Shown here: one piece after another, positions 1-64,000 of the stretch
How positions within the stretch are numbered: the first letter of the stretch is position 1
How the letters are laid out: every line of letters begins with the position of its first letter
Assembly (NCBI GenBank): GCA_951406725.2
Contig: OX597817.1
Coordinates: forward strand, 103,044,001 to 103,108,000
Origin: Octopus vulgaris
Lineage: Eukaryota
DNA: 64,000 nt
Direction: 5' to 3'
Notes under the pieces: model-generated
Told to the model about the DNA's origin: nothing
What the model saw: only the letters and a program-made list of their open reading frames with translations
Databases searched by the model: none
Translations under genes and position numbers: made by a program

Positions 1-911
1 GACAGAATACCACAAGCATCCATATCACTGAGATGGACAACGATCTTTTTACTCCAACCATTCATCCGAGACTTCTGGTGATTTGCTGTGACACATCACG
101 CTAAGTAAATCTTGGTTGTTGTCAGTGCCAGTGACATGTAAAAGGCACCTGTGCCAGTGAGATGTAAAAGTTACTTGTGCCAGTGACTTGCAAAAGGCAT
201 TCATGTTGGTGATATGTAGAAGGCACCCAGTATACTCTGTGGAGTGTTTGGCATTGGGGAGGGCATCGAGGCATAGAAACCAAACCCTAACAGACAACAG
301 AAGCCTGGTGCAGCTATCTGGCTTACCAGTTTGTCAAACCATCTAATCCATGCTAGCATGGAAAACAGATATTAAACAATGTTTAGGACTATGTGGTTGG
401 GAAAATGTGCAGAATGCTCTTTTTTTATAGTTTCTTTCCGCAGAGAGCTTAACCTTCCATCTATCATTTTCATACGGAGATAAACACAGAAACCTTCCAG
501 AAATACTCAATATCTAAGCAGTGATATTAGATTATATCACTATTTAAAGCAGAGATTATGTACCCATGTATTACACATGCACACCAATGAACTGAATATC
601 ATTCCAATCACAGGCTGGTGCACAGTAAATGAGCTCTGAGGTCAGAGGAAATTCAAGTGAAGTAGAATGATTAAGATTCATTTTGACATACTGAATAGGT
701 CACACTAATGGTAGTCTACATTTGCCATTGATTAGACATCACTAATCAAAGCCACATTTAATGTTCAAGGTGCATGAAAGATTCTGAGATGTTCAGGTTA
801 GTATTAACATTATGAATGTAAAAAAAACCTAAAAAAGAAATACTTCTGCTGTGAAGAAAAGGCAATAATAGTTCAATAAGTAATATATTATTTTAACCAT
901 TATGGGAAACA

Positions 912-956
912 AGACCAAACATGTTTCAGTCCTATTAGACCTCGTCAGTGATGTCT
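912..956 (-). ncRNA. Minimal (Penelope-type) hammerhead ribozyme-like motif
   Basis: Minus strand reads AGACATCA-CTGACGA-GGTCT AATA GGACT-GAAAC-AT-GTT-TGGTCT: intact CUGANGA and GAAA boxes, stem II, palindromic ACAUGU stem III, GUU site, and a stem I with a 2-nt bulge. Confidence 0.55.
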
Positions 957-1378
957 ATACTTGCCCAAATAGTGAGGAGAGAATCAATGACAAAACAGAC
1001 AATGCCATTGTAGGGTAATTGTGAGACACCAGATATCAACAGTTTGAACATAAAAGAGGCAGAATATGAATGGATTAAATAATATATCACCAACATCATT
1101 TAGAGATGTGTTTGTAGCCATGACTGCATAGTTAAGTAATTTGCTACATAATCACATGGTTCTGGGTTCAATCTTCCTGAGCATGTCGTCTACCATAACC
1201 TCAGGTTGAATAATGTATCGTGAGAGAAATTAGGTGAATGGAAAATGTGAAATAGTTTCCATCTACTTGTCACTGTGCACACATATTATATTTACTCATA
1301 AAGAAGTTGCACTTTTTAAACTTCAATTACAAAAATCAGTCATATAATTTATACACTGAGATATCTTACATTATAAAT

Positions 1379-1542
1379 AAGGTGATGAGCTGGCAGAATC
1401 TTAGCACACTGGTCTGAGTTCAACTTTGCTTTCATTCTTTGGTAGGTTGATAAAATAAGTACCAATTGAGCACTTGGGTCGATGTAATTGACTCAGCCCA
1501 TCCCCCAAAATTACTGGCCTTGTGCTAAAATTTTAAACCAAT
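1379..1542 (+). mobile_element. SINE, family B (related copies ~3592-3780 and ~40488-40683)
   Basis: Shared GAGCTGGCAGAA...GAGTTCAA...GATAAAATAAGTACCA...GGCCTTGTGC sequence seen three times in the window, with A/B-box-like motifs. Confidence 0.7.
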
Positions 1543-4090
1543 TTATGTCTTATAATTCCAACAACCCAACCTCGTTTTTAAATAAAATTAAAACATATAA
1601 CAGAATATCTTGAAGTAAATAAAGTTATAATAGTTTAGGCTAACCATGACAAATGCATTTATTTTGAGATATTGATGAAATGATTTATTTACATATTCCT
1701 CAATGCTTCTTTATTTGAATTCTAAATATAGACAATTTTTGTCATTTCATTTAATATAATTAACTTCATTAGCCAGCATATGTTGAATGAATTTATATAT
1801 ATTATTCTTGTCACAACCTAATAACCAACTTAGTAGATTGAAAATCAAATGAACCAATGAAGGAATCTCAATACAGTTGCTAGACCTGCTAGAAATGGAA
1901 GTCAAGTCTCTCTAAAATCACAAACATTGAATAATGTAGTTCAAGATAGATAAGAGAAGATGGTTATGTCTGGAATACTTTTTCATAGGTCTGCATGATG
2001 AGAATTAATTTGGTGCAAGCATGATCATACAATTAAAAAGTTTGCTTCACAGACCCCATAGTTACATGTTCAAACCCACAGCACAGCACCTTGGACAAGT
2101 GTCATCTACTACATCCTCAAGTTGGCCAATACCTAGTGAGTAAAGTTTGCTACATGAAAGCTGTGTGAGCTGTCTTGTAAATGCATATGTGTATCTTTTG
2201 CTGAAAGCTGTTCATAATGGATGCAAAAAGCAATACAAAGTGATATGTATCCTGCCTTAGTTGCATAGGTACACCCTTATTAACCTCATCAGAAATGCAA
2301 TATATAAGTGCTTGGCTCACTGAAAATTTGTATCCAAGAACACTGTACATAAAATGCATCAAAAATTTTTAACACCATTTTTTAAGGTCAAATTTATGGG
2401 GATGACTATTACATGAATACTACTTTTGAGGGGCTGAAATTTAAACTAGAATTCAAAGTACTGTATCAGCAGCAGAAGCCCAATCTATCTCTAAGCGAAT
2501 AAAAACAAAAACAAAGTGAATTACAGTAATGTACCAATTCTATGCATCAAAGCACACATCCTAGTAAATAACAAGACCGCGTAGCTCTTATAAATATTTA
2601 CACTTTGTTTTATTTGTATCCATCAAACTTAACAGACTAGCTGAGTGAAATCAATTTATATCTCATAACATTAATGCATTTCGGCCTTAATGCTATCATA
2701 TTCACACTCACGATCAGTTGCCATTTTGTGGAATATGTTTACCACACGATTCTTATAAGGAAAATAGTGTGTCATGTTCTGTGTATATGTCATCCCCCAC
2801 AGAAATGGAAAAAAAAAAGTTGTAAGACGTCATATGCAGTTACCACTAAATGCCCATAATATGGTGTAGAGTTATTAATCTGGACCAGAGTTCCACATTT
2901 TAAAAAATGTCAAAGGATTGCACGGTAAAAAAAGCTTGGGAACCACTGATTTAGCAATTAACTAAATGTTTAGGCTCACCGAAGTCATAGTGTTGTTCAC
3001 TGATAGTGCTGTCTGTGAAACAGGTTTCTCACTATGTAAACAGATGCATGTATTTATTGTACTTGGAGACGAGGAAAATATAAAGGTCACTTGGGAACCA
3101 CTGATCTAGCAATTAATTGAATGTTTTTAGGTTTACTAAAGTCATGCCTTTTCTATTTTTTACTTGTTTCAGCCATCAGATTGTGGCCATGCTAGGGCAC
3201 TGCCTTACAAATTCAGACAGTGGCATTAACCAATGTTCATCAACAGCACTGTCTGTGAAACACATTTCTCACCATGTAAACGAGTGTATGATGCTTGAAG
3301 ATGTATGCAGGCTTGTAGTATATCCTGTGCATACATTTTAGCAATGGTGATGTAGCACCCATCAACAGATGTGTAATGCTCACTATCCACCTATAGAGCA
3401 GTCTACAGTAAGGTAGCTACACAATTTTGTAACAGTCTTATTTCTATGAACAGGATAATATGGTACCTTGACCCACAAATGTCTTGTTGTTTGTGAAATA
3501 CTAGGGGCTATGGAAAATTCCCAATTTTTTGGCCAAAAATAGGGGATTGACTATTACTGGAGTATATACAGTATTTCTTGCATGCACACACATGATGAGC
3601 TGGCAGAACTGTTAGAGCACTGGACAAAAATGCCTAGCAGTATTTCTTCTGAATTCAAATTCTGCCAAAGTTGACTACCTTTCATTTCAGGATTGATAAA
3701 ACAAGTACCAATTGAACACTGGGGTTGATGTAATTCACTAACCTCCTCTCCCCTAAGCTACAGGCCTTGCACCAAAATCTCCAGTTTTATTTAAATATAT
3801 ATATATATATATATACATACACACACACACACATTGCCATGATGAGTTGATGTATAGGCAAGTTCTCAGTGAATTCCTGTTACATCTACCGGTAGTCTAA
3901 CACACAAGTAATCCATGGAAACAGTTGGACTCAACAATGCAAAAGCTGAAAGAAATACCATAGATATCTCTTCTGATACTCTGTTTCCACCAGTCTATCA
4001 TTCCAGACTGGTATTTTATTCAATATATCTAAATTTCATCCAACTACCTAACTGCTTTAGCTACAATTACATATTGGAACTTCCATATAC

Positions 4091-4430
4091 TCTTTTACTC
4101 TTTTTACTCTTTTACTTGTTTCAGTCATTCGACTGTGGCCATGCTGGAGCACTGCCTTTAGTCAAGCAACTCGACCCCGGGACTTATTCTTTGTAAGCCC
4201 AGTACTTATTCTATCGGTCTCTTTTGCCGAACCGCTAGGTGACGGGGACGTAAACACAGACACACATACATATATATATATATACATATATACGACAGGC
4301 TTTCAGTTTCCGTCTACCAAATCCACTCACAAGGCATTGGTCGGCCCAGGGCTATAGCAGAAGACACTTACCCAAGATGCCATGCAGTGGGACTGAACCC
4401 GGAACCATGTGGTTGGTTAGCAAGCTACTA
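4091..4430 (-). mobile_element. tRNA-derived CORE-type SINE, family A
   Basis: Reverse complement has a GGTTCCGGGTTCAGTCCC B-box, a CTTGGGTAAGTG core, a microsatellite, and a GACTGAAACAAGTAAAAGAG tail; many copies in the window. Confidence 0.8.
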
Positions 4431-5199
4431 TGTGCATCCCATGACAGATGGAAAATGGATGTTACATGATGATATATTTTATAGACACCAAACACCATCT
4501 TACATTGGACAAATTCAGTGGTGTATTAATGACAATTTTCAAACTTGAGCATGAAAAAGTTAAGAACTGCAATTGTGAAATTCCAATACTGAATTGGAAT
4601 ATAGAAAAAGAAAGCTAAAGCAGAAGTTGAAATAAAGACTTAATTTAAAAGTCAATTAACTGCATGATTTATATTTATCCTAATTCAGTGGGCCAATCAT
4701 TGGTTCACTACAATTGTGATGGCAGTGCAAAAAAGGACTGTGAAACTTCAGCAAAACACATGGAGCATTTCCCTTCACAAACAGTTTTATAAAAAGGTAT
4801 TCCCACCCACACAATAGGCTTCAGCACCATCAACAAAATTCCATTCACTATAACTGGGTGAATCTAAAGCTTTGGTAAAAAAAAACAAAAAAAAAAACTG
4901 TCCAAAGTGGTAAGCAGTGAAATTAAACTTGAAAAATGTGGTTGGAAAGCAAACTTCTTAACTACACATAATTGCTATTATAAACTTTTGGCATGCAATT
5001 GCAGGGTATAATAGCTAAATTGAGTGATTTTCTCTCACCTTCCAGCAAATACTGCACAATCAGTAATATTTAGATTAAAAAACTTCTAGAAATGTGTGAG
5101 TGATATATGCTTGAGTTTTCCAGACTGATGCCAGGACCCACACAAAAATTAGAAAGAAGACAGAAATAGATTGAGTATATATGCATATTTATACAAAAT

Positions 5200-5820
5200 T
5201 ATATTTGAAGAGACAAACATGCGTTCAGAGAAAACTGCATGATACAGCTGAAGAAGAAATCAATGTCTTTCAAGAATGAATAATTGTGATGAGAATAAAT
5301 CCAACACCATCATATGATATTTCATTACAGACACATTGTAACATGTATGTAGCTTGGATAGAGTGCTTTGACAACAGTTTGAACATTTAAAGACAAATTT
5401 TCATGTTACCAATACATTCAAGTACTCACATGGAAACCAATTCTAGTCATGATAAATTCGTATGTAGTCTTTCAGAGATATATTACAAAATAATTTTAAA
5501 GATAGCTACAACACACAAGCATGGAAGTTTCTAGTGATAAAGCTTTGATTGTGTACAGGAACCAATTGGAATTTAAACAGTATACTGAATTAAAACCTAG
5601 AAAAAGACAAATTAAAGCCCGAGTCTGATCCAATCCAGATCATGGCTACATTCATACTAGAGAAAAGTTCTGAAGTAAAGATGATATAGCATTGTACTGG
5701 ATTTATTGGAACTTCCATTTCATATAGGATGACATGTTCACAGTGACAGCCCTTTCACCTTTACAGACTTATTCCTGAAACTTGGGGATGGAGTGAAGGG
5801 AACAATAATATGTGGAACAA
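5200..5820 (+). mobile_element. Decayed piggyBac (PGBD-like) transposase fragment
   Basis: About 5523-5620 translates EVSSDKALIVYRNQLEFKQYTELKPRKRQIKA, resembling the piggyBac motif xSIDExMxxFKGRxxxKQYxPxKPxKxGIK; stops and frameshifts around it. Confidence 0.6.
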
Positions 5821-5890
5821 TGGAATTTAACAGAAAAACAAATACTAAGTAAGAGAATATTATTCTATATTTTTGAGATGAGGAATTATG

Positions 5891-6209
5891 TACATTATTT
5901 ACAATGGAGGGAAAGGTGCCTTCATCCTGTTTGTTATCACGTTTCAGATGATGTACTCTCCAGCCTTCATCAGGTGTTCTGCTGCAATTTCAAACCCAAC
6001 CCTTTGACTAATGGGGTACACTGTTCTCATTCCAAAGGTAAGTTGCTGATGTTATTTTTCTGTCAATATTATTTTTGAAATCACTAGTCAAATAAAGGGT
6101 TTGGTTCAAATTCCAGCAGAACCCTGATGAAGGCTAGAGAGTACATCAGCTGAAACATGGTAACAACAAACAAGATGAGGACACCTATCCATCCATTGTA
6201 AATAATGTA
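5891..6209. repeat. Fold-back inverted repeat (arms 5891-6010 / 6085-6209), Penelope pLTR-like
   Basis: Arms are reverse complements; each contains CTGATGA-AGGCT...-GAAAC. Confidence 0.8.
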
Positions 6210-7558
6210 AGAGAATATCAACAAAACAAAATAAAATAAACAAGGTGACTATAAACAGTACCAATAACACCAGTGCTGTTACCATATTCAGAAAGATAAG
6301 AGGAATTCAATGCTCTTGTCAACAAATACAAACTCATTTTCCCCAGAAGCATACGTAAATATGGTAAATTTTGCTGATCAATTAAAGTCAAGTTTGCAAC
6401 TAAGTAGAAAATGCATGGAATGGTGGATTTTTGTTTTTTATTCACTTGTATGTACTGTTAATGCATTATAGATTGATGTATGAGTAATGATTATTTAACA
6501 TCAACAATGAGCAACAGGCATCAAAAATAGAGTCAACCAGAGTCCCCAATGTAACTGGCATGCCAGAGTCTCAGAGAAAAAAAGTAGAGCAGAAATAACA
6601 TTCCCCATGATGTAAACAGCCATTTGTATAGGAGGGAAAAAAATATTCAGAGTTAAGCAACATATGCCAATGACTGGTCGCAGTACTTGCCAGATAAACT
6701 TATGTATTGATTGATTTAATCCACACCACATGGCTAATTTTTTGATATTTATGTTAAGTATAATTTCCACCCCTCCCCCAAGTTAAAATTTTGATTCCAT
6801 TGTTTTATATAGCTGGTTTCATTATTTTAAAGTTGTTTGCTACATTTTCTACGCAGTCTTGTAATTATATATATATATGGAAAGAAATTAATAATCTCGA
6901 GCAAACATGATTATTTTTACAGAAGTAATAAAGTTGAAGCAGTGAGAATTTATCCGAGAGGTATTTATTAGCAAATGTCTTTAAATTTTCTCCAGGCACA
7001 AGGTAGACAGCTTGTTATGTCATTCAGGCGTAAGGGATATCAAAGGGAAGTAAGTCATAGTGCTTAAAGAATCAATCACCTATCTGTTGAAATCCCTAGG
7101 AAACACATCTGTGAAAAATAGCTCTTTATTTTCTCAAATTGTTTTTATTAGGCATTGGCTTCAGATAACATCATTGTATTACATTACCCTTTAAATCAAA
7201 TTCATTTCATGAAATAAAAAAATTGGGGGGGATGGGGGGAAAACTGTAAATAATGTGAATAAATAACTCAGCATATGTTATAAGGGAAGGAAAATAAATC
7301 ATGAAAAAAAAATAGTGGTAATGCTTACACACATGCAACAATAAATATTGCAATGGTGCTATTAATCTTACTGTATATATCAACAATAGATACATGGTAG
7401 GTTGTCATGCCTGAGTCCAACCCCCTTTTACTCAATAAAAAGGGAGAAGAAAATTCAAAGAAAAAAAAAATCAACAACTTCAGCTGTCTTAAAAAAGTCC
7501 AATATTTAATATCTTTACAGTCAGATAACTTGGTCTAACTGCTGTTACTACATGGTCT

Positions 7559-7564
7559 TCATAT
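7559..7564 (-). CDS. EIF1A: eIF1A coding exon 6 (ATA TGA; final Ile + stop), followed by 3' UTR
   Basis: Minus strand reads tttatttatttgcag|ATA TGA; phase 0 matches the exon 5 donor; same 6-nt terminal coding piece as vertebrate EIF1AX. Confidence 0.8.
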   Translation of the reverse strand: M

Positions 7565-7699
7565 CTGCAAATAAATAAATAAATAAACTTAATATTAATA
7601 ATTTCCTTTAAAAATTAAGTATTATACACTCAATTTACAGTTTAGTTAATTCATTTATTGAATGGAACCTATTTGTAGGTTAATATCATTAAACTAATT

Positions 7700-8800
7700 G
7701 TTATTAGTTACTCTGAAGATTGAAAGGTCAACAGATTTGCCAGAGCAAACTTTTGTCATGGAAGAAGCAAGACATCTTATTTTATATAGTTTTTTATGTT
7801 ACACTATTTGAAGATTGCAAGAGGAATGGATAACAGCTTTGACAAGAATATCAGGGATGCTCGTGATCAAAAAAGTGGTGCAGCACCATCTTATACTAGG
7901 ACAAACCTGTACTTCAGTTACAGATATCAACTGTTCAAATACACTTACATTTTCCTATTGTAGGCCCCAATACAAACTATCATTCTCCTCAAGGACTTCT
8001 TTTATAAGGTGAATTTCACAACTGGATACCCTTCAATTTTTGTAATAATAGACACAACAAAGTAGCTCATTTGTACGAACAGCTATTCAAATCATTTCTG
8101 CTCTCAGTCAAGATTCTGTTGCCTTTCTGTATCTATGAGAACTTAAGAGTCCCCAAGAACATGAAAAGCAATGCAGTGTTTCTTAGTAAAATTACTTAAG
8201 CCAGAAGATGAATGATAATAAAATCAAATTCCTTGTTTTTTTTCTTAATAACAGATGTTAATGATGATCCACATAGCAAGGGTAGGTTTTGCTTATTCAC
8301 TAAAATGATTCAAGTATTGGTTTCCAGTTTGTTCACTGTCTAGCTTTTTGTTTTTTAAAAGTAATTTTGATAACTGATCCCAAGTGATGGCAAGAACAGT
8401 CCAAAGGGGCTTGTAGTTAACTGCCTTGTAACTCAAGTAACCAATCATCTTCAGGGATAACAATGGGGTTGTAAAATATGTTTCTATATGTGAAGTGTTG
8501 GTATAGTCTGGAAGTAATACACTTGTAAAGAGTACAGATCCTCTTCAACATCAGTTGCACTTACATGAATTTGCATGATCCTAATCCTCCATGCTGTTTT
8601 CCATGGTACATGAAAGTTTTTCTTAATGACAGCCAAGTATGTCTCTACAGGGTGACACTGCAGCTTCAATATCACTGAGGCATCTAAAGTAGGGTGTCAG
8701 TAACCACCTCCCTATTTCTCCCATAGAGTTAACTTGTCTTTCTCTAATGTTATCTGTATAGGGAGTTTATTGTGTAATCTTTCTTTAGTAGATTGTTCTT
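7700..8800 (-). mobile_element. Highly decayed CR1/L2-like LINE (APE endonuclease region)
   Basis: Only weak minus-strand motifs resembling DILAVTETWL and RGGG around 8620-8725; many stops. Confidence 0.35.
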
Positions 8801-9586
8801 TCCAGGACATATTCAATATGGCACAAAGCAAACACATATAAGTACTATCCAGCATAATCTCAAGTCTGTTGATTAGTGTTCAGGCGAAAGAGCTACAAAC
8901 GAAACTTGAGTGACTTGAATGTTTTCTATATTTGTCCAGTTCAGCAAGTCTTTCTGAATTCATTTGATTTCTAAGAACTTTCTCAATGTGTGTGTGTGTG
9001 TTACAATTGTGTATCATTATGTTAGAGATCTTATCTGCAGTAGCTGTTACTTTAATACTCTGGCAATTCTGCACTAATTTTTGGGAAAGGGAAATTATTG
9101 CCTTTAGTTTATTTGTACACAGATTAACTGCTCCAGTTTTCCAGACCTTAGAATGTATACTGATCAAACCATGAACCTCCCAATTTTTGATTTTAGTTAG
9201 AGCTGCTGGAAGTACATTTCCTATGACTTTACCTCAGCTTGTCAGTGATGATCGTAGTTTTTCCAACAAAACTCTTAAAGTAGACTAATATTAACATTGA
9301 CCTTCAGAGTCTCGATGCTCTAACTGATTTTTAAAGTGTACAGATTTACTCATCTCCAAAAATTTTGAATTAAATATTTGTTAACGTAGTGAACATCAGT
9401 AATAAAATTATTTAGAAATAGCAAGTTAGCAGAAATCACAGCATATCTAGCTAAAAGCATTGCAGTATTTAGTCATTCCCCACAAAATTTCAAATCATAC
9501 TACATATACTTCAATGAGCACTCATGAAACTTCAAGATTCTAAATTGTCAATATTACAAGATTGAAAAAAATATATATAATCTTAC

Positions 9587-9675
9587 TTCTTCTATTTCCT
9601 CATCATCTCCATCAAAATCATCGAAAGTGATGTTGTCATCTTCACCTTCTTCCCAAACATTCTCATTAATTTTAA
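9587..9675 (-). CDS. EIF1A: eIF1A coding exon 5 (89 nt; (V)KINENVWEEGEDDNITFDDFDGDDEEIEE)
   Basis: ttttgtag acceptor, gtaaga donor; encodes the acidic C-terminal tail of eIF1A. Confidence 0.93.
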
Positions 9676-9970
9676 CTACAAAATAAAAAGAAATATGCAT
9701 AAATTTTTTTAAACAAAACTATTTTTATGTAATTAAAGATGTATACAGATATTAATATAAATTTAGAAATAGGTGTCTTTGGCTGAGTAAACAAAAGAAA
9801 TATATATGATACTGAACTAGATTACATGTAAATTTTAGAGATAATTTTTACAACTTTACAAGCAAAACCACATTTATTAATCAGCATGTTGGATGTTTTA
9901 GCTAAGCTAGGCATGGTTGTGTAGATGAGAGGATTGCTTCCCAACTGTGCAGTTTTAGATTCAGTCCCAC

Positions 9971-10311
9971 AGTACAGAATCTCAGGCAAGTGTTTTTTCA
10001 CTACAGCTCCAAGCTGGTGAAAGCCTTGTAAATGGATATGCAAAGTACACTTGGGATATAATATATATTGTTACCATCATTCATAGACATGCACCAATCA
10101 AATTGGTTGCTTGTGTCAAGATTGTTTGAATCTCCTTGCCAGTACAGAATCTCAGGCAAGTGTTTTTTTCACTACAGCTCCAAGCTGGTGAAAGCCTTGT
10201 AAATGGATATGCAAAGTACACTTGGGATATAATATATATTGTTACCATCATTCATAGACATGCACCAATCAAATTGGTTGCTTGTGTCAAGATTGTTTGA
10301 ATCTCCTTGCC
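9971..10311. repeat. Near-perfect ~170 bp tandem duplication
   Basis: 9971-10140 is repeated at 10141-10311; the only difference seen is one extra T in a T-run. Confidence 0.95.
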
Positions 10312-10834
10312 AGTATCTCAGAAATTACTGAAGCTAGGAATTAAAATGTTTTAGCAGTGATTAATACACAAAAAAATAATGTGTTCCCTTCAAAATGTTG
10401 CCTTTTTGTTGTGGAGTGAACTGACACCTCCTCTCATGAATGTCAGTGGACTAGACGAGTCTATAAATAGATGAGCCAGTAGACAGTTGAGATCAAACTG
10501 TGAGGGCATTAGTCTCATTGATTCTGCATTGGAGTATCGGATTGTTACTGTGAGAACAGTTATAAGATAACCAACTCTTGTTACATTGCTTATTGTTATA
10601 CGGTTATATTTGGTACTGTGATATATTATCTATCACACACCATACATCACCACTGACAATATAACACTTTTTAAGAAAGCTATTTAGATATTAAGTGCAT
10701 GTCCCAGCAGTATCAATTTGGTATACAAAATTAGTTACACAAGAAATTAAATGCACACAGGTATATAGAAACTTTTTCATATAATCTTATATATAACAGT
10801 TAAAACTACCAAAGACATATAAATACTGACAACC

Positions 10835-11016
10835 ACATAAGCGCAGCTGTTTGGTAAGCTTGCTTCCCAATCACATGGTATCAGGTTCAGTCCAACTACA
10901 TGACACCTTGGGGCAAGTCTTCTCATATAGCCTCAGGCTGATCAAAGCCCTGTGAGTGGATCTGAGAGACAGAAACTGCAAGAAGCCTGTCATATGTATA
11001 TATGTGTGTGTGTGTG

Positions 11017-11054
<38 letters not shown>

Positions 11055-11281
11055 CATACGTCTTTGTGTCTGAGTTTGTCCCACCACCACTGCCATTTGA
11101 CAATTGGTGTTGATGTCTTTACATCTCCATAACTTAGTGGTTTGGCAAAGAGGCTGATAGAACAAGTACCAGGTTTCAAAAAAAAAAAACAAAAAAAAAA
11201 GAAAAGTACTGGGTCAGTTCACTCAACCGAAATGCTTCAAGGTGGTGACTCAGCATGGTCACAGTCTAATGACTGAAACTT
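10835..11281 (+). mobile_element. SINE family A, near full length
   Basis: Head GGTAAGCTTGCTTCCCAA..GGTTCAGTCC, core CCTTGGGGCAAGTC, (TA)n, and tail AATGACTGAAAC. Confidence 0.8.
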
Positions 11282-11289
11282 GTATGTAT

Positions 11290-11337
<48 letters not shown>

Positions 11338-11715
11338 CTTTTAATTGTTGGGATATAGCTTTCAGAAGTCAATGATATTGACCTCAGTACTCTGGTGTTC
11401 ATTTTTCTACCTTCTAAGGGACAAAACCAAGTCAATCTTGCCTTGTTTAATACTGCAATCATTTCTTCTGATTACATAAAATGCAGTCATATCTACCAGA
11501 ACTCTACTTGTTTTATAAACAATGTAGAATGTAAATTATCTTTGATACAAATTTTTAATTACAAAATTCTTTGTATCCATACTCCCACTTGTACTTGGGC
11601 CATCTGCTTTAGTTTCTGTTAACATTTCAACAACACATTAACACTAGTGATAATTCAAAAACACACACACATTTATATATGATGTTGATAATGATATATA
11701 TGTTAAAGATATTAC

Positions 11716-11848
11716 CTGAATCAGGTAACTCTCCATAAGCTCTTAAATTTCTAGCTTCATCTGGTGTGTATTTAAGAATAACATCTGCTTTTGCATCTTG
11801 ATATTCCCGTAAACCCAATAATATAATATCTCCAGCATTTATCCACAC
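11716..11848 (-). CDS. EIF1A: eIF1A coding exon 4 (133 nt; [44 protein letters not shown])
   Basis: Canonical eIF1A sequence; ttttgtag acceptor, phase-1 gtaat donor. Confidence 0.97.
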
Positions 11849-12379
11849 CTACAAAAGGTTAAATAAAAAGAAATACAGTAATTTTTAAAGAAAATTTCTT
11901 GTAAATATTCAATAAACCTTGATGTAAAATTTTTATTTAGAAAGAAGAATGAGTTAAAGATTAAAAAAAAAAACATCTTTGGACATTTAGATGCAATGTC
12001 GAAAGGACTCTACCATTAATCAACATTGGACCAAGTCAAAATCAGCAAGCAGCACCTACATTCCCTTAATTGATTACAATAATAGAGAACCTGACTGGTA
12101 ATAATTTTATCAAGACTGAAAAGACAAAAAGCAAAGCCAAGACCAATGGGATTTGAACTGAGATGTTGAGAGCTGTATCAAATACAGCAAAGCATTTTGT
12201 CCAATGATGTAATTATTCCGCTGACCCTAGTCAATTTTTATTTCATAGACTGGGATACTGTTGTAGCAAAATTGAAAACTGAGAGAAAAATTCCAATACA
12301 GCAGACATCAGAAAGTTTGTTAAAGACTGAAAAACACCAATACTTGGCTTCTCTGGAGTGGAGTGACACATCAGCAAAA

Positions 12380-12850
12380 TATATGAAACTTTATATTATT
12401 TTCTTGTGTAGCCACTTTCCATTTGTTTTTCAAGCTTTTCAGCACCATGTAACAAAACTGACTCTGTGGAGACAAACAACCTAATTTTCAATTTGCATGC
12501 CATCTTAGAACTCCAGAACGTTATATGGAGAGCTCATTTAATCAATGACCAGCTTTATCAAGATCTACCCAAAGTGACAGAAGATTCAGCAAAGAATGAG
12601 AACTGCTGGTCATGTGTCAGGCATCAAAAAGAATCTGTCTCAACTGAGACCAGTTGACACGCAGATTCTAGGGTGCAGTCAGTTGAAGGAAAAATCATTA
12701 GGAGAAGAAAACGCCTAACCCACGTGGATAACTTGCTTCATGGCAGTGCAATGGCAAATGATGACAAATTAAGAACATGCATGCGGGACCATGATGGATA
12801 GTATGCTCAACTGAAATCACTGAAGCATCCAAATGGACAACCAAACTAAC
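12380..12850 (+). mobile_element. Decayed RTE-clade LINE ORF2 C-terminus
   Basis: WRAHLINDQLYQDLPKVTE...AGHxxRH-like motif (frameshifted), typical of the RTE C-terminal region. Confidence 0.55.
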
Positions 12851-13064
12851 TCACATACTTAATTACATCTGATATGTAATGCTCAAAGCATTTAATATTT
12901 TTACAATTTCATGCAGACTAAATAAACCTTAAATCACTGGCTAGTTGAACAACATTACAAGAACAAAAAGTTACTAGCGTATTTACAATCTCTATTTGTG
13001 AAACTAAATTTTAATCCTGTTGAATATAAATAAAAAGAACAAAAATAAAGTTTTTGAAACTTAC

Positions 13065-13168
13065 TTTTTTTCTCAATTTTCCTCTGATGTGACACAAACG
13101 CCGGTTTCCATCAAAGCAAATGGCTTCTAATCGACCATTTCCAAGCATTTTGGCAACTTGTGCATATT
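13065..13168 (-). CDS. EIF1A: eIF1A coding exon 3 (104 nt; (E)[34 protein letters not shown])
   Basis: OB-fold signature; tttttag acceptor, gtaagt donor. Confidence 0.97.
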
Positions 13169-14048
13169 CTAAAAAAATTTTTTTTTAAATCCAATTGCTT
13201 TACTTAAAACCACATATATGCAGGAAAAACATGGATACATAACAGCTAAAATAATAATTGGAACTTAGGTACTTTATAATTAACTTGGATCAATTTCTCA
13301 AGCATGATAACTGGATATCAATGAAAGACTGCTACACTCAGATTTGTGGTTGATTTGGGGAAAAACAAGTTTAACACAGCAATGAGAGAAATTTTTTAAA
13401 CTGACTACAATTAAGAACATTTTTTTTACGTTTTATAGCTCTTCAATCAAATTCCTTCCTCTTCATAAACAATCATATCACTGAAATCTCAAACCAACAA
13501 GATAATGCATGATTAATTCAAAACAATGTGATTAAATAAACATTGCATTCAACATAATCTGAATGCTAAAAGGTTAATTTTTACTTAATCAACTAATCTA
13601 TTTCTGGTCAAGAAACAAATACTCTAGTCTCAATAAAGATAAGAGGAATTTATTTCTAATTTACATCTTTTTATTTCTGAAGCCAAAGTACCACATCTAA
13701 AGGTTATTTTCAAATTCTCACTCACTCACTCACTCTATCTCTCTCTCCCCGTGAGAGAGAGAGAGGGGGGGGAGGGGGGGTAATTTAAAATGAATGGTGC
13801 AAAAAACAAAACATACCTGTAAGTGTTGTAATGAATACATTGCAAAGATACGAGTGCAACATGAAAGGTTAACTCTTCAAGTTTCTAATGACAGTCACAA
13901 GCGAGATTATCAGTGTTGCCAAAGAAACTTGGAGAGTTAACCTTACATGTTACATCTGTAGTTTTGCAATATATTCATTACAAAACTCACAAGTTTTCTT
14001 TTTGTACAATTTTATTTGAATTACCCAGTGTGTGTATCTATCTATCTA

Positions 14049-14083
<35 letters not shown>

Positions 14084-14136
14084 ACATACATATATATATA
14101 TATATATGTATACATACATATGCATACATACATACA

Positions 14137-16284
14137 CAGGCATAACTCAGCTTAAGTCATTTTGATTTAAGTCTTCTTAATTATATGTTGGTTTTCAAAA
14201 ATAATACATGGAAAAATAAAAATCAAGTTAAGTCATTTTACTTGACTTTACATCTGTCCGCCACAAATATCGGACTCGTAAAATCACTAGAAAACCGTTA
14301 AAAACACAAAATCATGTTACTATACAATAAGTAAGAATAAAAGCATATACAATCATATTAAAATACATACAATAAATGTTAAGACACACACCATAAAGTA
14401 GTGTGGCTTAGTGAACGAAATCATGAAATCAGCTGTGTTGTCATTTCTCAGCCTTTCAGAGCTCATATTGCACTGTAATTCCATATCTACTGTTAGGTGT
14501 CGTTGTCACTCGTGATTCCCACAATTGTTTTGAATTCAAATTTGTTTACATCTGTTTATCAGCTACTACCTCATTCTCATTCACTTGAGACTATTTTTTG
14601 CCCCCTGGCTCCTAAGAAAATCTGTAGTGAAACTGCTAAGTGTCATGCTATAACACTGGAAGATAAATTGGCTATGATAAAATACCATGAAAAAGGTGAA
14701 AAAGTGGTGGCAATTACACAATTTTTTGGGATGAGTCAGACAACTATATTGACAATTGTACATAATAAGGACAAGATTTTAGCACATATCAGATCTGAAG
14801 CCCCATTGATGAAGAATACTGTCATCAATAAGAGGCAAAATCTTTGAAGAAATGGAAAGTCTTCTTTCTCTTTTGATTGTTAGGTTGAATCTTTGAGGAC
14901 CTGAAGGAAAAATATCCAGGTGAGAAAAGATGTAGAGTTCAAGGCAAGTCAAAGATGGTTCATGAGATTTAAGGAGCAAAGAAGTTACCACTCCGTTAAA
15001 AAGCAAGGTGAAAGTGCATCAGCTGACGAACAAGCAGCAGCAGAATTTCCTAATGCATTAAAGAAAATCATCAAAGAAAACAGGTTTCTTCCCAAATAGA
15101 TTTTTAACATAGACAAAACTGGATTGGAAAAAATTGCCAGACAATTCATTCATTTCCAAGGAGAAAACTATTCCAGGCTACAAGGTCTCAAAAGAACATG
15201 TTACCATTGTGCTGGAGATTTTAAGTTAAAGCCATTGATTGTGTATCATGCACACAACCCTCGTGCCCTGAAGAACATAACCACGGCATCTCGCCCTGTT
15301 TTACGGATGGCTAATTCAAAAGCAAGGGTTACTGTTTTTGTTTTCGACAATTGGTTCTTCAATCATTTTATCCCAACAGCAGAGAAGTACTGTAAGGAGA
15401 AGGGGATTCCTTTTATTGCCTTACTTATCTTAGATAATGCTCCTAGCCACCTGCAGAACATCAAAGATTTTGACCCCAACATTACTGTTGTATACCTCCC
15501 GCCGAACATGACGTCTTTTCTGCAACCAATGGATCAGGGAATAATTGCTATCTTCAAGTGTTGAAGCGTACACTGTGGCAAGTAATAGCTGCAACTGATC
15601 TTGATGATACAATATCTAAAAGGCTAAACAGAACATAGCAGCAGCATAGAATGATGTACAGAGCACAGCTATGAATGGTGTATGGAAGAAGCTATGCCTG
15701 CAATTCATGAATGATTTTAAGAGGTTTGATAATGTTGCCATCAACAAAACGTTAGTGACTACAAGCAAAGAACTGGAAATGGATTTGGGGGAGGAAGATT
15801 TCAGATTTATTTGAAAAAGGCAAGCAGCTCCTGACTAATGAGGATTTGAAAGAGCTTCACGAGCAGCAAAATAAAGAAGAGGAAGTCAAAACTGAGCCAC
15901 GTCACTTTACCATTAAATATCAAAAAAGGTCTTTCTATGTTCAAGGATATGGATCCAAATGCTCAATGCTTTTTCCAAGATTATAGGGGCTTGTCCGGAA
16001 ACTTTTGCTCCTTTGTATTTGTAAATTTAGATTACTTTCATTTTTTTTTTTACTGTACTGTATTAAAAATAAAAATTATTTGTTTGTAAGCTTAAAATAG
16101 GTTTTTATTAACCATGTATTATTGAATATGCGTTTATAAATAAGGTACAGAAATGGGAATGGTTTATTATCAGTTTAGTCTAAAGTCAAGTAGATTCAGC
16201 CTAGACTAGCCTAGAGACAAGTTAATTCAACCTAAGTTGTGTCTCCTGGAACCAATTAACAATGTAGGGTGAGGTATGCTTCTG
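14137..16284 (+). mobile_element. Tigger/pogo-family DNA transposon, decayed full length
   Basis: Ends CAGGCATAACTC... / ...GAGGTATGCTTCTG resemble Tigger TIRs; HTH-psq (ITLEDKLAMIK), CENP-B HTH and DDE_1 fragments (LLILDNAPSH, LPPNMTSFLQPMDQGII) with frameshifts and stops. Confidence 0.9.
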
Positions 16285-16310
16285 TGTGTATGTGTATGTA
16301 TATGTGTGTG

Positions 16311-16347
<37 letters not shown>

Positions 16348-17395
16348 TATGTAGCTGTTATAATTCACAGCCATATAACTCTCTGTATGCCATATTTAAA
16401 ATAAACTTTTCAACTCATATACATATTTCTCACTTATCCTCATATGCAGCTAGTCAAATATCAAAGCACACAAAGTATTTCACATGTAAGCAAGTATACA
16501 TTTCTGTGTACATAATATCTAAGATTCCAGTATTACTGTCCTCTGCTAAAATTCACCAAATCTTCACATACCACATAAAATGTTTAATTACATCTTGAAA
16601 ATAATTTGTGGTTATAACCCCAAAATTAATTTGTAGGAATGATAAATATACTTTAAGTATAATAATTCCACAGTGTTAAATATGCTTTCACACAGAGAAA
16701 ATATTTGTTAATCATGCAGAATAGATAAGTAGTATTACCTTTGTGTAAACCAATTTTTGTTTATAGAACAATTTATTTTGACAACAGTGAAATATAACTT
16801 AAAATTTCATTGGTACCAGCCAGTTGGTAGGCAATGATCATGTTGGAAAATACTAATTATCCAGTGAAGTCTAGAAACAGTTGGCCACCTTATCTTGAAG
16901 CAGATTTATTTATTTTCTATATTACTCTACTTCAAGACATGTCTTGAATGGATAAAATATCAATTACATACTGGTAGGGACAAACACACAAATAGTCATT
17001 CAGTTAAATATTCGCCTTCCCATTATCACTTGCCAATAGGATATCATTTCAAAATGTTGCATTTCAAACCACACCTAGTCCCACCAGCATGGATTAGTTT
17101 AACATTATTTTAATTTTTTACATCAATGGCCAAAGATAAACACTGGTTATACACCCAGAATCCCAAGCAAGATGGTTCTTACAATCTATAATGGTGTAGG
17201 AAAGAAAGGGATTAAAATGGTAGTAATATTAAAAATATGTTTACTATTGAAATACATTTGTGAAAAAAACAAACAACTAAATTATTTGAATAGTGAAACA
17301 TTTTCACAGCTATCTTTAGCATTATTTTCTTTTTCCTAATAAAAAGAGTATTTAAGAAGTAATGGAGCTCTGAAATACATAGATAAATTGCTTAC

Positions 17396-17479
17396 CTTGA
17401 CCATCTTCTTTGAAAACAAGTTCTCTTTTCACATCCTCACTTTCGTTTTTACCTCGCCTTCTGTTTTTACCTCCCTTAC
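17396..17479 (-). CDS. EIF1A: eIF1A coding exon 2 (84 nt; (G)[27 protein letters not shown])
   Basis: Basic N-terminal tail; tttttttag acceptor, gtaagc donor; phase 1-1. Confidence 0.97.
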
Positions 17480-20396
17480 CTAAAAAAATAAGCCGTAAAG
17501 GAAAATTGTTATAATTGTTAACATTACACTTAAATCATACAGTCTTCATTTGCATTTACTACAAAGCCCTACTTTTTTAAAAAATCTTGTTCACTTCACC
17601 TAAATAAATTCTGTTATCACTGGTGAGTGTTTTCCAGTCATTTTAAAAACGTTTTGCAAACTGTTCCTATAAATAATAACCAGTTATAACTTTAAAAAAT
17701 AAGTCACTGATTATAGGAAGACTTAGTAAATGAACATTCTGATACAATACTAAAATCTGTATCATTGCATTTGAAATAAGTCCTATTTCAGGAGTACTGA
17801 CTGACAAAATCAGCAAGTATCGAAGTAATTCTGTTGTACATATTGATGTTTCTATGGAGTAAAATTAGAATTCTGTAGTGCAAGTCTGCAGCAAGCATTT
17901 TTTTAAACCAGTCAAATGATGCCATTCTGATCAGAAATTAAAATGATTAAAAACTTCAGGAAGGAATCTACCAGTATGTTAAATCTATGTTTATACCAAA
18001 GAGGTTTAAAAGAAAAAGATTTAGAGTTAATAAGAGAAAAGGGATGTACAAATAGCAATTAATGAAAGCAGGAAAAAAATATTTCAACATGTATAATACT
18101 TTGTATACAGACCTAGCTGAGAGACTTAGATATACTCAGGTCAATGACAGGCTTCTATGTGGTCATGAAACTTCCTAGAAACAACTGTAAAATCTCTTGC
18201 AAAACCCTACCATCTTCAAAAAAAATAAATAAAAAATAACACTGCACGCTGCCTTGGATAGATGTTGTCAGCAAAACAGATTCTGGGAAACCTGTCATAC
18301 AACCATTAATAAAGGCCACTGCATTACATCCCACCACTTCCAACAGCACACAACCACTATTACTCAGGACTACCAACTGAACAATGCATCTGTTGATCAC
18401 AGCTAATCAACAAGTGTCTTGATAAATGCAGATATGGGACATAATTTACAAATATACTTTTACCTTCTTGTATCAGTCATTAGACTGTGGCCATGCTGAG
18501 GCACTAGCTTGGAAAATTTTTAGTCAAATCTACCAATCCCAGTATTTATTTTTTAAAGCTTGATACTTATTCTATCAAACTCATTTGGCAAACTGCTAAG
18601 TTAAGGGGATGTAAACACATCAGCAGTGGCTGTCAAGCAGTAGGCATGGCTGCGTGGTAGGAAGCTGGTTTCCCAACCACATAGTTTGAAATTCAGTTTC
18701 AATGTATAGCACCTTGAGCAAGTGCCTTCTACTAAAACCTTGGGTTGACAAAATGTAAATAAACATGAAAAAGGTTAAAATTTCAGAAATATTTTAATTT
18801 ACTCAAATAGTGAATGAAAATCAATTTGAAATAATTCCCAGTTATTTTTGAAAAAAATCTTATAAATAAAATCCCTTATCTCTATTAAAACTTATGATTT
18901 ATTCCATGTTGGCAGAAGTCAGATTGATTTGTAGTGCAGTTTCATTCAGTTTCTATAGCATCTATTGTGAAGCACTGGCCATGATTCTCATAAATATCTT
19001 TATCAATATACAATTTTTACCTATCAATCATGATGACTTCACTATACAAGCCCATATTACTCTTCAACACTCATCTATATCACCTTGTCATTAATATTTA
19101 GCGTGCCCTGCCTTTCATGTAAATTAACATATAGCAATCAAATCATATGAAATTCGTTTTTCTCTTGCTCTACAGATCTGTATTTGATGTCAATATCTTA
19201 CTCCTATAGTACCATATTCCTACATTCTTTTGCATATAGAGTTAATTTCTTCCATGCAGTTCTTACTCCAGGCATTACACTTTCATTCAGAGAAAACAAG
19301 CTATCTATATCCAACAAACCATCTACACAGATTATGAATCTCATTTACCTATTGCCCAACATTTATTACAACAGAAGTTCTGGTTCTTTAACATCAGAAA
19401 TCCTACTACATTATAGAGTGCTCAATGTTAACATAGCATATAAAGCAGTTATGGGCACCCTGCAGTCCACAGGACCTTCTGATGGCAAGCCTAATGAAAA
19501 GTTAATGAAGTAGTGAAGCTCACCTGATGATGAGCCACATCTCATGATGCCTGCTTTTGGAAAAAGTTACCCATGTCTGGTAGAGAGTTATCACATCCTA
19601 CCTTCTCCCTTGCTACATATCAAGCAAAATTTTGTCCTATCACTAATTAATTTTTTCCATATTGACCATAAGGCTATTTAACTATCAATCATTCTTCCAA
19701 GCCTGGAACATTTTCAACAACTCTTTAACTAATATGAATTAGGTTACCAGCATATTGAAATTTTGAAGATAGGATAGGATATGTTTGTAATATTTGCAAC
19801 TCTGATGGACCTACTTCATCTAAAAGTCATCTTTGATTCTCTCTAGTCTTTGTATTATCACCTCCAGAATTATGGTAAAAGGATAAAGGATTGAGCTCTA
19901 ACACTAAAATTATTCTCTCAAATTCACTGCTTATCTTCTAGTAACTATTGTAAGAGTAATTATTCATCTACAACTTTCTGACTGTGGGCTAACATATTTA
20001 ATGCATTACGCCAAAAAGAATTCTAAATCATGTAAAATTACACCCATGAGATTGGAAATGAAGGATACTGCTTGCATGATAGTGACATTCACTCACAATT
20101 ATCACACAATATCAAAGCCAGGAGACAATAACACATACATATAAGACTGGCTTCTTTCAGTTTCCATCTACCAAATCCCCTTACAAGGCTTTGGTCAGCC
20201 TGGAGTTTTAGTGGAAGACATCTTCAAGGTGTCACTCAGTGAGACTGAACCTGGAACTATATGGTTGGGAAGCAATCTTCTTACCCTATCACCACATCTG
20301 CAACTATGTAAATAATTATTGTATTTGATCAAGTCTGCCAATTATTTTAATCTTCAAAGAAATAAACAAAATAAGAAAATAACTAATTTTTAATAA

Positions 20397-21014
20397 TCTC
20401 TTATTATAAAAGGCAGATTTTATCTGCCTCCCTTTGTCTCTTATAGAAATCTACAATATAGGATTTCTTCAATTATAATTTACCTAGCATTTTTAAGAGT
20501 AGAATACATCGGGTCGTGCCAGGTACAGATTTTCAAATTTCACCCCCAATTAAGCAAAATTTCGAGAAAACTCACATTGTGGTGTGTAAGTGAAGTGCTT
20601 TTCTTAGTGTGTGCTACAGCACACACACACAAACGGAGCGAACTGCTTCACTCATGCTATCACCCTAATTTCTCCTACTTTCACTTTGCAAGTGTACCTT
20701 ACAACACTACTCAAAAAAAAAAAACAGCAAACAGAAACAAATAAATACATAACGATTTACTCCTCACACAATTTCTTCAATTACAGTTTACCTATGATTT
20801 TTACAAGTACTTCCATTCGGTCATGCCATACAAAATTTCTTTCAATTTCACCCCCAATTAAGACAAAATTCGAGAAAACTCAATATTTTAACTTTTCACT
20901 CTTTCACTTTGAAGCCTTTACTCTGCCTATTACTCCCACTTCCTCTTTAGACACACAGACACGCTAATATATACAACAGTGTCAATTGTTGACAGACATT
21001 GTAAGCTAACGTGT

Positions 21015-21054
<40 letters not shown>

Positions 21055-22582
21055 GTGTGTGTGTGTGAGGGTGTGTGACAGGGATGAGCCATTCAGAATG
21101 GTCATCCTTTTTGCTACAAGATCACCTATGGTCTTATTTGCTACACCACTGGTTTTCAGTTCATATTAATCAAATTAATATTCACAACAAGGACTATTCA
21201 TTATAATACATCAGTTCCACACATTTACCCTGGTTCCATTTCGGACAACTGCACAAACATTTGCCATTTCACACATGTATGTAAACAAATTCCTTTCTTA
21301 AAAATTTCAATTCATACAAAGTTTTTTAGGACAAATATAAGATCTAAAGTATATCCAAGTAGCAGAAAGATCACCCAAAAGTGTATATAGATATTTAAAT
21401 GTATTTATATATTCATCTATACACACATGTAAATGTATTTATATATTCATCTATACACACATGTAAATGTATTTATATATTCATCTATGTACACATGTAT
21501 GTATAACGTGTGTGTATATATTTCCATAGAGGTAACCATTCACTCCATGCAAAGTTTTTTAGGATGAAAATAAGATCTAAAGTTATCTCTAAGAAGCAGA
21601 AAGATCGCCCAAAAGTGTATATAGATATTTAAATGTATTTATATATTCATCTATACACACATGTATGTATAATGTGTGTGTATATATTTCCATAGAGGTA
21701 ACCATTCACTCCATACAAAGTTTTTTACGACGAAAATCTTTATATATAAAAGAAAGGTTGTGTGTCTGTCTACTCCGATTTAGATTCCTAACTACTCCCA
21801 CATTTTGCGATGCAGTTTAACCAAAACCAGGTATCTTATAGTCGTGATTCATATCGAGCCCTTCTGGGTATTAGCGCACGTCTACAATGAGGCTACGATT
21901 TTACAAATAATTTACCATCATTTTTTCCATTTTAATGCATATTTTTTTTAATAAAGGGAAGTAACTCTCAAACTTCACACCAATATGCGTGCTCATATGC
22001 GACGTAATATCACATCAGCAGCATTTCCTCACACCCTCCTTGCACTTGGCGAAGGCAAAATACCAGGGGATGAAAATGGTAATATTGCCATCGATTCCAT
22101 TTGTACCATTGTTAAGACGCCTTCTGATCTCAGAGATGCAGTGTTCCCAGATCTACAAGCTAATTATCAGAATATGGATTGGATTGGCCAAAAGGCTATA
22201 CTGGCCCCAAGGAATAAAACTGTTCACCATATTAATGATGAAGTGCTAAAACTCATTCCTGGGGAAGTCTATGTATATCAGTCTATCGATACAACTCCTC
22301 ACCCAGAGGACGTCATCAACTATCCAATAGAGGTACTCAATTCCTTTGAGCACCCCGGACTACCACCACACATTCTCAAACTTAAAGTTGGTGCCCCTAT
22401 AATGCTCATCAGAAATTTGATTCCCCCAAAACAATGCAATGGCACACGTTTGATCGTTAAGTCCTTATCTCCCACCGTAAACTTATATCAATATTTGCCT
22501 GAATAATCATCATAATTCAGTGCAATCATTAACAGTACTTTCAAGCAATTCAGCCCCGAGCAACGCCGGGCAATTCTGCTAG
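20397..22582 (+). mobile_element. Non-autonomous Helitron carrying a PIF1-like helicase fragment (ORF 21985-22506)
   Basis: a|TC 5' end; 3' GC-rich hairpin CCCCGAGCAACGCCGGG then CTAG|t; helicase motifs AILAPRN, GLPPHILKLKVGAPIMLIRNL and CNGTRL. Confidence 0.88.
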
Positions 22583-22722
22583 TTTGAAATAGTAGAGATT
22601 GCCAGTTTTGTTGTCACACATTAAAAGATAAAACCTTTTCATTCAGTAGTGAAACTATCTACATATATGATATAGCTGGTTGGTAGAACTTTTTACTGTT
22701 AAGAAACTCCATACCACTACAC

Positions 22723-23700
22723 TTGTATATAAACACTCTACCTCAGCATGTCCAGAGCCACTTCAGGTTATTTGCTGACGATACAAAGATCTTCGCAAGG
22801 AATGACAATGTGACCATGGCAACACTGCAAGACGACCTGGATCGCCTCCATGAGTGGTCAAACTGGCAAATGTGGTTCCATCCTGAGAAGTGTTCAGTCT
22901 TGAGAGTGGGGAACCCAAAGACAGACAAGAAATACTACATAAGAGGCCAGGATGCACAAGGAGAATGGACTGTGGTGGAGCTAGCAGGAAGTGAAGTAGA
23001 GGGGGATCTTGGCATCTTGATCGACAAAGGGCTGACCTTCAGGAACCATATAAACCAAGCAACTGCAAATTGAATCCTTGGAGTCATCTGCCAATCATTT
23101 GACTTCATTACCCTTGTTGTCTTCGTCCAGCTGTACAAGTCTCTAGTTCGCCTGATTCTTGAATATAGACACATAGTTTGGCAACCCCGGCATAAGGCAA
23201 TGTGTTGCAAGTTGGAGGATGTTCAGCGGTGTGCCACCAAACTCACTGCATCATTGAAAGAAAAGCCATACCCAGAGCGCTTGGCTGCACTAAACCTGTC
23301 TAGTCTCAAACAGGGATATGATCAACATGTATAAATATACGCACGACCTGTACCTGACCAACTGCCCCCAATTCAACTACTTCCAAGGCAGAAATACAAG
23401 GACACAGCCTGAAATTAGAAAGATCACACTGCAGGTTCAACATCAGAAGCTGCTTTTTCACACAGCGTGTGACCGCCACCTAGCACAGTTTGCCAAATAG
23501 TATGGTTGCAGCTCCATCAGTCAATGCCTTCAAGAACAAGCTTGACGCACACTGGAGGGAGCTTCCAGCAAAATTTGACCTTATCTGCTACTATTAGCTG
23601 CAACTGTCAAAGTGTTGTACTATACACGACAAATTAATTGTACAAGTGGAAAAGGACCTGTGAACAAGCTCCTAGGAGCTTCAACACGGAAAGTATCCAG
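22723..23700 (+). mobile_element. 5'-truncated CR1/L2-group LINE (RT C-terminal half)
   Basis: LFADDTK, LQDDLDRL, WQMWFHPEKC, DLGILID, LYKSLVRLILEY; disrupted by stops. Confidence 0.85.
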
Positions 23701-25010
23701 TATGATGAACAATTCTGCCATTTAGGGTCCTATCCACCACTAATATTTCGTGTGAAAAATACTGATTCCTATCTTCTATTAGAGCACCTTACTAGTTCAG
23801 GCTTCCCTTACAGATCCTACTAAATGTTTTTTATCCACTTGCCACTCTTCACTTTTAAAACAGTCGGCAGTCATCAGACCTTATGTTAAATACAGTCCAT
23901 CCATACAGCTTTCAAATAAAAAAGAATCTTTTATTTTATTTTAAAACTATGTTGCTCAAAAATTGTACAGACAAAAATTTCTTTTTGAAGACAGAACGGA
24001 CTATACATTGCAACACATAGCAGGAAAATATTCAACATTTTATTTGAGGGTATAGCTATATAAGCTGGTTGTCACTGATGCCAGCTTCCGGCATATGACC
24101 AGAAATTTCAAGAGTGCTACAGTTAATATTTAATTGATCCTAGAACTTAACTGTTATCAACCCGGGAAAGAATGAAAGGTTAAGTTTACCCAATGAAATG
24201 CGGACATAAAACAAAGAAACGGAAATTAAATACCGTTTTGTTCATTTGTCATCCAATATAACTATAATAAATTTTTTTTTGGGGGGGGGGGTGAAATCTA
24301 CATCAGTTTTTCATTTAGTCGATCCCAAGGGAACAAAAGGAAAAGTTGGTCCTGAGGGAATTTGTACCCAGAACTAACAAACATTTTTTAAATAAATGAC
24401 GAATATTGCAGTAACTTTTAGAAGAAATTATCTTTTGCAAAAGCTTTGTTTTTAAAAGATGAACTGACAATTTTTAACAAACATTTTCTAAAATTCTTAT
24501 GCGTCTTACGACTGACGTTAGAAATCTTAAATTAACTCCCTTTATTAAGAAGTTAGGAGGAGGAGTTACAAATTACTATACTCATATAGCGCGGAAAATT
24601 GATATGCAATTTCTAACAGTAAATAAACACGAATAATCTTTTTAGATATACAACACAAATTTTAAGGAAAAGACGTTTCAAAAAAGGAATCATCTAAAGA
24701 AGGTTACTCAAATTTTAGAGGAAGTTAAATAAGCACAAAAGGTATTGTGTGTCAAAATCTACCACTGGGGTGTTTTGCATTTGAATGGTGAGTGTGACAT
24801 TAAATAAAAAAAACGAAACGCAGATAAAGCAACAGTATTTGATCCTTGAATTTCTTATACTAGCAGCAACATAATGAATGTGACGAATCTTCATCACTTT
24901 CTCACTACTCAACCTTGTTCAATGGGGTAGGTGTTTTTCAAGCAGGAAAAACTAACCTTCAATTTGCACAAGGATGAAAAAATTTTTCAGTGATCCTTTT
25001 GGCTCTAGGG

Positions 25011-25234
25011 CAATGGTTTTCAACCGGGGTCCATATAAGATTTCGTTAAAACTTTTGAGCAAAAAATTGGTTACTTTTCTACAATACAAAGTATTTCAAC
25101 AATTTTTTTTTATGTAATTCCCAGTAATATTGAATTACAAATATATAAGATTTTTAATATGGGAGGAGGGACAGTAGAATAATAGGAATTAAATAGGTCC
25201 CTAGGCAAAAAAAAAAAAAGGTTCAGGACCACAG
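25011..25234. mobile_element. hAT-Charlie-type MITE
   Basis: Ends CAATGGTTTTCAACC / GGTTCAGGACCACAG; 8-bp TSD-like flanks CTCTAGGG / CTCCAGGA. Confidence 0.6.
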
Positions 25235-27510
25235 CTCCAGGAGAAATTTTCACTAGGTGACACTAGTTACGTTTGGTACAAAACGTGACATAAAGACTGT
25301 CAATATCCTCTGACTTGCAGCTTTCATTGGACTGGTTCGGAAAATTTGCAGTTATAATATACAATTTTTTATACATTTCCAGAGCAGAATAACCTTCTTC
25401 TCTCCAAAGTATTCTGGAAGAATGTACTGACTCAGCTTTCCTTATTATTTATTCTAGACAGCTAAATTGATACAAAAGTAGCTCGTCAAACTATAAAAAA
25501 TAATTTTATGTTGAGAATCAGAGATAAGAAAAAGCATATTTTAACGATAAAATCTGCATACATCTGATCTGGTTTAAGTAGAGCACATTTGTCAATAGCA
25601 GACCTCCAGTGCACAAAATGAATATTGATAGGGACATTTTTGGACTCCTTTTATCAGTTTTTCTTTAGACTCAAGTCAGCCCTGATAGAGAAGAATTTCG
25701 ACCACCTGTTTCCTTCAGATATTCTAGCAAATACTGTCTGAAGTCAATATCCAACCTTCCAACCAAACATTGGATGTGCAATTACATCTTCCAATGTGCA
25801 CTCCTTTCTGTAGACAGCACTGTGGCTGAAGTAAGATTTGGCTGTTATTTCGGTAAATTGTAAAAGTTTACAAGAAAAAAAGCACACAATTCGCGGTAAA
25901 AATGTAGAAGAAAATCTTTTGGACAATAACAGTTCAATCTATTATTACGTAGGCGCATAGGTACGGACTCTTTACTTCAAAAAGGTACCAAATATTTTAT
26001 AAGCAATCAACTTATAATTATCGATTTGTTTTGCTATTCTTTTTTATCATTGACTTTATAGGGTCCTTCGTCGTCAGTGGATAAAATATCAACCGCGAGG
26101 GAGGCATGAGAGAGGATCGGTACTACTTAAAAGTGGACCCTTTATGGGCATTTTAGAACAGTCGTTAAGAACGTGAATTGAACCTTAGAGGGCGCTTCTA
26201 CGTTTATTACTTTACCGCACATCAAAAATGAATTCAAAAAATGTACTCGCATGAATATCTCTATTTTTTTCCAATCTTAACTTACTTTTCCCAAGGATAT
26301 TTATTTTCGGTGGTATCGCCAACGTCTGCCATCTCCACAATATGGCTTGGATTTACTCATTTCACCTCATGTGTTATATTCCATGGGAAAATCCTGTTTA
26401 CTTCAACATTTCTACCGTAAGATAACTGTCCATAGTTTCTACTTGAATTTTCCGTAAATTATAATTTGAAATGTCAGTCTGTGTCGGATAATAACGAAGA
26501 AGCGTCTCTAAGTGAGTTTAATCAAACTCTAGCAAGTGTTCATAAACATGACACTGATTCATCCGACATCACATGGATTATGAATATGATTTACCAAATT
26601 AGATGAAGTAAACAGTTCAAAAACTTCTTCAGAAGCTAAAATTTTATTGTCTATAACTTAGAATTATTTCAAAATATAAAATCCAGTTACGAGATCAACT
26701 AATTTAAGTAAGGATTTTATGAAGTTTGATCATCGGCGGAATTGATATCCTGAAATAAATTTTAGTCATTAGATTTTATTGGTCCATATAATGTACTCAG
26801 TTAATTATAATCGAGTGCAATAATTGAACTAAAAATGACAGGGTGCTGAAATAAATACCACAAATCATTTTGGTAACTATAGTAGTTTCCAATACCCTCT
26901 AGTTGACTGTATAAAGAAAACGTGAATTACTAACACTTTAGCCTAACTCTCAGGAATATAATCCAAATTTAAATTTCATACATCGTAATTAATAGACAAC
27001 GAATAATTGTAGTAATAAAAATTATAAACTTCTAGCAACAGTTGAACACAAAATAATTTACACAAACAGAAAATGTTCGTTGATATCAAATGAAAATATA
27101 AGTTGTGAAGATTAAAGAGAGCATTTTTCCAAATGTCGATTTAAATCCTGAAGCAAAGCACATGTTATCTGAAATAAGTTTTAAAAATAAAGTGCAATAT
27201 GGCTTCTGGATGCTGTTGTTTTACATTTAGAAATACGCTAATGAAAATTAGTTATAAACAAGCTGATATTTTTTCTTCTATTTGCAAAATGAATAATGTA
27301 CGTGACGGAGCAAAGAGTTATTTATATATTAATTATTCTAAAGAAATATTTGTTGCATAAGATGAGAAATTGATATGGCGAAGTAAGGCGACCCTAGAAG
27401 CAACCAGGAAATACTAAAGGAGAGTAAAAGTACTAATCCATATTGCTAATTAAATTGATTTTTAAAAAAATAAAATGTACAAATTATATAAAATAGATTT
27501 GATGTCTTAC

Positions 27511-27526
27511 CTTTATTCTTTGGCAT
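27511..27526 (-). CDS. EIF1A: eIF1A coding exon 1 (16 nt; MPKNK+G)
   Basis: ATG CCA AAG AAT AAA G|gtaag; joined exons (16+84+104+133+89+6 = 432 nt) give a 143-aa eIF1A. Confidence 0.95.
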
Positions 27527-27594
27527 ATTAAAGCTTCGTAATTTAACTCAATAAAATAGATAAGGTGTCAAATAGATGGAATGATGGGAAATAT

Positions 27595-27640
27595 CTATAG
27601 AGGAAGTGACCTTCTAATTTTTCAAGTTCCGGTTCTTACT
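27595..27640 (-). promoter_or_regulatory. Putative eIF1A core promoter with ETS-like sites
   Basis: AGGAAGTGAC (27601) and TTCCGGTT (27627) lie 75-110 bp upstream of the ATG in a locally CpG-richer region. Confidence 0.5.
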
Positions 27641-29107
27641 TGTAGGCTTTCAGTAACTGTATTTTTTAATCATTTATTTTTATATATACACTTACAAATT
27701 AAAATTAAACCATATCCAGTAATTTCCTGAAGAGGAAGATCAAGTTATATTTAAAAAAGATTTTGTATTTTGTTCCATAAGCAAAATATCGTAATTAACA
27801 GTTTATGTGTACATTGACTGACGCTTTTGTGTTTTCCAGGTCAAAAAGTTATTTTGACTGCAAAAAGTGGAAGTGGTATCATAGACAATTAACGCTTACC
27901 ATGCCATACGTCTAAAAGTAGATGAACTTGATGAATTGCACTAGAGATAGTTTTTATTTGAAAAATGTGTTAGCAGTGACAAACTTAAGTACATTCCAGA
28001 GGTAATGATGAGGGTCTTCAGCGTGTTTCATATCATCACTACATCCAGATACAATTAAAATATTTGGTGGCTCCAACTGCTATAATGAAGTTGGTGGATC
28101 CAACTTCATTATAAAAATTGAATAGTTTAGAGTAGTATTTCTCATTAGAGTTGAGTTGTGAGTGTTGAGAAAAAGGTAATCAACCTTTCATCTTTAAAGA
28201 AATTAAGATGGTTTTGAATTTCAAATGAACGCAAAAAACTTCGTTTCACGCTGCTTCAGTCCACTCGGCTATAAGTGGGTGACCGTGTAACAGATTGGTG
28301 TACGAGCGTGAGGTGTTGACTCAAGAAAGTCAGCCGAAAGGAGGAAGGTCTTGCGAGACACGTTTTATATTCAGCGATCGAAAGGATGAACAGTACAACC
28401 CGTACTGTGAATCCCGAGTGGTTGGGATTGATTGTTCAACCATGTCGAATGTTAATTAATGAACACAGATGAATCTGCGATGACTACAATGCTACCAATA
28501 TTTGGGACATATACCTAAATCCACACGGACAAATTCCCAGGGTTCACAAACAGGTCGTGTATCATTCTTTTATTAGACGCGGTCTAAACATTTGACTGTC
28601 ACAGTATTTAATAAATTTTTCAATGGAGTAAGCCAAACCATGCTTGTCGCTAAGGTGGTGGGTAGGGGCACTGGACGGCACTACACCCTCAAATTTAGAA
28701 AATGCAGTTTCCAAAAATCTTCTCGCAATACTAATTAGTGCCCGCCAAGAATATTCTGAAACAACCCCAGGCACCAAAGTCTGCCGACGGGCCAATACTA
28801 AACATAGAATCGTGCTTTCTTAGTCATTTGTCTATATCAGTGTCATGTATTCTAGTCAATATCGAGGCTCTATAAGGAGGTAGAAAAAATGGGCGATTTT
28901 TATGATTAACTATTTTCACACATAAAAAACTCCTTAGAAAATGATTCCTCCAAATTCGAAACTGATTCCTTATTTTATTGTTGTATTCTTTCCTTTATTG
29001 GTATCCAATTGTTTGTGAATGTTTTGAATCAGTAAGGAATCAATATCCTGCTAAGAATTAGTATATTTTTGTAAAGGTGAAAGTAAGAAAGTTATATACC
29101 ATTATCA

Positions 29108-29560
29108 TTATTTCTGTTGTATGTCAAACGGCAGAAGAGCATCAACACGTGGAATACTTTTGTTAAGAATATGCTTAATGATGAAATCATATTGCAAAAT
29201 AATTATGCCCCACCTGGCTATTTGAAATGAAGCACGTCGAGACACATCTAGATCCTTCACAAAGAGTGTTTTTAAAGGTTGATAGTTTCCAAACAAAATT
29301 ACTTTCCTGAAAAAAAGTGCTACAAGGTATCTGCACACTATTACTACTGCATAGGCCACCTTTTCAATGTTTGGCTAATTCTTTTGTGACTGAATCAAGT
29401 TGTGACTTACAAAATCTACTGAGTGTCCTTCCTGAGATAATATTTCAGCCACGACAATTTTTGATACATTTACAATAAGAATATTCATTTTTTTACCCCA
29501 TTGAATATGGCTTGTGGAGGGAAAGCTTGACAGTTTTTGCTAAAATGGACGGGTTTTCTC
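29108..29560 (-). mobile_element. Ty3/Gypsy pol RNase H fragment, decayed
   Basis: ILFGNYQPLKTLF...IARWGIIILQYDFIIKHILNKSIPRVDALL matches the LxTDHKPL...RLQRWxxxLxxYDFxIxYxPGxxxxxADALSR pattern. Confidence 0.7.
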
Positions 29561-29564
29561 AAGC

Positions 29565-31700
29565 GCAGCATATTGCCATTCTTCTCAGTTCTTTGTCATC
29601 TCTTCTGTGAGGCTCAACATCTTGAGGTCGGTCTTCACTAGTTCATCCGAAACCTTCTTGGGTTTCCCTCTTTCGCAGGTTTTATCCACGGCACTTCTTT
29701 ATTCACCTGTTCTCATCCTCCGCATCATATGACCATACCAGCACAGTTTTGTCTCTTGCACACCATATCTGATGTCTCTTATGCCCAATTTTTCTCTCAA
29801 CATATACACTTTGTCGTACATACACACTGATGACACAATGCACTTCTAGCGGACATGCTAGCTAGCCCCATTTCATTCAAGTTTTCGTTTGTCCTCTGCA
29901 TTTATAGCCCGTTTCACAACCACTTAGCACTGCTAGTTGTACACAAGCATCGTACAAACATCCTTTCACTCTGAGAGATAGGCCTATTTGTTACCAACAG
30001 AGGTAACTATTCTCTGAATTTTCTTTAGCTAGTTCTTATTCTAGCAACTATACTTTCAACAATGTTTCCTCCACCTAGATAATATAGAGTGGCCCAGAAG
30101 TCACGAAGGAGTTTCAATATTTAATATCTCATTTCTTTTGTTTAAAAATTGTGATATTTTAGTTGGTAAATTATAAAAAAGGGTGTGAGATTTTTTTCCC
30201 TAGGTGTGAAAGATGATATCTTTTAAATGGCGTCCATTTTCCAATTCGCATAAACATGCTCTTTCTATAACAGACCTTAACGTTTGTGGCTACAGTGATC
30301 TGATTTCTGAAACAATGTTATTTTTTAAGTCTGCAATTTTCCTTAAGATAATCCCATAGAAAAAAGTTTGGAGAACGAGATAGATCTCTTGCTAATTCTT
30401 GGAATCTTGTGGCATATCATAATATAGCAGCATAATCTGGTTCTTCCAGCTGTTGCACCAATTGGATTTCATATGGTAAAAGTTCCATTGTTTTTAAAAT
30501 TCGTTAGAGCAATATCCTGTAGACTCCAATTTGTCCAGAGTGTCTTCGCGTTGATGTTGTCGGGTCTTCTTTAATACTCTCCCCCATACGCCTGACCGTG
30601 GCTTCATTTCTAACGGAGCGAGGTCTGCCTTTTCTTGGAAGGTCACTTACTGATCCTTGATCCTCAAAACAAATTAATCGCTTGACGATTGATTCACTTG
30701 GACAATTCATTGCTCCATAATGACAACGATATGCTCATTGAATCCGAATTATTGATCCTTGATTTTGATAATGAAATTTCACAATATATGTGTTCGCTGT
30801 TCAGTAGTATACTTTTCTACGCTTAAATTTTAGAGTCTTCTTCATATAAATCTGAAATAAAATAAAAATTGAATAATTATTTTAAAAGTTATTAAATATT
30901 GAAACCCCTTCGTGACTTCTGGGCCACCCTGTAGAAACTACTAGCTCTGAGGATCCTTCTGAACATTCTAGAATATCTACTTCTCGTGTGCTCTTAGGGT
31001 TTATTATATCTACGCAACAGCCACAAACAAAAATTATTTTCTCGGTTACATTTCCTGTGATTCCACTGCAGCTCATGTGTTCATAGCTTGCACTGAGTGC
31101 ACTTTATAAAATTTCTACCTACGCCTCTTCTAAATATCGAAAAGGGTCATTTACCTAACGGGATTGGCATCCTGTTTTCCAGCAGCCTAACACTCCAGTC
31201 TTCGTTAAGTTAACTTTAAGACCCTTTGATTTCAGGCTCAGTTTTCACACCTGGAATTTTATTTTTAATTCTACTGCAGTTTCAGCTATAAGAAACATGT
31301 CATCAGCATAGAGGAGTTTCCATGGGCAATTGGTCTTAAAATCCTCTGTTATGGCCTGGAGGACTATGATAAATAGATGGGGAATGACAGGCGAACCCTG
31401 GTGAACTACCAGCACACTAAATTCAATACTGTACACATAAACTCTCAGTGTACTGACAGCATCCCTGCACATGGCTCTAACAGTTCTCACTAGATTTTCA
31501 TCTACCTTTAGTTCCCTCAGTGACTACCAGATCAAGGAGTGTGGAACCCTGATGAACGCCTTCTCCACTTCGATGAATACTAATTACACTGATTTACTTT
31601 TAGCTAAATACTTCTGCAGTTGAAGTAAAGAGAGCATTAAGTAGTACTTTTTCCTGGTGCGAAACCAAAACTGCATCTCTTCTAGGTTAACTTTGCCTAA
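29565..31700 (-). mobile_element. Decayed RTE LINE interrupted by a DNA transposon
   Basis: Alignable by eye to the RTE at 50466-53057 (VHQGS, PWKLLYADD); resumes after the TA at 30932. Confidence 0.85.
30085..30931 (-). mobile_element. Internally deleted Tc1/mariner-superfamily element (maT/DD37D-like)
   Basis: ~40 bp TIRs CAGGGTGGCCCAGAAGTCACGAAGG.GTTTCAATATTTAATA, TA TSD, and an HTH fragment FEDQGSVSDLPRKGRPRSVR. Confidence 0.85.
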
Positions 31701-32940
31701 TTAAGTGAGCTGTAACCCATCTGTCTGACGCATCTCATTATATACTAATTCTTGGCAGGATATTGATTCCTTACTGATTAAAAATATTCACAAACAATTG
31801 GATATTAACAGCCTATATAATAAAAAAAATAAAGGAAAGAATACAGCAATAAAATAAAGAATCAGTTTCGAATTTGGAGGAATCATTTTCTAAGGAGTTT
31901 TTGATGTGTGAAAATAGTTTATCATAAAACCGTTCGGTATGATACCTTCCGGTACAACCTGATTAACATACAGGTGACTAGAACGTATCCCACTACGCCA
32001 AATATTTTAAGCAACTCAACGGTAATTCCGAATAGACCAGAAACTTTGCCTGTCTTCATATCCTTAATTACTTTGTATATCACATTGCTGTCAACAAGAA
32101 TTCTTGGACCTTTTTGTCGGGTTCACATTAGGAAGATTCTCTTTCTTCCATTCATTCTCTTCGTTTAGTAGTCTTTCATAATAACACCTCTATCTCTCTC
32201 TTCCCAGAATCATTAAGTACACTAAGAGTACTTATCTTTCCGCACACTCTTCTCTCCTACAACATCTTGACTCTGATACACTGCCTTGCAATCCGGAATA
32301 CCTTTGATTCTCACGCCTCTCTCTTTCTGCTTCTTCCTTTGCTAAATAGCCGCAAGCAGACCTACGATCAAAGATATGTCCACTATGACCATCCTGTGCT
32401 GTTTTTTTTCTTTCCTTTTTTTTATACATTATCCAATGTTACCTTGCCTTTTAATTTTTTAATTTAAACGTGGTACAGTGTGGTTTGCGACAGATTTGGC
32501 TGTAATTTCTGGCTGGTTGAGTAACCAAGACGGGTTTCCTTGTGGGCTCATGGAGTTTGCTGGTTAGTGGTACAGGTAGTACAAATAGTGATAGAGTACT
32601 GGTCAGTTGTATTATATAACTAGTTTTCATTTATTAAACTGTTGATCACATCAACATCATTAGATATTTCTGTCAGCTACTTATTTTATTGATCCTATTT
32701 ATAAAATGTCTATAGTAAAAGGAAGACTTTTAAGGTACATATTCAATCAAATTTAAGCACCTAACTATTGTTGAAGCATTGTGATTATTCGACAACTGGA
32801 CATTGTACAAAGACTGACACGATTTATCACGTGTTTTTTTTTTAGCTATTGTTTTGCTTTGAGCTTAGGAAAGTTGGGCAAATGTTTATCAACTTTTGGG
32901 TTATTTTTAATGCATTAGATATCTTTCATGACGCATTGTA

Positions 32941-33270
32941 CAGTACCATGCAAAAGTCTTCGGCCACTTTAAACTATTGTAAATTTCTACTATTTGCCAA
33001 CTTATAAGTGGATGTTTCGCATTGCGTTTTTTACAGATGAAACATTGACCCTGTTGGAGTCATTTCCATACAAAATCATATTTTGTAGTAGGGGTTCTGA
33101 ATGAGAGGGGAAGATGCGAGACGAACACCAAAAATGGCCGTGCGAAAGTTTTCGGCCACCTCACATAAACCAATCAAGATACTGTGTTTTAAAACAGAAA
33201 AATGTCTATAATAAAAACTTATTACACAATGTTCATTTCAAGAAGTTACTGTACATTGTTAATATTTCAT
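32941..33270 (+). mobile_element. One-ended Tc1-like terminus with an inner direct repeat
   Basis: TA|CAGTACCATGCAAAAGTCTTCGGCCAC, with inner repeat TGCGAAAGTTTTCGGCCAC at ~33141. Confidence 0.5.
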
Positions 33271-33289
33271 GTGGCTTCAATGCGCTTAG

Positions 33290-33837
33290 GAAGAATAAGT
33301 ACTAGGCTTCCAAAGAACAAGTCCTGGGATCGATTTGCTTGACTAAAGGCAGTCCTCCAGCACGGCCGTAGTCAAATGACTGAAACAAGTAAAAGAATAT
33401 AAGCGTAAAAGAAGAAAAGAATAATAGAATATATATATTATCTTTTCTTTTTTACTTGTTTCAGTCATTTCACTGCAGCCATGCTGGTGCACCGCCTTTA
33501 GCTGAACAAATCGACCCCAGGACTTATTCTTTGTAAGCCTAGTACTTATCCTATCGGTCTCTTTTGCCAAACCATTAAGATAACGAGATGTAAACACACC
33601 AACATCGATTGTCAAGTGATGGTGGGAGGACAAACTCAGACACACAAACATACACACTCACACACACATTTATAAAACGGGCTTCTTTTAGTTTCGATTC
33701 ACCAAATCCACTCACAAGGTTCTGGTAGGCTTGAGGCTATAGTAGAAGACACTTGCCCAGGGTGCCATGCAGTAGGACTGAATCCAGAACCATGTGGTTG
33801 GTAAGCAAGCTACTTACCACACAGACACTCCTGCACC

Positions 33838-33838
<1 letters not shown>
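33290..33838 (-). mobile_element. SINE family A full length (33441-33838, minus), tail-to-tail with a plus-strand 3' fragment (33290-33400)
   Basis: Head AGGTGCAGGAGTGTCTGTGTGGTAAGTAGCTTGC on the minus strand; the two tails are inverted. Confidence 0.85.
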
Positions 33839-33873
<35 letters not shown>

Positions 33874-34725
33874 CACATACATATATATATATAGAGAGAG
33901 AGAGATAGACAGACATACAGGCAGATATATATACCTAATCTAATCTTCTAATAATATATAAAATAGAGATGTGTGCATATTCATTTTTCAAACAAAACAG
34001 CTTCACCAATTGCTCTCATGCTTGTGATGCATGAATAATTTGACCTCGGACAAATAATAGGCTATTCATTAAATTTTTTTATTTAAAATTATTAAAAATA
34101 AAAAATATTGCTTTTTATATTACATTCACGTCTTTGAAAGTTTTAAGAAGATTCACTTCTAGTATCAGTGGCGTAAACATATCTTTTTATGTATATCTCT
34201 CTATTCATCTCTCTCTATCTATATCTATCTCTCTCTAATATATATCTGTATGTATCTATATCTCTTGTTTTCACTTTCATTTTTCTTACGCTTTTTCACT
34301 TTCAATTTTCATACACCATTGTTTAATTTCCATGTTATTGTTTTCACTGTAAGTCTAAGTTTTGAATTACTATTTACAAACAAACAACACAAATTACTGA
34401 TGTAAGTAATTTCATAATTTACTGACAGAAGTATCTTCATAAATTTTACTTCAATCTGTACGATTTTGTGTATTTCTGTTGTCGACGGTTTCTTTCTTGT
34501 TCCTTCAATACTGGCTCTTTGGTTCACTGAGTGACAAATTTCACTTCAACCCATTCAATATTTTATTTTCCGTTAAAATTTACTTTCTGCGCATAATATT
34601 AAGAAACATAATTTCCGTTACGAAGTTATTTTCATTGTTTACTATCTTCTGCACACATGTATTTCTGTATACATATATAACCATGCCTAGAAGGCATGTG
34701 TCAAATTTGTTGGCATAATTACTGA

Positions 34726-37700
34726 TTATCTACCCCACCACATTGTTTCATATATCCTTTTCGCTCCGTCCACTTTTTCTACTTTAGCCTCTGACTGAAA
34801 ATAAAGTACAAGGGCATCCCACTGTTCTATTAGAACGTTAATTACATTTTCACGCAACAACCATCTAGTTTGCGAAAGCTTTGGAATCTTGTTTTCTTTT
34901 GTGCCAACAACACTATTGAAGTCATTTTGACGTTTGCTACTTCGAGAAAAGTAAAAAGTTAAGTCCTTTAAAAAGGACTCGAGATACGAAGGTAACACCT
35001 TCACTGCATGACTTGAACAAAATGCAAACGAATGGCAAACACAGCCGATCGTTTCTCAATAACTTTTGAAACCTGCTCTTGTTACCCATCATTGTTGAGC
35101 AATTGTCACTGGCAAATCCAAGTATGCTGCTCGTAGATACATCTTTCGTAAGAGTAAACTTGACAGCATCATACAAACCCTGAGACGAATCATTTTCTAC
35201 TACAATTGCATCCGGAAAAGCATCCGTTCATCAAAAAAAGCGAACAACTATTGCTATGATTTTTGTCACTGAGATCTCCGTACTTTCATCTATCAATAAT
35301 GAAAACTTTTGTTTCTTGAGAACTTCCAAGATTTCATTTTGTTAACAATGTGCAATTTCGTCTTGCATAATGTATGTTAATTTTTTTTTTTCATTTGTAG
35401 ATTTTTTAGCTATTTCACTATCGGGAAAGGCCCTTTTACAAAGTGATTTATATAGATGAAAGGTACGTGATGTTCAGCAACATAACATATTAGTAGCAAA
35501 TCTACCTTAGCTACTTTTTCATTTAATGTATCATCTGTGTTATTTAACAATAAATGAATCTAATTTAATAGCAGATTTCGCACAATCAAAAGCTTTCTTT
35601 TGTTTGGCAGTGTTTTTATGAGCTATCAGCATTGATTTTTTAGCATTTTGCAACACAACGTTGCAACAAACGTAAGTAGCGGGTGTTAAGATTTTTATCA
35701 TCTTGTCGTAACCAATCTTTAAGCTCAGTATCCTCCAACCACGACTTCTTGAAATTTTGGGTGTATCACTTCCTCTTTTTGGACGCACTATTATCTGCCA
35801 TTACTTCGCAAAGGGTTACAAAACAAAAACACTCACTCAAAATGTTGTTAGACAAATTTTAAATCGCGAGTAACAATCGAAGCTGTCAAATGGCGGTGTC
35901 AGAGTTTCAGACAAGTGTACAACCGGCCAGAACACACCCCGTGGTAAGATCCTCTTTTCCAGCCCCATTTTGCTCTTCAGATGATATCTGAAGTAAGTGA
36001 GCAAGCCGGGGCCCGAGACAAAGGATCATATCGCGACTCCTTCCATTCTTGTTCGCCACATGCATTCTTTTACTACTGCAACCGTGCAGTGAAAACATGC
36101 CTCACCTTCCTTCGAGAGTCCAGTTGGCGGTATCATCTTAATCATAGACTCAGCCGACAGCTGTACTCGTCCCAGATGCGATAACACGTGTTCTGCGTAA
36201 CTTATCAAGTCGGACAACTTCCGACAGTGTACAAAAGCGTGCTGGACGGTTTCATCGTCCAACTCGCACCTTGGACACGTCGGTGGCACTGAAATTCCGT
36301 GCCGCGATAACTTCTCGCGAACAGGTAAAGCATTCCTATAGCACTGCCAGGCCAGGGATCTTTGGAAATTATCCAAATACCCCGTCCCGAAAGTCTTTTT
36401 AAACAGGTTGATAAGCTGGTCTTCGTCAAACCCCAGAGCCCCTCCTAAGACGTCGTCGTTCTTTGCCTCTACCAGCCTTCTGTAAAATACCGAGGTGGTA
36501 TTTCCGCAGCCGGCCTTGCCCACCTTGTGGATCAGCGTGAGTGCCTGTCGGCACTCCTTTTGCCATGAAGTCAGTTTCCATCTTTTGATGAGACCGGGTT
36601 TAAAATTCACTAAGGAGGCCGGTCTCGGGAAAAATCCCCCTGCCAGCGGACTCCACACCTTATCACCCTCCAGGTGGTGCCAGAGATGCTTCAGCCTCAA
36701 CGCATGTCTGCGCATCATCAACCAAGGCATTCCTAACCCACCCTTTAACGGTTCCTGGCAGCAAACGGAGCCCCTCACAAGTGGCTTTCCTCCCTTCCAC
36801 AAAAAGCGGAAAAGGATTCGCTCCAACTTGCTAAGCCATGAATCGGGGCAAGGGACAACGGTCAGGCGGTAAGTGATTACAGATGCAATGAACATCTGTA
36901 CCACCTCCACCCTTCCTTTCAAGGACAGAAACCTTCTGGACCAGGTCCGTACTATGGCCTCCACCTTGCTCGTCACTTCACTCCAGTTCCTCTCCGTTTG
37001 GGAGTCTGGCCCAAACCAAACTCCTAGCAACTTAACAGGGCCATCCGTCCAGTGTCCCACGACACTGGACGATATCGACTTGCTCCTCCAGGTGCCGAGG
37101 CGCAAGCCAACCGACTTGTCCTTGTTAACCTTTGCTCCTGCCACCACCTCGTATCCTCTGATAGCCTCTTCCACACAAGGTAGCTGGGCCTCATTGGACA
37201 CGATGAGGGTGACGTCATCCGCATAAGCAGTAACCGTCCTCCCACCTCCGATCTCATCCGAGTTACTTCCCAGCCTCTCCAACTTTCGCAGCAATGGCTC
37301 AAGAGCCAACACGTACAAAAGTGGTGACAAGGGGCACCCTTGACGAACTGAACATTCGATCGAAAACGGTTCCGTTAGGTAACCGTTTATCTGGACGGTG
37401 GACTTGATGCCGCTATACATAGCGGAGATCCACCCGCGAAATTCAGGGCCCAGTCCAGCCGCTTCGAGGACCGTCGCCAGGTACTCATGGTCTACCCTAT
37501 GAACGCATACGATCGGTAATTACGTCACATACAACATTTGTATCGATAAATTCGTTACGTGAGATGATTATGGATGATATATAAAGAAAGTTTACAAAGT
37601 ATTAGAAGAGGTACAACTTTGGTACAGATTGTATACAAAGAGTATGACACCGAATTCTCTTTAAAAGATAAGTTTGCAGCCAAAACTAACTTAAAAATCC

Positions 37701-37787
37701 ATATTTAATGTAAATTTGGAAATTAAAACCCATCATTGCTCAAAAAAACCCAGACCTGGGTGGAAAAACCCATCAGTGGCATTTCTG
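34726..37787 (-). mobile_element. Decayed hAT (Tip100/Zaphod-like) transposon, 3' part missing; transposase ATG at 35801
   Basis: Terminus CAGAAATGCCACTGATGGGTTTTTCC; zinc-finger remnant (CVCC..L..H..TAK), IDESTEIS, GFASDNCSTMMG, KLSQTRWL; frameshifted. Confidence 0.8.
35906..37500 (-). mobile_element. Tx1/L1-clade LINE ORF2 internal fragment (RT + zf-RVT)
   Basis: 464-aa ORF with VRQGCPLSPLLY, AYADDVT, LSLKGRV and CPRC..ETVQHAFVHC; visibly more GC-rich than its flanks. Confidence 0.92.
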
Positions 37788-38245
37788 TCTGTGTGTGTGC
37801 GTGTGTGAAAAATAGAAGTTGAAAATGCACTGCGAATAGTTAGAATATTTTTTGCTAAAATATTTGAAGCTTTAACAGGTTTCACAGTTTACACAGATTT
37901 TCAAAAAGTTCAAGTGAAAGACATGGTTTATATTGCAGCTGCCTTGCTTCTGACTAGTGCTTGAAGTTTGCCCTATTTTTATTGGGATTTTGTTCCGGCT
38001 TCTGGAATATCATGTTTCTATAGTTTTACATAACTGGTTGAGGGTTTGGACAACTGCTGTTTCTTCCGTTTTCCTTCCTTCTTCAAGCATTTCTTTAGCG
38101 GTCTGCATACCGTTGGTTTTCCTGTATAAAACTGTGAGCTTGAAGGAGATCTGTTTCAGTTCTTTTAGTATCACTAGGTTCAATGTACTTTCACTTTGAT
38201 TGGATTTTTGTTCCTCGTGTGGTGAGTATATATATAGAAAACAAT

Positions 38246-39141
38246 GTTATTTTATTCCACATGGGTAGTTGAAAATACACTGAGAATAGTCAAAATATTT
38301 TTTATTAATATATATGAAGCTTTAACCAGTTTCACAGTTTACACTGATTTTCAAAAAGTTCAAAAAAATGTTACTTCTGACTAGTGTTTGAAGTTTGCCC
38401 TGTTTTTATAGGTAGTTCATAGCTTAAATTAGTATGTTTTCAATAGGATTTGCTTGACAGAGGATAGTCACATGACTGGTCTTAGAAATTTTTGTAGGTT
38501 CCCGCTACCTATGTCCATGTGTTAGTATCAAGTGACAATGTTTGGTGTAGTAAGTTAAGGCTGACACAGTTGACTGAACATGCCCAAAGAATCAATACTC
38601 TGAATGTTTTCTGTCAGGTGTTTGTAGAGAATGAACACATGATTAAGCTTATAGCCTTTTGTACGTTTCCTGCTATGTCTGTACATTAGTGTCATAGCAC
38701 AGACATAGCAGGAAACGTACAAAAGGCTATAAGCTTAATCGTGTGTTCATTCCCTACAAACACCTGACAGAAAACATTCAGAGCATTGATTGTTTGGACT
38801 TGTTCAGTCAACCGTGTCAGCCTTAACTTACTATGCCAAACATTGCCACTTGATACTAATACATGGACATAGGTAGCGGGAACCTACAAAAATTTCTAAG
38901 ACCAGTCATGTGACTATCCTCTGTCAATCAAATCCTATTGAAAACATATACTAATTTCAGCCATGATCTCCCTACAAAAACAGGGGAAGCTTCAAACACT
39001 AGTCAGAAGCTAGATAGCTGCGTGAAAATCAGTGTAAACTGTGAAACCGGTAAAAGCTTTAAATATTTTAGCAAAAAATATTTTCAGTGTATTTTCAACT
39101 TCTATTTTTCCTATATTTCTATCTGTGTGGAATAAAATAAC
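38246..39141. repeat. Long palindrome (~440 bp arms 38246-38682 / 38699-39141, 16-nt spacer); extra partial arm copy at ~37808-37985
   Basis: Arms are near-identical reverse complements, e.g. GGTCTTAGAAATTTTTGTAGGTTCCCGCTACC / GGTAGCGGGAACCTACAAAAATTTCTAAGACC. Confidence 0.95.
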
Positions 39142-39143
39142 TT

Positions 39144-39174
<31 letters not shown>

Positions 39175-39399
39175 CACACAGTAAAATACATACATTAGGT
39201 AGAATGAATAGTAAATAGAACTCAATTAGTTAATATATTCTTTTAATCAGCAGAAAATTTACCAAAGTGATTCAAGACCTGAGAGTTTTATGCACGGCAC
39301 AGATGTGCAAAACTCTTGAGTTACTTTTGTAATTTTTCTGCTAATTAAAAGAATATATAAATACAAACATTTTGTCTTGAACCTTCAACCCCTTGAGAG

Positions 39400-40900
39400 A
39401 ATTGTAGAGGAGCCATCATGGAATATTGTCAGTATTTAAATATGCCCATAAAGTCAGTGATATTGCAGTTAAGACAAGCTATAAGCTGTCACAGAAACCA
39501 TTATCAGAAGGGAATTTTATAAAGAAATTTAGGTTGATAGCTGCAAAAGATTTTGCTAAAAAAAAAGGTCAAACCTCTTGTGTCTCAAGAAACAGTTACA
39601 GAAAGAATTGGTGACTTATGGAAGAATCTTAATAGGAAACTCAAAGATATTACTTAACATTTTCCATTGCAAATGATGACATGGGTAAATGATGTTTACA
39701 TACATGATATGGATAAAAATATGCATGTATCATGTGAATTTGTAGAACTGGTACTAATGAAGGAATATCAAGAATGGATTTTATTAGTTTCACAGGGGTA
39801 TGCAAAGTATGAGTCTCATACAGTTGGAGCGCTGCAAATGATTGATAGAAAATTTGGCTGCAAAATTAAAATAACTGCTAGCTGTGAACTTAAACTATCA
39901 ATTTCATTATGTCCATTCCATCATTTGGGGTTGTGCAGTAAAATACTGAAGTGTAATGCTATGGGTGTTATAAAGTCTGAACCACAGAGTTCAGCTGTTT
40001 TTACAAGTCACAATGTAGACTAGACTGCCATAACATAATGAACTTTGTTGGTTAAGGTGGGGAGTTGTACTAAAGTGATTTTATGAATTGTCATGTGAAA
40101 TAGATATTTCTGCAACAGAAAAGAAGGGATATGCTAGAAACTGAAAAATAGTCAAACAATTCAATGTCTAGTTTACATGGTAGTTAGAGCATTTAAATTA
40201 CTTGAATACATAGCCTCAAGGACAATATATTAGAAATAAATTTATATGACTTTACTTGTGCCTTTGAGATAAAACTTAACCTTTTTGACTATCAACTATT
40301 AAATGGTAATATACATTTCCCTACTTTAAAGTCACTGCAAAATGTTTCATATTAATATTGAAAACTAATCAAAATTTTAAAGTTAATGAATGAGTTCCAA
40401 AGACTTGCTAACTTCAAAAACTTCAATAATGATTTTTCAGTTTACTGGGACTCATTTTGTTAGAAATAATATAGCATAAGAACAAGACAGCTTGCTGGCA
40501 GAATTGTTAGGACGCTGAGCAAAATGCTTAGCAGTGTTTTATCTACCTTTACAATCTGAGTTCAACTTTTCCTTTCATCCTTTCAGGGTTGATGAAAAAA
40601 TACCAGTTGGGCAGTGAAGTCAAAGTAATTGACTTACCTCTCCTCTGAAATTGCTGGCCTTGAACTAAAATTAGAAACCAATATGGTACGAGAATATTTC
40701 CAGTGAGAATTAAATGACTGCCAGTGTAATTCTGCATTACAGTTTCCAAGTGTCTATTTGAGCAAATTATCCTATGATTAAATGTTTGGCCACAAAGGTT
40801 ATGCTACTATTCAGAAGCACATGTGAAGTCTCAACTTCAGATTAGATACACATCTCAATTCAATACTGAAATAAAGCACAAACTTTGGTATCAAAATCTG
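39400..40900 (+). mobile_element. Highly decayed hAT Charlie/Buster (GTF2IRD2-like) transposase
   Basis: AVKTSYKLSQKPLSEGNFIK and SRNTVT.RI-like motifs; interrupted by a SINE at ~40488. Confidence 0.6.
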
Positions 40901-43900
40901 ATGTAGTGTTCTGTGCAAAGACATGCCAACTACCAACAAGCAGTGATACAGGATGTATAACTAAGGTAATTAAATATGTGATTTTGTTTGCGTATTTGCT
41001 TGATTATTTGTAAGAGCTTCATATAGGCATTTATATTACCAACCAAACATATGAACACATTTCTCATGCACTTCAAGACCAGTTTTGAAACCTATATTTA
41101 GAAAGCTGAACACTATACAGGTATTCTTTTGAAAAAGCAAACATTTTGGGCTGTGGCCAATACCTGCAGAATTGAGGCATGTTTGACCTAATTACAGGTT
41201 TAAAAATTGGTCTGAAAATGTTGATCTATAACTTCAGTATATACAGTAGTTATCTGGCCTGCATACAGTGTAGTCAACTTATATTTGTTTCATCATAAAG
41301 AGTATGATATTGCATTCTAGAGTTGGTAAAACTAGTTACATTGGAAGTTTATTCATTTGACTTGAAATTAAAAAAAAAAAATTCACTATTTACTTAAGAT
41401 AATTCAACAGCTGCTTCACTTATAGACAACTGATTCAATCTTGATATTTTGCTCTTACTATGCAAATAAGTTTGATATAGATAAAACAATTCTGTCACAT
41501 ATATTTCCATCCAACCCATGCTAGCATGGAAAACGGATGTTAAACGATGATGATATGACCAATAATATTTGGAGCAGTTCTTTTTATTTTTTATATTGAG
41601 CCAAAACCATCTCTTAATTGAAGATGATGGGATGTGATTTGAAGGAGATTTGGTCACTACTTTTAACATGCTGAGTGGTGCACTCTTTGTTGGCTTGGTA
41701 AACCTGATTAGTGTGAGACAACAGATTCCTTAGGGAAAGATTTCACAGTCAAACAAAAGGATCATTTAAATAACGAAGTAGAATAAAAACTTTCTCAATA
41801 GTTTATGCTGGCATTTAGAACAAAATATATCAACAGCACATTAAGGAATTTGTAAGTTTTTATTTTCTGATTTACACTGAATATTGCCCTAAACATAGTT
41901 AAAACAAGAACCAGGTTAACATCTCTTCCAATGAGATAAGTATGATTTTTATAATGAGTGATACAATTACAACAATGAAGCACATATGCTCCATTCACAG
42001 TTAATTGCTATACTTACATTGTTTGCAAGCAAGAATGATTCAAAACATTTTCTTGAATTATGAAGGATGACCAGAAGCTGCATGGAGTAAATTTAGAAAA
42101 ATACTATCATGGTATAAATATTTACAAAAGACATGATCTGTGATGTAAAAAAAAAAAAATTAAGTTATATGTTTTGTTGAATATATTTTAACAGATATGT
42201 ATTTTGTGTAATATTTTAAGCTGAAAAACACTGACTTTGCTTCAAAATTTAGCAGCATCTTTGAAATCTTAAAATAAAAAAAGTATGAATCAAGTTTTAC
42301 ATGATAAATGAAATTTTTTACAGATTATCTTTAAAATGTATAAATTTATTCAGCAGCTTTCAATCATCAACCAACACTTGAATATCTATTATGAAATCTC
42401 CAACTGGGATTATGATGGTCCTATTTTGACAGCTTAGCTTTCATTAGAGCCTCATAAAATCAATTCTACTGTTTGTTAATCCTACATATGTCTAATGAGT
42501 ATCATGGTGCCTGTTGTATTGCCAATCAATATTCTAAGCATCGTAAGGTTTCTGGAGTTCTGTGAAGAAAATCAATTCAGTGTCTGTAATACAAACCTCT
42601 GAGAGCAAGCCAAAAAACAGGTTTTTCACCAATTAGGTGAGAATGAGATCTTGATTAATATTCTTCTGATTAAGGGTTTGACAATTATGAACTAATTTTT
42701 TTTCTTTTTCTTATCTGGAAAGGAATGTGCCTCAAATCAGAATAATGCTAGATGAGTTCAAACTAAAACAAGATAAGCACAGCTTTTTATATAAAGAAAG
42801 ACAGCTGAATGGACAGAAAATTACTCATAGTTGGATACTGCAAAGTATGAAGCTAAAATGAGTGATATGTTTAGGTCTGTATTGTGAGGAATCCTGATTA
42901 GGATGGAAAAAAAAATTTGTTCCCAGAGACAAAGAAAAGAAAGTGGCATGCAAGTGTCACCATGCAAAATTGCTGAAAAAGGAATATAAATGGAATATGG
43001 TCAGCAACAGAGATCAGTTGAGCAATTTATGACATAAGGAGAACTTAAGATCTTCCATGATAGTTACTGAAACTTTCAAAATATGTTTGTGTCACAGTAG
43101 TAATTTACTTTGAGAATGAAGGCTTTGCAACCAAGCAATCAACTCTATCTCAGGCTAGAGTTAAAAGACTGACAGGCAGCAAATTAATTATTTCATACAA
43201 GAGATCACAAAATTCCAATCATAATCAAGAGTGTAACATTTTTTGACATTCAGAAAATGTACAGGAGCACAATACTGTGTATTCAGGAAGTGTAGTGAGA
43301 TTTTAGCAGAAATTGACATCATAAAATTAATAGTGTAAGTGAAAAGAACATAAAGAAAATGACAGTATGAGCAGCTACGATGCACTGAGGACTGTGAATA
43401 GTTTAAATTGTTTGCTGGAAGTTATAGATAAGTTCTGCTAACTAGATGATATAATTAGAGCTACATGTAGAGTCAATGGCAGCATGGTGATTGGAATTTG
43501 GAAGTAGAGAGATTAGAGAAGGCATATCTGTTGGTAATAAAGGTTTCTACTCACTGTATGAGAGCAAGGCTATATCAAGCTTGTATAAAAGATGTATAGC
43601 AGTGAAAGCAGAGAAACTACAGTGACGAGAGAGAAATGATTGATTGTAATCTAGTGGAAGTACAAAAAACATGAAGTGAGAAAATAACTGCATATCAAAG
43701 CATAGGTCAATACTAATGTAACTGACTGATGCTTGCTGAGTGAAAGAGTGAAGTGATGGTGGAGAATATTCATTTTAGAATCAAACCAAGGAAGACTTGA
43801 GAATTAGTTAGGCTACACCTGAGGAGCCTCACAGAAATGAGACAAATAGAAAAATATATTGCAAACCCATTTAACCCATGCAACATGAAAAAAAAAATAT

Positions 43901-44847
43901 ATATTAAAATAAATAATTAAAAAGCAAAACAAAACAATGAGAACAGGGTACTTATTTCTCCTTTTGTAAACCAGAAAACCTGAAACATCACAAAAGCATC
44001 CTGCAAGCTGTTTTGAGTCAAACACAAGTAAACAGTAAGGAACCAGTAAGATTTTGTTTCACAAGCAGAATTCTTTCAATGTATGAAATCCCGAATCTGT
44101 TTCACATATCGCATCTGAATGAAGGTGAAGACATGTAATTGATGAAATTTAAAAGACAGCTTAATATAAATAATATAGCCAATATTTTTACAATGATATT
44201 GTTGTGGTTGTTTAGCTCAGGTCAGCCTAAACTGAGCAAATAGATCTGTGATCAAAAGCATTCTAATTGTGACCATCCCATCTTTTTTTTTTACTTCAGA
44301 TGTAGTGTGTATTTAATGTGCTTTTTGCTTTTAAGAAGGTATAGTATGCAATTTGATGGAAATTTGGCTGTTTTTTCTAGTAATTCAAGTAGCTAGAAAA
44401 CAGCTGCCTTCATAATAACTGACAAGCTCCTTTGCTCAGTATAAGCCTCTGAATATTCACTGAGATTGAAGATTTGATTCAAAGTTAGTGGGTTTCTTTT
44501 TAAACTTAAAACTTCTTTGAACATTTTCCTATGATTCAGTATTTTTCAGATTTTCAAGTGTTAATATTGTATTTAGTATCTATAATTAGTGAGGTTTTCC
44601 TCTTCAACTGAAAAATATATTTCTATTATAAAAAAACATACTATCACAGAAAAAGTCATTAAGAACTCTAAAGACATTCATGAACTAATCTAACAATTAC
44701 AATACACTTAGAAAAAATTTTTTTACATAAACAAAATCTAATAATTTGGTAAGAAGGTAATTTGAAAAAAACATAACTTCTTTTCCTTTTTAAACATATT
44801 TATGTTTAGTTTCATTCTGCATAAAAAAAAAAAAAAAAATCATATAG

Positions 44848-45932
44848 TCAAGTTACTTTGAAATAGTTCCCTTGAGATTCCACACATAATTCCATATGTT
44901 TAAACCAGCTTTCAAAGCATTCAATCCAATCTTGAGGGGTTAGCAACATAGTAGCTTGAATAAATGCACTAAGAGCATCTCCAGGCTTGTTAAATTTAAT
45001 TCCAATAAGATCTTTTTTCACTTTAGGATATACAAAATAATCCCAAGGAGATAAATCAGGACTGTGAGCAGGATGTGTAATTAATTGAATGCTATTCTCA
45101 GCAAGACAGTCCATAGTCACTGCAGCAGTAAGAACATTTATATTACTATGATGGAGAAGAATACCTTGGAGTCCAGAATCTTTTCTTACTTCTTTGATCT
45201 TTTCAAATAATTCAGGTAAACATTTTGTTAAATACCAACTAGGATTAACTTTGGATTTGTCTTTGAGTAAAATAGTAGCAAGGTTACCAGATTTACTAAA
45301 AAAATTTACAATTGTTTTTTTTTGTACATTTGGTGGATGTTTCCATTTAAGATAGTAATCTTCATCGAGGAAAGTCCATACTGTAGATGGCTTTTTAGAT
45401 TCAGTATATTGATAAAGTTGGAATTCAACTCCAAGAACAATATTTTCAATTTTCTGATGTGCTCCATTTTGAAACTTTTTTAGCATAAACTCACACCATT
45501 CCATTCTGGCCAACTTCTGCTCTTCACTTAAGATTTGAGGAACCCAGCACATATTTAGTTTGCGAACATATAAATAATCATGAAGGATTGATCGAACACT
45601 TTCTGATCCAATATTCAATACACTTTCTAACTCTTTATAAGTCACTCTAGAATCTTCTTTTAATAACAGTTTAACTGCTTCAATGTTTTGAGGTGTGACA
45701 GTTGTGTTAAGAATTTCGCTATCCGCACATTCATTAGTTTGTTCAAATTCTTTAAACCAAAATTCAACAGTACAATATGGGGGGCTTTGGTCTTGAAATA
45801 CTTCATGAAGTACCTCTTGGGATTCAGCAACAGTTTTTCCCTCACAGTAATGTAAGAATATCATGTCTCGAAAGTCTCGATTTTGCAGTTTCATAGAAAA
45901 CACTTGCCTCTGCAGCCTAATTTTATCAAGTT
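44848..45932 (-). CDS. Mariner (DD34D)-derived, catalytically dead transposase-like protein; main coding exon of a putative domesticated gene
   Basis: Stop-free 361 codons collinear with a full mariner transposase (two HTHs, WVPQIL, HPAHSPDLSPWD, C-terminal WF..M..CV...G.YF); triad reads V/S/34/D; T-rich ...ttttccag acceptor at 45933-45934. Confidence 0.85.
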
Positions 45933-46273
45933 CTGGAAAAAAAAAAGACATCACAAAAGAACTCTTAAAATGTGTCTTTAAAAAATTCTTAAAATAAATA
46001 TTTATATACATATAATCGAGAACAAAACAATACAGAAAAATAATTCTTACTTTAAGAATAAATAGTGAAGCAGTAGAAATTAAAATAGAGAAAATATTTT
46101 ACACATTGAGGAAGAAATGTAACTTTTTGAGTGGGGCCCCTTCCATGAAGAAAATGTTTCTTTTCATCAGAATTCCATACATTTTAATAATATAAAGTCT
46201 CTAACAAATCTTGTGCTTCACAAATTTTTTACTAATTTATGGAATTTAATATATATGCATACATATCCATGTT

Positions 46274-46314
<41 letters not shown>

Positions 46315-46341
46315 AATAATTACTGTGAAGCATTGTGTAGA

Positions 46342-46674
46342 ATATATTGTATAAAAGATTGTGGGTAAGGCCAAAACAATGCAAAGTAAATCATAAGAAA
46401 CAAATATGTGAATTAATGTAGACTTATCATGTATTCAATATTTTGGGGTTATGACCAAAATTTTCAAGAAATTGACAAATGTTGCTGATGTGCGTGAGCG
46501 CTCACACACACACATATTGGCAACATTTGTCAATTTCCTGAAAATGGGGTCATAACCCCGAAATACTGAATATAAGGTAAGTCTACTTTAATTCACATAT
46601 TAGTTTTCTTGTGATTTATCTAGCATTTACTTCGCATTGTTTTGGCCTTACCCACAATCTTTTATACAATATAT
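46342..46674. repeat. Fold-back inverted repeat (arms 46342-46491 / 46511-46674)
   Basis: TATTGTATAAAAGATTGTGGGTAAGGCCAAAACAATGC vs GCATTGTTTTGGCCTTACCCACAATCTTTTATACAATA. Confidence 0.92.
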
Positions 46675-46870
46675 ATATATATGCACATCTATATACTCAT
46701 ACTAACCACTACACAAAAGCAACATCACAACACTGATTGTCCAAATCACAAGACAAGATTTAACTGAAGTACCTTAGATTACATATACCAGTAACCTTTC
46801 AACAGGGAGCCTAGTTAACAGAGCAGTAATGTATGGTATTGTATATTTTAATGAAGAAAATGGAAAAATG

Positions 46871-46901
<31 letters not shown>

Positions 46902-46989
46902 ACATTTTATGTGTGTGTGTATGGTGTACTGTTCTGTGATAGTAAGACCACAAAAAAAGTACTCTACCTGGTAAGAGATAAATATTATT

Positions 46990-48720
46990 TAATAAACAAT
47001 GTTTTTATGTGCTACTATTAGTTTCATGTGATGAGAACATGCCAGACAGTATTTTTTTTAACACATCTGGTGTCCTAGCACTGGGACAATAGGATGAAAG
47101 AAAAAGTGAGAAACGGCGAGAAAGAAGTTAGAAAGTTGAAAAATTGGAAAACAAAGAAGCAAAAGAGAGGGGGATCAGAGTACTCTTCCCTTTGACTGTA
47201 AAATATAAGTTTGATAAGATAGCAGCTTAGAGTCTGTGGTACACCTGTTCAAACCAGAAAGGGCGGCACTTTCCAATTCATCAACAGGAACTTAGCCATA
47301 TGCTTACAACTACTGAAAATTTTGGATCTAGAATTCAATAGTGTGTTAGTGTTTTTAGATCCTAGTTCTTTCAGCTATGCATAGCTTACATTTTTTGATC
47401 TGTTAACATATGGCGTGGATTTTTCAACTTCAAACCCCATATGTTGCTAGCTTTACTTTTTTTTATGTCCTTGTGTCAGAAGGAAGATATGTGATTAGCA
47501 TAGTGATTTCTGAATTTGCCTTCAGTCTGATATAGCTCTTCTTAAAGATTGTGTTATGATATTGCATTGCTGTAACTTCTGCCTCATATATGACAGATTT
47601 AATCATATATCTCTGGTTGAGTGGACAGGTTCCTGGGTCTCGAAAGTTACAACTGGGAGAGGGATCTTGGTGTTGTTCTCATGTAATGATGCTTTTCATA
47701 TTGGGGCAGCAGCTATATAATTTCACTGTATGCCTGTTAAATATTTTCCCATACCTGTGATTTTCTGGAAAATGTTTTGTCTAGGAGAGACAAGAATCTT
47801 TTACCTGTGTTAGTTTTTACATTAATGGAGGGGGGGATTTTCTTAGGTCATATTATTATCATTCCTATTAATATTAGATGGGTTATTAATTCATCCTTAA
47901 AGTCACTGTTAGTTAGGGCACTGTTGTAGTAGGTGGCTGCCTTCTTGAAAATTTCTTTAGAGGAACAAAGGTTAGAAATTCTGTTACTAATGTTAGCTAT
48001 TAGATTTTAAGATTCTACAGGGTGACAAGGCTATGTATATAAAAAAGTTTCTCATTGGGCATATGATAAGGTTTATAAGAGGAGTTCAGGACTAATGAAA
48101 CATCTAAAAAATCAACTTTAGACTGATTAGTAGCAACTGTGATTTTAAGGCCTAATTGACTGAAGGTTGAAGTAAGTTGACTCCTAAATTTATCTAGGGT
48201 GTGATCATTACAGCCATGGGAAATACCCAATTTGTCATCTCAGTATAGACCAACATCATTAGATCTCAATGTGTTTAATACAGAGACCCACAAGATCACA
48301 GACATCAGCACTATTACATAATTCCATTGATACATCAAACAATTCATCATTATCTAACATTTTTATCCATGCTGAGCTCTTACTAAACAGTAGTGTTTTC
48401 CTCACATGATGATAAAGCTTAGGTTTACAGGGTCTATATCAACATGATTTAGCAAACTTGATGGCTTTATCAAGTAGCAATCTTGGTATGGAGGGATAAC
48501 ACTATGTCAAACTGAGTAAAACTAGCCCTATGCTTATTCTTAATGTTCTTGAACCAAACTATTACAGTAAAACTTGGTCTCTTTAATTTTATTTTTAATG
48601 TTTCTTAGTATTTTTTTTTAACTACTAGCCCAATTTTAGTTCCTGCTGGGTTTAACAATCTACATGGCATACTCTCATCACATGAAACTAATAATAGTAG
48701 CATATAAAAACATATATTGT
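46990..48720 (-). mobile_element. Decayed 5'-truncated Penelope-like element (RT + GIY-YIG) with inverted pLTR copy
   Basis: LGLKITV...VDFLDVSL..YKPYHMPN...YIHS RT motif; Cys-rich linker and SYI..EG.F..HYANH endonuclease remnant; 48660-48715 is the inverse of 46995-47045. Confidence 0.8.
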
Positions 48721-48729
48721 CTTTATTAA

Positions 48730-48948
48730 CCCTTTTGATACCAACCCACCTGAAACCGCTTCTGGCTCTGTAGTACAAATGTCTTGTTTTCAAAAGTTCT
48801 GAATTAAAATCTTCCATCAAACCTTAGTCACAATTTATGTTCTTAAAACTATCTTAATGATTAAGTTATTTTACTAAATTCTTTGTTATATTTAAAATTA
48901 ATTGAAAGAAACACAGAGCATCTCAACAGAAATATGGTAACAAAAGGG
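48730..48948. mobile_element. TTAA-flanked piggyBac-type MITE
   Basis: TTAA|CCCTTTTG...CAAAAGGG|TTAA; a second copy lies in inverted orientation at 59653-59874. Confidence 0.85.
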
Positions 48949-48955
48949 TTAAATA

Positions 48956-48990
<35 letters not shown>

Positions 48991-50465
48991 CACACACACA
49001 CAGAAATAATTAAGATTCAGCTGTATTAGTTACTTAAGTTGAAGCACCAAGTCAGTCCGGTATTATCTGCGCAGCTCAAAGTATTCACACACACACACAC
49101 ATATATATTAGTTCAAATGTACAGAAAACAAAAAAAGACCGGTGAGGGAACAACAAGCTGGTGTATTAGTTTGATGCTGTGTAATTAAAACCAGTTTAAC
49201 TTCAAACATAAGTTAAAAATCATTTAATGCTGTGTTTATATGTATGAAAAGTAGAAATATAACAATACTTTTTTCACAGAATAAGTGTTCTTATATTACA
49301 GCTTAGCTGAAATTATATTGGTATTTTAAAGGTGAGTTTGGCATATATAATTTACTTAAACATGTATAACAAACATAATAAAGATGGTTGAGAAGAAGGG
49401 AAAACAAAGAGTCACATGCTGCTTCGAGTCTTTTGTATAAAAGAAGATATAGTTATTTTTGAGTTTTGCAGCTATAGTCCTGGGTTGACCACAGCTTTCT
49501 TGAGTGGATTTGGTAGTTGGAAACTGAAAGAGGAATGTGTGTGTTTGACATCATGTGTAAATGAGTGTCACAGTGATACAATCAGTGTCACTCTTTTCCA
49601 ATATTCTGTGAGAACATGTCTGACCATGAGGAAACATTACCTTGCTTGGAAATGAGTGAAGATTGGTGACAAAATAGGCATCCAGCAATAGAAAATCTGT
49701 CTCAATAAATTGAGAATAGTTGTGTGAAAAAGTGCCACACCCTAGTGTTTGAGGGAACCTGTGGAAGAGATAGACCCAGGAAGACCTGTGATGAGGTGGT
49801 GAAGTATGACCTTCGAACACTAGGCCTCACTGAGGCAATGACTAGTGACTGAGCCTAGTCACTAGCCATTGCCTCGGTGAGCCTTACCCATAAGATTAGT
49901 TGGGAACCGAAGCAACTGAACAAAGCCAGCAAGAAGATATCCCTGGCAAGTGAAAGCAGTATAAGAGGTTGTGGTATATGCTACAAAATGGGTGGCGTTA
50001 GGAAGGATATCCAGTCCTAGAAACTATGCTACAACAGATACTGGAGTGTGATGCAATCCTTGGATCCACCAGAGTTTATTAAATTGTCCACCCAATGCCA
50101 GCATGGAACATGGATGTTAAAATGATGATAGTTTACATGTGTGTGTGTGTGTGCACACACACATAGATCCTTATATACAAACATACATATATATATAAAT
50201 AAGTATATGCATACATAGTGGTCAAGCATCCATCACTGACAAGACCAAGGAAGGTTAAAATCATGTGATCTAAACAAGAGTGCATTTTGCACCAACAGCC
50301 AATAAGACATATACATGTTTAAAGACACATTCATATACATATGTAGATGTATGCATGTGCACCTGAATGCTGTGTATGCTCATGTGCATGTATGTTTCCT
50401 TGCATCCTCATACAGAATGTGTGTGGTTACATGCTCATATAACCCTGCATTCATGCTTGTATATA

Positions 50466-53057
50466 TCATCATCATCATCATCGTTTAACGTCCGCTTTCC
50501 ATGCTAGCATGGGTTGGACGGTTCAACTGGGGTCTGGGGAGCCCGAAGGCTGCACCAGGCCAGTCAGATCTGGCAGTGTTTCTACAGCTGGATGCCCTTC
50601 CTAACGCCAACCACTCCAAGAGTGTAGTGGGTGATTTTATGTGCCACCGACACAGGTGCCAGACGAGGCTGGCGAACGGCCATAATCGGATGGTGTTTGT
50701 TACGTGCCCACAGCACGGAGGCCAGTCGATGTGGTACTGGCTACGGCCACGTTCGGATGGTTTTCTTATGTGCCACCGGCACTGGTACCACAAAGATACA
50801 AATTCCATTGATGTTCATCTATTTTGATTTGGTTTGATTTTCACTTGCCTCAGCAGGTCTTCACAAGTGTCCCAAGAAGGAAGGTATGCACAGGTGGACT
50901 GGCTACGTCACAGGTAGGGGCCATGGGTTATAGCCTCACTAGTCTTGCGGGGTCTTCTCACGCACAGCATACTTCCATAGGTCTCGGTCTCTAGTCATTT
51001 CCTTGGTGAGACCTAAAGTTCGAAGGTCGTGCTTCACCACCTCATCCCAGGTTTTCCTGGGTCTACCTCTTCCACAGGTTCCCTCAACTGCTAGGGTGTA
51101 GCACTTTTGCACACAACTAACTTCAGCCATTCTTGTCACACGACCATACCAGCGCAGACGTCTCTCTTGCACACCACAACTGATGCTTCTTAGGTTCAAC
51201 TTTTCTCTCAAGGTACTTACACTCTGTCGATTATGAACACTGACATTACACATCCATCGGAGCATACTGGCTTCATTTCTTGCGAGCTTACGCATATCCT
51301 CAACAGTCACGGCCCATGTTTCACTACCATGTAGCATGGCTGTATGTACACATGCATCATACAGTCTGCCTTCTACTCTGAGCGAGAGGCCTTTTGTCAC
51401 CAGCAGGGGTAAGAGCTCTCTAAACTTTGCCCAGGCTATTCTTACTCTAGCAGTTACACTTTCAGCACACCCACCCCTACTACTGACTTGGTCACCTAGG
51501 TAGCGGAAGCTATCAACTACTTCTAGTTTGTCTCCCTGGAACGTGGTAGAAGTTGGTCTCTGCACATTTCCAGTGTTTATTGCTCCTGAGCATCTGCCAC
51601 AGACAAAAACTATTTTCCTAGTTAGCCTTCCTTTGACATTGCTGCACCTCTTATGTGTCCATAGCTTACACTTGGTGTACCTTATAGAGTTTCTACCTAC
51701 ACCTTTTTTACAGATCGAGCAGGGCCATCTACCTGAAGTCGTTTGTGATTGGTCCACCTTCCTACTTATTAGGACTTTGGTTTTGGCTAGGTTGATTCTA
51801 AGGCCCTTCGATTCTAATCCTTGTTTCCACACCTGAAACTTCTCCAGTTCTGATAGTGACTCAGCAATTAGAGCAAGGTCATCAGCATAGAGGAGCTCCC
51901 AGGGGCATCTTGTCTTGAATTCCTCCGTTATTGCCTGGAGGACTATGATAAATAGGAGGGGACTAAGGACTAAACCTTGGTGGACCCCAACCTCTACCCG
52001 GAATTCTTCACTGTACTCGTTGCCAACCCTCACCTTACTAGCAGCGTCTCTGTACATGGCTCGCACAGCTCTCACTAACCATTCATCTATCCCTAGTTTC
52101 CTCATTGACCACCAGATAAGGGATCGGGGGACCATGTCAAAGGCTTTCTCCATGTCAACAAAAGCCAGGTACAGGGGCTTATCTTTGGCTAGGTATTTCT
52201 CCTGCAGCTGTCTTACCAGGAATATAGCATCAGTAGTACTTTTCCCTGGCACGAACCCAAACTGCATCTCATCTAAGCTAACTCTCTCTCTAATTAATTG
52301 GGCTATAACCCTCTCCGTAACCTTCATTACCTGATCCAGCAACTTGATACCCCTGTAGTTATTTGTATCTAGAGTGTCACCTTTACCTTTGTAGCAGTTG
52401 ACTATTATGCTGCTACACCAGTCATTGGGTATGACTCCTTCGTGTATCACCTGGTTAACTATACGGGTGACTAGGCTATAGCCAACACTACCAGATATTT
52501 TGAGCATCTCTGCAGTAATTCCTGATGGGCCTGGGGCTTTCCCTGTTTTCATGCTTGTAATTACCTTAACTACTAAGGAACTGTTAACTCGGATTGCTGG
52601 TCCCTCTGTTGGGTCGACATTCGGCAGACTCTCTTTATCCCATTCATTTTCCTCATTCAGCAACCTTTCATAGTGGCGTCTCCAAGCCTCTCTCTTTGCA
52701 TCCTCATTTAGCGCAAGTGAACTGTTATCCTTGCGAACACATTTCTCTCCTATCACGTCACGATTCTCTCTCACACACTGTCTTGCAACACGAAATACCT
52801 CAAGTCTTTCATCCTCACGGCTCAGAACATTGGCAAATTTTTTCTTATCTGCTTCCCCTCTGGCTAGATAGACCTGTCTCCTAGCTTCCCTTCTGGCAGT
52901 CTGATACACTTCCCTGCTACCACCATTCTTCCAAGCCTGTTTCTTTGGTCTAATAGCCCTGTCAACAATATTGTTCCACCACCACGTTATTTTGGGTCTT
53001 AAGGGGACTTTGCACCAGCCACAGATCTGGTCAGCGGCTTTCAGCAGGTTGTCCCTA
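50466..53057 (-). mobile_element. Young 5'-truncated RTE-clade LINE with intact RT ORF (50939-52909), 3' UTR and (GAT)n tail
   Basis: 656-aa ORF: KAPGPSG, NYRGIKLL, QFGFVPG, FVDMEKAFD, GVHQG, LYADD, HGSETW, RRLRWYG, RGRPRKTW; the endonuclease domain is absent. Confidence 0.95.
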
Positions 53058-53939
53058 CAAAAGGCATGTGTGTGTTTACATGGCTGAGGTGAGCAGAAAT
53101 ATATATATATATATGTGAACCACTAAGCAAAGTCAATTTGTATGAAGCTCCCACCAACTTCACCAATTACTCCCTTAACTGAACTATGTCAACCTTTCAT
53201 CCCAACAAGATGTTCCTCCACACCAAACACCAGAGCAGAATAAGTACTTCAATTACAAGTCCACTACTTTCAAATGCAAAATACACTGCAACATTAATTT
53301 CACCAAAACCTAATTACAATCTCCTAAACACTCCTGTTTCCTTCCTCAAACCATTTTGGTTTTACTGTCATAACTTTCTCCTCTTCACCTCAGTTACAAA
53401 ACCTTGAGTGAATGAATATACCATGGGAAGGTGAGGGTTATCTAATCTTACAGCAAACAAAGCAACTCTAATACCTATCCTGTCCGGTCTATAAAATGGT
53501 CTGTAAAGATAATAGTACACTGTCTTTCCTATCAATTATTTAAAATACATATACAATTTTCATTTAATAATTTAATGTCCACTTTTCCATGCTTGTATGC
53601 TTGTATGGGTCAGACAGAATTTGAAGAGACATCTTTTTTACCACCAGATGCCATTCCTGCCACCAACTCTGACCTGTTTTCAAACAAGGTAATACTTCTC
53701 ATGGTCAAAAAAAAAAAAAAAAAAATTCATAGAAGACTGGAAACAAAATAAGATTGCTTTTATGAAGATGATGCTCATTTACAACAATTATGTGATGTCA
53801 AGACAAAAGGTACACATGCACACAAAGGATGAACTACAAAATCTACCCACAAGGTTTGGATTGGCTTGAGGTTATAATAGAAGACTCTTGCCCACGGTAC
53901 TATGCAGCTGAACTGAATACAAAACCACATGGTGTGTGA

Positions 53940-54290
53940 GTGTGTCTAAGTGGATTGAACATGTGGAGGAGGGAGACCCAGAATAAAGTACTGAAGGCTG
54001 ATCTCAAGACACTGAGCCTTACAAAGGAGATGACTAAGAACTGAGATACATGGCACATTGCTGTACTCAAAGAAGTACACAGCAGAATTGATACTGGTGT
54101 TGATGCCACATAAAAAGCACCCAATATGCTCTGTGGAGTGGTTAGTGTTAGGAAGGGCATCCAGTTGCAGAAACCATACCAGAACAGACAATGGAGCCTG
54201 GTATGGCCCTTGGTCTTACCAGCTCCAATGAAATCATCCAACCCATGTCAGTATGGAAAATGAATATTAAATGAGGATGATGATGATGAT
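53940..54290 (+). mobile_element. RTE 3' end fragment (similar plus-strand pieces at ~80-385, 49700-50130 and 63020-63520)
   Basis: GTTAGGAAGGGCATCCAG...CCAACCCATG..AGCATGGAAAA...(GAT)n shared with the RTE 3' UTR. Confidence 0.8.
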
Positions 54291-54677
54291 ATATAAAACA
54301 TCATCATGTAACATCTATCTTCACGACTGGCATGTATTGGATGGTTTGACAGAATACAATGGGTGAAAGGACTGCACAGTGCCTCAGTCTTTGCTTTGGT
54401 ATATTTTCTATTGCACTATGTCCTTTTATTGGAAACAAAAATGTGAGATCTGCAAGACTATGAACCCCTTTGACTGAATGGGATACAGTAGAGAGGGAGA
54501 TACAGTATGAAGGTAGGGGCCAAAACACATCCTCTAGAGGTGAAGATAATTCATAGAAATCAAGAATTTTTTTTTATGGTATATGATATATCTATCTGTA
54601 CTCTGCTGTTATGTGTGCTCATTTTACAAATATATTTAATATAATTTAATTTGGCGAAAGGAAACAATGACGTTACC

Positions 54678-54776
54678 AGCGAAGGTAAAGAATATGCACA
54701 CCCGGAGTTTGGGGTTAGGACTAGAGTTTAGAGTTACACCGAAAATGGATGGTGTGCGTATTCTTTACCTCTGCCG
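54678..54776. mobile_element. Tiny TIR element with an internal telomere-like repeat
   Basis: AGGTAAAGAATATGCACACC / GGTGTGCGTATTCTTTACCT flank GGGGTTAGGACTAGAGTTTAGAGTTA. Confidence 0.6.
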
Positions 54777-56690
54777 ACGATACCTACTAACATTTAAACT
54801 TGAATATAAATAGGGAGGGAATTTGATTAGCAACTCATCAGAACTAATTGGTTGAAACCACAGCTATTGTTTTTTGTTAATCTCATAAACCTATCGGTGC
54901 TGAATTGTTACACACTAAAATTTAATGGGTAAGACTGAGTTCCTATCGGAAAATAAATTGAATAGAAACCTCAACAAGATATTGTTTTCTTTGCTTTACT
55001 AAAATAATGAAATAATTAAAGATATTTCAAAAACAAATATAATTTTTAAGCTTATAATATCTATACATTCAAGTTTGCTTAACTTTGGTGCTTCGCATCA
55101 TAGATACTTTTAAATGTTTTTACTGCTAAATTGAAATTTTAGCATTATGTCGACTCGTTACCTGAGGTCAGTCGTATTATAACGTTGGTTTAATGATCTC
55201 ACAAGTTACAGACGACCATTCCGGTGGATTACACGACCTTTTTGTGTCTATAGTCTTGCTACAGGCAAACCAGCGAGTGCTTAATTGGTCAGCCTACGTA
55301 ACCAGAGAGGTGAAAAAAAAATCACCACTGTAAACAACAGGCGTTAAGCACTCCGTGACTGGCGAAACGTTTCGTTAGCTTACATAGCTGGACTCAAATT
55401 CTCTTTTTCTCGCACACCCCCGAGAAAATAAACGGTATAAATATGAAGTATTCAGTGAAATTCCAATAGGTTATAAATACTTACCTACAGCAACCCTTAG
55501 CAGTCAAAAAACATTTAGCAGTTATCAAGCAGCTTGTACCAAGACACATTTAAATGATTAAAATCTTCACTTAGATAGGGAACAGGTGTTCCCATAACGA
55601 ATAAGGCGTTTATCTAAGCTTACATCACAAAAAACTATTTTGACCGGCAAATAATTTTGTAAAACAATCCGAGAAAATTAACAGTGAATTGAGTCGGCAA
55701 AAGAGTAATAGTAAGTAATTCATCGGGTTAGATTGGAAAATCGAGGAATATAGAAAAACCATAGGTGTTGGTATAGAATTATGAATCAAAATTAAGATAC
55801 TCATTTTATTGTTAATCAAAAAATAAGCATAACAATTAAATTTCCCGATTAACGATAATATTAATCCAATAAATAGCATGACAAATATCAGTGAGAAAAG
55901 GCATGTACAAGCAATGAAATATTTTTACCGATTATTTGGTAATTTACAAGAATCAATTACGTCAGATTTCTTATAAAAATGAGTTTTAGAATGCAAAATA
56001 AGCTTACAGTTAAAAATAATAAGAATAGACAGTTTAATCAAAAAACAAACAACCAATTTTGAATATTTCGTTAGAAAAATACAGTATTTTCGCAAGATGC
56101 GCAAAGGAATGATGTATGGCTACACGATGGTATATTGAACATTTTCACGGAGCAAACAGCTTAAGTTATTGAAAATATGTTTGGTTATAGTACATACTAA
56201 AAGAAGAAATTACAATAATTACTTCTGATTTCTTCAAGTATAAGATATAGGATTATTGGAATTGTTAGTTCGATAAAAAGCATGGTTGTTAATTATTTTA
56301 CAGAACATTAGCAAGAGTACGTTCCCAGACTAGCAATTAGGCCATTCCAGAAAAAAAAAAAAGAAAAAGCATAGACAAGAACAGTTATTTTAATTATTAA
56401 AACATTAAACATATGTATGAACTTATAATTAAAACTAGCTAAAAAAAAATGTACCCTTTTTAAAGTCGTGTATTGCAAAAGTATTATTATTAAAGACAGA
56501 GAATTAATTCACAGGCTGCCTATGCAGCACTGTTCTATTTTTTCGACGGGAAGATTTGTAGTACAAAGCAAACATACAACACATAAATCCACGAGGAAAT
56601 GCACGGCAAGCAGAAGGCAAATGTAGCAGCCAAAATCACCGAACATGTTACATTCTTACAGGCAACTGTTACATGCTAACTGTACGTTAC

Positions 56691-56706
56691 CTTTCATCTT
56701 GGGCAT
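56691..56706 (-). CDS. Putative 16-nt first coding exon (MPKMK+G), paralogous to eIF1A exon 1
   Basis: taatATGCCCAAGATGAAAG|gtaa vs eIF1A taatATGCCAAAGAATAAAG|gtaa (21/24 identical); phase 1 matches the acceptors at 45933 and 17480. Confidence 0.65.
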
Positions 56707-56859
56707 ATTATAACACCTCGCTCCAAACTATGGAGCTGAGACATGAACAAGCAAACAACCCTCCAGTGCAATAGATGAATTATGGGAGATATTGTAGATT
56801 TATTTATTTCTTTTTAATTTCACTTTTCTTCCCCTTTTTCAGATGGTTTCTTGTGACAT

Positions 56860-56910
56860 TACCTGGTTCGTGTGTAGTGGCATTTTAAGGCGGAAGTTAC
56901 GTATTAGAAT
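56860..56910 (-). promoter_or_regulatory. Putative promoter with ETS-like site GCGGAAGTTAC
   Basis: Resembles the GGAAGTGAC site upstream of eIF1A exon 1, in the same orientation, within a CpG-richer, TE-poor stretch. Confidence 0.4.
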
Positions 56911-58490
56911 TATTAAAATTAATTTTGGAAATTATTAAAACAGATTTTTTCCTCTAGATATTACTTTCCAAAATGTTTACTAATCAAATTGTGGCTATAA
57001 TTTGTTAAAATCGTTGCTGATTACTAAATTACACATCTGTATAAAAGTGGGAGTATTTCTTTCATTAATAACCTACAAATAATTTTTATTCGAAAATACA
57101 TTTATCTCCGATACATTTTCCTTTCAAAACGTTTCTTCCTCCTTTCCCCAGTTTCTTATTATAAATTTGACCCATGTGAATTGAAACCTATTTAATTTAG
57201 AATATTCAAGATATACACGTCTCCGATAAGTATGAAGTATGCAACTACACGCACATATGTATGCATTGAATTAAATACAGTATCACGAACATTTTCAAAG
57301 ACAGGAAAAGGAACCTTGAAAGGATCTTAAAAAGGTTGGCTGTATGATGTATAAACTATAACTTGCAATATATTCTCAGAGCATTAACTACAAAATGTTT
57401 TCTTAAAAAGATAATTAAAAAATAACAGCAACCTATGAACTTGTTTGAATATGAAAATACAGGTTTTAACGAGAAAGCTTAAATTTTATTGATTTATTAA
57501 AATAAATCGTATTTTTAAAAATTTCGTTTCATATATAATATAAAGTTAATGATAAATAATTTAAAAAGGAGCATTTTGTTCGAGATCTTTCAGTTTGTAT
57601 TCTGCTTCATGAATGATTGTTATAGAAATTTTAATTTCTTCGAGACTTTGGTAAGGCCGTAAGATGAGCTCCAAGCAAACCGAGATTGTTGCGTGGTTTG
57701 ACTGGTCATTGATTCTATTCATACTGTTCGTCCTCCGAAAGGCGCAAACGCCATCTCTCATTTACCACTATAAATTCTCAGGTTTTTGTACTTTGTTAAT
57801 TAACAGAAACTATTGTTATGTATATGACAATGATGGAATAACAGAAAATGCTCTGCAGTACCGGACTAAAACACTTGGCAAAAAAAATTCGGAGAAAATG
57901 GGGAGGGGAACGGAAGTCTTTCCGTACGGCCCTCTTCGTGTCATTTCACCTGCTAGAAACAAGTCTAATATCCTTCAAATTATATTTTAGCGTATTGAAT
58001 TAATCAGGACTTATCGGACAGTCTTTATCCCCGAGAATAAAAAGGACAGAAGCTGGATGACAGATGATATTTGTCTATGTGTCTACTCGATCAAGGCTAA
58101 CCTGGTGATAACACAAATGGCCGGCAACATTTAATTAGGCCTATCTACGTTTTCAGTTCAAACACGACTAAGTCATCTTTGCCTGTCATTCCTCCGGAGT
58201 GAATAAATTAATTGTTGTTGTATTTTAGTTCCACCTTATCTCTGATCAAGTAAATCTACGACAAAGACATTACATCCGTGACCATCAAATCTGTTTAAAG
58301 GTTATCTAGGATAATCTAGCGTGCGCCCTTAGTAGGGTGTGATCCGACGGTGATTTAGCTCCCTTTTTTTCTCAGCTCCAGCGATCACGGAAAAGTTTTT
58401 GCGGGTCATAGAAAGGTATCTTGTTACTCATATATTCCTAGGATTATCTTTAATAAAAGAAATTTGTACTTCTTTAATGTTGCAAAAATG

Positions 58491-58897
58491 GGATCTTTTC
58501 GGTTTGAACGGCAGTTTTTAACATAATTTCTAGGTAACTAAAAAATTTTAAACTTCATATACTGGTAGAATGTGTTTATAAAACATCTTTTTCTATTGGC
58601 TTTATTGAGAAAATTCTATAGTTTGTAAGATATTTGTTTTTTTTCTGCAATTTCAACCAAACACTGACGTCTATTGAGGTAAAAAACATTCTGTGCCGTA
58701 TAAATATGTCCCTCGTTTAAGAAACTGATTGGGTTTATTTACATTTGTGAAGAAAAAAGATACCCTTCCCCCCATCCCTAACCCTAAAACAGATTGAAAT
58801 GCAATAGATTGATACTAGGGTCATAATTATGGGTGACAATTTCATATGACACCGCTAGAAAAAACTAGAAAAGTTAGACACCGCTAGAAAAGTTCCC
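58491..58897. mobile_element. MITE-like element with CCCTAA repeats and a scrambled right end
   Basis: Left end GGGATCTTTTCGGTTTGAACGGCAGTTTTT; right end has a duplicated ACACCGCTAGAAAA ending GAAAAGTTCCC. Confidence 0.55.
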
Positions 58898-59539
58898 AAA
58901 AATGCGACTGTTCTTTAATACAATCTGAGCACATACACATAGCTCTTGATAATGAACGAAGACAAAATTGTTCAAAATATTGGAATTTACTAAAGAAGCA
59001 GAAATGTTTTCTATTTGTAGTTGATAATATCAAGGAGTTTGTTTTCTCTCAAGAAGGTACAAAGGCTCTATGGTCTTAGTATTGAGGGATGTAGTGAGTT
59101 AAATCAAGGTCATAGATTAATGCATGCGAAGTGGTACATGGAGTTTACTTAGTAACCATATGGTTCTGAATTTCAGTGTCACTGTACAGCATTTCATACC
59201 CTAATTCAGGGCTGACCAATATTCTGTAAGTGGAATTTGGTAGTCATAAACTGTGCAGAAACTTTTCGCACACGTACACACGTACGTGCGCACACGGGTG
59301 TATGTGTGTGTGTGTTTTTCTTGGCCAAAAATAAACCTCGCAACTTAGCATTTGTTGAGAAGGGCATTGACAGAGGACCACAATTTGTAGTCTGATAGTC
59401 TTTAAGAAAACTGGATGAACGTGCAAACGTTCTATATGGATGCTATCAGCAAAGTGTGAATTATCAATGAACTCAGTAATTTAGTGTGCAAGTAAATGTT
59501 TCTAAAGCATGATTATCAACCCTTTGCTATTTATTATAG

Positions 59540-60650
59540 TTCTCTAATAACTAAGTCTGGCTGTCTATAGGAGCTTCTATATGCTGAAGACCTAATCCTT
59601 ACAGCAGAATCTGACAGATTTAGAAAAGTAATTATTCTATAATGGAAGTTAACCCTTCCGTTACTGTATTTATTTTGAGATGTTCTGTATTTCTTTCAAT
59701 TAATTTTAAATACAGCAAAGAATTTGGTGAAATAACTTAGTTATCATTAAGCTAATGTTAGGAACATAAATCGTGACTAATGTTTGGTAGAAGATTTTAA
59801 TTCAAAACTTATGAAAACAAGATATTTGTACTACAGAGTCAGAGCCGGTTTCAGCCGGGTTGGTAATGAAAGGGTTAAACATAGAATCAAAAGGCCTCAG
59901 GGTAAACTTGAAGTTCAGAGTTTTAGTTAGTAGGGAAGAAGATGTAATTCTGCTACCATCAGAGAAGTGGCCATGCTTGATATGCAGAAAAGAGATAGAT
60001 AAGAAGTTCTTACACTGTACACTATATGAATTTTTAGTGTACAAGAGATGTACTGTACAAGGATCACTGACAGGTTGAAGGTGAATAAACACTTTGTATG
60101 TAGCAGATGTACAGGAATAGTTGGGGTAGTTTCTTTCAATACATGGAAGACGCTATAGAAGTAGTTGATAGCTTCTCTTACCTAGACAACCTAATCAACA
60201 GTGGAAGCATGTTCAAGGAGTTATTACCTCAGCAGGCAATAAGGGGATTCTATGAATCAAAGGTGTTCTGTATGTTGCTGTATATGAAATGTAACACTGC
60301 AAGTTAGTGAGATGTAGGCACTGAACACAAGACGTGCAAAGGTTGGAGAGAAATGAAGCAAGCATATTTCACTGAATGTGTAATGTTATGATACAGATCA
60401 GCTGTAAGATAAACTAGATATACAAGATATAAGACTGCATTGGAGTGGACAGGTAGTGTAATAGATGAGTGATGTGCCAGAATATCGAAGTGGAAGAAAA
60501 CTGTAAAAGAGGAAGACCAAAGAAGACATGAACAACAGTGGTTAAAGCTAATCTCAAGATGTTGAACCCCACAAATGAGATGATAAAAGAATCTAACAAA
60601 TGTTGAGACACTAAAAGTGTGGAAAAGCTGTTGTAAAAAGATGATGATCA
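59540..60650 (+). mobile_element. Decayed RTE LINE 3' half with a TTAA MITE inserted at 59653-59874
   Basis: ELLYAED, ESKGLRVNL, KWPCLICRK, EVVDSFSYL and RGRPRKT motifs. Confidence 0.8.
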
Positions 60651-61129
60651 TCATATAAGTATGTTTCTCTGTATGTGTGTGTGTATAATGTATATTGATG
60701 ATAAATATAAACATTGGCAAAAAAAAAAAAAAAGGTAAAGTGATGTTTGCACTGAGTTATTCACACTCCCTGGTCATCTTCACCATATTCTTTCTGAATA
60801 TCAATGGCCCATTTCCCGTCACATCCAAGGCAGATTTTGATGCTGATGATACTACTACTACTACTACTATGTAACTTTATACTTGCAACCTAAACATTTA
60901 TACTGCTACTTAAATAAAGATGTTTTGAGTATTCTTTAATGGGGATATGGCAGCCAAGTCCTTTCAACAGCATACATACTCAATTACTAAACATGTCTTG
61001 AAAATAGTCTAGAGTCCCTTTCTCTCTAGCTATGAACAACACATAGCTAAAAACCTTAAATTCAGAACAAATATCAGGTCTCACAATTTCTGATGATCTC
61101 TTATGGTGGTCGCATACATATATAGTAAA

Positions 61130-61450
61130 GGGTGAAGAACCCCTTTGGTCATGAATGACCATGGGATTGCACCTAGAAAGTTATCCTCTGAGGTACAAGT
61201 CCAAGCAAGGTTGTTTATGGAAAACCGGCAGTCACCCATGCATACCAGCCTCCCCTCTCCATGCCACTGGTGTTATCCAAAGGAAACGTAAAGGTTGAAG
61301 CAGCTTGGCACCAGTAACATCACAACTCTTTTCTACAGCTGAGTGAACTAGAGCAATGTGAAATAAAGTGTCTTGCTGAAGAACACAGCAAACTCACTAC
61401 CTCATAATTGTGAGCCCGACACTTTAACCATTTGAGTCATGTGCTTTCAC
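61130..61450 (-). mobile_element. CORE-type SINE, family C
   Basis: Reverse complement contains a CORE-like GTGTTCTTCAGCAAGACACTTTATTTCACATTGCTC segment. Confidence 0.55.
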
Positions 61451-62898
61451 ATATACTATATAAGAATATCAAAACTATTTCACAAAGACTAGGATTTCTT
61501 GTTAGAGCCAGGAAATCACTCAGCTTTGACCAGTTGCTAGGCCATTTACAAAGCTAATATAAGGTCTGCATATATGTACCGTTTACTAAAATGTGAATGC
61601 AGACAGAGACAATGTGTCAAGAAACTTTGTATTACTTGATATCACTCACTTATTAATGCTTGATTGTGAATTGAAAGAAGGTTTATACAAAATAATTACC
61701 TCAAATTCCATAAATAAACTGAATAAGACAAATGTAAATGATGCTATAAGGTAAAAGCAAAAAGCAAAAGATCACAGTAATAAATTAAATGTGAATGACA
61801 GTAAAGATGTGAAAATGAAACATAACAGTATGAAGAAAACTGATTGTCATCATGGAGACACTGATACAAAACTAGTTAAAAGTGGTGGTAAGCATAATGA
61901 ATTAATACAAGCTCTGAAAAAAGAACATTGTGATATGAGCTGGAAGAAAAATGTTATCTTTCCTGGAATGTTTTACAAATAAGGAGAAACCAAAAAAGGA
62001 TCATAATATTGCAAATACTAAACAAAAAGGTGTAGAAAAACAATGCAAAAAAGTCTCCCAAAAATTGTGATTCAAAAAAGTCTTACTGAAACAAAAGAAA
62101 AATTGTGAAGATAAAGAAATTGTTTACCAAAAATATCTATCACATTCCAGTGATACAATTTCTCTTTCAGCTTCAAAGTTTAAAGTAATTTCCAAGTCAG
62201 TGGGAAAAAGAAAACAATAAAATAAAAATAACAGGTCTGACAGTTGAAAGGTTTATTGTTGTTTTGTGATATTTTATTTTTTCATATTGTCTATGCTTTT
62301 ATTGGCTGGGATATTTTAATAAATTCAATTACTTACATGTAATTTCAAAGTTAATATTTTTTTTCATTTTTTGAAAAAAATTTAATTAAATTGTGAAACA
62401 AAATCAGTGCCTAATTTTCATTTTGATGGACTATTGTTAGGGAAGTAATACATGCACTTTGGATGTAATAAGCATGAGTTGCATCATAACACAATCACTC
62501 AGCTTTTATATCTCTGTGAGGCTATTTGAACTATTGACATGTCAGTTGGTCTGTAGAAGAAAGTGCCAATGGCATGGATAAGTGGATCTCAACTGTTGAC
62601 TCTCCACTCAAGGCCTTCTACTGTGTATACTTGAGTTACATATACTAAAAGCGACCAAAGAATCGGTGAAAGGAATCTATGCTGATATATCCAAGATTTA
62701 AATTTGCCAGGAAGACTACACTATGCATGTGTGTGTGTGTAAACTGACAGACGACACACATAAAACTAAATGTAAATGAAGATGAATGATTTTATAAAGA
62801 TGATCAAGCACATATAGACATATAGAATGAGACATGGGATCCAGTTATGAATGTGTATATATATGTGTGTGTTTGTATATATATATATATGTGGATGA

Positions 62899-62946
<48 letters not shown>

Positions 62947-63545
62947 GCGAAATCTTTATTACAATCATGCGATCTTACATAGATGGGGACATAATAAGAC
63001 AGACAAATACAAAGAATGTTATATGTTCGCATGCACTGGACAGTGTGACCAGAACTGGCAAGATGGGGTCTGCACCAGACTCCAGTTTGATTTGGCATGG
63101 TTTCTACAGCTGGATGCCATTCCTAAAACCAACCACTTTATAATAATAATAATAATAATATATATATATGATCGATGCCAGGGACACTTGACAGGCTCCT
63201 GTGATGGTGGTACATAAAGAGTACTATTTGAATGTGGTTGATGCCAGTGCCCCCTGACTGGCTCCTGTGCTTGTAGCGCATAAAAAGCACTATCCGAATG
63301 TGATTGATGCCAGGATCGCTTGACAGGCTCCCGTGCTGGTGGCATGTAAAAACCACCCATTACACTCTCGGAGTGGTTGGCATTAGGAAGGGCATCCAGC
63401 TGTAGAAACATTGCCAGATCAGATTGGAGTCTGGTGCAGCCACTGACTTTCCAGACCTCAGTCAAACTGTCCAACCCATGCCAGCATGGAAAGCAAATGT
63501 TAAACGATGATGATGATGATGATATATATATATATGTGTGTGTGT

Positions 63546-63810
63546 GCAGGAGTGGCTGTGTGGTAGATGGAAACTGAAAGAAGCCCATATATATGTGTGT
63601 GTATGTGTATATGTTTGTGTGTCTGTCCTCCCACCATTTCTTGACAACTGATGCTGGTGTGTTTACACCCCTGTAACTTAGCGGTACGGCAAAAGAGACC
63701 AAGAGAATAAGTACTAGGCTTACAAAGAATAACTCCTGGGGGTTGATTTGTTTAACTAAATGGCAGTGCTCCAGCATGGCCGCAGTCAGATGACAAACAA
63801 ATAAAAGAAT
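63546..63810 (+). mobile_element. SINE family A, internally deleted
   Basis: GCAGGAGTGGCTGTGTGGTAG head fused to ATGGAAACTGAAAGAAGCCC...CAGCATGGCCGCAGTC tail. Confidence 0.8.
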
Positions 63811-64000
63811 ATAGACAAGGTGATTCAGAAGTCCCTTTTTCTTTCATATAAAGTAACTGACAGCCAAGCTGAGCATTTTTATGTACATCATTTCTTCCAA
63901 TCTCTTTATCCTACCTCAACTTTCCCCACTCCTCACTACTGTAATCATTTTCATTCTCTCTGCATTCGTTAATTATCCTGATCCCAGTTTTCACATTGAC

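Follow-up and report, generated by a model that had tools for sequence, protein, structure and literature searches.

A spliced, single-copy octopod gene of mariner transposase origin and its sister transposase in the SMARCE1 locus

How does a mariner transposase frame stay open over its full length when the residues that define a working transposase have changed, and what would such a protein be kept for? We addressed this question in Octopus vulgaris, using a window of 64,000 nt (assembly GCA_951406725.2, contig OX597817.1, 103,044,001-103,108,000, forward strand) whose numbering is used throughout. On its minus strand, the stretch 44848-45932 is open without stop or frameshift and its translation is a complete mariner-type chain, as a preliminary description had noted; that description had read the frame as a catalytically dead transposase domesticated by its host.

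A spliced, single-copy host gene

The open reading frame is exon 2 of a two-exon host gene with a product of 366 residues. A splice joining 45932 to 56691 is present in contigs of all four public runs used (X1, X2, X6 and X10 from four studies, 4 of 24 listed; the RNA type was guessed by the tool and contigs carry no expression level). Position 45932 is a splice acceptor, and the ATG is found 10.8 kb further upstream (56706); both points were absent from the preliminary description, as was the sister gene inside SMARCE1 described below. The gene is laid out as follows:

56691..56881 (-): exon 1, 5' UTR and 16 coding nt, ATG at 56706; joint in 4/4 runs
45933..56690 (-): intron, 10,758 nt, GT-AG (CT..AC on the plus strand), containing a LINE ORF and a small foldback element
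44848..45932 (-): coding part of exon 2, a 13-residue linker (ELDKIRLQRQVFS) followed by the whole transposase-derived chain to TGA
41810..44847 (-): 3' UTR, about 3 kb, AATAAA at 41864; 3' end placed from record lengths

Exon 1 codes for MPKMK and the first base of E6, and ends in a phase-1 donor (AAG/GTAAC). Its contig pieces extend to 56784, 56864 and 56881, the last being the furthest contig end and not a mapped start, and at the other side the contigs of the four runs end at about 41810-41870 (position from record lengths). Translated together, the two exons give P0005, a predicted O. vulgaris protein of 366 residues with the N-terminus MPKMKELDK. P0004 and P0005 are letter-for-letter the same as the window over the shared part, and neither was counted as independent. 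Exon 2 with its flanks has a single DNA match in the genome, and a processed copy is therefore not indicated. That is, the window holds a spliced, single-copy octopod host gene of mariner transposase origin.

For the 413-residue isoform P0004, no supporting joint was found among the joints listed; its extra C-terminal residues seemingly come from two small exons at 40020-42080 (-), with a donor immediately ahead of the stop codon. Right behind that codon (44812-44840 (-)), a long T tract runs into CAG and resembles a second splice acceptor. It was unused among the joints listed, and the reads are cut at that repeat.

The mariner (DD34D) ancestry of the chain is evident from a bipartite HTH, a WVP linker, an RNase H-like domain, SPDL and the 34-residue spacing. 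Pfam matched HTH_48 in the frame (E 6e-8) and no other domain, the PDB relatives were Mos1 and SETMAR only (7 sequences), and an atlas cluster look-up returned generic mariner clusters only. Domain search found no SET domain, in line with the earlier statement that this is not SETMAR; that identity was rejected, and the name 'SETMAR-like' carried by the Octopus bimaculoides protein P0006 is a transferred label. With Mos1 and Hsmar1 (DD34D), the protein has in common the domain order, WVP and SPDL, the D-34-D spacing and the predicted fold; in contrast to them, its gene has no TIRs, is single copy, contains an intron and has lost two of the three catalytic aspartates:

45427..45429 (-): first catalytic Asp position, now Val174 (alignment with Mos1 and relatives)
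45145..45147 (-): second catalytic Asp position, now Ser268 (alignment with Mos1 and relatives)
45040..45042 (-): third catalytic position, Asp303, retained in O. vulgaris, Glu in Argonauta (alignment)

Alignments with Mos1 and free relatives confirmed the motif changes read earlier: TGDE has become LGVE (D174 is now V), HDNA has become HSNI (D268 is now S), D303 stands 34 residues after S268, WVP and SPDL are retained, and the RxGRP linker has been replaced, with a deletion of four residues. The D-D-D triad of an active mariner is thus not intact (V174, S268, D303). Inverted repeats were likewise missing, as the preliminary description had stated: no inverted arm pair flanks the frame in 43500-47500, and a control, copy L012 of a young mariner family, shows 43-nt arms at 93%. 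An active mariner element was rejected on these grounds (two aspartates lost, no TIRs, a single DNA match). Together, the residue losses support a protein that has lost catalysis and would no longer cut DNA.

The fold appears to have outlasted the active site. An AlphaFold2 model, built on a 75-row alignment, had a mean pLDDT of 87.8, with low confidence in the linker and in residues 190-197; both HTH units were predicted to be folded. The predicted catalytic domain was placed on Mos1 4MDA with Z 24.1 and an rmsd of 1.8 A over 197 residues, a likeness that shows the fold only, because it is expected from the alignment used. Structure prediction had been proposed as a check, and the catalytic domain came out as a kept fold.

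We then compared relatives. Close relatives formed two clusters among 1,464 candidates, P0002 (97%) and the Argonauta hians protein P0003. The latter is identical to the window protein at 317 of 366 residues (87%), including MPKMKELDK; as a yardstick from the same species pair, three low-complexity tail exons of SMARCE1 are 42-51% identical and a fourth 84%. The database name of P0003, 'serine-rich adhesin ... isoform X6', was rejected since the protein has no such region, and is probably a transferred label. No squid or cuttlefish orthologue was recognised in a cluster listing that left the window protein's own clade unseparated too. Within the dead catalytic domain, 162 of the 191 residues are conserved.

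Could the frame be a neutral fossil, open by chance and read from a leftover promoter? We regard this as close to negligible and largely refuted. What leaves room for it is that omega was taken against the paralogue and that support for the gene is at the transcript level. Against it, all 1500 lineages in neutral simulations (substitutions only) carried a stop at 0.2 substitutions per site, to be set against a window-clade stem of 0.67 amino-acid changes per site. The 87% identity to Argonauta speaks against it too, as does a comparison with the sister gene (dN 0.41; dS 1.79, near saturation), which gave an omega of 0.23 with a bootstrap upper bound of 0.35; eight open copies of the young mariner family had dN 0.035 and dS 0.047 over 28 pairs. 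Run X10 had ten substitutions, every one of them in the 3' UTR (P = 0.04), and the coding part was free of substitutions in the other three runs too. The earlier argument that heavy substitution without disruption implies selection is in line with these results. With a single copy, spliced contigs that skip a GT-AG intron in 4/4 runs, an orthologue in Argonauta, the residue losses and purifying selection (omega measured against the paralogue), we consider domestication as a host gene practically certain, as the preliminary description had proposed. Its call for transcript evidence was likewise answered by the spliced contigs in 4/4 public runs (RNA type guessed).

The first exon and its resemblance to eIF1A

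The gene of eIF1A lies 29 kb downstream of the window gene on the same strand, and the two first exons are alike:

27507..27530 (-): eIF1A exon 1, ATG 27526, MPKNK, 16 coding nt, phase-1 donor
about 17480, 13170, 11850 and 9670 (-): further eIF1A exons (exon matches)
56687..56710 (-): eIF1A-like 24-nt stretch around ATG and donor of the window gene, 21/24 positions equal to eIF1A exon 1

Within the window, only these two sites match at 3 mismatches or fewer (0.01 expected), and the next best of 836 ATG-N13-GT sites in 588 kb (both window strands and 41 loci, with 6 redundant loci left out) had 8 mismatches. A pattern built from both sites was found at only two places in the genome, which is partly by construction. 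Given the match at 21 of 24 nucleotides, exon 1 of the window gene is probably a duplicate of eIF1A exon 1. From this we infer that the promoter and first exon of eIF1A were duplicated locally before Argonauta and Octopus split.

Outside the ATG-donor block, promoter and UTR resemble those of eIF1A only weakly (a level reached by 57 of 2000 shuffles), and the resemblance may come from a motif that housekeeping genes share. A block common to both first exons (56770-56800 and 27570-27600 (-)) resembles what we take to be a ZNF143-type promoter motif; its presence could be due to common descent or to a motif widespread in housekeeping genes. Near the gene, a tblastn search found no remnants of later eIF1A exons (best E 0.4 apart from the true exons). 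Three contigs cross the junction of exons 1 and 2 unbranched, and among the joints listed no loose end pointed to a splice from the MPKMK exon to eIF1A exon 2, in contigs that drop rare forms.

The surroundings are rich in mobile elements. The intron of the window gene holds an open 727-codon reverse-transcriptase (LINE) frame on the gene's own strand (50939-53122 (-)) and a foldback (MITE-like) element with 50-nt arms at 98% (46342-46674); a second foldback (MITE-like) element, with nested arms of up to 250 nt at 95%, lies downstream of the gene (38292-39084). Broken pogo/Tigger (CENP-B_N and DDE_1) and Pif1 helicase (Helitron-like) pieces sit in eIF1A introns (14497-15564 and 21955-22506), and a 497-codon LINE frame (36026-37519) lies between eIF1A and the window gene. 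Elsewhere in the genome, the young mariner family (L003-L020, L034-L043) has more than 100 matches that differ by about 4%. Many of them contain an open frame of 350 codons, L012 has TIRs, and the family may have been active recently. An exon scan upstream of the window revealed no clear neighbour gene.

A sister transposase in SMARCE1

A genome search with reciprocal comparison, covering the best 116 of 26,046 candidates, identified a sole close paralogue of the window protein, 48% identical; the rest were 25-29% identical. The paralogue is located in the gene of a chromatin remodelling subunit:

L002:1456-2562 (C17:56097270-56098376): sister exon, in the last intron of SMARCE1/BAF57

It has the same phase-1 acceptor as the window gene and a related linker (ELDKVKQQTNLSVFTMKLQ). 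Exons upstream of it match human SMARCE1 (HMG exon, E 6e-20; coiled-coil exon, E 5e-6), and the last of them ends in a phase-1 donor, compatible with the transposase as well as with an ordinary phase-1 last exon beyond. LARP7 as the gene beyond SMARCE1 was a guess with no Pfam match and was rejected. An Argonauta gene model of 1,243 residues (P0156) runs from SMARCE1 into a sister-type mariner transposase, and in O. bimaculoides the RefSeq annotation has the sister as a free protein of 353 residues (P0006). On the basis of phase and the Argonauta model, the sister is thus predicted to be spliced onto the SWI/SNF subunit SMARCE1. Its Argonauta model thereby includes a folded host effector domain, which the window protein does not have.

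The sister keeps D-D34-D with altered flanks, and both AT-hook arginines. It is 99% identical in O. bimaculoides and 91% in Argonauta, and its HTH1 and linker are identical to Argonauta at 70 of 71 residues; it is arguably the more striking half of the pair. In a tree of 28 rows, the window clade and the sister clade are each other's sisters (100/99) and each splits into Argonauta and Octopus, with a stem of 0.67 for the window clade versus 0.32 for the sister clade; a quick tree of 84 rows gave the same picture. Between the sister and the nearest free transposases, identity is 41-48%. Among conserved columns, shared derived changes number 3, window-only changes 17, sister-only changes 10, and 7 columns differ between the two. 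With so few shared derived changes, duplication and double insertion are not separated: we lean moderately towards the window copy as a DNA-level duplicate of the SMARCE1 exon, and give a second insertion of the same element a substantial, if smaller, chance.

Two segments make up the DNA-binding half of the protein:

45694..45894 (-): HTH1 and linker, residues 19-85, retaining the dimer-face residues and lacking the AT-hook arginines; net charge -8
45559..45693 (-): HTH2, residues 86-130, most conserved part, 43/45 identical to Argonauta

The passages of a SETMAR study devoted to this region (PMC9062482) describe dimerisation through HTH1, with the dimer residues I341, F344 and F363, and an AT-hook containing R392 and R395; for Mos1, dimers require the N-terminal 55 residues, according to the relevant section of PMC3561948. 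In our alignment, the three dimer residues correspond to M, L and F in both sisters. Both AT-hook arginines (R392 and R395 in SETMAR numbering) are kept in the sister and lost in the window protein. The position of R371, a base-reading residue of SETMAR HTH1, is C in the window protein and S in the sister, and since it is not Arg in either, the SETMAR mapping serves only as a guide. The net charge of HTH1 and linker is -8 in 3/3 orthologues versus +4 in 4/4 sister proteins, and ranges from -1 to +7 in 19 free relatives (one of 20 was dropped as too short). HTH2 is neutral, like that of the relatives. Window protein and sister have 33 of 67 HTH1 and linker residues in common.

Possible roles and known systems

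What would such a protein do? Our preferred reading, held tentatively and drawn from residue conservation, is that the window protein may be a non-cutting dimer partner of the SMARCE1-transposase sister. Before the split of Argonauta and Octopus, one mariner lineage with a phase-1 acceptor before its frame would have been captured on two occasions: in SMARCE1 by the donor of the last intron, and in the case of the window gene by a duplicated eIF1A promoter and first exon, which likewise ends in a phase-1 donor. The window copy would then have changed fast, losing catalysis and the minor-groove arginines, and would have been conserved since. The HTH1 dimer face, the same in both sisters, would allow a heterodimer with only one complete DNA-binding arm, which would dampen, redirect or scaffold the way in which the SMARCE1-transposase form is targeted to chromatin, in the manner of PiggyMac-like proteins with PiggyMac. 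We favour the partner role because the dimer face is kept, cutting and minor-groove contacts are lost, and the sister is the only related protein left in the genome. Three points weigh against pairing: the dimer-face residues are generic hydrophobics; the sisters may no longer pair, given that only 33 of 67 HTH1 and linker residues are common; and HTH2, best conserved and neutral, would suit contact with DNA of its own or with another partner.

The preliminary description had suggested a chromatin or DNA-binding factor or a dominant-negative transposase inhibitor. Its dominant-negative idea would be more fitting with the domesticated sister as target. That the protein inhibits active transposons is unlikely, the resident multi-copy mariner family being just 25-29% identical to it and distant in the tree. 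Host defence of this kind, in which dead mixed dimers would poison active mariner transposases, has some appeal in a genome where young mariner copies exceed 100 and many of them retain an open frame and TIRs, and for a catalytically dead protein that keeps the HTH1 hydrophobic face. We nevertheless judge it very improbable, as the resident family falls in a different, strongly supported part of the tree, and the genome search turned up no active mariner from this protein's clade, although the gene is still constrained in two octopod families. As for the DNA-binding idea, the loss of both AT-hook arginines and the acidic HTH1 and linker make a TIR-type binder less likely. An independent regulator could still homodimerise through HTH1 and read a new target mainly by HTH2, with the acidic surface recruiting partners or activating. 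This we consider possible, if rather doubtful. It would agree with the conservation of HTH2 (43/45 identical to Argonauta versus 38/45 in the sister), with the predicted folding of both HTH units, with the 7 of 9 major-groove hydrogen bonds that HTH2 makes in SETMAR (structural passages of PMC9062482), and with the 76.5% share of DNA-binding domains among host-captured transposase parts given in bioRxiv 10.1101/2020.05.07.082677. It is at odds with the loss of both AT-hook arginines, the deletion of four linker residues and a net charge of -8 against -1 to +7 in all 23 other rows, and no other copies of the parent family turned up as targets among the best candidates of the genome search.

Alternatively, the protein might be an adaptor or scaffold whose host partners have nothing to do with the sister; its dead RNase H-like domain would be a platform for protein or RNA, and the acidic N-terminal face may mimic DNA or bind basic proteins, e.g. 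histones. Conservation along the whole chain, the dead catalytic domain (162/191 residues) included, and a burst of change followed by stasis would suit such a new function, and a housekeeping first exon would be expected to give broad expression. No partner is positively indicated, however, no motif or domain beyond HTH_48 was found in the protein, and we think this role unlikely. A simple pattern search detected no basic NLS-like cluster in the window protein.

Pairing with the sister has a precedent in Paramecium. There, the PiggyMac-like proteins are domesticated paralogues with no catalytic site that bind the sister keeping the triad and play an architectural part (PMC6143343); they are our working model for the window protein. 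They differ in belonging to the piggyBac family, in acting in programmed DNA elimination and in that binding was shown experimentally, whereas pairing of the window protein is predicted from conserved residues and is not known to involve DNA rearrangement. CSB-PGBD3, as outlined in the sections of PMC3459987 that describe it, fits the sister locus: there too, a chromatin-remodelling gene can end in a transposase exon instead of its usual last exon, its normal form remaining possible. There the element is a piggyBac and here a mariner, and here the window gene is a second, free-standing and more diverged copy elsewhere, whereas for CSB-PGBD3 the same sections describe other copies as decayed and a solitary transposase from a cryptic promoter in the same locus.

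KRABINER and SETMAR (Cosby et al., bioRxiv 10.1101/2020.05.07.082677, as far as its summarised results go) resemble the window gene in the full-length mariner frame with an acceptor just upstream of its ATG, the in-frame joining to a host exon and the conserved single copy. In the window gene, by contrast, the host contributes just five residues, probably from a duplicate of a housekeeping gene's first exon, which means that a promoter and start codon were captured and no effector domain; in addition, this is a mollusc gene whose protein lost the TIR-binding arginines that SETMAR keeps. The domesticated Tc1/mariner genes of Drosophila, in the portion of PMC13548663 that introduces them, are likewise conserved, expressed single-copy genes. 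They keep either the DNA-binding or the catalytic module, whereas the window protein keeps the whole chain and loses hallmark residues of both. In the main-text excerpts of a survey of transposon-derived factors that includes Octopus (PMC10027918), mariner is mentioned once and other families are covered; its supplements could list the gene. A search of literature mostly outside subscription found no published account of a SMARCE1/BAF57-transposase or mariner fusion in octopus, and the window gene is a real domesticated gene that has apparently not been described.

The partner reading can be taken one step further, to a conjecture we advance with considerable doubt: a two-part regulator built from one mariner. 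In it, the triad-keeping sister would provide SWI/SNF, through SMARCE1, with a sequence-specific DNA arm; the window protein, expressed from a duplicated eIF1A promoter and DNA-blind owing to its acidic HTH1 surface, would pair with that arm as an Id-like brake or switch for where the remodeller is targeted. If true, this would be a third route of Tc1/mariner domestication, in which the dimer scaffold is kept and not catalysis or DNA binding.

Domesticated transposases are common. This locus offers a gene birth that can be traced, probably to the capture of a first exon duplicated from a housekeeping gene; two sisters that met opposite fates, with one predicted interface between them; and, through SMARCE1, a connection to the core of SWI/SNF. 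Should pairing prove false, it would still be a well-supported, apparently undescribed octopod gene of transposon origin. If pairing is true, octopods would direct and adjust a chromatin remodeller by a means peculiar to their lineage, with a bearing on the rebuilding of gene regulation in cephalopods.

What the first reader, a model, noticed from the sequence alone, without database searches (positions are those of the whole stretch)
44848..56910. Chimeric gene: a duplicated eIF1A first exon spliced in frame to the mariner ORF
Seen: 56710-56687 (minus) matches eIF1A exon 1 with its start context and donor at 21/24 nt (MPKMK vs MPKNK). It is on the same strand, 29 kb upstream, with a similar GGAAGT(T/G)AC site 5' of it. 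Its phase-1 G joins the acceptor at 45933 (ttttttccag|AA CTT GAT) across a 10,758-bp intron to give MPKMK-E-LDKIRLQRQVFS-MKLQNRDF..., a 366-aa protein. The 13 codons before the transposase's native Met are also open. Inference: a partial tandem duplication of the eIF1A promoter and exon 1 (or a full paralogue that lost its other exons) supplied a housekeeping promoter and start codon to a transposase, creating a new gene. This is the best candidate for an undescribed system in the window.
Basis: partly seen in the sequence, partly recalled or inferred. Interest (0 to 1): 0.9.

Follow-up and report, generated by a model that had tools for sequence, protein, structure and literature searches.

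The report
Octopus gene from eIF1A and mariner
Octopods have a real, spliced, conserved gene whose first exon was most likely copied from the neighbouring eIF1A gene and whose body is a mariner transposase missing two of its three catalytic residues; it is the sister of a second tamed transposase sitting inside the chromatin-remodelling gene SMARCE1, and it may act as that protein's non-cutting partner.

Summary
Confirmed, and richer than first read. The 56691→45932 junction (GT–AG, 10,758 nt) is present in contigs of 4 of 4 runs from four studies. The 366-aa product equals an uncharacterised Octopus vulgaris protein, and an Argonauta hians model also starts MPKMKELDK (86–88% identical). Exon 1 likely derives from the tandem eIF1A gene 29 kb away: it has the same 16-nt phase-1 exon, a second colinear 5'UTR block, and its start/donor pattern occurs only 3 times in 2.8 Gb. 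No other eIF1A exons remain, and homology of the promoter proper is not shown. The transposase keeps the mariner fold but has lost two of three catalytic Asp and the RSGRP linker, and has an acidic first HTH. Its only close relative is a second domesticated mariner exon inside SMARCE1/BAF57, with the same acceptor and ELDK leader, an intact DDD, and a fused model in Argonauta. The two form one clade (SH-aLRT 99). Likely role (inferred, untested): non-catalytic dimer partner of the SMARCE1–mariner isoform. This is a new variant of host–transposase fusion; my literature searches found no description.

The parts
56691..56881 (-). Exon 1: 5'UTR plus 16 coding nt (MPKMK + G), phase-1 donor at 56690; the true start may lie further 5'
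   Evidence: Contigs X6 56691-56881 and X2 56691-56864 continue into exon 2; translation
56687..56710 (-). Start context, 16-nt coding exon and donor homologous to eIF1A exon 1 (21/24)
56770..56798 (-). 5'UTR block matching eIF1A 27601-27571 (26 of 31 columns), colinear with the ATG
   Evidence: 0-23 of 2000 shuffles and 0-267 of about 4000 genomic controls reach the score, across 12 settings
56886..56902 (.). GGAAGT (ETS-like, label recalled) site just 5' of the longest contig ends; not colinear with the eIF1A site at 27606
45933..56690 (-). Intron 1, 10,758 nt, GT..AG; holds a LINE RT frame (50939-53122) and an inverted-repeat element (46342-46674)
44848..45932 (-). Exon 2 coding part: ELDK leader (E6-S18), native Met19 at 45894, full-length mariner transposase fold
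45739..45879 (-). HTH_48 (first HTH, residues 24-70); residues 19-72 have net charge -5, against +7 in the SMARCE1 sister
45427..45429 (-). V174, at the position of the first catalytic Asp (Mos1 motif TGDEKW)
45145..45147 (-). S268, at the position of the second catalytic Asp (HDNA)
45040..45042 (-). D303, third catalytic Asp, retained here (E in Argonauta)
   Evidence: records X6-24 and X10-9 run about 1.66-1.69 kb past 43500
27511..27601 (-). eIF1A exon 1 (MPKNK + G) with its 5'UTR block: the likely donor
9588..17479 (-). eIF1A exons 2-5 (about 17479-17396, 13169-13065, 11848-11716, 9675-9588)

Best explanation
This is a spliced, conserved octopod gene whose first exon likely comes from a partial tandem duplication of eIF1A's 5' end and whose second exon is a mariner transposase lacking two of three catalytic Asp, and its protein likely works as a non-cutting dimer partner of a sister mariner domain predicted to be fused to SMARCE1/BAF57. 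Steps. (1) Shown: exon 1 splices in frame to the transposase exon, giving a 366-aa ORF kept in Octopus and Argonauta. (2) Strongly inferred: exon 1 and part of its 5'UTR are copies of eIF1A's. They supply a transcription start, a start codon and a phase-1 donor, but only five residues, so no eIF1A function. (3) Shown: the closest relative is a mariner exon inside SMARCE1 with the same phase-1 acceptor and ELDK leader. Inferred: a mariner was first captured there as an alternative last exon, and a copy of that exon then landed behind the eIF1A-derived exon. (4) Shown: the copy here lost D1, D2 and the RSGRP linker and gained an acidic first HTH, while keeping the fold, the WVP linker and the clamp loop. 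(5) Inferred and untested: it neither cuts nor binds DNA well, and acts by pairing with the SMARCE1-mariner domain to damp or position it. My odds: real selected gene 0.95; eIF1A origin of exon 1 0.9; copy of an already domesticated exon 0.6; partner role 0.4.
For: Expression: junction in 4 of 4 runs, 4 studies. Conservation: identical O. vulgaris protein and an 86-88% Argonauta model with the first 18 of 18 residues identical; dN 0.41 against saturated dS 2.3 versus the sister. The other mariner families examined are about 31% or less identical at full length and decay with stops. Exon 1: the pattern occurs 3 times in 2.8 Gb, two of them this tandem pair, and the third lacks the UTR block; the UTR block is significant in most settings. 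Sister: host identified as SMARCE1, E 4e-17; Argonauta model GAB1609329.1 is HMG box plus the same transposase, 332 of 367 identical; splice phases compatible; the two form one clade, SH-aLRT 99, on a long shared stem, in a 46-row quick tree. Both read CW[IV]PQ (0 of 20 displayed relatives have the C) and both lack the His after D2 that 19 of 20 displayed relatives keep. Only the SMARCE1 copy has a 27-nt imperfect inverted repeat at mariner-end spacing. Loss of activity: V174 and S268; first-HTH charge -5, against 0 to +3 in 8 free mariners and +7 in the sister. Fold kept: pLDDT 77.6, best hits Mos1, E 2e-21. Residues 19-160 are 133 of 142 identical to Argonauta and the clamp loop 33 of 37, against 124 of 154 for the C-terminal part. 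WVPHEL plus clamp loop make over 70% of the Mos1 dimer interface (PMC4013102, passage). Precedent for catalytically dead partners: PgmL with Pgm (PMC6143343, abstract).
Against: No binding or functional data exist. Strong conservation of the N-terminal half fits DNA binding equally well. In the SMARCE1 copy the WVP region is the least conserved part (23 of 30), which is not what a fixed shared interface predicts. I did not test in RNA that the SMARCE1-mariner splice is made; support is one Argonauta gene model, and O. bimaculoides annotates that ORF alone (353 aa). The UTR block is weak in some settings (up to 267 of 3996 genomic controls), the promoter motif is not colinear, and intron 1 shows no homology (666 of 2000 shuffles). 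The genome-wide pattern was built from the two sites. The tree is the quick one, and a shared stem could be unsampled transposon history. Three upstream ATGs in the 5'UTR, one overlapping the start out of frame, may limit translation. Run type is a guess ('RNA?').
Confidence: 0.5

Rival explanations
1. Same gene, different birth order: one mariner family carrying its own splice acceptor inserted independently into SMARCE1 and into eIF1A intron 1. A tandem duplication then split eIF1A's two splice forms into eIF1A proper and the new gene.
For: Acceptors of transposase fusions usually come from the transposon itself (8 of 9 cases, bioRxiv 10.1101/2020.05.07.082677, passage). This order explains why the copy sits in exactly eIF1A's intron-1 position and phase.
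Against: No transposase remnant in eIF1A introns and no eIF1A exon 2-5 remnant behind the new gene. Both copies share loss of the His after D2 and the R-to-C change before WVP, which sampled free mariners do not show. No third member of the clade was found in the genome.
Confidence: 0.3
2. The protein is a stand-alone DNA-binding regulator, like the transposase half of SETMAR, that recognises old mariner ends through its two HTH domains and needs no partner.
For: Both HTH domains are about 95% conserved to Argonauta; DNA-binding domains dominate among transposase fusions (76.5%).
Against: First HTH is acidic (net -5; pI of residues 19-130 is 4.8), the recognition-helix K/R positions read E, and the RSGRP linker is deleted. 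No effector domain is attached. No dispersed copies of the candidate end sequence were found (2 matches, both at SMARCE1).
Confidence: 0.22
3. The protein is a dominant-negative brake on mobile mariners, poisoning their dimers.
For: The genome holds over 100 copies of other mariner families, many with open frames. The dimer-related motifs are kept.
Against: Those transposases are only about 24-28% identical, so mixed dimers are unlikely. The cognate family has no other copy in the genome, yet selection persists.
Confidence: 0.08
4. Exon 1 is an unrelated short exon that resembles eIF1A exon 1 by chance.
For: Only 16 coding nt, with 3 differences; intron and upstream promoter do not align.
Against: Same length, phase, strand and neighbourhood; 3 pattern matches in 2.8 Gb; a second colinear UTR block.
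Confidence: 0.05

Closest known systems
Host-transposase fusion genes (SETMAR, KRABINER; bioRxiv 10.1101/2020.05.07.082677, passages read)
   Same: A mariner ORF is captured by splicing through an acceptor just upstream of the transposase, and is kept by selection; later duplication is also known (12 events among 106 genes).
   Different: The host part is five residues, not a domain: the host gives promoter, start and donor only, from a duplicated first exon of an unrelated neighbour. That survey covered tetrapods; this is a mollusc. The first HTH is acidic.
CSB-PGBD3 (PMC2268245, passages read)
   Same: The SMARCE1 sister is laid out the same way: a transposase as an in-frame alternative 3' terminal exon in a SWI/SNF-related chromatin gene.
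   Different: Mariner rather than piggyBac, a BAF subunit rather than an ATPase, no MITE family found for it, the fusion RNA was not tested here, and a separate dead paralogue exists.
PiggyMac and Pgm-like proteins (PMC6143343, abstract read)
   Same: One domesticated transposase with an intact triad alongside a paralogue lacking the catalytic site.
   Different: Interaction is shown there and only inferred here. There is no sign of programmed DNA elimination, and the DDD copy here has other eroded motifs (DE to DQ, DNAxxH to DDTxxN, YSPDL to SSPDL).
Drosophila domesticated Tc1/mariner genes CG4570 and CG14478 (PMC13548663, abstract and Background read)
   Same: Single-copy, conserved, transposase-derived genes without terminal repeats.
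   Different: That paper describes keeping either the DNA-binding or the catalytic module. This protein keeps the whole fold while apparently degrading both activities.

Membership tests
Domesticated transposase gene | Transposase-derived ORF | tested here: met
   HTH_48 E 6.6e-8; Mos1 E 1.4e-21; fold match
Domesticated transposase gene | Single copy, no terminal inverted repeats | tested here: met
   One 100% hit, next 48%; no non-simple inverted repeat flanking the ORF
Domesticated transposase gene | Intact ORF conserved across species under purifying selection | tested here: met
   86-88% identity to Argonauta; dN 0.41 and dS 2.3 versus the paralogue. No ortholog dN/dS, because no Argonauta DNA was available.
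Domesticated transposase gene | Expressed as spliced RNA | tested here: met
   Junction in 4 of 4 runs; run type is a guess
Domesticated transposase gene | Conserved synteny | not testable with these tools
   No other cephalopod genome DNA was reachable
Host-transposase fusion (HTF) | Host exon spliced in frame to the transposase | tested here: met
Host-transposase fusion (HTF) | A host protein domain is fused | tested here: not met
   Only MPKMK; Pfam finds HTH_48 alone. The SMARCE1 sister's Argonauta model does meet it (HMG box).
Host-transposase fusion (HTF) | Acceptor supplied by the ancestral transposon | tested here: inconclusive
   In the sister the acceptor lies inside a putative terminal-repeat pair; no free element of this family was found
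Active mariner (DD34D) transposon | Catalytic D, D, D | tested here: not met
   V174, S268, D303
Active mariner (DD34D) transposon | Terminal inverted repeats and multiple copies | tested here: not met
eIF1A paralogue | OB-fold (PF01176) exons | tested here: not met
   Only 2 PF01176 hits in the genome: eIF1A in the window and one on C11; no remnants near the new gene
PgmL-like dead partner | Binds its intact-triad paralogue | not testable with these tools
   Needs co-immunoprecipitation or a pull-down

The most novel reading that the evidence does not exclude
Octopods built a two-part chromatin module from one mariner. A BAF57/SMARCE1 isoform carries a basic, DNA-binding transposase domain that could aim SWI/SNF complexes at new sites. 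A second gene, made by borrowing eIF1A's first exon, makes an acidic, catalytically dead copy that pairs with it and tunes it.
Probability: 0.2. Interest if true: 0.88.

Novelty: new variant of a known kind. Interest (0 to 1): 0.66.

Why it matters
It is a traceable gene birth from two unrelated parts, a copied first exon of a translation factor and a tamed transposase exon, in a lineage where the papers I searched describe no such fusion. It also exposes a conserved, apparently undescribed mariner fusion to a core SWI/SNF subunit in octopods. If the two proteins interact, octopods would have a lineage-specific way to retarget and tune chromatin remodelling, testable with existing RNA data and simple pull-downs.

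Tried and rejected
Complex prediction of the window protein with the SMARCE1-side transposase domain gave no verdict (0.18 and 0.20, mark 0.34, folded without alignments); it is not used for or against binding. Run search listed no holder on record as RNA (14 of the 20 holders are guessed RNA, 6 unlabelled). Search for longer fused proteins found none among 6736 candidates, yet the 1243-aa Argonauta fusion was hidden as a cluster member, so that blank means little. No squid or cuttlefish orthologue surfaced; most top hits are unnamed and clustering hides close relatives, so the age limit is open. No remnants of eIF1A exons 2-5 in 27600-56690 or the 27 kb upstream of exon 1, and no transposase remnant in eIF1A introns. 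No intron-1 homology. No dispersed copies of the candidate terminal repeat at up to 2 mismatches. No third clade member among the 111-150 matches scored per search; 16 next-best loci belong to other, decayed families. The third genome match to the exon-1 pattern (C13) lacks the UTR block. Rfam: 0 matches in the window. Earlier scan findings: none. The careful tree did not finish, so the quick tree was used; it holds 38 of the 150-plus relatives, chosen as near full length. No Argonauta-Octopus divergence date was found in the passages read. Literature searches without a description of this gene or the SMARCE1 fusion: (0 papers). The library lacks most subscription papers, and no supplements were read.
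Full report
1. Observation. The window has two sites of the form ATG-CCN-AAG-ANN-AAA-G|GT, both on the minus strand: 56706 and 27526. The second is exon 1 of eIF1A. Its exon 2 begins at residue 7 of human eIF1A (E 5e-9), later exons lie at about 13166, 11848 and 9673, and the genome has only 2 PF01176 hits, this one and one on C11. Joining 56706-56691 to the acceptor at 45933 removes 10,758 nt (GT..AG) and gives 366 aa with 13 open codons before M19.

2. The splice is real. Contigs of 4 of 4 runs laid (four studies, two organism labels; type 'RNA?' is a guess) skip exactly 45933-56690, with depth 19.6, 23.2, 5.75 and 33.6. Most repeat-free intron bins are at 0-1.5. Single contigs run from 56881 or 56864 through the junction to past 43500, and their lengths put the 3' end near 41,840, beside AATAAA at 41864. 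Contigs cannot fix a start site or an expression level. The protein equals O. vulgaris CAI9721526.1, a hypothetical protein; a 413-aa isoform uses a donor just before the stop. Argonauta hians GAB1597971.1 begins MPKMKELDK and is 86-88% identical, with 18 of 18 N-terminal residues identical. That the two genera belong to different superfamilies is partly recalled; I found no date.

3. Origin of exon 1. The 24-mer is matched at 21/24 and nothing else among 427,232 positions reaches 19. A degenerate start-plus-donor pattern has 3 matches in 2.8 Gb: these two, 29 kb apart in tandem, and one on C13 that lacks further similarity. The pattern was built from the two sites, so this overstates rarity somewhat. 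An independent test is the 5'UTR: 56798-56770 aligns with 27601-27571 at 26 of 31 columns, in colinear order. Across 12 settings, 0-23 of 2000 shuffles and 0-267 of about 4000 genomic controls reached the score. Against: intron 1 does not align (666 of 2000 shuffles), and the GGAAGT motifs are not colinear. No eIF1A exon 2-5 remnants were found. I conclude that exon 1 with part of its UTR is very likely an old partial tandem copy of eIF1A; homology of the promoter proper is unproven.

4. Origin of exon 2. The genome holds one close relative, G000:C17:56097273-56098373, 48% identical; the other 111 matches are 25-29%. It has the same phase-1 acceptor and an ELDK leader. Its host is SMARCE1/BAF57 (E 4e-17). 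The exon before it ends in phase 1, and a short predicted last exon follows, so the transposase is laid out as an alternative terminal exon. Argonauta GAB1609329.1 (1243 aa) is modelled as HMG box, S/T/P tract and this transposase, 332 of 367 identical. O. bimaculoides XP_014783185.1 annotates the ORF alone. I could not test this splice in RNA. In a 46-row quick tree the two octopod genes form one clade (SH-aLRT 99, stem 0.44) apart from all free mariners, the nearest of which are 36% and 41% identical. Both have CW[IV]PQ and lack the His after D2 that 19 of 20 displayed relatives keep. Only the SMARCE1 copy is flanked by a 27-nt imperfect inverted repeat, 163 nt before the Met and ending 134 nt after the stop (2 of 3000 shuffles, 35 of 5000 genomic pairs), not found elsewhere. 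This favours SMARCE1 as the first insertion site and the window exon as a copy, but independent insertions of one acceptor-bearing family remain possible.

5. What the protein is. AlphaFold2 gives a full mariner fold (pLDDT 77.6); best hits are Mos1 transpososomes and the SETMAR catalytic domain. The triad reads V174, S268, D303 (E in Argonauta), while the SMARCE1 copy keeps D, D, D with eroded neighbours. The RSGRP linker is deleted and the first HTH has net charge -5, against +7 in the sister and 0 to +3 in 8 free mariners. Yet residues 19-160 are 133 of 142 identical to Argonauta and the clamp loop 33 of 37, and dN is 0.41 against saturated dS 2.3 between the paralogues. So selection keeps a transposase shape that has likely lost cutting and much of its DNA-binding surface.

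6. Mechanism. Mariner transposases act as dimers, with the WVPHEL linker and clamp loop forming most of the interface (PMC4013102, passages). The simplest use for a folded, acidic, dead copy is to pair with the only cognate in the genome, the SMARCE1-borne domain, and damp or position it, as PgmL proteins do for PiggyMac (PMC6143343, abstract). This step is inference (about 0.4). Against it, the WVP region is the least conserved part of the sister (23 of 30), the fusion RNA is untested, and N-terminal conservation also fits DNA binding. Rivals: stand-alone DNA binder; brake on mobile mariners (only 24-28% identical); the alternative birth order; chance resemblance of exon 1.

7. Relation to known systems. 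It works like the host-transposase fusions surveyed in tetrapods (bioRxiv 10.1101/2020.05.07.082677, passages) but adds no host domain. The sister parallels CSB-PGBD3 (PMC2268245, passages). A survey of transposon-derived factors that included Octopus does not mention SMARCE1 or SETMAR and names mariner once (PMC10027918, passages). A Drosophila screen describes keeping either the DNA-binding or the catalytic module (PMC13548663, abstract and Background). An O. maya paper lists an induced 'SETMAR' transcript without detail (PMC6341066, one passage). Searches showed no description of either gene; subscription papers and supplements were not covered.

8. Verdict. A real, conserved, uncharacterised chimeric gene, and a new variant of a known kind. 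Interest 0.66, raised by the unexpected SMARCE1-mariner sister and limited by the untested function.

Noticed in passing
G000:C17:56097271-56098376 (L002 1499-2604): Mariner exon with intact D,D,D inside SMARCE1/BAF57, in frame as an alternative last exon; 90% identical in Argonauta, where it is modelled as a 1243-aa fusion. It deserves its own follow-up.
   Followed up: partly
L002 1383-1409 and 2712-2738: 27-nt imperfect inverted repeat around that exon: a relic terminal repeat, or a kept RNA stem that could control exon use.
   Followed up: partly
window 46342-46674: About 330-bp element with long inverted arms (50 nt at 98%, 66 nt at 85%) between TA runs, about 410 nt upstream of the acceptor; MITE-like.
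   Followed up: no
window 57200-57990: CpG-rich stretch (o/e 1.1 near 57800) upstream of exon 1, with low contig cover at 57043-57500; possibly a divergent transcript. No Rfam match.
   Followed up: partly
window 56883, 56859, 56744 (minus): Three upstream ATGs in the 5'UTR; the last opens a 16-codon frame overlapping the main start.
   Followed up: no
window 42077 and about 40060 (minus): Extra exons used by the annotated 413-aa isoform; not seen in the contigs laid, which stopped at 43500.
   Followed up: partly
window 50939-53122, 36026-37519, 14497-15564, 21955-22506: LINE RT frames, a CENP-B/DDE_1 (pogo-type) relic and a Pif1 helicase fragment (Pfam).
   Followed up: no
L003-L010, L030-L038: A multicopy mariner family with over 100 copies, many with open 354-aa frames and near-perfect terminal repeats of about 40 nt; probably recently active.
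   Followed up: no
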